From: Paramecium tetraurelia | Lineage: Eukaryota | DNA length: 64,000 nt | Assembly: GCA_000165425.1 (NCBI GenBank) | Contig: CT868141.1 | Coordinates: forward strand, 62,001-126,000 | Direction: 5' to 3' | Part shown: positions 1 to 64,000 of the stretch, piece after piece | Position numbering within the stretch: the first letter of the stretch is position 1 | Layout of the letters: each line of letters starts with the position of its first letter | The notes under the pieces: generated by a model | Told to the model about the DNA's origin: nothing | What the model saw: the letters and a program-made list of their open reading frames with translations, nothing else | The model's database searches: none | Program-made: the position numbers and the translations under genes

Positions 1-1423
1 ATTAAATGGAATTAGAGAAAACTTTATATAGGGTTCAAGAACGAATTTTGACTCATTAATATGTTCCTTAATTCACAAATATTTGCAGCACGATTTTGCT
101 AAGTATGGCATCAATAAATTTGCTTATACTTTGGGGATTGAGTACCAGGAATATTAATTAAGTCGAATTTGATCAAAATCATAGGGATTATCTCTACCAT
201 TATACAATAGTTGATGGTGATAACACATTGCTAACAATGAAATATTCAAGCACCCCTGAATTATTGCACTTAAAAACAGAACTACTTTAATAGCACAATT
301 TCACAATTATCAACATTAATGTAGATTACAATAGTTTTTTTGAGAGTCACCTTTAAGCATTGCTTTCTTAAGCAACTAATTTAGAAACTGTATTCTTGCA
401 TGATGTTGCCTACTCAATAAATTCAAATATTTATGTGAAAAATAATTCTACAAATCAAACTTTCCATTGGAGATAAAAGTAAGATGTAGCTCAAAATTAC
501 ACTCAAAAAGTGTCTCAAAACTTATGGGAATTTGTTGTCATCACTTTAGGGTTGTTCATCTCCTCAGCTGTTTCATCACTCTATATTAAAATCACAATTA
601 TTTGTGCTCCAGTCATCATCATCATTATGCGTAACATATTATTATCATTATCAATTCTAGTTGAAGTATCTTATCTCTTTGGAAATAGACAAATATTCCC
701 AATATTTTTGGCACGAGCATTCCCCTGGATAGGACTATATTTAAATATTCTTGATAGAACACAACGCTCAAAGAAATAACTAATCATAGCTTTTACTTTA
801 ATGCTATTCCTGATTTATTTCATTTACTTGTCCTCCATTTTTATTGGAAGCTACTTATTATTTAAAGCTCAAGTTCCATATGGGCTGGAAGATAATTTTT
901 TTGGGTATCAATTAATTTAGATTTCTAAAGGTTAGTTACAGTCAATGAATTTGCCTCCTTATTGTTTTTGAGAACACGGACCTCTTTATACTTTGTACCA
1001 AAGTTCACTATCATATTCTATTACCTATTCCTGTGGTATGTTAGATCTACAAGTAAAATCACAACATTCATATTAGACTATGGTTTCTACTCACTTGCGA
1101 TGCTTTCACTATCTTATGCATGTTTCGGAACATTCTGCTTATTTATTTTCATCTATGAAATCCCTAGTTTAGGATGGAATCCTCTATCATTTTATACACC
1201 AACACTTGATAGGCCTCGCTGTTACTATTTACCAGTATTTTCAATGAATTGGGTTAATGAATTGCCATAACTGTGGACCATGTTTTACCCTTTGCATGGA
1301 AGAAGGTACATATTTATATATTTGATCAATAGATTTTTTCAAATTTAAAATTTAGCCTTAGTAGATCGAAACTTTCCACTTCTCAACAATCTCTTAGATA
1401 TTGAAATGCAAGAATAATAATGA
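1..1423 (+). CDS. Membralin (TMEM259)-like multi-pass membrane protein, 5' partial
   Basis: Ciliate-code translation gives hydrophobic helices and EFASLLFLRTRTSLYFVPKFTIIFYYLFLWYVRSTN-YGFYSLAMLSLSYACFGTFCLFIFIYEIP, resembling the membralin C-terminal core from memory. 24-nt intron 1053-1076; TGA at 1421-1423. Confidence 0.7.
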
Positions 1424-2082
1424 TATATATTAAAAGTCAATTAAATGCTTCTTATTTTAGTCTTAATTATCTTTTAATGGCATGTGTATAAATAAGGAGA
1501 ACTGATGAATTATTAGGTAGACATGCTTCGTTTCTTGGTTTCGTATTTTACTTGAGTTCTTATAATTTAGAATTATTATAATATTCATTTATTCATAAAT
1601 TATTTAAAAAAATATGGTGGCTTTGGTCTTTTATAATGTAATATTAATTAAGTCATACTCTAGCATAAGAAATTAAAGTTAATTGCTAAATACTTGATTC
1701 TTAAATAATATTGAGGTAGAATACAATGACATTGTATATGAAAAGAATTTAAAATGTTTTTGGTAGCGGTTTGATTATTGATATTGTTAATTTTTTGGAA
1801 AAAACGTTTATGTAAAACTTTTCTAAATTCCTAATAATTTTTTAAAATATTATTTATTATTCATATATTTTCTCATCAAATTAATTCATATTATCAAAAT
1901 AGATGATCCCTTAATACTAAATGCAAGAGGAATAATAATTATTATATATAGTTATTAAATTATTGATTAACTAATTAAATATTCAAATAAACAACTATTT
2001 TATATCGTTCTCTTAAAAAGATACTCTACTTCTCAATGTTGAAATAGGAATCAATTATTAGTTCATATTTCTTAATATAATT

Positions 2083-5000
2083 TCATAAATACTTATGTTA
2101 TTCTAGGGATATTTTAGAGCAGCATATCAGATACAACTTTAATTTTCCATAATTAATTTATATTTGTTTCTCCTTTTTTTTCAATGTTTGAATTCGATTA
2201 TTCAAAATCTAAACAAACCAAATATTAGATTTAACCTTCTTAATGCAGTTTAGAATCTATATTAAAAATTCTATCCTGTATCTTTTATAGTAGATGCTAA
2301 AAATTTTTAAAATGAAAGGTTAGCAAAGTTTGATCCATAAGATAATTAAAATCATTTACAAAAAAGTGGAGATGACAGGGTTTTATTAATCGCTCACATA
2401 TTGGACAGAGGCTAAAAATATTGATATCGAGCATATTTAGCATGTAGAGATGTCCAATATATTTAAACTATTTAGAATAAAAGGTTTATATTTCAAAGCC
2501 AAAGTTTAATATAACAATAAGCACAATCCCAGTAAGGAGGCCTTTAAAATTATATTTGTTTCAAAATAAATCATTATTAAAATAATGAGAGTTTTTTTCC
2601 AAATCTTAATTTATTCCCAAAAATATGAATTTTTGTTATATTCATTAAGCAAATAACAAATGTGCCTTCTAAATCTTACTTTTTCTATAGATTCCCTTCT
2701 AAAATAAATTAACATAAACAAAAATATTGGGATTCCTACACCAATCAAAATTAAACCTGGAAGGATAAACCAAATAATCCATCGAAAATGAGTTTAAGTA
2801 TTGAATAATAATGATACATTTCCTTAAACAAATTCAATTTCTGATATTCTTCTAATAGCTAACAAAGAACAAAACCTAACTTTAGAATTATATTATACTG
2901 TTTGATTAGAGTTGCATTATTTGATAGGTATAAATATAGAATTGTATTTGTTATTATGCTCATCTGAAAATATTCCTTTTTGATTATTGAATGAAGTTTA
3001 GCAACTAGAGTAAACAACACCAATTAGCAGATTATTACAATTATCATAGTAATTACTCTGGAGTATACTATATCCGTGTTTATTAAAGTTGATAAATAAC
3101 AATCTTAACTATTGGCTAAGACATAAGAAGAGTTGCTTGTTGATTCGAAAAATGTAATTGAGAATGGGAAATGAATATTGAAGCTATAGATAAGTGAGAA
3201 AATCCATAAATAGTTCAGTAGCATTTTAATTAAAAAACTCTGATGATCTATAAAACTATAAATGAAATAATACCTTGATTAAGTTTAAATATTATTCTTC
3301 TAAATCTCTATTTAAAACTCAAAGAGGAATATAATTGATTTGTTTTTTCTATGCTTCTTACTGATAATAAAATTGAAAGAAAAGACCTCGATATATTATT
3401 ATACTTTTACCATAAAAATACAAATACAAAGGGTAATAAATTAATCGATTCCTTTGGACATATGCTACATTCCATATTTGTATAACTTTTGATATATTAG
3501 CCATTTCCTCTAATATTATAAATATCACATTCTTCGCATAATCCTCCAATATGACCTAATAAGCATAAATTATCACTCACTCCCCAGCCTCCACTACAAA
3601 AGATAACATTTTTGAAGCATTATTCAGCTGAATCAGATAGATAGTTTGGTCTCCAATATCCAGGATTCAAATTAATTTAATTTGATGTGATATTCTTAAA
3701 TTTAGAGTTATCAAATATTGAACATTTGGTTGCATTATAAGTGACCGAATAATATCCTTGTATTGATTAACACTTTTAACAACCGTTATCTACATAATAT
3801 TCTCCTAATTAACATAAATAACTTTTAGCATAGATTACATATCTTAATCTTTTAGAACTGTACTGTGGATTACAATCAATCTGTATTTTTAGTTGAGTAT
3901 TTATATCTGAATAAGGATCTAATTGTAAAATTTGAGTTCCTAAATCATACTTTTTGCTTTAACTGTTAATTTATAAAACTTGGAAAGTTTCTGTTTCTTT
4001 TTTGAATACTCCATCTAAGGACACAACACTTTGTTTTAATTCACAAATTGAATCACCATAATTAGTCAACACTTCATTCATACTATTTCTCAATGATATG
4101 GAAATTTCACTAATTTATACAAAATAATCCAATTTTTGCATATTAAACAAACCGTAATTTCCTATTTATTGATTACTTGGTATCATCAAAATGGATGTTT
4201 TCATTTTCTAACCTTGTTGGATTGTTTCATAAAAGTTTAGTTACAGGATATTTGTTATAATTCCATCTTACTTATCTTAATAAAAGCTCATTTCTTAACT
4301 GTTTATTTCTAATTCTAAATGATCTGGTATTTCTATTAAATTATCACTATTTTCCAAGGCTTTATTCAATTACAAAATTGATCCATTAAAATTGACACTA
4401 TTTAAATCATTATTATTTCCATCCAAGTAAATTCCACCTCCAGAGTTAGCCTTATTTTCCATAATAATTGTATTTAAAAATTAAAATTAGTTTGAATTTG
4501 ATTCAATATATATAGCACCTCCCTTGGTTGATGCATTATTATTAAGAAAAATGCACTTCGAAATTACAATATGAATATAATGTGAAATAATTCCTGATCC
4601 TTAACTACCATTATTCTAAATAAATTAAGAATTCTAAATAATTATAGAACTATTTAAAGATGAATTAGTCATTATAGTAACACAACCATTTTTTAATAAC
4701 TTGTTCTAATAACAAAAAAGATTATTGATTTTGATTTTATTTACATTTTAAATATCTAAATATAACATTCCTAGGTAACAATTAGAACAGTCATTATTTT
4801 TGATAGTCAAAGAATTTAAAAACAATCTTGTTTCGTTAGTCCAACTCTAGATAAAAATCATTGATCCAATTTTGGATTACTATTCATTCAGTTAATTTAT
4901 AATTGAATACAAGTTATGATCGGATCTAATAAAATGAGATTTTTCAATTGTAGGAAAGCATATTGAAAATTAGGTGTTGGTGTTGATTAGATTTGTTATT

Positions 5001-8000
5001 ATAAACTAATGCTAATCAGTTTTAAATTATGCAAATTAACTGAATTCAATCTAACTAATTAATAATTAAATCTTATTAAGCCTACTCTACCCTATATAAA
5101 CTATATTGATTGAGACAAAAGTTTAAATGGTAGTAAAGTAAGTTTCAAATAATTGAAATTGAGAGGCATCAATAATCTACAATGCTGATGAAATAAGCAC
5201 CCCTTATACATTCAAATTAAAGATTTTAACAGAACTACCAAATACATTTATTATGGCATTATCATTAAGAATTTTCAGCATTTCAATTAAACTTAAGGTT
5301 CCAACAAATGTAAAATAGTTCAACCATGCATCCATTGTTTAGATAATCGTCATATTCTAAATTATAATACTATTGAGATTATTTTTATATTATTAGAAGT
5401 CAAGCTCTAAGTGAATGCATTCATTAAAGAGAGACTATTTTCAAGGTAAATATTCTTAAATGATAAGTTATTCTATTTCATTGATGGAAACAGAGTCAAA
5501 CAGGAAGAATCAAATTTGTTATAAACATTTATAAAACTAACGTTATTTAGTTCTAGTTATAATTAACTATTTTAGGAGTAAATAGTGATACTCCCATGTA
5601 TATCTAAAGTTTGAGTGAAGTCAACTTAGATATTCTTTAAACCAACTTCTTTGATACAAACTATACCCAAAAATTTTGTTATGATTTCTAATACAGCACT
5701 ACTTTGAGCTAAAATATTTTCGAAACTGCTTCCTTTTAATTAAAAATTAGAAGCAGTAATTTAAACTACTCCTCCTTTATTTTAGATCATTAAATAAGAT
5801 TTTATAACAAGCAAAATCTCTTCTTGCGTTAAAGATTATAAAAAATCTATTTGATAATACTTCTTGAAAATCTATTGATCAATAATATTGTGATTTTTTA
5901 CTGTCAAATTTTAAATAACAGTATTATCTGATTGAATTGAAAAGAAAGAATTAGATGAGTTTGTTAGCATATTGTTATAGCAAAAGCAATCTATCAATAC
6001 TATTCTGCTTAATTAAGAATTGATGTAAAATAAACTTGAGGATGAGATTGACAAGTCGTCAGAATATTAATTAAATATGTTTTCTATAAATGTCAAATTA
6101 GAAATTTCAATTACCTATTCTTTTTCAGAATATATAGTTATCAAAGACAATAGGTTTCCAATTTTGTTCTTCAATAATATATTATTCGAAAATTTTAAAT
6201 TTTGGATATTAATCAATTCTAATAGATTAGTTTAGTAAATGATATTCGAAAAAATAGAAATCAGACTCTAATCGATATTAAAATGGTTTTGAATTGATAT
6301 ATTCTATAATGTTAAATTTTGAAACCCTTATAATTCAATTAATTGCTAATTTTACTCAATTTAATCAGAGCATGATAAGCTCATAGGTACTTTTTGTTGC
6401 TGCTAAGTATTAGCAAATAAAACGTTTTGAAAGAGGATATCTTGTGTTTGAAAAATATAAAAGATATTTTGATTTGGGCAATCTTTAATAATTATTCCAT
6501 TTACAAATAATAATTTTACATGTACATCAAATATATAATACTTCTATTTGTATAAAAAATCATCTTTATTGTTTAGAATATTGACAGTAGTCAAAATCAA
6601 TTTAAAACTATTTGAAATTAAATCTGAAGATACCTTGATTATTGAAGAATTATTGATTGAGTTTCTTATGATTTCAACATTATGAAATTCCATATTAATA
6701 TCATTCGTTTGATTTGCTTATTCTGATTTTATAAAGAGGGATCCAAGAAAATTATTATAACTTATATTTAAGTTTAAACAAAAAACTTTGAAATTGGTAA
6801 TAAAGACAGTTGAAAGTATGAGATGATTATTAGAAAACCTCATATCTTATATAGTTAAGCCAAAATTTTGAGGATTATTTACTAAAACAGATTGTTTAAG
6901 GGTGGTTTCAGTTACAGAAATTTTCTGAAATTGAACAAGGAATGATTCTGATTCTATCTCAAAAAAATTAAAAATCAAAGTATTGTAAAATAAGCAATTA
7001 ATAATCTCTAAATTATTCACGATAATTTTTTTTGGATTTCCTGAAAGTTAAATGAATTTAGAATTCGAGAAAGTGCAATTGATTATTTATAAGTTTTCTA
7101 TAAAAACTGTTTCTATGATACTATTGTATTTAATATTGAAAACAGTTGATTCACTAATAAGCAAATTTTTAAATATAACATTATGTAAAATGAATTCCTA
7201 ATAAATTGATCCATTTATTTGAAATTAAGATTAAATAAACTGGTCTTATGCTTAAAATGTAGTATCATTTATGATCAAACTCACTTTATTGGTAAATAAA
7301 TTAATTGTAAATGGAAAATACATGTAAAAATACATCTGAGAGATCTCAACTACTTCAAAATTTTAAATTTCGAGATCATAATGAAAATTTTAAGTAATTT
7401 TAACCGCCCCTATAATTTACATTTTGATGATCTATAAAGAAAATACTTCTTCCCTTAACCTATTGTTTATATACAGAGTATTCCCAAATACACAAAAAGC
7501 ATCAGCAGTTAACTGAGAAAAATTAAAAATGATCTATAGGACTTCAACTCCCATAGCATTAAGGTAGGCCTTATTTATATATTATTAATAATATGCTTCC
7601 GTTCCATAATTTAATCCATAAGATAATGTTGAACAATCTATTAGAAATTAAAGTTAATAACAATCCTAACAATTCGGATTGAAACAGTATTTAGCAATCT
7701 ATAAAATGGGGTTTATCCTAATATTGGGATCGGGTGCTGGTTACAAACATTTGTAAGTAATAGGAATAGTTGCTTCATTTAAAATAAAGTAGGGATTGAT
7801 AGCCTAATTCTAATTGATTTAATTACTTGAATTTCCTTTTTTGATCTTAATTAGCAGATCGAACATAATTATGGGCAAATTAAACAATTACCTTGATTTT
7901 TCGATCTATTAGGTAATCTATAGTAATTTAAGGGGCATCTTGTGCATTCAAAGATATTTTTTGAAGACTATGATATATCACATTATAGGCAATTAGAATC

Positions 8001-10939
8001 ACAATATTAAAAACATAAATTTTAGCTCAGTTAAAATCCCTATAAACATTCAATTGAGAGTTCTAACTTCTAATGTGGCATGTCCTATAAATAGTAATAA
8101 TATTAGTTAGGAAGGAATTACATCAAAAAACTCTGTATTAATTGAACCCAAGCATCAAATATATTTAGAATTCCTTCGGCAGTTATTTTAGAATTCGGAT
8201 TAATATTAGGAGAGCAATGACCTGTTTTAACAGAACTCTTGTAGCCTTCTTTGCAAATCACACACTTGATAATCTGTTATGGAGATAAAACACATTAAAG
8301 ACAATCTGCGATGTATTTTTGGCAATTAATAATTTCAGGTGCAATATTGAAATCATCAATTTAAGATAATGTGCAAATTTCTATTCCTTCTAAATTTATA
8401 AAGGATCTTAAACAATACTGAAGAGTAGGTTTTTAATGTATGCAATATCCTTTTTAAAAATCAAATATAAAATTATCTTCGCACAATGCACATCCTACTT
8501 AATGATTCTCGTCTTTATTAAATTCTTCAAAATCTTTATACAAAGTGCATTTTGTTAAATCCTGCCTATTATATTCGAAACAAAATTTACACTGATTTAT
8601 AGTACAGATTTTACATTATTTATTTGATGTTATATAATAAGGAGAAACGCAATCATTAGTATTTGAATAACCTGTAACATTATTATATCGATTACAAAAG
8701 CCTTCATTTAGGGATAATTTAAATATACAAGCAAGGCAAATTAGTCCATTGAATTAGACTACACAAACTTCACAGAGATTTAAATTGCAAGGATAACAAT
8801 AGGGGTCATATTAATTTAAGAAGTAATTTCTTTAACAAATTTCCTTTTGAATCAAAAATTAATTGGAGAAATCCTGATAAATTATGGAATCAGATTAAAA
8901 ATTTGTTTAATCGCAATCTTTACACAACAGGAGTTAATCATCAATTAAAATATAGTATTCTTTAGTATCTTGAATAATTGTATTATATGTATTATCTGCA
9001 ATGGTATATAGATATGATTAACAATAAAGTTCAGATTTCCAATTAAGAGGATTAAAGATACATTCTAAACATGTAATAAGATTAGATTTGATAAGCGAAG
9101 GACTATAAAAATGATAACTATTTATTATACCATTTGATACAAGTTTATGAATCCATATAAAAGTATCCATATTCGCATTCTATTTCAGTTTTTGTATATT
9201 CAATAATTTGAATTTGAAATTGTTCTTTTGAATAACAAAAATCCTAATCGATTTCGTTATAGTGACAAACACAAGCCTTTTCTGTGGGAATATAAATTCT
9301 ATTGGAATTATGAGAACATGATATACAATCAGAATTGGTTGGTCCATCACATTATTCACAACTTAGATGACACCTTTTATTAACTAAAGTGGTATCGCAA
9401 TTATAAAAATGGAAATTTTCAATCTAAACATTTAAGTAATTTTCAGATTCCTAATTTACATTTCCATAATGAATTTGAAATTAAACTTCATTAAAATGAT
9501 TTACGTTTAACTAATCTGAATATTAATATTAATCTTCTTCATTATAAAATGTAATCATTATTTATAACACCTTCTATTATAATGTAACTTATAAATAGTG
9601 CCATAAATAAATGTCATTCTAAATTTCGATTTCCCTTATAATTAAAAATGGATTATCCGTAAAATCTATGTTGACAATTGGAAATGTGTAACTATAAGTC
9701 ATTATTAATATCTCATATTTATTTTGTGATAAGATTCTGTAAAGCAATTAAAAAGCCGATAAATTATCATCATTAAACTTTAAATTCTAACTGAACTTAT
9801 TCATTTTCAAAAATTAATAATCGAAATTATCACTTATTTTATGTATTTCCTTTATTCTTAACCATCCTGATAATCCAAATGAATCACAATTTCCATTTTC
9901 AGACGTAAAATATCGTTAATCAAGCCAAATAAGGATTTCATTTTCGATCTTATCATTTATATTTGATTCACAGTTACAAATATAAAGTTCTCCAAAAGTA
10001 TCAACTGCTATTGCTAATCCATTCCTGTCAAAACTCATAATTTAAGACAATAAGAAAACATAATACAATTTTCCTGGAAAGAATGATAATTGCTTGCTAC
10101 CTTGCATACTCTAAAGAATCTCATCATTTGAAAGTATCAATCCACCTCCAAAAGTCATTAGTTAATTTAAACTCCTGAAAGGGCAAATAATTTATAAGAT
10201 TTTTGTAAAGATTGTATCTGGGTGAAGTATAAATAGCAATTCACACCTTTTTTCTAATGGCCATTAGACAATCGAAATGAAATACCATCTATTTTCATAT
10301 TCCCATTAATCTAATTTTATATCATAGCTGTGAAATATTCCATCATAATCAAAAAACTAAATGACTTTTGTTATTTTCTTCTCATCAAAATCAAGACAGT
10401 CAAAGTAAATTAAATCTATCTTCACAGTTGAAGAATCAACTGAATTGTGTAAATGATAACAATTACTATCAAAAATACCTATTTTACCAATTTAACTTAT
10501 CTGTCTTAAAGGCAAGTATTTACTCCACAACCCATATGAAAAATATTAATTGCTGGCCAAGTCCTCTAATTTAAAGGATAACTCTTAGGTTTGTATTTAA
10601 TAATCTTAACTTAAGTCCATTATAAAGTCACAAGAAAAACAAAAGATTAATATCAAGTAAGGTATCAGATGAGTCATTTATTAATGATTAATTTTATTTA
10701 TGAAAAGCTCGTTTAATTAATTAGATTCAAAACTAAAAATAAATTTGTAATCTCTCTTTTGAAGTTTGATTTCAATATTAAATTTTGAATATACTATGAC
10801 AATAAATGACCCCTTTATTATATTTCAACATCATTTTCTAAAATTCAGAAATTTAGTACCAAATTACTGCCAACAATTATTCTGTATCAAGATTATTTGA
10901 AAGAAGAGAGAAAAAATAGAGTAAATAAAAAAGTTTCAT
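2083..10939 (-). CDS. Giant Cys-rich / beta-helix surface protein with C-terminal multi-TM domain (family copy A, ~2,900 aa)
   Basis: ATG at 10939 gives signal-like MKLFYLLYFFSLLS. LamG-like SGWLRI..TYSYTFP..WHYL; CxxC repeats; GGAIYI and GGGIYL motifs; GYWRP..CSGGWG..GHIGGLCEECDIYNIRG; then TM helices with YLLNEYNKNSYFWEQIK. 3' end uncertain: TGA at 2083-2085, or further out if a 22-nt intron is spliced. Confidence 0.8.
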
Positions 10940-10969
10940 TGTAATTAATGATTTTTAATTATTAGTATT

Positions 10970-10990
10970 TATATATGTATATATATATAT
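10970..10990. repeat. (TA)n microsatellite between the giant gene start and the 5S gene
   Basis: tatatatgtatatatatatat. Confidence 0.6.
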
Positions 10991-11042
10991 GGAAACTAAG
11001 TTTAACTACGTGATATAAAAGAGAGAGCATATAGTAAATATC

Positions 11043-11162
11043 GTTGTCGGCCATACTAAGCCTAAAGCACCGGATCCCATTCGAACTCCGAAGTTAAGCG
11101 GCTTAAGGCGAGGTTAGTACTAAGGTGGGGGACCGCTTGGGAAGTCCTCGTGTTGACAACCC
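11043..11162 (+). rRNA. 5S rRNA: 5S ribosomal RNA gene (solitary copy)
   Basis: ~120-nt GC-rich island GTTGTCGGCCATACTAAG...CCGGATCCCATTCGAACTCCGAAGTTAAGC...TTAGTACT...GGGAAGTCC...TTGACAAC with complementary 5'/3' ends (helix I), conserved eukaryotic 5S loops and a downstream T-run. Confidence 0.97.
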
Positions 11163-11168
11163 CTTTTT
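11163..11168 (+). terminator. Pol III oligo(T) terminator of the 5S gene
   Basis: T-run directly after the 5S 3' end. Confidence 0.7.
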
Positions 11169-11265
11169 ATATTTTTAATTAAATAAATTTTATTTAATTA
11201 AAATGCATAAACAACGATTAATTATTTTTTGTGTTCTTAAGATCATTATATATTAAAATTTGAGG

Positions 11266-12916
11266 ATGTTTCAACTTAATCAAAGTCATATTAAGTACCA
11301 CAATCAATTTGGTGCCACTTCTGCAGTGTATTTCTCATCGCAACAAACTCAGAGAGACAAAGTATAAAATTGCGAAACATCATCTAGCCTTCATAGACAA
11401 GAGACGGGTCTGAAATCAAATAGTTGATTTAATATCCAGCTTCTCAAATAGTTTATGGTCCATCAATGAAATTCAATTCGCCAGTGCATAGCAACATAGC
11501 CTTTCGCAAAACATCAAAAGAGTTAAATATTACAATAGAGGATTCTACGATGTGCCAATAATTACGCTAACCATCTCCAACTGTCAAAAAACAAAGAGAA
11601 CAGATGGAAAAGGATTGGAATAAATTGATTGACAAATCTAAGAGTCTCTAAGATAATTTAGTATTGCTAAAAAATAATATCAGTATGAATCTTAACAAAA
11701 AGTAATCAGATCAACGTTAAACCAAAGAATCAACATCTACAGCTGCTGGTTTATCATCAAGGATGAAATTGCAGAAAGTAAATGTCTCCTGTAAATTAAA
11801 CTCTCCATTTAAGGTTCAACCGAAAATAGCAGCATGTAAGAGTTTAAGTCACAATGCATTTGGCAATCTTAAATTTACTGCAAGTGCTGGTAAAAACCCA
11901 ACTGTGTTAAACACTACAAGTGCTATTAATTATGTCAATAAGAACAACAATTACGTTAAGAAGTTATTGGATGAGCATCAAACTCAAAAAGTGATTACCT
12001 AAAATCTAATGCCAAAATAAACTAATCCCCTTTATATTTAAATAGAAAATAAGTTGAAATTAAAAATAGGGGCATTCTTGGGAAGGGGTAAATTTAGTGA
12101 TGTTCATATGGCTATTGACAATAGGACTGGACTTGTTTTTGCATTAAAAATTATCAAAAAGTAAACTGTTATTGAGCATTAAATGCAAGAATAATTAGCA
12201 AGAGAAATAGTGATATAATCCAAATTATCCCATCCAAACATAGTCAAAATGTTTGGGCATTGTTACGATCAATAATATATATACATGATGTTAGAGTTCT
12301 GCAATAATGGAGAGTTATTTCAGCATCAATATAAGTAGCCTAATAAAAGACTCAGTGAAAAGGAGGCTAGCAATTTAATAATGCAAATTCTCTCTGCCAT
12401 TCAATATATGCATAAGTAAGGATTTATGCATAGGGATTTAAAAACGGAAAACATTTTATTATCTCTTGTAAGAATTTACAATAACCTAGAATTACATTAA
12501 ATTATGCGATTTTGGTTGTGTTAGAGAAATACCTAAATTCGAAGACAGAAGGAATACCTTTTGTGGCACTGTAGACTATATTGCACCAGAAGTAATCAAG
12601 GATGAAGGTTATGATGAAAGATGCGATGCTTGGCAAATTGCTATTTTGGCTTATGAGCTTGTGGCTGGAAATACTCCATTTTCAGAATTTCCAAGAGATG
12701 ATGAAGCCATTATGGAAAACATTTTAAAGGTATATTGTTTTTTTATTAATTTAGAATAAATTTGATCTTCCTAATTTCTTCTCATCTGCTTTGAAGGATT
12801 TTGTTAAGAGAGGGTTACAACAAAGTCCAGATTAGAGAATATCTATTGATTAAATGCTGTTACATAAGTGGATTATTGATAATAACAAGGCTACAGATAG
12901 AGAATATGCATTTTGA
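11266..12916 (+). CDS. Aurora-like Ser/Thr protein kinase with long N-terminal extension
   Basis: LGRGKFSDV, FALK, QLAREIVIQSKLSHPNIV, HRDLKTENILL, DFG, RRNTFCGTVDYIAPE; three tiny introns; TGA at 12914-12916. Confidence 0.88.
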
Positions 12917-13109
12917 TCGTTGTGATCTTCTATTTTGTAATCTCATTTGTATATATATTACAAATAATTAAATTTTTCATTTTCTTTAAACTTTAGAAAT
13001 CCTCCTTTAAATTCTAATTTGAATCAAGTTATTACAAATAATTGTATAGAAACCATAGAAAAAATTTAGTAAAGTAATTTGTTATATAAAGTCAAATCAT
13101 TATCAATCC

Positions 13110-13346
13110 TCAGCTAATTTCACAACATTGAGATGGTTTTTTTCTAAAATCATTCAAATTGTGATGTTTCCAACAGTCTACAAGAATAGTCTTATGAACT
13201 GTTGTGCCAACAACCACATCATCGATAAATGTAACTGAATGCAACTTAAATCCTCTCAAAATTGGATGACCTTATCTATCAATCCGAAATCTCTAACTTA
13301 ACCTTTTTGAGCTTAATCTTGTCTATGACATACTAGGAATGTCCAT
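13110..13346 (-). CDS. 78-aa microprotein with RVxF-like (HSVTF) and C-terminal CCEIS motifs
   Basis: Intronless ATG-to-TGA frame of 237 nt: MDIPSMSQTRLSSKRLSQRFRIDRQGHPILRGFKLHSVTFIDDVVVGTTVHKTILVDCWKHHNLNDFRKKPSQCCEIS. Confidence 0.7.
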
Positions 13347-13457
13347 TTACATTATTTTATATTTTAATATATATAAATTAATAAACAGGAACAACAAAAC
13401 ATAAATGCATATAATTACAATATGAATTTTGATGTAAATGGTATTCAAAAGTAGAGT

Positions 13458-15418
13458 TCATTCAAATTATTCTAATTCTTTCTGATGCTTATTGTCTAAT
13501 TGTGCAAGCCTATCTTGAGTTAAAGCTCTTTCAAACTCTAATATTCTTTCCAGTCTCATTCTTTCAATCGGATCATCAACCTATCTCAATAATTTCTGCC
13601 TGTCTAACTCTTTATTTTCCTCCTCTTACAATAGCTTTGATTAATTTAACATTTACATTAAGTAATTCTTGGTTTTACTTTATTTTCAGTTCTTATATTT
13701 GATTCTCCTTAGTCTAAATATCAATGGCAACAGGCTTAATCTTTTGTTATTGTTATTTTTCCTAGAATCCTTTATTTTTTTAGGGGGCACTCTCAGGTCT
13801 CCTTTTCGGTTTTATCATTACTGGTTTAGGGTCTTATTATTGATGTTCTTTTAATAATTCTGCTATATCTTTTTAAAGTTATTCTTTTTCTATGATTTGG
13901 GCTTTCTTATACTCTTACTTCTTTTTCTCTGAAGCCATTTTCTCCTTAATTATTTAATCTCTTCTCTTAGATTTCTCTTCAAGTTCCTTCTACAATTTCT
14001 CCCTCTCATAATCTCTTATCCTGGTCATTCTTTCCTATGTTTCTTCTTATTCTTATTTTTTCAGCACATCCTTAAGGTGTTTCTCCTTAATCATATCATC
14101 TCGCTCCTTCAACACTTTGAGTGCTTATAATTCCTTTGCTTCTCTTTCCATATTGATCTTTTCACATTTTTTGTATAATTCCTAATCATTTTTTAATAAT
14201 AACTAAAAATATTCTAAATGTCTTTACTTATTATCTATAATGCTCTCTCTCCTATTAAAGTTATCTTTTTTGATGCAATGTTAATTCTCTATCCATTTCA
14301 TTAATTTTAAATCTATCCTCGATTTCCTTAAATTTGAAAATCAAATCATCTCTTCTCTTTTCTTATTACACTAAATTCTTTTGTTGAATCTGCTATCGTT
14401 TCTACCTTTATAAATCTCTTTTCATATCTTATTCCTTATTCATCATCTCAATTTCTTACTACTTGGCAATCAACTTCTATTCAGCATTAAATTGTTTTTA
14501 TTAAAAATTCAAATACACTTAATTTTATTGATGCTAAGCCCTTCTTTTATTCTCCTCCCTTCTATAATTTGCTTCATTTTATTTTTCCTAAATCAACTAT
14601 TATCTAAGTTCTTTTTCTTCTTCCAATAATATCTTGCGCTTTTCTTCTCTTTATTCCATTTTTAACAGTTTTTCTTCATATAATTATTCTAACATTTATT
14701 ACCGATATCTCTCTTTCTCCTCTCTTTCATCCTGTGCTTTTTTTAATTATTTTTCTCTTTTTTTCTTTTACTTTTAAAGTTCCTTTTCCTATTCTATTCT
14801 CTATTACGGTGTAATCTTATGAGTGTTTTCGTATTTTAATCTGTCTTACTCTGCATATAGCTTTTATTTTCTTAAATGGTCTTGATATTCCATTTATTAT
14901 TTTCTAAATTCTTCTTCTACTTTTTTCTCCTTCTTTCTTTATTCTAATTCTTGTCGTTACTCATTTTATTTCTATCTCATTTCCATTTCCTTTTACCTTA
15001 ATTGATTCTAGATTTCTTGTGTTTTTATTTCTTCATCTACCGCCTTTTGCATTTATTTTTGTCTTCTTTTTTAAATCATCTCCATTCTCTTTCTCTCTTT
15101 TTCAAAATCAACCCTCTCAAGCTTTTTCTATGCATTATCATTCTTCCATTGCTAAATAATGTTCTCTCTCTCTCCCACCAATAATTAAACTCTTGCTTAT
15201 CTCTTATCTTCTTCGTGTTAAAGCAGGGTTTTCCAAGCCTCTTCATCTAGGTTTAAATTCCTGTTTTCTCTCTTCAAATCGTATATACTCTTCATTATCA
15301 ATTATTCAGGTCGAATTCCCTATCTTCTACAAGCTTCCAATGATCTTGGGGAATTGATTATAGGATCTCTGACTGAGGTTTAATCAAAATTTAAAAGAGA
15401 AACGGGTGTAATTCGCAT
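13458..15418 (-). CDS. Long E/K/Q/R-rich coiled-coil protein with CCDC177-like N-terminus
   Basis: MRITPVSLLNFDQ..INSPRSLEACRRQGIRPEQL resembles the SPRSLEAC motif of the CCDC177 family (from memory), followed by ~550 aa of coiled coil. Confidence 0.7.
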
Positions 15419-15743
15419 AAGTTAAAAATTATTTATTAAAACATTTAATTATTAACAAATTACTATTAGTGTCTATTCTATTGGGATGATCTAAACTTTG
15501 CCAGAGAATTATTTTCATACTTCAACAAAAGTAATCAATTATTAAATCTTAAATCATTAAATGTTATATTCTGGCAAATTGCACTTATTTAACATGAAGA
15601 CTGGGAGGTAAAACAATGTTTAGCTTATTCTTTTATAACATAACATATATATATATTTAAAATATATTATTATTTTCTCTAATTAGATTTGTTCAATAAA
15701 TATATGATGAAGCACAATCTCAAATTTGATTTTTAAAAAATTA

Positions 15744-16313
15744 ATGAGAAAAAAATAAACACGCCCGTTATTTGTACCAAAACCAGAAAATGGGGATTTT
15801 CCTTTTGATATCAAAAACGCAAACACACAAGAAATAAAAGCCATAGACTTCAAAAGAATGTACAAAACTATGCAAATGTTTTTAGAAAAATTAATACCAG
15901 ATCAGGTATAATAGATTGTTATCAAAAAGTCTCTCAATTAAAGAGTACAAACAAACATTGATGCCATTTTCAGAGTGTTCATTGAAAAAGACCTAAATCC
16001 TCCTCCTCCTCAAAAACTTGTTGGAAGAAGAAGTTCTCCTTATACATACTAGAAGCAAGAGTTTTGGGAATTGGTAGAACACCTAAATTCTATGGGGTTT
16101 TCTTACCGCCAATTATCATAGAGATTATAAGTGCATTATGTTTAAATTTCAACTCATCATCGAGGCACTGTTGATTACGATGACGAAGATTCTGAATATG
16201 AGTCGGAATCGGTAAAGAAGGTAAGCAAAGAAGAGGATCATTCATAATAAGTTATACAAAAATAATAACAACATGATGTTTTTTATTCTGATGATGAAAA
16301 AGGACAGAAATGA
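15744..16313 (+). CDS. Small protein with HTH- or UBA-like motif and acidic tail (paralog of 35343-35902)
   Basis: MRKKQTRPLFVPKPENGDFPFDIKN...ELVEHLNSMGFSYRQLSQRLQVHYVQISTHH...DYDDEDSEYESE; 24-nt intron 15906-15929 at the same position as in the paralog. Confidence 0.75.
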
Positions 16314-16475
16314 AAATCATAGATAATATCAATTCTTTCCCTTTATATTCAAAAGCTGTATTCTTTTTACATTCCTATTTTCTATAACTATTACTTGGAA
16401 AATCTAATTTAGAGAGTAATAAAATAAAATATGAATTGTAAAATTATGGAATAATTAAATTCACAACATGGCCTG

Positions 16476-18156
16476 TCACTTCTTCAACATTTTCCCTTTT
16501 ATTTCTTCTCTTAATTGATTCATTAAATGATCTTCTTCTTAATCTTCTTATTCTTCATCTTTACTGGGCAATTCATTAAAGATTTCATCTTCATCTCGTA
16601 AAATAGAATAATCCTAAGAATTATTTGAATGGAGATGAGAGTTTTATTTTTTTGGTTTGATCCTGAAGTTCCTTTTTAAAAATTCCTAGTCATTCAACTC
16701 TAAAACAGAACTCTTCATAGATTTATTCAACAATTCTTATTGTTACTATAAAATAAGAATATGCAATTACCAATTAAGACAGGTTAAGCAATTTTTCTCT
16801 AATGGCATCAATTATCCCTTAAAATCCTTTATCTTTAGATTATGACAATTTCTTCAGGTTTTTTGTAATCCAATTCTTCAATTTATTTTATAGTAAACCG
16901 GATATTGTTGCTTTCTCTTCTACTTCTATAACCATTTTATCTTAATCTGTTTGTTCATTTCTTTATTTATTATTTTCTACCAAGAATTCCTTATCCATAT
17001 CACTGTAATCTTATTTCAACTGATTAAAATGGTTTCTTAATTCTAGGTTTTCTTGCTTTAAGTTATTAATTTTCTTCTCATAATCCGAAATTGATATGAG
17101 TAAATGGGCATAAGTTTGCTCTCTACCAATAAACTTCTAAACTATTTCATTAGCATCTGAAATGCCTGTAGATGCTTTGATTTTTTAATAGGCAATTTCT
17201 AAATTTTGATATTGATTTATGCCCATTTGCATTTTGTTTTTTAAGAAAGAATTTAAGAATTTGTGAACTAATAATAGTTTTCTCCATTTTTTCAATGCCC
17301 CATCTCTAATGTCATTTGCAGCTACTTCTGCAATCTCTTATTGCCTTTTAATTCTGTCATCTCTTTTTTATTCAACATCCTATTTCTATTTTAACTCATT
17401 TTTGAATCTATTAATATTAGTTTCCCTATTTTTATTTTATTGTTTGATTCCATCAGCCACCTCTTTCAAAGCCAACATTGTTTTTTAATGCAAAACTTGA
17501 ATTTACTAAGCCCTTATAATTATTAAGATATATTTTACTTTAAACTTGTTGATTAGCAGGTGGACAATGCCTATTTAAGGTGTCTTTCATATTGGTTTGC
17601 TCTTAGTTAATAAGTAACTTAATCTTTTTTCATTCTTGTTAACATGTGTTCGAAAATCTTTTTATCATAATTGCTTTGGCTTAATAATTTTTATTATTCT
17701 TATAATTTTTATGAGTATTCATTTTCCTGTTTTGTTAGATCCTTTTATTTCAGATTATATTATTCGATTTAATAGCTCATTTGATCAATGTCCTTCCTCA
17801 TCTTGTCAATATCCTTGTCTTTGGTGTTCCCAGACATTTTCATATTATCACAACTTTTCTTGAGTTCCGTCAAATTGGCATGAACTTCTTGAGCTTCATC
17901 GATTTTCTATGAAAATATATGTAGATGTATGTATACTTTTTGGTCTTCCAATTGTTTGGGGTAGTAATCATTATCTTATCCCAGAACAGAAGACATACTA
18001 TTATATTTGATCATTTTGTCAACAGATTTCTTGACGGCTAAACTACGATATTGATCGAGATTGCTTCTTTTAGATCTGGTACGAGATTTATGTGAATAGA
18101 GTCTAATCTTATTAATAATTGGGAGTAATTACATCTGGAAGTTCCACTACGGACAT
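16476..18156 (-). CDS. Coiled-coil protein resembling outer-dynein-arm docking complex subunits
   Basis: EIAYQKIKASTGISDANEIVQKFIGREQTY resembles the ODAD/CCDC151-type KIKEATGV.D..E motif; long coiled coil; several tiny introns. Confidence 0.6.
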
Positions 18157-18340
18157 TATTGATAATAATAAATAAAATATATTGTATTGTGTTATTTAAA
18201 AAGTTGTATAATTAATGGATGATAATTTATATATGTTGTAGAATAGTTAGGCAATTTGAGTAACATTCTCTTAAAATCGAATCAATAAATTCATGTATTG
18301 AAAGTATTGTTTTATAATTATATAGAATTATTTAATTACA

Positions 18341-19119
18341 TCAATCATGAAGTATAGGGTTGTCTTACAAATAGTTCACATTTAGAACCTGCTCTTAGTA
18401 GATTTGAATGTGTTGTACAAATTAAGCAAGTTCTGAATCTATTTCAAAAGTCTTTAAGTAATTCAACATTTCATGTTATATCTTTTTTATTATCAATATT
18501 GTACAGAATCCTCGATATGGTGATTACATCCATTGTACTCCTCCAATCCTCTATTTTCTCTAGGAATTAGTTTGTGTTCTTCAACGTCATCAATAATGGA
18601 AACCATTTCGATTTTTATCTAGAGTCACTACATTCAGTACCTTTCCATCGTAGGCCACGCATTCGTAACAGGATACGATTCCATTCCCTTTGGTCAGATA
18701 AACACTGAAGGGGGCTTGAATTTGTGGAATACTTTTAAATGAGGTGAGGGGAGTTTGGGAGGTCTATTGAATTTGGATTATTTGGCTATCTATAATTTCT
18801 TATTCTTTAGATTGGCCATTGTTATAGAAATCGATACAAATTAAAATTTAAACATTTTCTACGTTCTTACTTAATTCTATTCTTTATTGATCTAGGAAAT
18901 CTTGGATCTTGGAAACCATTGATTTTGGTTTAGTCTGAATTTTGTTGGTTGTTGTTCATTGGAATAACTTCAAACAATATTTCATTTTCTATCACTTAAA
19001 ATAGCTGATCTTTATATTCACATCAACACTATACTTTTTTCAATTGGTTATTGTGGAATACTGATTTGAGATCCTGGAAAATTGACGGAGAATAAAGTTC
19101 TTGCTATTCTCAGAGGCAT
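18341..19119 (-). CDS. Mitochondrial glycoprotein (MAM33/p32)-like protein
   Basis: Presequence-like MPLRIARTLFS (alternative ATG at 19131). C-terminal EEYNG..EDSIQHEMLNYLKTFEIDSELAQFVQHIQIYQEQ follows the MAM33 family pattern. Confidence 0.6.
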
Positions 19120-19182
19120 TTTTGTAATCATTGAGGTTTTTGTGTATTTAATGAAAAATTATAATTAAAATTAAGATTAAAA

Positions 19183-19944
19183 ATGGGGGCAACTGTTTGT
19201 AAATAAAGGCAAGATAATTATGGTCAAGAGGTCATTTAGGATCAGAACGATGTTTAAATCAACAATATCACTTTTGCCAAAGAACAATCCTCCAAATTAG
19301 ATCGTTCGAGTCTTAAACACCCCAGCTTAAAGAAGAAAACTATCACTCAGATTCTAGGGAAGCTTCCAGATGACCCTATAAGTATGATCAGTCCCCTTCA
19401 TTATAACTAGATCTAAGCAACAATTAATCGAGTATTTTCTAGGAAGAAAAATAGGAACCTACTACTCCTGCACTTCCAACCTAGTAAAATAATGCTTTTA
19501 AACCTAGCGATGTCGTCAATTAGAATGGAGAAACACAACATTTCCAGAATATTTAGTTGATTATGAAAGAGGTTGTACAATCAGTAAAGATGAACTCAAC
19601 ATAGAAACTAGTCTCCTCTCAACAAGAAGAAGTGCTTTAATGTATACATAAATTCCTAAATTTAGATTAGAGTTCAAAGAATAAACTTCACAATATTCGA
19701 AATCCTGTAAAGTTGACAAAAGATAAAAATTACTAAACATGATTTTAGTTGAAGATAATGTAATTGCTATTCTCCTAATCAAAGTTCGATGATTATATTT
19801 ACTACGATTGGAAGAATTCAAACTTGCAATTAATTAGTGTTAATGATTAAAATTTATTGAAGAAATTAAGTTCAGCCAAACCTATGTCTAAATAAGTCAA
19901 AAAAAATGCTTGATCCTCATGGAATCCATTATAATATTAACTGA
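19183..19944 (+). CDS. Hypothetical protein with possible N-myristoylation (MGATVC)
   Basis: Long TGA-free frame from ATG 19183; exon structure and 3' end uncertain. Confidence 0.45.
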
Positions 19945-20526
19945 ATCATAAAATAAAAATTTCAATTAAATCTTATAGTAATTTAAATCTGTCAAAACAT
20001 TCCCTAATTATTTACATCAACTTAGCAATTCTTATCCATAATAATATAAGGTACTATTGTAGAAAAAGCACTCATATTTTCCTATTCATCAAATTGACAT
20101 CCAATTAGAAATCTTAATATTGTTTACTCCTATAAATAACCTCAATAAAAGAGATGAAGAATTATATTATTAATTCAAGCATTGATAGAATTTCTTATTG
20201 ATCCATCATCATAAAATATTAGAATATCCAAATCATTCTGAGTAATTTCGTTGTATCTCATTTATTTATTTTCCCTCAAAATTTTCATGTGAAATTATTT
20301 ATATTATTCGTATTTAAATATTGCCACTCAATGTTGATCCAAAATATAGAACTGGTATCTGTTATAATATATTGTACATTATCAATTTAAAAGATTATGT
20401 TACTATTTTTTAAAGTTAATTAGAAAAAGCGATTTATAGATAAATGACTCTGAAAAGGAGTAAAATAAACATTTAATTATAATTATCTTATATTTAAGGA
20501 TCACTTAGTTTAATATAATTATTCAG

Positions 20527-22064
20527 ATGAATAAATATTGCACACGATTTAAAGATCCAGTGATGGAAAAATAATATATAAACCATAAAGTCAAGGTGAT
20601 TTAGTTTCCAATTTTAACTTATTTGTCATATGGGGGTACCATTTTATTATTTGCTAATTCAATTGCCAACTTGATAAACAGCGATTACAAAAATGCATTG
20701 ATCAAAGGTGCAGTCATGATATATATATTGTTGCAGTATATAATTTTGAGAAGAAATGAATCATTTAGAATGAATTATTGTAACTTGGCACTAATGATGA
20801 CAAATTTTTCATCATTAGCCTTCGAGATTTCAATATACCCTCTTTACGATTATTATGATGGCTATTTACTTGGATCTAATTAGATGCTCGTACATACAAT
20901 TTGTATGTTTGCATGCAATCTGGAATTGGGCATCTTTAGTAATATTGCTTTAACAATAGTAAGAATAATATTAGTAATTGAAAACTCAGACAATCTTACT
21001 GTATAATAATATTTTTATTCAATAATTATGTCATTGAGTTTCATGGTGATTTAATATTAATTAGAAAAACAGTATAGACAATCCTTCTATTTGTAATTCA
21101 AGGACAATAGTTGGGGTATTAATAATATTTTTATATTAGAAATTTTGATTCCTTTGCTTTTGAAGAAACCCTTTTTCATCTTCACCTTTAATAAAAATAC
21201 TAACATGTACCAAACTATCATGAGTGCTTAAACGGAATTCTTCAACTCCGAAAAGCCCCTTACTACTTTCTTATTTAAATCCAAAGTAAAATAACAGACG
21301 CTTGAAAAATATTTAATAAAAAAAACTCATATCAATGCAGGTAGGAAGCAATCGCCTTGTTTATTTAATCATTAATTGGTAATTGAATATCAGACGAAGA
21401 AACTATAAGCTTCACTTGTGTGTTGTAGATATGAGCAATTGATTTATGCAATTATTATCGATTCTGAAGATCCACTATTAAATTAAAGCAATATCAAATT
21501 GCATTAATCTCTATAGCACTTTAGGAATATTCTAAATACTTAACTGATGCAAATCAATAAAGTGTTGGGTCTTTACTTACAAGAAACCTTTAGTCCTTTA
21601 TTGAGGGATCTTAGGATATCTTTATTTGAAGTATATTACAAATAATTATCGAATCAAAAGTTGTAGTTAGTGAAAATGAAAAAGTTGCTACTTAAATGCA
21701 CCAAAATATTTGAAACTCCATATACGAAAATAAAAATTGATTGTGGGGAAGATATTCGATTTGCAACCATAAAATCTACTTTAATTATTTTTATTTTTGA
21801 AATTTTGAAGCAAGTAGAAAAGAATCAATAAGTCTTCATCTTTGTTAATCAAAAAACCACAACTACATTGTTAATCTATGGTTTAAAGTAATTGCCTTAA
21901 ACTGGTTAATTTTAGAAATGCTTATAAACTCTAATTGATAAAAGCAACATTACAACTTAATGTAAATATTATTAAATAATTTAGATTTTTCTTTTGAATT
22001 TTTAAAATCTCCCTCTTCTCATTTTCATTTTGAGACTCATAATAAGTATTAATAATTAATTTGA
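20527..22064 (+). CDS. Ciliate-type membrane protein: N-terminal multi-TM region plus cytosolic C-terminal domain
   Basis: MNKYCTRFKDPVMEKQY followed by ~5-6 hydrophobic segments, an intron after KDNSW and a soluble tail; TGA at 22062-22064. Confidence 0.7.
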
Positions 22065-22250
22065 TTATTTTAACTATGATTTATACATATATATATATTT
22101 AGTAATTCTATTGTGATTGAATAAATGTATCATTCGAATCAGATGGTTAAATGAAAGAAAAGTGGTCAACGTTTATGAAAATTAAGCTACTTTTTGAATG
22201 AATAATCTTATTTATATTGATGAATAATAATTTTAAATAAAATATTAAAT

Positions 22251-22734
22251 ATGTAATATTCAAACACTTACGAGTCAGTTGTCAAGACTTAAGTAATCAG
22301 CGGATAAGACCAAAAACCTTTGAATTTGGGATTGACTGATGTGGAAGGAGCCAAGGTTAGTTTGTTAATTTGAAAATAGGCTGTGGCAAGAAGATTGTTT
22401 GATACATATGATAGAGATAGAAATGGATAAATTGATAATGTAGAAGTTGTTCCTATGATTGTGGATGTTTATAAATCATTCAATCGTATTTTCTCACCTG
22501 CTAGAGGAGATATTGATTCATTTTACAAGTTGAACATAGTTGATATATTTATATAGAGTTTTGGATAGAAACCAAGATGGCAAGATAACCTACTAAGATC
22601 TTGAAGATCTATGTATCAGATACTTAACTAACTAAACACCGACAAATTTAAGAGCTTCTGAAGCCCCTCGTTAGAGTGGTCTCCAATAGACATCGCAAAC
22701 AGTCACTTCACAATACAGAAGATCCCAATTTTGA
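22251..22734 (+). CDS. Two-EF-hand Ca2+-binding protein similar to the N-terminal half of TCBP-25/PCBP-25
   Basis: GLTDVEGAK-AVARRLFDTYDRDRNGQIDNVEVVPMIVDVYKSFN..-VLDRNQDGKITYQDLEDLCIRYL; two introns. Confidence 0.85.
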
Positions 22735-22781
22735 TTGTGATTGGTATATAAAACGAATTGCCAAAAAATTAATATTCATTT

Positions 22782-24769
22782 TCAATACTATTTGCTTGTA
22801 ATACTACCAAATACCAATTGAATATGAGGTTCATCTTGAACTTCAACTTTGTCTGTATTGTTTCTCATAAATAGTTGTGATGATTGGAAATTCTAACAGA
22901 CCATTTCAAATTGATTGGAGTGAATTCTAGAGAACAACCTCTTAATATCATCATCCATAAATTTTAGAATGGCCTCATCTGTAGGATTGAGATCCTATTT
23001 AGTAATTACTCTGGAGTAGGCTTCATAAGCATCATCTAATCTGAGCACATCTGGTTTTTCATTTTCCAAGATAAATTTATATTCTTGCTTTTGCTCTAGT
23101 TCCTTAATTTTATTTTCAAAATTTTCATCGAACATATCATAGGGTATCATAGGTTTGGGTAAATAATTAAATAAAGCTAATTGATCTTTGTTGAGTAAGA
23201 TATGTTTCAACTTATCTAATTCATTGAATTTCGTAATTAATTAACAAATATCTAACTTATTTATTATTTTATTCATAGCATATTTTAATTGCCTTTATTT
23301 ATCCTTCTTACAACCAAATTAGAATTTGATATTATCAAGTAAAGTAAAATTTAAAGAACACTTTTTTTTCCTTAAGAAATTCTTGATTTCTCTTTAAGTT
23401 TTAGAGAATTCGACAAAAGGATTCCTAATCAAGGTATTATCTGACCTCAAAACTTCATCTTGAAAATCCTTCCCATCGCTTTTATTCAGTTACCCTCCGA
23501 CTGGAACTGATTTGGCGACTGACATAATATCAAAGTCAAGGGATTCCTTGCTTTCGAACCTAAAGATCTTATTGGCCATAGCCAAATTCATGGAGGAGAA
23601 CAATAAAGGATAAAATATACAATTTAGGAAGAGAATAGTAATCTACCATAAGCCTCCAACTTGTCCCAATACAGTATACAGTTTTTGATAACTTCTCTCA
23701 TATAGGTTTCTTCTTTATTCCAAGAAGATAGAGTTTTGAACCAAATACTGATGATTATACTGCGAACTATCTTCCTTTATATTAGATTACTATAAGGCAG
23801 TGTCCAATACATAGTTTGTCTTAATTATGCCATAATCAGTGTTGGTTTCGGTTACTTTGATAGTTGAATGTATGGATTTAGAATTTGTTAATGAGAATTG
23901 AGTATACTACACAGAGATTGCATCCTGATAAGGTTTAGACGAAGACTGCATTTGGATCAAAGCGTCACTTAAGTACAATACCTAGAAGTATTAAACAATG
24001 TTCATACATAAAACCCTGCCTGCATCTTACTATTGATTTCCTCTAAAGGTGCACAGCCTTAATAAGTAGTAGAATTTTTGCATATACTTAAGGTTACTGT
24101 CAAAAATTAAAATCGATCCTCTTGACTAAATCCCTACAGTTACTTTGAATGTATTATCATAAATATACCATTGCCATTTAATCCCACTATTTTATCTCAG
24201 GACAATACATGTATTCAAGTTTAAATTTTTGAAAATATTCTTGTTGGTATTACTCTCTGAAATGCTAATCCATTTTGCAAGGCTCCAGAGGAATAGTAGA
24301 ACAACTAGATGATAATTTAGAATTATTACTTGTAATTTATTTAGGCTGTTCCTTCCTCATTCAAAGAGCGATTCCTTACACAATTTTAAACAGCTAAGTT
24401 AAAATATTTGTTTAAAGTTTGCAAAGAACTTAATTCTGGATTGGTGATTGTTAAGGCAAATGTAAAGTTATTCTTACTTAAATACAAAGGCTTTTATAAC
24501 ATCAGAATTCTTACTGAAGTATTGGAGGGTTGGAATTCAGAAAAAACTACCCTGGGACTGTATCTATTTGCCAAATTCAATATTTCATAAACAATGTAAT
24601 ATAAATAAGCACAGCACAAGATTATAGTAAGAATTTAACCTAATGGAGTCGAGAACTTTTATCTCTTTAAAATCCTGAATTAAGGGAGCATTCCAAAAAA
24701 ATCAGCCCTTTCAATTAATTATGAGATAAGTTGCTTGGAGCATGTTTATGGCTTTTGATATTTCAGCAT
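22782..24769 (-). CDS. Two-TM protein with large Cys-containing ectodomain, DEG/ENaC/PAC-like topology
   Basis: ADFFG..KFSTPLGQILTI(TM1)..NNFTFALT..PLEPC..YERSYQKLYTVLGQVGGLWQITILFL(TM2), then a cytosolic tail. Confidence 0.7.
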
Positions 24770-25169
24770 TTATTAGATAATATCTATATTATTGGGAAAA
24801 TAAATTATTATTAATCTACATAAATTCATTTAGGAGGTATAAGCGAGAACTCAGAATTTAAGAAGAATAAATTAGTCTCTGAATTAGATAATTAACTTGG
24901 TAAAAATATATAGGTATAAAGAAATTACACAAAAAAAGGCAAGCATATTTTTAATGATTTTAACATTTTTATTAAATAGAACTTAGAACTATTGAGTTAA
25001 CTTTTTCAATTTTATCATACTTCATAAAACGATTTGATTTTGAAGAGGTGAGGATATGATTAAATAAATAAATTTGTAATTACGAAATCATAAATTAGCA
25101 CCTAATGTGGACATAAATTATTGAAATATAAAACAAGAATTCGTTTTTGGGAAAATAAATAATTAAATA

Positions 25170-26253
25170 ATGAAATCAACATTGACTGTGCTCTTGGTTG
25201 TTTTAGTGTCTGTCTAGGGTTTCTAGATCGATATGTTCAGCAAACATCATATCCCCAACAGAAACATCATGGAAATTATGATGTAAATCGAATCCAAACT
25301 TGCCTCAGGAGGTCCATTCGACACAATCAACACAATGTTGTAAGACTTCAGAACTTCAGTCACATCAGAATAAATTGCTCATGATGACTTGTATGCCAGA
25401 TAAAAGAATGAATGCGATTCTGAATCAGCTTTCAGAAAGGGATAAATTCAAGATGCCAGCAAGATCTTGAGTGCTTCAACCAACCAATTGAACTTGTGCT
25501 CATTCTAAAGATAAAAGGCAAAGGCTGAATTCGGTATGACAGAAGACCAACTCACCATGAACTAATAACACTTGTCATTGATCCAAGAAGTCAGAAAGAC
25601 TGAATAAGAGAACTTCAACAAGATGGCCGTCATCTTCTAAGATGCATTGAGAGTTATCGATGAATCAGTTTATTTGGCCAAGAAATTCAGCGTTGGTGAT
25701 GCCAGTTTGATCGAATTAGCTGATGCCACAGGTCAAATGATGTAACACTCAGTCAGTTTGAAGAGAACTGGATCATATGCTGCAGTTTTGGCTTCATTGG
25801 CCAGAATTTCTTTGGCTGAATAAGTTAGTTCAGCTGATGTTGAGAGATTGATCCAATTATTGTAAACCTTAAGGTAATCTATCCATCAATATATTTAGAA
25901 ACAACATCGAAGATGCATACAATCAATTCACAGCTGAAAACAATTAAGCTATTGTCTTATACAACAACTAAAAGGAAAGAATTGACAAGAACATCGTCAG
26001 ATTAGAGAAATCCAAGACCAGACTTGAAGATTAAATCACCGATTTGAATGGATGTGTTGCCACCTAAACTGCCATCTCCTAAGCTGCTAGCAACAAGAAG
26101 TAAAGAAACCAAAAATTGTTGGATGATGCCACTGCTCTTTGCACCACCTTCAACAGTGAATACGATAATGCCTCAGCTGCTAGAAGATAAGAATTAGTCC
26201 TCTTATCTGAAGTCGAAAGATTAGTAGAAAAAAGATAAAATGAAATTAAATGA
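25170..26253 (+). CDS. Trichocyst matrix protein precursor (TMP/Grl family)
   Basis: Signal peptide MKSTLTVLLVVLVSVQG; heptad-rich helices with EQIAHDDLYARQKNECDSE and C-terminal LC..F..EY..AS.ARRQEL; C-ending codon bias typical of highly expressed genes; one 25-nt intron. Confidence 0.85.
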
Positions 26254-26533
26254 TGAAAAATTTACATCAAATAATAATCAATAATAATATCACATTATAT
26301 TATACGAGGGAGGTTGACTCATCGATGGAGTGTTCTTTGCGATTATTCTTACTTTAATTATTCTCTGAATTATTATGCAAATTCTTTTGAAGAGTCCTTA
26401 GATTTGTCAGATTAATAAATTTTAGAAAAATCAAAAGATTAAAATACACAATTACTATTTTGTAAAAATTATTATAGATATTTTCGATATAAAGTTAAGT
26501 TTGTTAATTGTTTTTCACATATTATTACACAAG

Positions 26534-26618
26534 GTTGATTTAATAATACTTATATTATTTATAAAATCCTGTAATTTTACAATCTATAAAATAACTTAAT
26601 TAAAAGTTTAAATCTTTT
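26534..26618 (+). promoter_or_regulatory. Upstream non-coding block shared with the inverted Rab paralog (matches 37202-37288 on the minus strand)
   Basis: gttgattt..aataatacttata..at..tgtaattt..aatctata..aagtttaaatctttt aligns by eye upstream of both Rab genes. Confidence 0.55.
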
Positions 26619-26675
26619 CCTCCTTTATAATTATAATTATCCATAAATGGATTGTATAATTATAATAAAATTAAT

Positions 26676-27303
26676 ATGTAAGCTGACCAGGAAATTGTTT
26701 TGAAATTATTATTCGTTGGGAGCTCTGTTGGGAAGTCATCGTTAATACTCAGATATTGCAATGATGAATTTAAAGAAGATTTTTTCCCAACAATTGGAGT
26801 CGATTTTAAGTTAAAGTAATTAGAATTTAATGGTAAAGCCATAAAGTTGTAGGTATATATGTTATCTAAAATTAGATTTGGGATACTGCAGGATAAGAGA
26901 GATTTATGACCATAGTCTCAAGTTATTACAAAGGAGCTCACGGATTTTTCATTGTTTATGATGTTACTAATAAGCAAAGCTTTGAAGAAGTAGCAAAGTG
27001 GGTTGATTGTAAATTAGATTATCCTATTATTATAGAACTTAAAATAGACACAAATCCAGATGTGCCTAAAATATTGATTGGGAATAAATCTGATTTGAAT
27101 GGGGCAAGAGAAGTCACTCCAGAAGAAGGTTAATAATTGGCAAACACTTTAGGTGTGCAATATATAGGTATCATTGTTAAATTTAAATAGAAACATCTGC
27201 AAAGGAAGGATTTAATGTTGAGCATGCATTTCAGACTTTGCTGGCTGAAGTTTATGCTCGTCATGAAAAAGAGGAAAAAGAGAAAGAATCCCAAAAACAA
27301 TGA
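26676..27303 (+). CDS. Divergent Rab1-like small GTPase; one-residue-short P-loop, no C-terminal Cys
   Basis: VGSSVGKS, TIGVDF, WDTAGQERF, YYKGAHG, GNKSD, ETSAK; three tiny introns; ends EKEEKEKESQKQ*. Confidence 0.88.
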
Positions 27304-27429
27304 TATAATAAAACAATCAATCGTAATATGATTTTTTAATTACTTTTTAAAATATCTGACTTTACAAAGAAAATTATGTTTATTATAAAATCTTTATAAT
27401 TTAAATAATTAGGTTTTACAGCTATTTTT

Positions 27430-27900
27430 TTCAATTTAATTACTATTATTGAATTTATGATTACAAATTTACAAACACTTAAGAAATTATGGCAATAAAA
27501 TACTCTTTAATAGAGCTTCTATCCAAAAAAATATTATAGAATTGAGACAATATCAACTTATTTTTGATGACCTCTTAAATTTATGAATTAACACAACTAG
27601 AAAGCTTGCATTAAATTAAGAGAAAGCAGATTAGGATGAATTTATTTGTAAATTTAGACATTGTATAATTTACAATTACACATTTTATGCAAAATCAAAT
27701 TACAATTAAAATTAAATTGAACTAAAGATTTCACTTTAGAATAAAACAGAAAGATTAAGACTATTGTTAACATAATTAAGGATATATTAATCAATATAAT
27801 TCTGTTCTAATATTATTATTTTCATATCTGCATAAAAGTATTGATTTACAAAAGAATGAGGAGTAGTTATTAAAATATAATCAATTATAATATCATTTAA
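27430..27900 (+). pseudogene. Possible decayed coding relic
   Basis: Protein-like stretches (MITNLQTLKKLWQQ; IIELRQYQLIFDDLLNL*) broken by frame changes and TGA; no family recognised. Confidence 0.25.
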
Positions 27901-28421
27901 ACATCTCTTCTTTCCAAATATTTTCTCATTTTTAGACATGATCCAACCTATGATGTTAGCAACGATTGAATAATATTATAATTTTTATTATTCATTACTG
28001 TTTAATAATATTACATTTTAAAATAACATATATACTCATAGATACACCAATATAGATTAATAATTTAACAATATTATTACCCTGAGATTCAAGTAGAGTA
28101 TGAGATTGGAAATTATTTTTATGGATTGTTGATTTAGATCAAATTGAAGTTTTGAGCAATTCTGGATCGAAATTGGAGGTAGAAACTGTTGTTATTGGTA
28201 CTCATTTAGAGATTCTAAAACCTATTGGTTTGTATGAATATGGGACAGAGTGTATTGATTAAATCCCAAAAAGTAGTACTTGATGGGATTTAAGTGTTAG
28301 TCATAATAACTCAACACATTTGGAATACCTTGCTGGATAGGATGGGATTTAGAAATGGAATTCTTGGATTCGATACATAGGATTTGTGTAAAGAATTCTC
28401 TGAAGAGATTCAATTTAATTA

Positions 28422-29945
28422 ATGCAATTAAAACAATTAGGCAGGAGCAAAATGTGCTACTTGCAGGAGCATCAAGAATTTGATATGTGCATAAAATATT
28501 TGTGTGTGGACAGCCAATGCACTCTGTAATTCAGAGCAATGTGTACAGATTGTTATAATAAGTTGCATTAAGGACATCGCGTAATTGATTTGATTGAAGC
28601 TGAACGATTGGCGTATCAGCAACACCAAGAGCATTTAGCATAATTCAAGTTGCATATCATCAAGCTTAATGAAATACTTTAACACAGCATCAAGACAATC
28701 AAATCTCATGTCAAGAAATTGCAAGCGCAATTCAAAATGCTTATTGAATAGGAATTGGAGAAATTGCATCAAGATCATCTCAAGCCTCCTATAGATCTGA
28801 ATGATTTTGCTTAGCAATTACTACAGCATCAGAATATCGTCTCCACAAAGCCTATACAAATTTTAACAAAAGGAGTGAAATAGCTGTTGTTGAAATCTTA
28901 TTTTTTAACTTCGGATATTTCTGTTTTTACATTCAAGGATTATGTGAATCTTTCAGATGAATCATTAGTATAAATCAAAAGGTTTGATCTTGTACAAAAA
29001 GTACTATTTGATTAAATTACATTTAATACTAACTCCACTGAAGCACTTCAAATTTTCAACAATCATCCTCAGAAAATCAAATGTCCAGGACTAGTTCATA
29101 TTTATTCTCTTGATATCAAACAAGATGGCACTCTAATCGCAGTTGGAGGCCATCCCGATACCCTCCTCTTAATAGATCCAATCTCAGAAATCATAGTGAA
29201 AACCTTCAAAACTAAATTCCTAGAAATCTTTGCTGTTAAATTCTCATCAGATGGACTTAGATTAGCAGCAGCTGGTTCATGTCCATACGAAATCTATGTT
29301 TGGAATTGTAATGACTTCGAACAAAGTCCAATCATCTTAAAAGCCTAACATCTTAACTAAATCAATAGATTATAGTTCGTCTCAAAATGTCTGTACACTG
29401 CCAGTGACGATTACAAACTTAGAGTCTGGAAGTTGAAGAAGAATGGAGTCAAGAATTATAAAGAGTATATAGGACACTGGGATAGTGTGTATGGTTTAGC
29501 TATCAACAACAAACACGTTGCATCTACAGGTAAGGACAAGACTTTGATTGTGTGGTTCGAAGGCAAGATCTTAAAATAATGGATGGCTCATGATGCTGAA
29601 TATGGAGGATATTGTGTTGAATATTCCCTTGATGGGAAATTACTCATATCTACTGGCTATGATAAAATTATTAAATTCTGGAGCACAGAGCATAATTACA
29701 AGTTGATCAAACAATTTTAGTCTCATGAAGAACCAATATGGACACTAGGCCTCTTAAACAATACGGAATTACTCGCAACGGCCAGTTGGGATAATACAAT
29801 CAAAATTTGGGATATAAAAAGTGGAAAATGTCTATACACTCTTGAAAATCATTTTCATTCATCTCCATGTTTAAATATCAAGCGTTATCCCTTGTAATTC
29901 TTAGCTACAAATGAGGGTGGTTTCATTTTGATATGGAATTTGTGA
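28422..29945 (+). CDS. B-box-like Zn finger + coiled coil + WD40 repeat protein (507 aa, intronless)
   Basis: CYLQEH..CVDSQC..CTDCYNKLHQGH; WD repeats TASDDYKLRVW, GHWDSV..TGKDKTLIVW, TGYDKIIKFW, SHEEPIW..TASWDNTIKIWD. Confidence 0.88.
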
Positions 29946-30154
29946 TTACTCAAGAAATGATATTTATCATTGTAATTTACATTCATCTACTTCTATCCTA
30001 TATGTGTAATATTATATTAATATTTGTATTTATAACCAAGTTTAATACAATTTACAAGTATATATGACCAACATATTTAGATACTCATGCTTTCCTTGCA
30101 AAAATATCCAATATAACTATTATATTTTTAATAATATATTACAATCTTTTTTTT

Positions 30155-31202
30155 ATGATTAATGAATAAACTATTTAAGATATGGTACCATATATATGGC
30201 CAGAAGACTATGATGAACGTCTCCAATTTAGTTTGGATCTGAAAATGGAATTCTAAAATTTCATAGTTTCATATCCTTAACTCAAGGATTACGTATTATG
30301 GACGATGTAGAAAATTTCTGAAGAGGCTCCCTATTTGGATTTATAAGACATATTCCAAATAGATCAAGAGAAAACTCATAAATTATACAAAGTTCTCCAC
30401 CCTCTTCACTCCAATAACACATTCATTGATTTCAAATAGCCCGTTTCAAACAAAGCCCTATAAAAACTCATATCTGACTCGTATAGGTTGTTTAATCGAA
30501 GCATCCTAGACTACTAATCCAAACTAGTGACCTATGCAAAGTATTATAAAGCATCTGTCTCTATATTCAAGAAATCCATCAATCAAATGTATATAGATTA
30601 CAATACTTTAAATTTTGTTTGTTCTTGTGCTACCAAATAGTGCACTACTTTGAATAGATTATGGAAAGATTACGACGATACCTCTGAGAAATACAAGAAA
30701 TTACAGCTATCTCTTTAAAAATTGGAACAAATGTAAAAACCAGATGATCTTACTCATTATTTCAATAGATAATAACTCATTCTTATATACACACTCTTTA
30801 GTCTAATGCAATGCGAGCAAACTATTGCCATCCAATTAGGGGAAGAGTATTTACCATTGTAACTCTCGCCTCTTGAACCCCACTTTGAAGAATAGGCGGA
30901 AGATTTCTCTTGGAATATTAATGGATTTTCTTAAATTAGAGATTATTTCCCAAAATTGGCACATAAACTCAATAAAAGAATCAAAATCCTTAAGGACCTT
31001 CCTCTATTCACTATTCAAGACCGTATTAAAATCTATCAATATACCTAACATTAATTGGGATATAAAAAAATTGATGATATTCATGTAATCTAACAATAGA
31101 ACATAAGTGACATCTTAAACTATAGGTAAGCAAACTGTGATCTAGAATTAATCCTTTTAGTTGCAAATGCTAGATGCTATACACAAATACTCTATTCATT
31201 GA
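30155..31202 (+). CDS. Hypothetical protein
   Basis: Long TGA-free frame MINEQTIQDMVPYIWPEDYDERLQFSLDLK...; introns and end approximate. Confidence 0.55.
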
Positions 31203-32350
31203 TTTGATTTTAATTTCTAATTAATTACTAATAATCATTCTTAGCCTTATATATAATCAAATTCTTATTTTATAATTAATATCCAAAACATTACTTGTAT
31301 ATATATTAAATTCTAATCTTTTGTAATATAATGAAATTTAATCCTAAAAAAATTAATATTCAGTATATATAATTTCCATAGAAATTTAGAATTATTTTCA
31401 AGACTAATGAAATACAATAAATTTATTCCTAGTTACTATTTCTACGGAAAAATATTCTTTAAATTCTTAAATTTGTATAAATAAATGAATTTATATTTAA
31501 GAATTAAGTTTTAACATTACTTACTCTTAAGTCATCTTAAAATTTAGGAAGCTGATTTCTGTTATTTTTTATATTATAATCAAGGTTATTAAGAAATTAT
31601 TCATACTTAATAAAAGAAAATTGTCTATGATTAATTTGTAAATTAAGAGTACAATTCTTCTTGTCATAATCAAAGATAGATCTTGAATATTTGAGTTCTA
31701 AATAAAAGTTAAGGTCTTGAGATAATTATTTTTAATTAATTAGAACTTAAAATTACATTTAGTTAATTATTGATAATTTTGAATAAATATTCTTTTTACA
31801 ATCCGAAAAACAACAAACTTTACACAAAAATCAAGTAAAATATTATTTAGAATTAATAACCAAATTAATCCTGAATATTTAAAATATATATAAAATCAAC
31901 CCACAAATTTGTCTTAATACTGCAATCTCGCATAAAAAATGAGCAACACTCAATCCTTCTTACAGATACTTGCAATAGATCTAAATATACAGGAATTTTT
32001 TCATTAATAAATAATCCTTGTTAATAAGATTTGATTATATTATGAATGGATAGTCATCCTCGAATGACAAATTTAAGAATGTCATTAATACAAATATATT
32101 ATTCATAATCCTCTTCCTTTGAATTACAAATTAATCATAGAAATCCCTCTTCTAGCGATAAATTTACATTAAATATTACAATTATTCCTTTGATATATTA
32201 TCTTTAAGAATTTTCAATAAATTATGACTGTTTTAGTATGAAAATTAAAAAGCTTCAGCTATAAGCTTATGATAGTATAGGTATCATTAATATATTGTAT
32301 AATTTCTCTAACATTAAGTTTTATTTGATATAATAAAAATAAAAAATAAA

Positions 32351-33189
32351 ATGGACGATTCACAATTAGATTTGGGAGCTTTGGAGGACATTGATCCAAG
32401 TTTAGAAGGAGGTTTTAAAATCCAATTTGATAGAGAAATTCACATAGAAACAAGGTAGATGTGAATCAATAATAATATAAATAGGGTTCAAGATGCAAAT
32501 ACAGGACCACAAGAAATTGGTACATTAGAATAGGTTAGAGTGAAAATTTTAGTTTAAGTTTACTTTATTGTTATTAAATATAGGGGGAGTAATAAGCATT
32601 TGAGAATTTGAAAATTGAATTAACAAGCGAAACAGATTTGTTTTTCAATTACATTACAATGTATTATTTAAATTGAAAATAGAATAAATAAAGAGACTTA
32701 TAAAAGCATAAGAGAAGAATAAAAATTAACAATCGAATATCCTCAATTTTTATAAATGTTGATCAAGCTGTTAAATGCTTGTCATAAAGAACCTAATCAG
32801 TAAACATTTATTTTGATTCAGTTTCTTTTGCGTATTGTTCATGCAATAGGATGGTGCAGGAAGACTTGATTTTATTGAAAATTTAGAATACAAATTTATG
32901 GAAATGTTGTCCTTAGAATTCAGTTCTGCTTCTGAAGAGGCTATCAGATAGAATGTTTCATTTAGATATAATTTAATGAAGGCAAAGTTGCAATTCGTTT
33001 AAAATAGGTATGTAGAAATGTAAATGCTTTAGATTAAATGACATAGCATCTTTGATAAAATTGAAGAATCCTTCACTGTTAGTGTAAATCAATAAAGCAT
33101 CAGCGGGTGTCAGTTAAAATTAAAGTACTTAAAATGCCAGCAAATACTTGGGATAATCAAAAAAGACCAATACATCAAAATTTGTTTGA
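32351..33189 (+). CDS. SAS6L: SAS-6-like protein (SAS-6 N-terminal head domain with short coiled coil)
   Basis: DPSLEGGFKIQFDRE..LKIELTSETDLFFNY..EQKLTIEYPQF..LDFIENLEYKFMEMLSLEF..IRQNVSFRY..KNPSLL; five tiny introns. Confidence 0.8.
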
Positions 33190-33858
33190 TTTAGCTAATA
33201 TTCATATTAACATCACAAGATTAAACATTTTAACTTCACTTTATTATAACTAACTTATAAAATGCTTATTTTAGTTAGATAATGTCTTTCTTATCAAACT
33301 CTTTAGGACTCATTATACCCTTATTTTTAAGGAAGGGAATACTTGGGTTGTAAAATCAAGTTTAAGTCTGCAAAATTGTCATATTATTATTATATAATTA
33401 TAAGGTCTAATCTGATTTTCCATGATTTTCATTTAATTATTTTGGATACAATAATTAGGCTTAATTAGAATTAATTTGCTAATATTATTTTAATTTGATT
33501 TGCACTATCTTCTTTAAATTACAAGATAAACTGTTCTATTCATATTTTCTTCTGTTCCATCTTATTTATGCTATTTTTACTCTGATTTGTATTTCTTCTC
33601 TCAGTGATGATGTGCAAATTATATTAATTTCTAATTTTTCACCTTTCTTACTATTAGAGATAATCGTTTAAATAGTCCATTTCTAACAAAAAACACTTCC
33701 TTTTTCTTAATTAGAGTCTTTAATAAGCTCATAATTAATTAAAAATAAAGTTTGAATGTGCTTATGAACCAATACAAAATAGATTTTTAATTATCTTGAG
33801 CTGTATTTATTTTTGCATATTGATATGATATTAAATTTTATATTATATGTTGTAATTT

Positions 33859-34631
33859 TCATACTTTATTGAATAAATTTAATTTGAATTCTGGTGTTCT
33901 ACTCAAATGACTAATCAAATCTCTTTGTCTTATAGCTTCTCTTTGTTCAGGTGTTAATCCATTGAATTCAAAATTGATTCCCTGTTCGGCCTTATTTCCA
34001 ATCTACAAATTGCCATGAGCTGTATTGTAATAAATCCAACCTACACTATTATGATATTCCTTACCAATTAGTCCTCCCAACAAAGCTCCTGGTCCATATC
34101 TTCTGATGCTGAAAAATGCTGCCAATGCTGCTCCATAAGCTGCATGACCAAAAACATATCTATTAAGTGTATGTTCATGACCTCTTGAACAAACAAGTTA
34201 ATAAAACCAGAAAAAGTAAGTAACTCCAAAGAAAGCACCAAGAGCTCCGTGTCTAGATGCTTATCGAAGGGCAATGAAAGCTGGACCTGTGAATCCATTT
34301 TTGCTTCCAAAGACCCTTCCTTTATTGATTGCCAATGCATTCACTGATAATTGCTTGAATTAGTATGTAGCTCCAAATAATATGGCAGTAAGAGCCCCTT
34401 TATAAGCATACTTTGCACATGTGCTAACAATGTATAATATATAATTATATACAGAACTTCCCAATGATGCTCTTAAAACATGTCACGAGTAGCCCACCAT
34501 CTTCTCCACCAAGGTTAAGATCCTTTTACATAAATTGAATGAACATCATTCTATTAAGGTCTTCCAGTGATTGCATATTGACTCTTATCTTCATGATTCT
34601 AATTCTAAAGTGGATTAGTGCCGAATCCCAT
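33859..34631 (-). CDS. Gly-rich multi-TM protein, probably mitochondrial inner membrane (Tim17/NDUFA11-like)
   Basis: TM segments with small-xxx-small motifs (GALTAILFGAT; GALGAFFGVTY; GHAAYGAALAAFF; GALLGGLIGWIY); two introns. Confidence 0.55.
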
Positions 34632-35342
34632 TATTTTAATAAATAAATATATGTATTATACTAATTACTATATTCATATATTCAGTACTAAATAGAAAAT
34701 ACTATCCTATAGCTGCAGAGAACATTGAATAATGAAGAAAATTAAATCTAGAAAAGGTTGGGTTAGAAATACACAAAAATATCAATAATCAAGCATCCTA
34801 ACTGTTTAACCAAATTAAATATGAGGGCTATTCGTCAAATATTATAATTCTCAAATAATAAGAGAGCTTCTATCTATTATACAACTTTTTATCTTTATGT
34901 AATAAGCTTGCTAAAGAACTCCATTATCAGTTCTTCTCAATATCCAATTAATAATTAGTAATTTTAATAAAGCTAATGGAAAGTGACAAAGGTATTAATC
35001 TCTATTTTCTATTTTCTATTAATATAATTATTGCATTCATTTTAAATAAGATTCATTAATTTTAGTTCAGTTTGAATTAATTAGTCCATTACATTCTGAA
35101 TACAACCTACTTATTATCATCTTTCTTTTATTTTAATTGATAATCTTAATATTTCTCTTCGAAACCTTCAAAATATACCAAGACTATGCATTTCAAAGTA
35201 TATAAGTAATTCTAAAGTCATTCAAAGATTAGCTACTTAAGCTCAGAAAATATATCGTTTTCTTATATAGGTTTAAATATAATATTATATATATGTCGAC
35301 TATTAATATACGAGGAAAATTAAAAAAATATATTTCATTCCT

Positions 35343-35902
35343 TCAGTTTTATTCAGGCTCATCATTAGAATGGAATTATTGCTCGTAATATAGTTTCTGT
35401 TTGTCAATAACTTATCCTTGTTTTTACTTTTCTTTAGTTTATTTTTTTCCTGATTATTAATCACCCTCCTGAATTTCTGAATGCTAGCCGATACCATTAA
35501 ATGTTTGCCCAGGATTCAATTACAGCCTTTCCTATATTTATTTATCAGAAAATCCCATTTAAGACAATATTTCTATTAGCTATTACATTTCTTTTTTTAA
35601 AAAAGGCTATGATTGATTTCTTTTTCCAGCTTTTTGTTATTAGGTTGATGTTTAATCCTTTTGCAAAAAGACTTGGAATGCAAAATCTATATTGGTTTGT
35701 AATTTTTATTGTAATGGCTATATTAGTTTAATACTATTACTTGTTCTTCTATTAGCTTTTCCAGCACCATTTTTAAAGAGTTGTACATTCTAAAATAATC
35801 GATTTGTTTAATATTGTTTAAATTCACATCTTTGATGTCAAAAGGAAAATCGTCATTTTCAGATTTCAATATTAAAAGAGGACGAGTTTATTTCCTGCTC
35901 AT
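35343..35902 (-). CDS. Small HTH/UBA-like protein, inverted paralog of 15744-16313
   Basis: MSRKQTRPLLILKSENDDFPFDIKD..IDYFRMYNSLKMVLEKLI..QTNIDFAFQVFL..QLIEILSQMGFSDKQIQERLQL; a 23-nt intron at the shared position restores the frame. Confidence 0.75.
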
Positions 35903-36531
35903 TTTTATTTTAAATTAATATAAATTGATAATATTTATTTATTAACAAATCCAGAATAAATTATAAATATAAATATTTAATTTTAAAAAGACTAATAATG
36001 TATATCAACTGTAATCATAATTCAATATAATGAGAGTTATTGATTAATTTGTAAGTAATTGTAGAACTAATAAAAAAAATTATTTTATTTACTGCTAATT
36101 ATTTTCGTATAAAACATATCCTCTTTTCAAATATTCTTTATCATATATTTAGATACAATAAAACATAGAAAGTAATTAGACAAACCTGTTGGATTAATAT
36201 ATTCTTAATATTGAATTTTAATTAAATCCCATCTTGATGGAGATATTTTGATTTTACATAAATTTATATTTAAAATCATTCTTATGAAAATATCATTATT
36301 TTATAGAATCTATTCTAATAATTGTTTAATGGCAAACCCTACTAAAGATTTTTTTTGATTATCATCTTGATTGATTTTAAATTTGTAAACATAATTTTCA
36401 ATTAAAATTAACTCATTTTATAATATTATAATTCAAAATTTGAAGATTTAATAACAAATATGATTGTCTAAATAAAGTTAGGTATTTTAGAGTTATTATA
36501 AATTGTAATTGTTATTGTTTGTTTTATTATA

Positions 36532-37153
36532 TCATTGAATTTGTGTTTCTTCAGCTTTCTTCTATTTTTCAAGACGAGCTTAGGCTTCCTCTATTAAATT
36601 TAGAAAAGCATGCTCAACATTAAATCCTTCCTTTGCAGATGTTTCTATTTAAATTTAACAAATATACCTATAAATAGCATACCTTAAGTGTTTGCCAATT
36701 ATTAGCCTTCTTCTGAAGTTACTTCTCTTGCCCCATTCAAATCAGATTTGTTCCCAACTAAAATTTTAGCTACATTTGTGTTTGGATTTTTCGTCACTAT
36801 CCTAATAGTATGAAGTAATATACATTCTATCCATTTAGATATTTCGGTAAAACTTTGCCTATTTGTAATATCATAAACAATTAAAACTCCATGAGATCCT
36901 GTGAAATAATTTTTCAGGAGGCTCATATATTGCTCTTATCCTGAAGTATCCCAAATCTCATTTAAGATATAATGTTTACCTGTAACTTGAAGGCTTTATT
37001 GTTGAATTCTAAAGACTTTGTTTTAAAATCTACTCCAATAGTTGAGTTATGTTTTTCTGGAAATTCGTTATCACAAAATTTGAATAATAAAGCTGATTTT
37101 CCAACAGGTGAGTGTCCGATTAGTAGAAATTTGAACTTTGTTTCTGTTTCCAT
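36532..37153 (-). CDS. Divergent Rab1-like small GTPase, no C-terminal Cys (inverted paralog of 26676-27303)
   Basis: GHSPVGKS, TIGVDF, WDTSGQEQY, GNKSD, ETSAK; same three intron positions; ends KQKKAEETQIQ*. Confidence 0.85.
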
Positions 37154-38167
37154 ATTTATATAAATAAAATTATGCATTCCATTTTATATTTTTCAACTAT
37201 AAAAAGATTTAAACTTATAATTAAATTAGGATATAGATTATAAATTACATGATTTAATAAATTATATAAGTATTATTATGAAATCAACAGATTTAATTTG
37301 GATAATATTATGCTCGAGTAATTATCATACCTAAATTAATCAAAATATATAGTAATTTTTTCATTGAAATCAAAATTAATAATAATAGCAGGATCTCCTG
37401 GTTAAGCAGTATTAAATTACTAGTATTTCACTTAGTATTTTAAAAAAGTTATAGAGGCTTACTCTTAATTTTATATAAGATTCTTTAACAATGCTAGGAT
37501 ATAACAATCAATTAATAATTAATTTAATATGTGTTCGAGCTGAATTTTGATTCATAATAAAACAATTAATCCTTGATAGAAATCTTAGCTTTTAACCCTA
37601 AAAAATTATATAAAAATGAATTAAATTATTTTTGGTCAATTTGAATGACAAATAAATATTCATCTACATTTGAAAATAATCTAAATATTTCACTCCTAAG
37701 TCCAAATATAATATATTTAAAGGGTTTTTGAAATTAGAATTTATATTTATTCTAAGAAGTAGCCAATAAACAATTGCATCAATAACTTGCCTATTATTTG
37801 TTTCTTGCTATCCTTTAATTTTTAAATTACTCTGCTTTTAGTATTATTCCTAATTAATTTTATTAAAGAGATGAATTTTAGAATGAAATCAGTTTTCTAA
37901 TAACTCAATTATATAAAACTTCGTATGATATCAGAACTTGAAAAATAAAATCTCTCTTTTTTGTAATCAATTTATTCAGCAATGAACTCATCTCATTTTT
38001 GATATTTTATGATAAATGTAATTCCAAAGAAATTCATAAGTTGGGAAAATATTCAAACCGTTTTGTTTATCAATTAATGCATTTCACATAAATTTAATCA
38101 GAAAGAAAATATTATGTCTTAGAAGTAATTTTATAATTAACTATATAAATAAATAAATTAGTTTAAA

Positions 38168-41100
38168 ATGAATCAAAAAGCTACTAATCTCTTTATGTTC
38201 ATTATTTTTGGTTTGCTAAAGTAATATTCATTCTTATAACAGATAATGTTTATCTGATTGCGGATACATAAATTCAGGATCTAGTTTATTGAGTTTAACT
38301 GATCCGCAATAATAAATAGATATAAGTTTAGATAATTTGGTGCTATAAGGTGCATCTAATATTGGATATGGTGTATGGATAAAGTATTAGCCTTTTGTGC
38401 CTATTTCTTAGATTAGTATGATTTTTATTCGATTAATTAGCGACTTAAGGCTCAACATCAGGAGGTATGACATTCAAAGCAACTGGGGATTCAGGATCTT
38501 TTATATATCTGCAATAGCAGAAGGATACAAAATTCAATATGTTAACTGTTTATATTACAATTTCGGCGGCATCTAACACAATAATGCATAATATATTTTA
38601 TTCATTTCAATCAACAACAGGGACTGTTTCTTTCAGTTTTGAATTTGGAGAATATGAGGGAAGATGGATTTTGTTTTATGTTTATTACGATCTTTTGTAA
38701 AAATAAACAACATTAGGTTTTTATCAAGCAGAATAAACAACCTCAACACTAACTAAATAATTATAAGATATCCCTTCTCTTGTAAAATAAGTTAGACATA
38801 TAATTGGTGGTGTATAGGAAATAAAAAATTAATTGGGAGAGAACTTAAGCTTGTCTTAATTTAAAGGGAGAATATCATCATTATTCAGCAAAGAGCAACT
38901 TAACATATTTTTGGATTTGAATTCATTTTTATCAACTTGTTAGATAATCCAATCTTGTGTGATAAAATAGTATAAGATGTCAGGGTTTAACTAATTGTTC
39001 ACTGGGAATGGATTTACAAATAATAGTACAAGTCAATTAGAATAACAAAAATATGTTATCTAGGGTTGGGTTAAAATGGATTTTTTGTTTGATGATAATT
39101 ATCTTGAAACAGTTATTTTCAGAGTAACAATCAATAATAATTACAATGATGACATGACAATAGGAGATAAGGAACTCTATTTGAAGTATTATTAAAGCAT
39201 GACACCAGCTTTAAATGGGTTTTCATTAACAACGTACACATACACTTTTCCAGTGGAATCAAAATAATAGAGTTCGGGCACTGATATCTTAACAGTAACT
39301 GGAATATAATACTAAAATCTTTTAATTAGTTGGCATTACATCTAATATGAAATCGGGACAAATAATAATAATGGATAACCTTTATTTTCTTTATTTTTTC
39401 CATCTTTAAATTATGTGTTGCAATATAAATGGACTGTAAAAATAAATCATTTTACTGGAACCATCCTATATTATTTTGTGGGGGGTGACAATTTTATCAA
39501 AACTTATCTGCTTGGATAATTAAGTGATTTGACTTTGACTACCTATTGTACAACACCATAAATAACTTTAAATCCTAAGTGCCATTATTCTTGTTAAACA
39601 TGTGATGGTCCTGGAATATCTAATTGTTTATCATGTCCAACTGACAGTTTTAGAGTGCAGTCAATAACTTAGAAGACTTGTACATGCAAAAACAAATATG
39701 TTGATATTGAAAATGATCCAATATGCTAGCCAGTAGTTGTTAAATTCCCGTAACTGGAAGAAGATGAAGTGGAAGTTGTTTGTAACAAAAGAGGATTTGA
39801 TAGTTGTGATGTTAACGCTCAAAAATGCCTTTTCGGTTACTTTTTTTATAAAGATAACTGCATCTAATGGTATTTATAATTAATAGATAAGTCCTGGTTA
39901 TTCCTTCTATAGTTCAAGATTTCAGATTTTATGTTCCAACTGTTTCTTTGATCCAACAAGTTTTTCTTAGAATTTATCATGTTCAGAGGACACCAAAACT
40001 TATTCGTAAGATGATGAAAATGCGTATTTCACCACTGAAAGATAGAATAGGGAAATTGAATTTTACACTGCTAATCTAAATTTAGATGGTTACTATGAGT
40101 TGACTTTATAGTAAGGATTTTTATAAGCTGGCACATGTAAGAAGGGATTTTTTTTGGATTCGAAATAATAATGCAGTGCTTGTTTGGAAGGTTGTGAAAC
40201 TTGTGTAAAGAAAGGGATTTGTTTGAATTGTTTTTCTAATTATGCTTTGACAGATGATTATCTATGTTAGTAATGTGTTGGCTGTTCTAGTTGTACATTC
40301 TCTAATCAAATTACTTAATGTACCTCTTGTAAAACTGGAACATATTTGACATCATTAGGATCATGTTAATCTTGTGGATAGCATTGTGCTAGTTGTAATT
40401 CACAAGGTTATTGTAATTATTGTGATAATCCAACTTTATATTTCTTGTCATTTGATGGTAAGAACTGTGAAATATGCACAATTACTAATTGTTAAATTTG
40501 TTATCATTATTTTATAAAATAGGGAGTAATATATACAAAACTTGATATTAGTGCATCTGTTGTTGACAGGGCTCAATCCTAATTATTCATTGGTTGTGCA
40601 CTCTGTCAGAAAAACTTATACTTCAATTAGATTACTATATAATGTGAAGCAGTAACTTAAGATTCTGGAAATGGTTCCAATGGTTCTAATGAAATTGATC
40701 CTGTTCCCCCTGGTGATTAGAATGGTAAGGATACTTAGGTAGTCACTGATTCATGCACTTTTGGTCTAATTACAGATTCTCAAGGCACAAATCATTGTTT
40801 AATCAGTTCAACCAGCGCTACTTCAACCCAAACCACTTATTGCTCAACAATCTCAAATTGTTAGTAGTGTATCTCTAATTATCTCTTGGCCAACACATTT
40901 TGTATTGTGTGTGCGGATGGATACTATTCAAGCATTTTAACTGGAAAATGCAATCAATGTGATTCCAGTTGTTAAACCTGTATTCAATAAAGTAAAGATT
41001 ATCAAGATTATTGGAAATGGGGAATTAAAGCCTACTACAAATATGTTTTGAATTCAGACGACTCTCATCCTTTTGAATAATATGCAACACAGACATCTGA

Positions 41101-44100
41101 GTCAGAATTCGAATTAATCTGTACATCATGTCCTAAAGGTTATGTTCTTAATGAATTCACTTGCATTAAGGATTGTAATGAAGATTGCACTGATTGTAGC
41201 ATAATCAATGGGGTTTCTACATGCACATAATGTTTAGAAACTCCTTATGGATTCTTAAAGAGCTAAAACTCTAAAGGCATTTGTCTAACTTGCCCAAACA
41301 ATTGTGCTGCTTGTTTAGAAAGGTCAACAGAAGAAATTCAAAGTATTAATCCCCATTTCGTTACAACGCAGACCAATATTAAATATACAAGAATTTGTTA
41401 TGAAAGATTTCAATAAGATTCAACTGAGGGGCAATTTTACAACGATTAAACTATCTAAACCATCTCATTTTGTGAAAAATATGGTAAATGCTATCATAGA
41501 GCTATTCTCAAATAAAATGTTTATTGTCATTAAAGTTAATACGATTAAGATTTATAACAAAGTGCAGATTAATAGGTTTTTCTGTAAAACAATATATATA
41601 TTGATGAACTTTTTAAAACTGGCTATTTGAAGGTTGTCGAAACCTCAAGTTTATATACTTATTTTAATGAAAAGGTAGTAAGAGTAGTAGAATACTAATT
41701 TAAATTCATCTAAGGTAATGCACCATCCTGTTTCATATAATCTGATTCTAAGTTATAAAATAAAATTCAAGAGAATGTGTTTTCCATTTAGTAAGTAAAA
41801 TTAAAGCTTATTGGAGATTAATATCCTACCACTATCATAATAGATAAAACCCTATAAATAAGCAACTTTGCATCTGTCTCATTTGAAAATATTTAATTTC
41901 AAACTGCAATTCAAATTAATTATGATTCTAAATAATCTTTTATTATTTTGCAGAATATCCAATTGAAATTGAATCTAATAATTAAAGATTGTGTATTTAC
42001 TACAACTAATTCAACTGAATAATTGAAATAATTTTAATTTATTTCTGATTCAGCATATTCATTAACTATTGATAATCTTATCATGAGAGACTTTAAAGTT
42101 TAGGATTCATCCGTATTTTCATATTCAATTTCTTCAGGCTTTGAACAATAAGCGATAATATCAAAACTAGAAATTATAACATCATATTTTAAAAACTCAA
42201 ACATCCTTAATTTTTAAGCTAAATCCAACAATCTCTATGTAAATCTTTAACTGAATGATGTATCTATTTCCAATACTCGATTTGATAAATCTAATTTGAC
42301 AAATACAGAGACCTAACTTTAATATGATATTGGAAAAATTACTGTTAATAATTTGACTCTAAGTTCTGTTATTTTAAATGGTAAATCAACTATTTTTTCA
42401 GTCTAAGGTGCTGCATCTTTTACTACCAAAACAGTTACGATTTAAGATTTATTTATTAGGAATAATTCCTTTTTTTATTATTCCAATATCATTTAGATCT
42501 CAGACCTTTCTGCCAATAACACTATAATTTAGGATAGTAAACTAATCACAAATGATGTAGATTTTGCAATATCAGATGATTCATTACTTAACTCTGCTAA
42601 GATTTCAATTGCCAATTTCAAATTAGAAAACCTCCAATATAGCAATGCATAAGCAATTTTAAAGCTTGTTTTATATGAAAAAATTGATTCTCAGGCTGTC
42701 AGCATCGATTCGTTTACACTCAACAACAGTTTATCATTACTAAATTTGATACCAAATTATATCTCATATGAGCAATCAAATATTTATATAGAGTGTTAGT
42801 AATGCAAATTGAACTCGGTTTATATTTAAAGAGGGTATGGTCTTCCAGAAATCACTATTGTGCGCTCACAAAACCTAACAATTAAGAATTTGTATCTTTC
42901 ACAATCAGCTGCTTATTATTCTAAAACATTGCATCAATCTTTTGAGTGCGTTAATAATTTTGCCTATTCTCAGATGTTTCATTTTTTATATATTGGATTC
43001 TACAAAAATATCACAATTAAGAATTTACAACTGAGCAATAGTATCACATATAACAACCCTTTTATAATTATAAAAGGATATGACTTAATGGAAAAAATAG
43101 AAAATGAATAGATTGATATTATAGATTCTATTTTTGATTCTAATATGCTTATCATTACAAAGGCCAATCGTGCCACTTCTATCATATCAATCCTCTCAGA
43201 ATAATCAACTATTGTGACGTTTAACAATGTAAAGTTCTATTATAATCATCTTAATCAATATTTTCAGGATTTATCAAGATAATCAGCTTCAACATTGCTT
43301 ATTCAATTACAATAAGGTAACTTTTATCTTGAAAATTCTTATTTTAAACAAAATCTGGTTACAAATTCTACAGATTCTATTTTGTACCTAAAAGCCATAA
43401 GTGTAGTAATATCTAATACTAAATTTCAAAAAAACAACATATTATAACTCTCTATAATCAGCTAGAATATCTTGTTACCTAATGATGATTAAGATGAGAT
43501 AAATGGAAAAACTTTAACGAATGCTTTTCCAATAAGTTCTAAAAGTGGAAATGGATTATTAATTGCAACTTATCTTACTTTAGATAAAGTGAGAGTGGAA
43601 TAATCTTTTTCAAACTATGGTGGTGGATTCTACATTAATACACAAGGAATTAGCAAGATTGTGATAAAAAATTCTAAATTTTTAAATACGTAAACATTAA
43701 TGTAGAGTTCTTCTTTTTCAGCTGGAGGTTGCATTTATATTGATGCACAATTATCAAAATTAGAATTAACTATATCATCAACTACTTTTGACACATCTAT
43801 TAGTAGAATAGAAGGAGGAGGCATATATATTATACCATCCTAATAGGAGAATAATATTTAAATGACGAATTTAAATGTAGTAAATTGTTACTCCATAAAA
43901 AGTTCCTTTCTATCGTTTTAACCCTCCAGTTTGGACAATATAAAATCTTAGATTTATATAAGTGGTGTAATTTTTTAGAATACTGAAAAGGGATTTAATA
44001 ATTTTATTTCACTATTGCTATCCCCATCAACCGCAGATCTTGATTCCATTCGTAACAGTAATGCATTGATATCGATTAAATATGCAAGCGTAAGTATAAA

Positions 44101-47100
44101 CAATTGTAGTTTTTAATCTCCCCAATTTTCATATTTCTTGGACATAGAGTCTGCTGCTAATATTTCTTTGCAGAATATCGAGATCATTAATTCCACAGTT
44201 TTATATTCCCCACTTCTCAAAATGAGTCTCAGGCCATGTAAATATTACATTATTCAATTTAGACTACAATAGCAATCTGATGATCAAAAATTTAACAGTA
44301 CAAAATGTGATTTAGAAAAGAATAATCGTTGATACTCCTTGTTTAGTAACAAGTCTAATTGCTTCTGGATCTTTTGTTTGTCCCTTAGTAGCCACTACTT
44401 AAAATAAAAAATTATCTGATTATGACACAACATCAATTTAGTAAATAACAATGGAATGCAATTAGTACCTCATATATTAAAATGTCTCCTACAAATTTAG
44501 TCTTATAGAAATAGATGACCTAAAGACAAGCCATAATTTCTAAGCAGAAGACATTTCATTTGATTCAATACAATGTTCTGATTGCTAATATGGAATTCTT
44601 AGATTTGAAGAGATAGAACAGTCAGATACTGAAAATATCCTATTTTCAAATATTAAGATAAGAGACAGTAATTGTGGGTAAACAGGATGCTTATCTTTAC
44701 TTTAATATGAAAGCGATTCAATATTAAGGAAGGATTTATTATCCTCTTCTCTTAATTAAAGAGTACTCTAACAACACGATTACTATAATTTAACTTACAA
44801 TTTAATTTACCAAGCAAGAATATTAAATTCTTTATTTATTAATAATATTGCCATTTATGGTGGATCTATATTTATAGTAGAAATATCCTCAATATTGCAT
44901 GGCTGTTACTTTAAAAATAATTCAGCCAGTATAGGAGGTGCTATTTATTATTTCTCAAAGCAGACTTAATTACACATTTTTGAAACTTAAATCCTTGAGA
45001 ATAAAGCCAAAATAGCTGGGGGATTATACTTAAATTCTTAGTCATTACAAACTACAACCTAACTTGATGTTTACTTATCCAATAATAATTCAACCCTTTT
45101 TGGTTCTGATGTTTTTGAGAATCCTAGATCCTTAACAATATCTTTAGATGCAGGAAAAACATTTCTAACCAAAAACCAGATATCAAAAACTGCGACGTCG
45201 GTAGTTGAATAAATTGTCATCATACCTTATAAGATTTTAGGCTAAGCTGAAAAATCCAAATTCATTATGTTTCCATCAGGAAGAGCCATAGGAACCTATA
45301 AATATTTTGATCAATACACATCTTCGTATATTCCCTACAATCTTACTTTTAGAATCATAGCCCTTAACAAATACAACACTTAAGAAAAAGAATTGGAAGG
45401 ATCTACTTGTACTATTTCTCCAAGCATTATGAATTCTACTACCAAAGAAACAATCTCAGGATTAACTGGAAGTTTATCATACACAACTGTAAAATTTAAC
45501 TAGACCTCTGGTGACTTTAATTTGGATGATCTTATTATATACTTTAATCCTACTTATGAACCAGAAATTATTATGTAATTATCAATATTTTGTAATATCA
45601 TTTCAATACCTTAATATTAATCCACTCCACCTTATTCTATTGATAATGCAATTACAAACTATAGATTATTGGTGGATATAAGAACATTTAATTGTTAATT
45701 AGGTGAGTATTAGAATATGACAACAGGTGGTTGTACTTTATGTGATACAGTATAGAATTAATATTAAGTTTAATGGAGTGCTTAAAGTTGTAGTTATAAG
45801 GATGATTAGAAAATGAAATCAATAGAATCTTCAATGATTGAATTAAGATTTGGTTATTGGAGAGCCTATTATTATACTTAAACTGTTGAATATTGTTATC
45901 ATTTGCCATCAAATTGTGAAGGTGGTTGGAAACCTGGAGATCAATCATGTATTGAAGGTCATATTGGAGCACTCTGTGAACAATGTGATCTCTATAACAT
46001 CAGATCCTAAGGTTCCTACTCTGTTAGCTCTAAATACTCCTGTGGAAGCTGTGATCAAATAATAGGCAATGTTTTAACTATCTTTTTTATCAGCGTATGG
46101 ACTCTTATCTCCATACTGATGTCAGTTAACAGTACTGTTGAGATGATTGAAGAATTTATTGCAGGTTTAAGATTAAAAGCCTTTGGGTTTACAGTGCTAA
46201 TTAAACCAGCTTCAACTGCTATTTTTATTAAAGCATTCACAAATTATTTACAAATCATTTCTACTATTGCAACATTTTAACTTGAAGTACCATCTGGTTT
46301 AGCCTCAGTTGTTAATAGTGTAGGAAATCCAATCGAATCAATGGCATATTCTTTAGACTGTTTCCTTATAAGAATCACAGACATTGAAATAATTTACTTT
46401 AGAATTATTTGGAGTTTACTCTTGGCTACCTCATATATTATGGCATTTTTTATCATTCAGGGTGTCCAAATATTAGCAAAATCTATAAAATATAATACAG
46501 CTTTTGTTTCGACTGCCTTAATATACGTTTTTATATATTTACAACCGAATTTGATTGCAGGCTTGATATCCCTCGTTTCATATAGGATCATTTCTGATGA
46601 ATATTGGATTCAGGGTAATGTTTCTTATAGATATGATACATATTCACATGCCAAATGGTTGATATCATTTTGTTTTCCTCTCTTACTCTTATTTAGTTTT
46701 GTTATACCAGTATTTTTTTTTTATGGAGTAAGGAATAATAGAGGCTAATTAAATAAGACAGTAGTTCGTTAAAAATGGGGGTACTTGTACAATGAATACA
46801 AAATACATGCCTACTATTGGGAAACCGTTAAAATATTGTAAAAGGAACTGATTATTATTGTACTGGCATATTATGATGATCACATTGCTATCAAGGCTTC
46901 TCTTGTATTTTTAGTATTATTCGGATACAGCTTTGTAACAACCTCATAAAAACCATATATTAGTGGTGAATTGAACTATTTAGACACGCAATCCACAATA
47001 GTTTGTGCAGTTTCAATCATATTAGGAAGTTCTATAAATACTGCCCAAAAATCTAACTTAGTTGAAATAGTATGGCCCTTTTACATTATCATTGCCATTT

Positions 47101-47637
47101 TAAATGCATATTTTATTTTTAAAATGTTAATAAAAATATTGTTTGCTTATTTTGATAAATTGCATGAACAAATTGATAAGGTTAAGGAGTTGATGGTAAG
47201 CAATTTCCCAAATTTAATTAAGAAGCATCCTTTTATATAAGATTTATTTGAAAGTAGAAAAAAACAAAAAGCAAGAGTTAAGGCTAGATTTACCAAAATT
47301 AAAAATCATTTGTTACCTTAGGCAAAATTAATTATTTAATTTAAAAAGTAAATAAATTTAATCATTCATTTTTAGGTAAAATAATTTAGATTTGCCTGGA
47401 AGAATAAATACACAATTATCTGATTATGATGAAGATATGTAAAAGAAAATGGAAAAAAATATTGACATTAATTTGTGTGCTATTAATCCCTTATCTCCGG
47501 AGTGTAATTCTGATAAAGATTCAAATGTGGATTCTTTATTTAAAAAGCCATAATCATCTAAAGTTTACCCGGAGCTAATAATTAATTATATGAATTAAGA
47601 TAGTTTAAAATCAAGCATCCATCATTCTCAAAGTTGA
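38168..47637 (+). CDS. Giant Cys-rich / beta-helix surface protein with C-terminal multi-TM domain (family copy B, ~3,100 aa)
   Basis: Signal peptide; LamG-like YGVWIKYQP / QGWVKM / TYTYTFP; CHYSCQTCDGP and CxxC repeats; GGGFYI, GGCIYI, GGAIY; GYWRA..CEGGWKPGD..GHIGALCEQCD; TM region with WGYLYNEYKIHAYYWETVK; TGA at 47635-47637. Confidence 0.88.
45651..46060 (+). repeat. Arm 1 of a 410-bp near-perfect inverted repeat (partner 49392-49802)
   Basis: By-eye alignment shows one synonymous substitution and one 1-nt indel; the ORF track shows identical peptides at both sites. Confidence 0.93.
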
Positions 47638-47796
47638 TTTTTGAAGGAGATTTTAATACTTTAATGACTTATATAATTTATTTTCGTAGGTTATCAAATA
47701 ATTATATATGTATCTGCGATGATTAATATAATAAATTATTAATTTGGAATATTCAATTTAAGTTTTGGTAAATTGTATATATCAATGAATATTTAA

Positions 47797-50700
47797 TCAA
47801 ATATCAGCACTTTATCTTGCACTCTCCACTTCCAAATCTATTTCTGGATGTATTCTAGTACCACTTGGTCTGGGAAATGAAAAAACAGATGATCTCTCAT
47901 TCAAGATGTTGGTTGGGTACTTTACTAAGGTTTTTAAGTTTTATCTTTCGGTAATTATTTCACTTTATTTTGGACTATTCAAACTTTATATATCTCCATA
48001 ATCAAACTCTTGGATTTCCTTCTCTCTTCCTGAAGATTTATATGTGTCTACTACGCAAGGCAATTCAAAGTTATTGAACCTTTTTGAATAACATTATATA
48101 TTACTTTTTAAACTCTAAAATCTTTTTAGCCTAGGGGAAAATATATTCTCTGATCTTTCCATATCTTCCTTTAATTCTTATCTATTATGTTTTGCGGCTT
48201 TCTAGGATCTACTTTATATATGGATGTTAATTGGCTAACTTGGGGAATCTCTTGGAAATAAAGTCTTTAATAATATCAATTTTATCATGGAGTTTCTTAA
48301 AATATGCAAATAAAATTTGCAATAGCATTTTTAATATGTACAAGCCATTTAGAACACCAATTATAATGTAAAAAGGCCAAACAATCTCTTATAAATTTTA
48401 TTATTAAGCAGTATATATGGAACTAGCCAAAATAATTGAAACAGCACAAACAACAATAGAATGGGTGTCTAGAAGATTTAATTATCCAGTCATATAAGGT
48501 TTATTCGAAATTGTCAAGTAGCTATATCCAAATAATACAAGAAAAACTAAAGATGCCTTGATTGCAATGTGATCATCATAATAGGCAAGCACAATAATAA
48601 TTACTTACTTTTATAATATTTTGATAGTTTCCCAATAGTAAGCGTGTAATTTGTATTCATTATACAAGTATCCCCATGTTCTTCTTACCTTAGTCATATC
48701 TAGTTGGTATTTATTTTTATGGACTCCAAACCACAAGAAAAAGGGAAGGACGCAGCAAAATATTATTAGAAGTGGAAAACAAAAGCCAACCACCCATTTG
48801 GCATGGGATATAGTATCATATCTGTATGCAACATTGCCTTATATCCAATATTCATCAGAAATTTTTCTATAAGATAATAGAGATATAAGCCCTCCTATAA
48901 TGTTAGGTTGCAAATAGATGAATAAATAAATGAGGGAAGTAGAAACGTATGAAAAATCAATCTTAGCACGCTTAAATAGAACTGCAAGACCTCCTAAACC
49001 AAAAAATATCGTGATATACATGGTAGCCATAATTAATCCCCATATGATTCTGAAGTAAATGATTGATATCTCTGTAATGGATACAAGGAAACAATCAAGA
49101 GAATATGCCATTGATTCTATTGGATTGCCAACGCTATTAACCACAGAGGCCAAACCAATTGGAACTTAAAGTTGAAATGTGGAAATTGTAGATACAATTT
49201 ACAAATAATTAGTAAACACCTTTATCAGTATAGCCGTTGAAGCTTCTTTAATTGCAACTGTTACTCCAAAAGCCTTCAATCGAAGCCCAATAACAAATTC
49301 ATCAATCATTTCCACAGTACTGCTGACTGACATCAAAGTCGAAATGAGAGTCCATAAACTTATTAAAATAATACTAATGATATTGAATGCAATTTGATCA
49401 CAGCTTCCACAGGAGTATTTAGAGCTAACAGAGTAGGAACCTTAGGATCTGATGTTATAGAGATCACATTGTTCACAGAGTGCTCCAATATGACCTTCAA
49501 TACATGATTGATCTCCAGGTTTCCAACCACCTTCACAATTTGATGGCAAATGATAACAATATTCAACAGTTTAAGTATAATAATAGGCTCTCCAATAAAC
49601 CAAATCTTAATTCAATCATTGAAGATTCTATTGATTTCATTTTCTAATCATCCTTATAACTACAACTTTAAGCACTCCATTAAACTTAATATTAATTCTA
49701 TACTGTATCACATAAAGTACAACCACCTGTTGTCATATTCTAATACTCACCTAATTAACAATTAAATGTCCTTATATCCACCAATAATCTATAGTTTGTA
49801 ATATTTTACTTGATTTCAAATGGAGGTTCATCATTATATTGAGGAATAATTATTGAACTACATTAGATAGATAATCGAAGAACAAGGTTATTAGTCAAGT
49901 TTGGCATAAAATAGATTACTAAATTATCTAAATTATAATCGCCAGAGGTTTGATTAAAAGTAACGTTAGAGAAAGAAAGATTGTAATTAACATTAGGTTC
50001 TTCAGTTTAAGAAGATATATTAAAGGCAAAAGGTTTTATTGTGCAATAAGAATTCTATAATCCTTTGTTTTATTTGTTAAACTTATCTAAAGCTATTATC
50101 CTAAGAGTTAAATTATATGGAATAATTGTGGACGTATATTGATCAAAGAAATCATATGTACCTATGGGCCTACCTGATGGGAGAGTTAAATATGTCATTT
50201 TTTATGAATAGCCTAAAACTTTATAAGGCTTAATGATGATTTATTCTGTAATACTGCTTTCGGTTACTGAAACTAATGATTTTTATAATAGAGTTTATCC
50301 TCCATCGATTGAAAGAGTCAAGGACCTCGGGTTTTCAATCACATCCTCTCCATACATAGTAGAATTATTGTTTAATAATTGAATATCTAATTCTTTTGTC
50401 AATTAAAGGGATTATTAATTTAAGAACACTCCTCCTGCAACCTTAGCTGTATTTTAAATTATTTAAGTTTCAAGAAGGAAAATTTAACTTTCTGATGAAG
50501 AATAATAAATGGCTCCTCCAATTTATGCTGAATTGTTTTTGAAAGTACATTTCTTAATTAAGGTACCAAGTTCTACTATTAATATTGATCCCCCATAAAA
50601 TGCAGTGTTATTTAAAAAAGAACTGTCCACAATATTAATTTGTTGATTTAACTTAAAATGTAGGTTATCATAATCATGTTACTAAAGTATTCTTGTAGGT

Positions 50701-53700
50701 CCTATTAAATTCTATTTAAGAATGAATTCATCCAAACTTTTTACAATTGATAAGCAGCCTGTATTTCCGCATCTACAATTTTTAATAGCAATTTAAGATA
50801 ACTTCATAGTTTCTTTGTTTTGTTAGTAAATTTCAAGAATTCTAAATATACCAAATTAACAGTTTTCACATACAATATTTGTTAACTCCATTTTTTCAAC
50901 TTTTAATTGATGAGTTTAATTAAAGTTATCTATTTCAATCAAACTGTAATTAAATTGCTTATTTGAGTATATTAAAAGTTGATTACAAAGAAATTGTAGT
51001 TCTTTTTATTTTGTTTAATCTTTTTCATTCAAATTTAAAGCTACTTAAGATACATGAGTAGGACATTACAATTCAGAGTGAATAGCAGAGTTAGATTAAA
51101 TGCAAGAATCGGTATAAATCTATTTTCTCTCAATGACATTAGTTAATTATAGATTAGATATTTATAACTAGCCGGAAATTTCTAAATAATATTATAATTG
51201 ATTAATTACATGTTCTTAAATTTAATTTGAATAATGGTGACTACAAAATGGTGCTATTAATAACTTTGACATTAGATAAAATAATATTTTCAGCCTATTC
51301 AATTTTAATTAAGAATTAAATAACAGTAGAAAGAAAGCTACAATTATATATGCTAAAATTTCCATATTATAAAAATATCATAGGATTAGAATGAGCAACA
51401 TTTGAAGCATCATCTTCAGACAAATCTTAGATTAAAGAAAAATATTTTTGAAAACCGTTTTCAGATGTTTAGAATTGTATATTCTTAAAAATTACATTCG
51501 ATTTAATTGTATCTATCTTAGAAAGAGTGTATGAGAAAAATGTATTTTACAGTGAAAAGCATTCTCTTACGATCAAATTAAAAATTGTAATCAAATTATA
51601 ACTGAGTGAGGGAGTAATATAAATAGCTCCTCCATCATGTCTACTATAAGATGTATCTATTATAGAATCATGCAATTAAAAATTGAGTTGTGAGGAAGAT
51701 GCATCAATATATAAGCATCCACCTAATGCATAAACTGAATCATCTAGAGAAGACATCGTATTGTAAAAAAATGAATTAGCAATTCGTATTACACTTATTG
51801 CTTGAGTAGTAATAGAAAATCCTCCACCATAATATGAGTAGGATGAATTAATAGTAATGTTATCTATATTCAGAGTTTGGATTATAAATAATCCATTCCC
51901 TCCATTAGATTTTACTTAGAATATGGAAGCATAATCAATCTCATTTTAATCTTAAGATTATGAAAATAGTATATGGTTACTAATTCTAGATAAATTCATT
52001 AACCCATTATTTTAGAAGTAAGAATTCTGTAATTACAAAACAGAAGATTTAATATGGAGGATTGCATCAGTAGAATTAGTGACAATATTTTAGATAAATT
52101 TGCATTCATTCATTAATACACTGCCTTGTTATAAGGATATCTAAATGGTTGTAGCTGAAACTATAGTTAAATCTTGAACATATTCATTTAAATGATTGAA
52201 TGCAAAATATGCGATAGACAATGTGACTTTTGATTTTTATTCTGACTCTATAGAAATCAAGGAGGTGTGCTAATTTGTATCAGAAATAATAAGAATATTC
52301 TAAATAAGTTTGATATTTTAAATAACAATTGTTTCAGTCAGTATCTTTTACAGAGTATCATATCCTTTAAAAATGATGAATGGACTGTTGAAACTTAAAC
52401 TATTTTACACATTCACTTAATCAATAAACACATCCTTATATTATCCGATATAGATGAAAAAGTGCATATTTAAAATTGCAAATTATTTCACACATTCAAA
52501 TGAAGAATGAAGTGCTTTTGGCAGGAATTTTGAATTTTGTGAAATAATCAAATTTCTCATTTCCAATTTTTCCGAGTTGATTATTGTCATTTCTGGTAAT
52601 CCATATCCTCTAATAATTTAAATATTTTCTAAGAGACAAATTTAGCAGTCAATGTAAATCATAGAATTTTCATAAGAAATTTACTAACTTTAAGTTTTGG
52701 ATACTGTTTAACAATTTTATAATTGGAATTCCATTAATATGAATTTTAAACCACCTATTTCATCATATTTGGTGATTACTAAAATTTGCTATTACTATTC
52801 ATATACAACATTAAGAATTTAAAAATTCTTTAGGAATACATCAGAGGATGCTAATAATGCTTATTCGGATTTAGTATAATCCACTTTATTAGTAATTAAA
52901 ATACTATTCATAATACTTGTATTGTTCACGATGATGTCGTGAGTATTTATGATATTTGAGGCATAAAAATTTGAACCAAGACTTAGTAATGAGTTATTTA
53001 AGATTATATTCGATATCACAGACTTCTCAGCACAAGAGAGTAATAGAAAGTTTGAATTCCATTAAAATTCAGTGTTCTCAACAGTGATAGAATTAATATC
53101 TAATTATCCAATTGTATAATTCAATAAACTACTACTATATATAAAGTTTGATTAAATAAATTTAGTATCTTTAATTTAAATTTAACTTATTACTGAATTT
53201 AAAGACAAATGGTTAAGTTGAGCTAAATATTTTATCAAAGTTGAATTGAAAAAATAAGAGTCTTTAATAATTACGTTATCTATCTCAATTGCATTCTTTA
53301 AAATTTTTTATTGAGCTGTGAATTGGAAAATATCTGAATCGTAAATGTAAAAGTTAGATATCATTAAGTTTTTAATATATAAAGAATAAGGAATATTTGA
53401 ATTGAACGTGAAAGAATAATTTTTATCTGTTTCATTCTAAGTAATAAATCCACAGTTTATCAATTTTAAGGTTAAGGTTAATTTCAAATTAAATAAAGAT
53501 AGAATAGATTAAGTATTTTGGGAATCTTGCTTTTATGCACAGTTAAACCTGATATTTTGAAAAGTCACAGTAGTATAATTACTAATTTTAAATTCTACTG
53601 GAACCTACAATTGTGTTGGATTAGTTTATCCAATTAGCATGAGATCAACTTATTAAATAGCAAATACATTTTATTATAAAGTTGAGTGAATTTGAAGTAT

Positions 53701-56700
53701 ATCTATAAATACACAGTTAGGTTGATTACCCTATATAAATGTAAATTAATATTCAACATTTCTAACAGAGATCTCATTTAAATATTAATAAAGTGAAGCT
53801 GTTTCTTTGGAGATCAAGTATGAATCATCAAAAAACTGTTGTATATAAATATTCTTTGATGCAAAAAATTCATCATTTGATTCATACTATTTGGTCATTA
53901 AATCATCAAAATCACAATAGATATTCTATTTAATTATTATTTTATTATAGCATTATAAGTTTTCTGTGCAAATGGATATTGTCTAAGTGAAAGAATCATG
54001 AAAATAATTTTCTTATAAATTAATCTTATTTGATTTCTCGTAGCATTTTCTTGTAAGTTGTACATTTGAATTAGTTACTATAAAATATGGATTTATATCA
54101 GCGATTTCATCTAAGGATCTATTTAAACAGGCCAAACAATTAGATGGACATGTTAAACATGTTCCTTAAGTATTTAAGCTTTTGAGAAACCCTGATGAAG
54201 TTTCATAGCACTTAATACAAGTAGATTTTCCATCTATAATTACACATTCCTTACAGTTTTCATCACAACCCTTTATGCATTGATTTTGATGCAAGATATA
54301 CCCTACTTAACATGATGTACATATCAATTCTAAATCAGCTTCAGCATTTGTTGAAGCATAGTTTTCAAAAGCATGATCATTATTGGAGTTTAGAAAGTAT
54401 CTATAAAAGGCTTTAATTTACCATTTCCAGAAATCTCGATATTACTTATTTTATTGAATACAAGTCTTACAAGTGTGTGTACATTACTAACATTAGCCTG
54501 TCAAAACACCAGAATAATAGCCATCTTCACATATAATGCAGAAGCTATCAGTTTCAATATAATTTTTTATGCATTACTTACAATTTAGGAGAGTAGGACA
54601 ATCAATATTTTAAACAGAATCAATATTACTTGAACTGATTATACATTTTTGAGTTGCATCACTTAAAATTAATGCAAAATCACAGTCATCATTCACTGGT
54701 TTCAATTCGCATTTCTAAGTACTTAAATTAAAGAAATAGTCTTATTTACATAAAGCACAGCCAAAAGATACTTACATAAAGTCAAAATTTATGATATTGA
54801 ATTATAGATCCAAATTAGAAATGTAGATTCCACCATTCATCATATATTGAAAACAATAAATACAATTTTCTATATTGCATTCTTCGCAACTTTTGCCATC
54901 AAAAGAGATATACCGTAAAGAGGGTGATCCATTACAGAAGTAACAATACCCATCTGAATTGCAACTCTGACAATTAACCCCACATGATACACATTTGCCA
55001 TACAATAATTCTTATGTTCCATAACAAGTATCACACCATTGTTTTCCATTATTTAATAAACAAGTTTTACAATTCGTGCACTTCTTACATAAATGTTCAT
55101 CATCCTTGTAAAAACCTGGAAAACATTATTTACATCTATAATTAGTAATACAGGTTTAACAACCCTCCAAGCATTCCTAACATTCCTTATCTTTGTAAAA
55201 ATATCCTTCCTTACAACTACCTTCACCTAAACATCCTTAACATAACTTAATTAAATAGTTATCGTTTCCATCTTTTGAAAGTTCAAAATAACTAACATCA
55301 TTAGGTTTTCTCAAGGAAACGGAAAATGTATATTCAACTTGAGAATTGTAAGTCTCGGCATCTTGAGTACATTTGAGTGTTTTTGCAAATATCTTGGGGT
55401 CAATTATACAATCAAAACAAGTAAGTTGTGTTCTTGTAAAAATATCAAAATAATTTGGACTAAAATAGACAAATCTATTACCATTAAACACAATTTTAAT
55501 CTAATTAGAAATATCCAAAACTACATTCAATACTATCATTAGCACAATTAACATATCCTAATTTTGAGCATTTCAATTCAACTTCTTGTTTGGTAATTTG
55601 GGGAAATGCCTATAAAATTGATTTGCATTCATATAAACCATCCTAATCAACATATCTCTATTAACAAAAACAAGTCTTTTCAGTTTCTTAATGCTATCTA
55701 AAACTATCCTCAGGACAACTTAAACAATTATATTAAGTGGGACCATCACATGTTAAGCAAGTATAATGACATGATGGAACTAGTAATGCTTCAACTGGTT
55801 GACAGAATGTTTCTAATAGGATATCACTTACATATCCTTTCATAAATCGTTGAGAATAGTCATCCCCTCCAACAGATACATAATACACAACACCTGTAAA
55901 ATGTTTAACAGGTTGAGACCATTTGTATTATTGAAGCTATTCGATTGTTGGAAAATATAAGGAGAGCATAGGTTTTCCATCATTGTTTTAGGTTCCAAAT
56001 TCATATTAGAAATAATGCCATTTTAAAAATAATTCTGAAAATTAATCTCCAAATTTTGAAATTTTATTATCTTCTTATGTCTTATACCTTCCCCTTGATG
56101 GAAATGCATATGAATAAGTTGAAATTTGAAGTCCATTTTCAAGGGGTAAACTGCTCTAAAAATATTCAAGAAGAACTTCCCTGTCTCCAATGTACATATC
56201 ATCACTATAATCTTTATTGATTGTTATTCTAAATATCACAGTTCTTTATTCTGCTTAGCTTAATTACTCCATGATAATCCATCCTTTCAGTACATAAATT
56301 GGATCTCTGGTTTAAAATGTATTTGTTCGTATAATATCATCCCCATTCATTGCTTAATTTTTATTACTTACCATGTATTAACTAGGATTACAACTATCGT
56401 ATTCAAAAAAATTTTGGCAAGAAGCAAGGTTAGAGAAAATATTTTCATCGTGTGTTGTAAAGATGGTAGACATTAAACCAGTGAATTGATTTAGAACTAT
56501 AATTGCTCCATTTTAATTTGTATATTGAAAAAAACCACCGATTTTATGTTATATGCTCGCTACAAAAGGTGGCACATCATCAACTGTTTATGAGGGGATG
56601 CTTTCTAAGGCGGTGTAATATCCAAATGTGGATTTTCCTAAAAGTTAATCATAATAGACATAGAACATCACCCATAAACCTTCATAGATAGAACTGTCAA

Positions 56701-57167
56701 ATGTAAATTAGAGAGTATTTAAGGATGATTTAAATGAGTAAAATACATTATGTTGTATTGTTTAAGCAGTTGAATCAATTTTTATTGATACTACAAGCAT
56801 TTTAAATTTATTGACACTTTATTCCATTGAATAAATAAACTAGCCGCCTTGAACAATAATTTATCCATTTGATGTGGTAACTATCTATGAAGTCCGGTCG
56901 GCTAATATTGTAAATTGTGAAATTTACTCAGATCTTTCATTTCAATAAATGGTTGATATTTCACCCAAAGTCCGAATCCTACATTCATTTGTCCTTGAAC
57001 TACATCCGTCTCCAAGGTTTGGTCTTATACCGATTAAGGATCTGATGGATTAACAAGTGGCATAAATGTTAAAAATTAGCATTAACTTAGTACTTTTCTT
57101 AATATATTCAGATAGCTTACACCGCCAATAAGAAGATGAACAATATTTGAAAATATGTTATCATCAT
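47797..57167 (-). CDS. Giant Cys-rich / beta-helix multi-TM surface protein (family copy C), apparently frameshifted at ~49598
   Basis: Colinear with copy B, with shared intron positions. MMITYFQILFIFLLA signal; FGLWVKYQP; CHYTCLTCDGP; TM region WGYLYNEYKLHAYYWETIK. The +1 insertion gives a premature TGA at 49563-49565 unless it is a sequence error. Confidence 0.8.
49392..49802 (-). repeat. Arm 2 of the inverted repeat (411 bp, extra base in the A-run at 49597-49599)
   Basis: Reverse complement of 45651-46060; GGTTATTGG in copy B vs GGTTTATTGG in copy C. Confidence 0.93.
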
Positions 57168-57610
57168 GAACAAGATTAAATTTTTATTAAAAATGAAAAA
57201 ATATTTTAAAGTTGGGATTTGAGATGGTATTTTAAATAAAAATGATAAAAAATCAAGATTATTTGATTAATATCATAATTATTAAATTTTAGCTCTCTGA
57301 ACAATATGATGATTAATGTACCATCTGATCAAGTAGTTTAATGTTAATATTTGATAATACTTAATTCCTAAAAAGATATTTTCAGTAACAAATTTAAAAT
57401 CATTGCTTTCATTCGAAAGATGGTGTTAATTTTTATCATCAACTTAATATTATTAATATTAATATCAGTAAAACAATTGAAATCATTAAGATCATGTGAA
57501 ACACGGTTCTATTCATCACGATATTAATCCACAATATTACTTAATAATAAGTCATACTTATTTTAATTCATTTTATGGGATTAAAAGCGAAGTATTTAAT
57601 TTATCAAATA

Positions 57611-58531
57611 ATGATGAATAGTAAAGTGAAATCTGAATTTTTGCAGAAACTGGCTTGCTGTTCAGAATACGCTTATAGAGAAGACACCAACTTTCCTATT
57701 CGAAATCAAATGGAAGATTGTATACAATACTCTAAATAAGATCAGCCCATTATTATAAAGATAATTGTTTTGAGGATGGCACTGCTTGTCTATTTGCTGT
57801 ATTTGATGGTCATGGAGGGATTGATGTGGTTGAATACATCACTAAGATTCTGCCTGAAGTAGCTTAATTTAAATATAAATAAAGACCTTTCTGAGGGATT
57901 TCAAGCAATTTAATACATTGAAACCGAACGAATATTTTGAACAGATATTCAAGAAGGTGGATGATTAGCTAAAATTAGTTGGTGCTGCAGAAATAGGAGC
58001 CACTTGCTGCTTAACTCTATTAAGGAAGGAAGATAATAAAAGGAAATGTTACATTGCAAATTTGGGTGATACCAGGGCAGTGATGAATATAGATGGTAAA
58101 GCAGTCAGAATGACAGTCGATCACAAAGGCATTGATCCCGAGGAATAAGCTAGAGTTAAGTAATATAAATGATGTAATTATGCTTACTAAAGGCGGGAAG
58201 GAGGCACAATAGTGAGAGGTAGAGTGATGGGCCAATTAGCAGTCACTAGAGCATTCGGAGATCTTGATTTAAAAACAGTTGGTGTATCAGTTAAACCAGA
58301 CCTAAAAGTGCAGGAAATTACACCTTAATGCAAATACATAATTATGGCTTCAGATGGACTTTGGGATGTCGTTGACGATTAGGTAATTCTCTTTAAATTA
58401 AAAACTTATAGAAAGCAGTTGACATAACCAGAGGATTGAAGAACTCCGATGAAATGACAAAAGAGCTGTTGCAGTATGCTCTGAAAAATGGCTCAAGAGA
58501 TAACATAAGTATCTTAATTGTAATGTTCTGA
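57611..58531 (+). CDS. PP2C/PPM-family protein phosphatase
   Basis: RNQMED, FAVFDGHGG, IANLGDTRAV, TVDHK, LAVTRAFGD, MASDGLWDV, GSRDNIS; four tiny introns. Confidence 0.93.
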
Positions 58532-58560
58532 TTTATTATATAAACAAGTATGTAACTATA

Positions 58561-60354
58561 TCATTGTGCAAATGAGCTATTTTAGGAATCATTAATTTAG
58601 CTCTCTTAAATAGTGTCATTTTATAACTATTGGAAAACCCTTGATGCTTGAGCCTATTGCTACAACTTCTGCTTTTATTGCAACAACAGTAGTTAAGGTC
58701 TACATATCAATCAGATTCTTACCCTTGACTCTCCTTCTACACATTCTACTGAATAATGGTTTTCATCAGTCTTTGATTCTTATCACTTACTTAATGTTTG
58801 CCAAAAATATTGGATCTAAATCTGGTTGTGCCAATGAGTGAGTTTCTAAAATTAATAAACTGACTTACTAATCAATATAGTCTTATTCATCTTGTTATTC
58901 CTTGGTATCTTTAAATTAAACTGAATCGCTTACTACACTTAACTTGCCTTCTAGTCGCAAATCAGGTTCAACGATTGTTAATTATGGAACATTAGAAATA
59001 TTGAGTATTTCATTCCTAAGTCCTATGTGTCTTGACCAAGCATTAAGATAATCAGCAGGTGTCAATACTTCTTGCTAGTACTTGAGAAATGATTCCAGCC
59101 ATTATATTTGATCGTATTGTCTCTTCAATTCTAATTGATCACCAACCAAGTAACTCATTTTCTTTTAGGTTTCTTCCTGCAATTATAAGAGAGCCTCTTG
59201 TAACACTTGATAAATCCTGCCTTCAATGATTGAAGCATTTTTGTTAACTTCTTTGATGCTATAATCTATTTGTTATAGATATTCTGCCAATTGATTCTTT
59301 CGTTTCTCTATCAATGGATCAATGTCTTTGGATTCAACTAAGGATTTCATATATGCATCTGAGATCTTGACCAGAGGATGATTTGCACTCTCCCCTGAAG
59401 AATGAGATCCACCTATTTTACAATATAAACAAAGGGGAGTTCTATCAATTGTGCAAAATAACTCCAACTTCTGGTCAGGATGTTATTAACAATTGCCGAA
59501 TGTTTTTGGTTTCTTAATACATATATAATAAAGTCTTACTTCATTTATAGGGATTCTCTGATGCTTTGATACCAATTTACCCCCTTTTAGATGATGTTCT
59601 TCATCGCAGTCATAACATAAATTCATATCATCTGCTTTACAATATATGGTTGCTGTATTATCATTACAAATATCACAAAAAGGAGACTAATTCAACACCC
59701 AAACTTACATTCAAATTGTCTTCCTTTTTCTAATCAAACTCGAATTATACAACATAACATGGCAATACTCTCCCATTATCGAACAATACATAGTCATGTT
59801 TAAATGTGCCTGTCATGGAATCCTCGTCTTCATTATATAAGTAGATGCTATCGAATCCTTAAATTAATTTATATTTATCCTTCATCGAGGTTTTATCTGG
59901 AAGACAATAGGATTTACCAACTAAAATCATGGTATTTAGTAGTTACCTGCAATCTTTAATAGCAATAACTCATAAACTCTACCAGGTTGTATGTTATCCT
60001 ATAATTTAATGTGTCCAGTTGGAAAACGAAGTCCAGTCTATGGGAATTCAAATCCTTTGGTACAAACTTTTTCCATCCTATTATTTTCGTCTAGCAAAGA
60101 AATCTCCAACCAAGAATCCAATGTTAGCAGTCCCTAATTAGTGTTATCCAGATACATACTTTGCTTGCTTTTTCAAAAGTTTATGTCATGTGAGGATTTG
60201 TAATAGTCCAAATATTTTTGACTGTTGCCGATGTGTAACCGGATGACAACTGCAATAAATATTCAATGCGAGCCCATTCTGTAGAATTAGGTGATAGACG
60301 TGAGTATTGTTTGTTCAAAAAGTTATGTTAAGGAACATTAGTATAATTTGACAT
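58561..60354 (-). CDS. Degenerate PARP/ART-fold domain + two B-box Zn fingers + coiled coil
   Basis: B-box1 CDICNDNTATIYCKADDMNLCYDCDEEHH; B-box2 CQQHPDQKLELFCTIDRTPLCLYCK..H; N-terminal LLLLKIAVGKSY..GFDSIY..DYVLFDNGRVLPCYVVQF. Confidence 0.8.
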
Positions 60355-60547
60355 TTAATAATTAATTTAATTCAGTTATACATTAAAATTTATAATTCAT
60401 TCATATGAAGTATAAATATTTTAAAAACCCTTAGTTGTAGAACTGATTTGAATAGTATTGTATTTAGGTTCCTTTTTTAAGATGTTAATTAAAATAAATA
60501 ACGTATATATTACATAAAGTTTAATGTTAATTATTAAAGTTTTAGTT

Positions 60548-61511
60548 TCATTATCCTTTTTTTGTAGTTGTATTTTGATTACACTACTATCTTATCGCTT
60601 TTAGTAATATTAGAGTATTGTCCAATTTTTTATCAGTGTTTTGTATTTTATTCAAGCTTATGTTATTCTGGGTGTGATTGCTTCTTCCTGGATTAGGAGA
60701 AGTAGTGACACTGGACCAAAAATTGGATTGGGATCTATAATATTTTGATTTATCAGCGTTTTTGGGATCTCTACTTTGGTAGTCAACTCTTTAATTTAGG
60801 AAGGAGAGAGCTTCTTTGATTTTGTCACTCAAATTCTATTAGGAGTCTTCAGTGAGCATTTTAGTAAAGACAGCTTTGGATGAGGAGTAGGAGTGAGAAT
60901 TATTCTGTGCTCTCTTTCCTCTGTTTTGAGAGATGGGTCTAACTGAAGGGCATTCCAAAGTGGATTATAAGGTTTCGGTTCTCAGATCTGAAATGCTTGT
61001 GGGGTTTTATAAGGAGCTAGAATAAGTGGAGTAATACTTGATAATAAATCTGAGTTCTTTGTTTGACTTAATGTATTATCTTACCTTATCCTGCTCTTTG
61101 CTGATTTGGGTTTATAATTTTAGATTTAACTGAAGGGAGTCTTTTAGTTGGAAGTCTTTGGCCTGTAATTAGTCCTGCAATTCTTTAATTCTTATTTCTT
61201 ATGCAGATAATTTATTTTCTAACAGCTTAATAATATATAAGGAGTACTTGATTTCTCTAGATTTCTGAGCTCAACCTCTCAGTGATGTGTATGATTTTAA
61301 TATGAGTTGTATTGGAATTGTCTTCTGAAATTTTATCTAATTGCGAAACTCTAGACATTGTCATAGAAGGCTCATTGATATTGGTGCTGTTTTTGAAGCG
61401 ACTATAATAGTCGGAACAAAAGATGTCCGTCAAGTTGTTGGAGAGTAGTAGATTAGTTTATCGGTCTGATTCAGAGACTTCCAATAATGAGTCTTAATCA
61501 TCTTAGTCCAT
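60548..61511 (-). CDS. Hypothetical S/T/P-rich protein with short coiled coil
   Basis: MDQDDQDSLLEVSESDRQ...YYRSQSNFWSSVTTSPNPGRS...KKGQ*; introns approximate. Confidence 0.55.
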
Positions 61512-61696
61512 ATTAAATTATATTCTAATAAATGTGTTATGAAGAATAAGAAAGTGAGATTATAAATTTGTTATATTAAAGATATAGTTTATGCACACTC
61601 CTTATCCCTATCATTGGGACTCTTTGAGATTAGCCAAGAGATCTTCTCAAACTTTACTTTTATTTAATTCAATTTAATTCATTATTATTTTTACAG

Positions 61697-62740
61697 ATGT
61701 TTCGAACAAACAAAAGTTCTACAGTTCCAACCAGAACCAAAGAAAAAAGCACTATTTTGGCTCCTTGCATTAATTGTGAAGAATTCATACCCTTCGATAA
61801 AATTGATTTGCATGCCTAAATTTGCACTCAAGTTTCTAACAAAGTACTCAAATATTCCCAGTCCACTGTATTCTTTGAGGAGAATGATTTCAAACTTAGC
61901 AAATTGAAGGCCAATTTATTGAATAAGAGTTACAAACACACTCAAAGATTATGTCGTATTTGCGAATTGGTTTCTTAAATCACTACAATCGGGTGTGTCG
62001 AAGAAGCCTCTTTGAAGGAATTCGAAAAAGAATTACTTAACTTGAGTTAAGAACCAAGTCAATCCATTAATTAATCTTTATATATTGAAAGATTACATTC
62101 CCTCGTTCTATAAAGGATGAGTATCATTCAAAATCAATTAAACCTCAAGGCCATGAGGCCTACATCATCACAACAGAACTTCTATCCTCAACAAAACACT
62201 ACTTTCATCTCAAAAAATTCCAAAAATTCAACAGGCTCAACTCAAACGACTAGTAATAACAACTTATAAAATTTAATTCAAAATAAGTTAGAGTCATCTG
62301 ATAAATTTAATCGCTTTAATAAACTCAATCAATGCCAATCCCCAGATCCCAGAATGACTTACATCACCAAATTTTCATAAAATAGCCCAATCTCTCAATA
62401 TGGATTAACGCAATAACAACAAAAAAGTGAGATCTTAACGCACATTAGTGAATAATATGCAGAAAGCATTGATGACCAGTCCAATCCAAAAACATTTGCT
62501 CAAAGATGCTTCTATTCCAAGGTTCTAAATCTTAAACTAAATTACCCACAATCCAATCCTGCTTAAAAAATACCAGTCTCAGTTTTATGGAAATAGGCTG
62601 AAAAACAGAAAATTAAACCAGAAAATTGGGAATTATTCATTAAAGATTGTCTAGACAAACCATTCCAATATTTGGATCCTGAAAAAGTGAATTCTTAATT
62701 TATTAATCCCTCTTAGATGAAATTCAAAAAATAATTATGA
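61697..62740 (+). CDS. Hypothetical protein with N-terminal C2HC (UBZ-like) zinc finger
   Basis: CINCEEFIPFDKIDLHAQIC; C-terminal helical block FYSKVLNLKLNYP..LWKQAEKQKIKPENWELFI; intronless frame. Confidence 0.75.
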
Positions 62741-62860
62741 ATTTACTTGAGATTTAAATATATAAATATATTTTATAACATTCTTTAAACCAATTTATGT
62801 ATACTATCATTTTAACAAAAAATAATTATCTTCAATAATCATAATTAATATAATAATTTA

Positions 62861-63219
62861 ATGGGAAATAGACTTCCTAATTAAGAGAATTAAGCATGTA
62901 TAGACCATCATAATATTTCTTAGAATTAGGAGAATAGATGCCGTATTTAAAAAAAAATAAATATGAAATTGAAGTTAAACCAAAAGAGTTTAAAGGTATT
63001 TTCATTAAATCATCGATTAGAATAGGAGGTTTAGGTAAATGATATACAAAAATTGTAAGAACAACAAGAAGATAAAGAAGTTTAGGAATTGATTGACTTA
63101 GCTAATAATGACTTTGATGATCTCTCTGACCAAATGAATAAAGTAATAAAAATAAAATATAAACCTAGTTAAATTGTCAGCTTGAAGATCTCTAGAATGA
63201 CTTAGACAAGTATATTTGA
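62861..63219 (+). CDS. Small acidic coiled-coil protein, possible N-myristoylation (MGN)
   Basis: Three tiny introns give MGNRLPNQENQA..EVQELIDLANNDFDDLSDQMNKLNCQLEDLQNDLDKYI*. Confidence 0.55.
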
Positions 63220-63262
63220 ATATTAAATCCGTATCCCATGCAAATCTTTTTATTTAGTATTC

Positions 63263-64000
63263 TCAAAACTCCCTTAATTCTTCTAATAAAGTTGCAATTG
63301 TTTTACTAATATGATATCTTTGATTAAAAACAATGAATCTCCAGAAATAACAGAATAGAATATTTTTATTTCCATTAACTTCTTGTTCTAAGTTTTCAAG
63401 TGTGAAATTATGAATTTCAGCACAATTGTTGAAATAAATTAGTATTATCATATATTTCTGATTGGTAAAGGCATAGAAATGAATCAATGTATAAAAAATG
63501 AAAGATGTTTAGATTTTTCATATTCGGTTCTATATAATAACTAAATTGGAGATGGTTAATAATCTGTGTAATTTAATAAATTGCAGAAGATGAAAGGGAA
63601 CATTTTTGTGGTATCTTTAACTGAAGCACCTATATAAGAGTGTATTTTATAATTCAATATTATTATTTAATTTTCTGATCATTTCCTTTAAGAGTTCCTC
63701 AGATAGCAAAGGTAAATTAATTAATTATTATCATCCTTTCATACCTGACCATATATTTATATTATGCAGCTTATTTTTAGATGAGCAAACAAAATTAGAC
63801 TTTCATAGTGACCAATCATTCCAGACAATTCCTCCATGGATATCATGTCGATGACAATATAGGCAAAAAGTTGGCTATATCTTAAAGTTCAGAGTTGGGC
63901 GGCGGTTTAATGAGTAGTGTTGAAGTAACGAATGAGAATTTAAATATAGGTGGAATAGAGGAAGCCCAAATAGGTGCTTCAAAAGGAATATGATTCCAGG
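63263..64000 (-). CDS. 3' part of a hypothetical gene running off the window
   Basis: Terminal ORF ..LFCYFWRFIVF..LEELREF* with TGA at 63263; upstream exons not resolved. Confidence 0.35.

What the first reader, a model, noticed from the sequence alone, without database searches (positions are those of the whole stretch)
45651..49802. Sharply bounded 410-bp near-identical tract between two old, tail-to-tail giant receptor paralogs (domain-specific gene conversion?)
Seen: copies B (+) and C (-) are colinear but show heavy synonymous divergence in the flanks I compared, including the conserved TM region. Only 45651-46060 and 49392-49802 are near-identical (1 substitution, 1 indel), forming an inverted repeat with a ~3.3-kb spacer. 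The tract covers the membrane-proximal Cys-rich module (ITNYRLLVDIRTFNCQLGEY...GHIGALCEQCD...SCGSCDQ) and ends at TM1. Inference: recent ectopic gene conversion. Recombination between the two arms would invert the spacer and swap the TM/cytosolic tails between the two ectodomains in frame, a possible receptor-shuffling switch.
Basis: partly seen in the sequence, partly recalled or inferred. Interest (0 to 1): 0.8.

Follow-up and report, generated by a model that had tools for sequence, protein, structure and literature searches.

The report
Gene-conversion island in paired Paramecium genes
Two old, facing copies of a giant membrane-protein gene in Paramecium keep one 410-base module identical by repeatedly copying it between each other, and they do so in at least three species; this is a clean, long-lived case of a known process, not a shown switch.

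Summary
B 45651-46060 and C 49802-49392 differ by one synonymous base and one extra T. Flanking DNA is about 50-75% identical and its synonymous sites are saturated. The window is Paramecium tetraurelia macronuclear DNA; B and C are adjacent convergent genes of about 3,100 codons.

The tract is not a one-off event. The orthologous B/C pairs of P. octaurelia (136/136 residues) and P. sonneborni (129/136) show the same island with the same edges, while the tract differs between species (130/136 and 104-110/136). Inside the tract, every informative site groups the paralogs by species. In the flanks, all but one group them by orthology. This is recurrent gene conversion (concerted evolution) of one membrane-proximal Cys-rich module, lasting across the deepest split of the aurelia complex.

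Independent DNA runs confirm all four junctions and roughly twofold depth in the tract. The orientation of the spacer could not be phased, so the inversion "switch" is untested. One P. sonneborni paralog has a C-type ectodomain and a B-type tail, with the change at the tract.

The extra T frameshifts C in this assembly. Whether it is real is unresolved. The deposited C model bridges it with a doubtful 37-nt intron.

The parts
38077..47637 (+). Gene B (P. tetraurelia GSPATT00009289001 / CAK72941; protein P0145, 3,133 aa). Exon blocks: 38077-38124, 38162-38221, 38247-38417, 38437-39864, 39893-44236, 44265-47360, 47380-47634. Stop TGA at 47635-47637.
   Evidence: tblastn of P0145 at 98-100% identity; stop codon read; names.
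47797..57063 (-). Gene C (GSPATT00009290001 / CAK72942; model P0030, 3,035 aa). It is convergent with B. Stop TGA is the reverse complement of 47797-47799. The reading frame is broken by the extra T at 49598-49600.
   Evidence: tblastn of P0030; ORFs 51377..49563 and 49615..48065 lie in different frames; stop codon read.
45651..46060 (+). Arm 1 of the inverted repeat: the 410-nt converted tract in B. It covers codons ITNYRLLVDI...SCGSCDQ(I), a Cys-rich membrane-proximal module with 11 Cys, and ends at TM1.
49392..49802 (-). Arm 2 of the inverted repeat: the 411-nt tract in C.
46061..49391 (.). 3,331-bp spacer. It holds B's multi-pass TM and cytosolic tail, a 159-bp intergenic stretch (47638-47796), and C's tail. 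No other gene lies in it.
   Evidence: A single 3,391-nt contig covers 46031-49421 in two independent DNA runs.
45683..45683 (+). The only base difference between the arms: A in B, G on C's coding strand at 49770. It is synonymous (Arg AGA/AGG) and lies 33 nt from the 5' edge.
49598..49600 (-). T-run with one extra T in C (TTT against TT in B at 45854-45855). It shifts C's frame, and a TGA follows at 49565-49563.
   Evidence: The reads did not confirm it.
49531..49567 (-). 37-nt 'intron' (GTTGAA...GTGAAG) in the deposited C model. It restores the frame but deletes 12 conserved residues, including a Cys. It is probably an annotation patch over the frameshift.
   Evidence: P0030 reads ...LRFGLLESLLLYLNC|GWKPGD. 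B, the P. octaurelia C ortholog and all relatives keep these residues. No joint was seen in the RNA data, which barely cover the site.
49789..49809 (-). 21-nt GTA...TAG 'intron' in the deposited C model, straddling the 5' edge of the tract. It removes QNITNYR. Doubtful.
   Evidence: The ITNY motif is kept in the 7 other sequences shown, and the P. octaurelia C model P0144 keeps it.

Best explanation
The tract is an island of concerted evolution. B and C are ancient, convergent neighbour paralogs for giant Cys-rich / beta-helix / multi-pass membrane proteins. One 136-codon membrane-proximal module is repeatedly overwritten by non-reciprocal homologous recombination (interlocus gene conversion) between the two inverted copies, which lie 3.3 kb apart.

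Shown:
- The arms are near-identical while adjacent synonymous sites are saturated.
- The same island with the same edges occurs in three species.
- Species-specific substitutions are shared by both paralogs inside the tract only.

Inferred:
- The events happen in the germline micronucleus, because they are inherited and fixed.
- The island perpetuates itself. Identity permits strand invasion, and the 25-50% diverged flanks stop heteroduplex extension, so the edges stay put.
- Purifying selection on the lineage-specific flanks helps. For example, TM1 reads IIGNVLT in all B proteins and IAFNIIS in all C proteins.

The last event in P. tetraurelia is very recent (at most 1 substitution in 410 nt). 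Its direction cannot be told.
For: 1. Arms are 409/410 identical plus one indel. Flank pS is 0.69-0.74, against 1 difference in about 80 synonymous sites in the tract. The first 60 codons after the tract already have pS 0.72, and codons 360-419 of the 463-codon pre alignment (the last window computed, ending about 43 codons before the tract) have pS 0.84.

2. Shuffle test: a run of 411 against a maximum of 60 in 10,000 shuffles.

3. B-versus-C amino-acid identity for pre-100 / tract / post-100:
- P. tetraurelia: 46/100, 136/136, 78/100
- P. sonneborni (P0019 vs P0032, consecutive accessions): 48/100, 129/136, 70/100

4. Between species the tract differs: tet-oct 130/136, tet-son 104-110/136.

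5. Informative sites, species pattern versus orthology pattern:
- Tract: 6 vs 0 (tet/oct) and 24 vs 0 (tet/son)
- Flanks: 0 vs 42 and 0 vs 22 (tet/oct); 0 vs 18 and 1 vs 10 (tet/son)

6. Segment trees of 24 rows. In the tract tree, B and C join P0018_oct (99*), and son_B joins son_C. In the pre and post trees, B and C sit in different major clades.

7. Of 20 other same-contig pairs of the family that could be scored, none shows such an island. One further pair ran off the sequence edge and was not scored.

8. P. sonneborni and P. tetraurelia lie in the two subclades of the aurelia complex (PMC8354472, passages read).

9. Independent DNA runs X1 (2015) and X13 (2024) hold contigs across all four arm/flank junctions. 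The tract pieces sit at about 1.8-2.0 times single-copy depth.

10. Gene conversion between Paramecium paralogs is documented (PMC4199370, passages read).
Against: - GC3 in the tract is 0.199, which is not raised over the flanks at 0.20-0.28. There is therefore no GC-biased-conversion signature of long recurrent conversion.
- All interspecies comparisons are at protein level only. The DNA of the other species could not be fetched, so synonymous identity in P. octaurelia and P. sonneborni is not shown.
- A minimum of one event per lineage would formally suffice. 'Recurrent' rests on the coincidence of the edges in three lineages.
- Step-like edges held for so long are sharper than variable conversion end-points would naively give. 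The reason for the fixed edges is inferred, not shown.
- No B/C orthologues were found in P. primaurelia or P. pentaurelia among the hits, so the span 'across the complex' rests on three species.
Confidence: 0.85

Rival explanations
1. Inversion switch, or an evolutionary flip-flop. Crossing-over between the arms inverts the 3.3-kb spacer and swaps the TM/cytosolic tails in frame, giving B-ecto/C-tail and C-ecto/B-tail proteins. The identity of the arms would be kept for this, or would be its by-product, as in the yeast chromosome XIV flip/flop region.
For: - The geometry fits: inverted arms in the same codon phase, with a spacer that holds only the two tails.
- P. sonneborni P0021 groups with C before the tract (95*/96*) and with the B clade after it (99*). 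The change of partner falls within the tract.
- A eukaryotic precedent exists: recurrent homogenisation of inverted gene pairs drives repeated inversion in Saccharomyces (PMC9731477, abstract and outline read).
Against: - In all 3 of 3 species the B ectodomain carries the B-type tail and the C ectodomain carries the C-type tail.
- No reciprocal B-ecto/C-tail protein was found among the hits.
- The spacer has no room for a recombinase gene.
- P0021 could equally come from a conversion tract running to the 3' end, or from a repeat-induced mis-join in a short-read assembly.
- Spacer orientation could not be phased in the runs laid. That leaves the idea untested rather than contradicted.
Confidence: 0.1
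2. Selection, not recombination mechanics, sets the island. B and C must carry the same juxtamembrane Cys-rich module, for example because they pair with each other or with one common partner. Conversions of exactly this module are then favoured, and longer ones are removed.
For: - The edges coincide with a structural unit: from the conserved ITNY motif to the last Cys before TM1.
- The edges agree within about one codon in three species.
- Both genes are constrained alike between tet and oct: B 283/300 and 392/400; C 284/298 and 386/400.
- Strand-consistent poly(A) RNA reads lie on both tails (53 reads in all).
Against: - No test of binding or co-assembly was made.
- The module is the best-conserved part of the whole family, at 74-81% amino-acid identity to other paralogs. 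A purely homology-driven island would therefore be expected there anyway.
- 20 other neighbour pairs of the family do without it.
Confidence: 0.25
3. A single, one-off recent ectopic conversion in P. tetraurelia.
For: Only one substitution separates the arms.
Against: The same island is present in P. octaurelia and P. sonneborni, and in each species both paralogs share the species-specific residues.
Confidence: 0.03
4. Assembly artefact (one arm copied or collapsed), or nucleotide-level constraint from an embedded RNA or DNA element.
For: The reference is an older assembly, and the frameshift and the base difference inside the tract are not confirmed by reads.
Against: - Two DNA runs from other studies give contigs across 44000-45680, 46031-49421 and 49773-49938. 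Each runs 30 nt into an arm, and the internal pieces sit at about twice single-copy depth.
- Nucleotide-level constraint is contradicted by 26-32 of 136 residues differing between P. tetraurelia and P. sonneborni in the tract.
Confidence: 0.02

Closest known systems
Gene conversion between paralogs in the Paramecium aurelia complex (McGrath et al. 2014, PMC4199370; passages read)
   Same: Same organisms and same process. Intraspecific paralogs are more alike than interspecific ones, and identity tracts are read as conversion tracts.
   Different: That work concerns paralogs from the recent whole-genome duplication. It gives median longest identity stretches of about 108 bp in P. tetraurelia, and says few pairs still convert. 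Here the partners are much older, adjacent, inverted paralogs with saturated synonymous sites. The tract is 410 bp, is confined to one module, and is kept in three species.
Saccharomyces chromosome XIV flip/flop region (Salzberg et al. 2022, PMC9731477; abstract and outline read)
   Same: Inverted repeat made of paralogous genes. The repeat is continually homogenised within each species over millions of years.
   Different: In yeast, whole genes (4 kb) form the repeat, both orientations are documented, and a 24-kb block of 15 genes flips. Here only a 410-bp internal module is homogenised, an inversion would recombine the two coding sequences themselves, and no inverted form has been seen.
tufA/tufB of Salmonella and E. 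coli: concerted evolution of inverted duplicates linked to inversion
   Same: Inverted paralogs kept alike by homologous recombination. The same repeats can mediate inversion.
   Different: Bacterial and RecA-dependent, with whole-gene homogenisation of a highly conserved gene. Here it is a eukaryotic germline with a module-restricted island in otherwise diverged genes.
Arm-to-arm gene conversion in sex-chromosome palindromes (PMC3403216; seen only as title and abstract start in the listing)
   Same: Closely spaced inverted arms are kept near-identical by intrachromosomal conversion.
   Different: Palindrome arms are long (kb to Mb) and include whole genes. Here the arm is one exon segment bounded by old divergence.

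Membership tests
Interlocus gene conversion / concerted evolution | A stretch of near-identity in otherwise diverged paralogs, longer than chance allows | tested here: met
   411 columns with at most 2 differences, against a maximum of 60 in 10,000 shuffles. Flank pS 0.69-0.74 against 1 difference in about 80 synonymous sites.
Interlocus gene conversion / concerted evolution | Within the tract, paralogs of one species are closer than orthologues of different species; outside it the reverse holds | tested here: met
   Species versus orthology pattern sites: 6 vs 0 and 24 vs 0 in the tract; 0 vs 42, 0 vs 22, 0 vs 18 and 1 vs 10 in the flanks. Segment trees agree. Protein level only.
Interlocus gene conversion / concerted evolution | Raised GC (GC-biased conversion) in the converted tract | tested here: not met
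   GC3 is 0.199 in the tract against 0.20-0.28 in the flanks. This feature is common but not obligatory.
Invertible DNA segment / flip-flop inversion | Inverted repeats bracket the segment | tested here: met
   Arms 45651-46060 and 49392-49802 with a 3,331-bp spacer.
Invertible DNA segment / flip-flop inversion | Both orientations exist in molecules, strains or species | tested here: inconclusive
   Contigs break at the repeat and the raw RNA reads are at most 58 nt. Three of 3 species have the parental linkage. One mosaic paralog (P0021) is compatible with a past exchange.
Invertible DNA segment / flip-flop inversion | A dedicated site-specific recombinase in or beside the segment | tested here: not met
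   The gene models leave only a 159-bp intergenic stretch in the spacer. Neighbouring genes outside B and C were not examined.
Pfam PF06011 (TRP, fungal TRP-like / Flc-type membrane domain) | Score at or above the family's gathering cut-off (28.5 bits) | tested here: not met
   C's tail scores 17.7 bits (E = 0.0017). B's tail and the full-length P0018 and P0030 give no hit. UniRef names some relatives 'TRP C-terminal domain-containing'. The fold search was inconclusive.
Pfam PF02415 (Chlamydia polymorphic membrane protein repeat, beta-helix) | Score at or above 20.6 bits | tested here: not met
   18.2 and 15.9 bits on the GGAIY motif region of C. Bacterial and archaeal proteins with PF02415 and PF13229 appear as weak hits to the ectodomain.

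The most novel reading that the evidence does not exclude
The identical module is a conserved in-frame recombination hinge. It has been kept identical in the B/C pair since before the aurelia radiation. It would let the spacer flip, in the germline over evolutionary time and perhaps in some of the roughly 800 macronuclear copies. Ectodomains and channel-like tails would then be re-paired (B-ecto/C-tail, C-ecto/B-tail). The P. sonneborni mosaic P0021 would be a fixed product of such a flip.
Probability: 0.12. Interest if true: 0.75.

Novelty: new member of a known kind. Interest (0 to 1): 0.45.

Why it matters
This locus is an unusually clean natural experiment on what limits gene conversion. 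One 136-codon module has stayed homogenised in three species. Synonymous sites immediately beside it are saturated, and the edges agree within about a codon across the deepest split of the P. aurelia complex.

The locus could be used to ask three things: whether conversion end-points are set by flanking divergence, by germline-only insertions (IESs), or by selection on a shared juxtamembrane module.

It also has practical uses. The tract would mislead dating and orthology calls for this family. The deposited model of gene C appears to hide a frameshift behind two doubtful introns.

Tried and rejected
- **Whole-genome search for further copies.** No genome is held for this window. I could therefore make no census of similar tracts and could not identify the third locus that shares a 40-nt word.
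- **Spacer orientation, the extra T and the base difference from reads.** Only Logan contigs and one raw RNA run with 53 reads of at most 58 nt were laid. The contigs end 30 nt into each arm, so nothing is phased.
  - My own arithmetic's depths gives the following. The 241-nt piece with B's version of the indel site sits at about 2.0 times single-copy depth in X1 and X13; a popped 1x bubble would give about 1.87. The 189-nt piece carrying G at the variable base sits at 1.80 times in X13; a popped bubble would give 1.805.
  - In X13 no depth lies on 49522-49613. This hints that the base difference is real and the extra T is not. It is weak evidence, because contigs drop variants and 51 pieces were not shown.
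- **Splicing of the 37-nt and 21-nt 'introns'.** No joints were listed, but RNA cover of the sites is near zero. No conclusion can be drawn.
- **A joint 47351>50450 in both DNA runs.** It has only 21 nt on one side. I took it for a contig of another paralog.
- **Direction of the last conversion.** I first noted B as donor because the tract resembles the P. octaurelia B protein. I withdrew this once the P. octaurelia C protein proved identical to B there.
- **A reciprocal B-ecto/C-tail protein in P. sonneborni.** P0138 turned out to belong to another clade, and none was found.
- **Family and fold of the tail.** Pfam gave nothing above cut-off. The AlphaFold model had mean pLDDT 69.7, and under 50 over most of the tract. 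Foldseek against the PDB had a best E of 0.15. VIA-align wide gave only generic helical bundles with Z of 10 or less.
- **IES at the tract edges.** Arnaiz 2012 Table S4 lists one 1,340-nt IES in gene B. The window's offset on the scaffold is unknown to me, so I could not place it. Files 13-16 of that paper's supplements were not searched.
- **Literature.** Three searches (listings only, beyond the papers named) showed no paper on this locus.
- **Earlier notes of this scan.** There are none for this genome.

Full report
**What the window is.** Long reading frames appear only under the ciliate code. GC is about 27%. Copy C is 100% identical to the P. tetraurelia macronuclear protein P0030 (CAK72942, GSPATT00009290001). 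Copy B is P0145 (CAK72941, GSPATT00009289001).

B runs 38077-47637 on the + strand and C runs 57063-47797 on the - strand. They are convergent neighbours separated by 159 bp. A third copy, A (about 2400-10824, - strand), is far more diverged at 23-39% amino-acid identity.

The proteins are about 3,100 residues long. They have Cys-rich repeats, a region with GGAIY-type beta-helix motifs, a membrane-proximal Cys-rich module and a multi-pass tail. No Pfam family reaches its cut-off. An AlphaFold model of tract plus tail (mean pLDDT 69.7; the tract mostly under 50) found no specific fold in the PDB. 'Receptor' is therefore a guess.

**The observation.** It holds exactly as described.
- The arms 45651-46060 and 49802-49392 differ by one synonymous base (45683/49770) and one extra T in C (49598-49600).
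- Outside the tract, 50-nt windows drop at once to 48% identity on the 5' side and 72-76% on the 3' side.
- A run of 411 columns with at most 2 differences compares with a maximum of 60 in 10,000 shuffles.
- Synonymous sites are saturated in every flank segment (pS 0.67-0.74). This includes the 60 codons immediately after the tract (0.72) and codons 360-419 of the 463-codon segment before it (0.84). dN is 0.23-0.55.
- B and C are 40% identical in the N-terminal 1,575 residues, 54% in the next 524 and 72% in the tail. They fall in different major clades of the family.

**Independent support for the assembly.** Two DNA runs from other studies (X1 from 2015, X13 from 2024) give contigs covering 44000-45680, 46031-49421 (a single 3,391-nt piece) and 49773-49938. 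Each runs 30 nt into an arm. The internal tract pieces sit at 249-258 against 122-144 in X1, and at 383-425 against 205-226 in X13. The repeat is therefore real and present twice. Because the contigs break at the repeat, the orientation of the spacer is not phased.

**Not a single event.** The cluster look-up supplied the P. octaurelia orthologue of C (P0144). It lies on a contig of the same length as the B orthologue P0018. The look-up also showed that the P. sonneborni orthologues P0032 and P0019 have consecutive accessions.

B-versus-C identity before / within / after the tract:

| Species | Pre-100 | Tract | Post-100 |
|---|---|---|---|
| P. tetraurelia | 46/100 | 136/136 | 78/100 |
| P. 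octaurelia | 46/100 | 136/136 | 78/100 |
| P. sonneborni | 48/100 | 129/136 | 70/100 |

- The edges coincide within about a codon. The tract starts at ITNY. It ends at CDQI, which is followed by IGNVLT in every B and AFNIIS in every C.
- Between species the tract has diverged at an ordinary rate: tet-oct 130/136, tet-son 104-110/136.
- Both paralogs of a species share the species-specific residues. Sites with the species pattern versus the orthology pattern number 6 vs 0 and 24 vs 0 inside the tract. In the flanks they number 0 vs 42, 0 vs 22, 0 vs 18 and 1 vs 10.
- Segment trees say the same.
- P. sonneborni and P. tetraurelia belong to the two subclades of the aurelia complex (PMC8354472). 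The island therefore spans the crown of the complex.
- It is specific to this locus. None of 20 other scorable same-contig pairs of the family has it.

**Mechanism.** I read this as recurrent interlocus gene conversion between closely spaced inverted paralogs. It is seeded in the best-conserved module of the family, which is 74-81% identical to other paralogs. It is confined by flanks too diverged for heteroduplex extension, and selection on lineage-specific flanks probably helps. The conversion itself is shown by the pattern. The germline setting and the cause of the fixed edges are inferred. There is no GC3 rise. The direction of the last event cannot be told.

**The switch idea.** The geometry is right, but nothing shows a flip. 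All three species link the B ectodomain to the B tail. The one hint is P0021 of P. sonneborni: it is C-type before the tract (95*/96*) and B-type after it (99*), and it changes partner within the tract. No reciprocal product was found. A long conversion tract, or a repeat-induced mis-join in a short-read assembly, would also explain it.

**The frameshift.**
- The extra T stops C's frame at 49565-49563.
- The deposited model P0030 bridges the break with a 37-nt GTT...AAG intron (49531-49567) that deletes 12 conserved residues. It also has a 21-nt intron at the tract's 5' edge (49789-49809).
- The P. octaurelia C protein is intact there.
- C is as conserved between tet and oct as B is.
- Strand-consistent poly(A) reads lie on C's tail (53 reads in all).
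- Contig depths hint that the extra T is absent from X1 and X13. This is weak evidence (see Tried and rejected).
- I put the odds of assembly error against a very recent lesion at about even.

**Comparison and novelty.** Gene conversion among Paramecium paralogs is known for WGD pairs (PMC4199370). Recurrent homogenisation of inverted gene pairs with repeated inversion is known in yeast (PMC9731477). tufA/tufB is the classical bacterial case (recalled). This locus is a new and very clean member of that kind: module-restricted, sharp-edged, and conserved in three species. Three literature searches showed no paper on it (listings only).

**Limits.** No genome is held for the window. The DNA of the other species could not be fetched, so interspecies evidence is at protein level only.

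Noticed in passing
window 49531-49567 and 49789-49809 (- strand): The deposited P. tetraurelia model of gene C (P0030) contains a 37-nt GTT...AAG 'intron' that compensates the extra T, and a 21-nt GTA...TAG 'intron' that removes the conserved QNITNYR. Both delete residues that all relatives keep. They look like annotation patches.
   Followed up: partly
window 45810-45849: A 40-nt contig covering this part of the tract has depth 419 in run X1, against 122-144 for single-copy pieces and about 250 for the two-copy tract. A third locus in the genome seems to share this exact word. It may be another paralog, for example an unannotated counterpart of P0020_oct.
   Followed up: no
gene B (window 38077-47637), exact place unknown: Arnaiz et al. 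2012 (PMC3464196, Table S4) list a 1,340-nt germline IES related to the Anchois-B transposon, IESPGM.PTET51.1.24.100577, inside GSPATG00009289001 (gene B). It has no ohnologous IES. I could not place it in window coordinates.
   Followed up: partly
P0021 (P. sonneborni CAD8073527), not in the window: Mosaic paralog with a C-type ectodomain and a B-type TM/cytosolic tail. The change of partner falls at the converted module. Its own tract is 111-112/136 identical to both P0019 and P0032.
   Followed up: partly
window ~2400-10824 (- strand): A third, much more diverged member of the same family (copy A; 23-39% amino-acid identity to B's C-terminal part). It does not share the identical tract.
   Followed up: no
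window 47351 / 50450: Both DNA runs contain a single-copy contig reported as a 3,098-nt skip between these places, but with only 21 nt on one side. Several loose ends (46638, 47328, 47358, 49209, 50470) also recur in X1, X13 or X20. They are probably contigs of other paralogs that share short conserved words.
   Followed up: no
(protein hits): No B-clade or C-clade orthologue from P. primaurelia or P. pentaurelia appeared among the hits, although both species are well represented in other clades of the family. The B/C locus may have been lost there.
   Followed up: no
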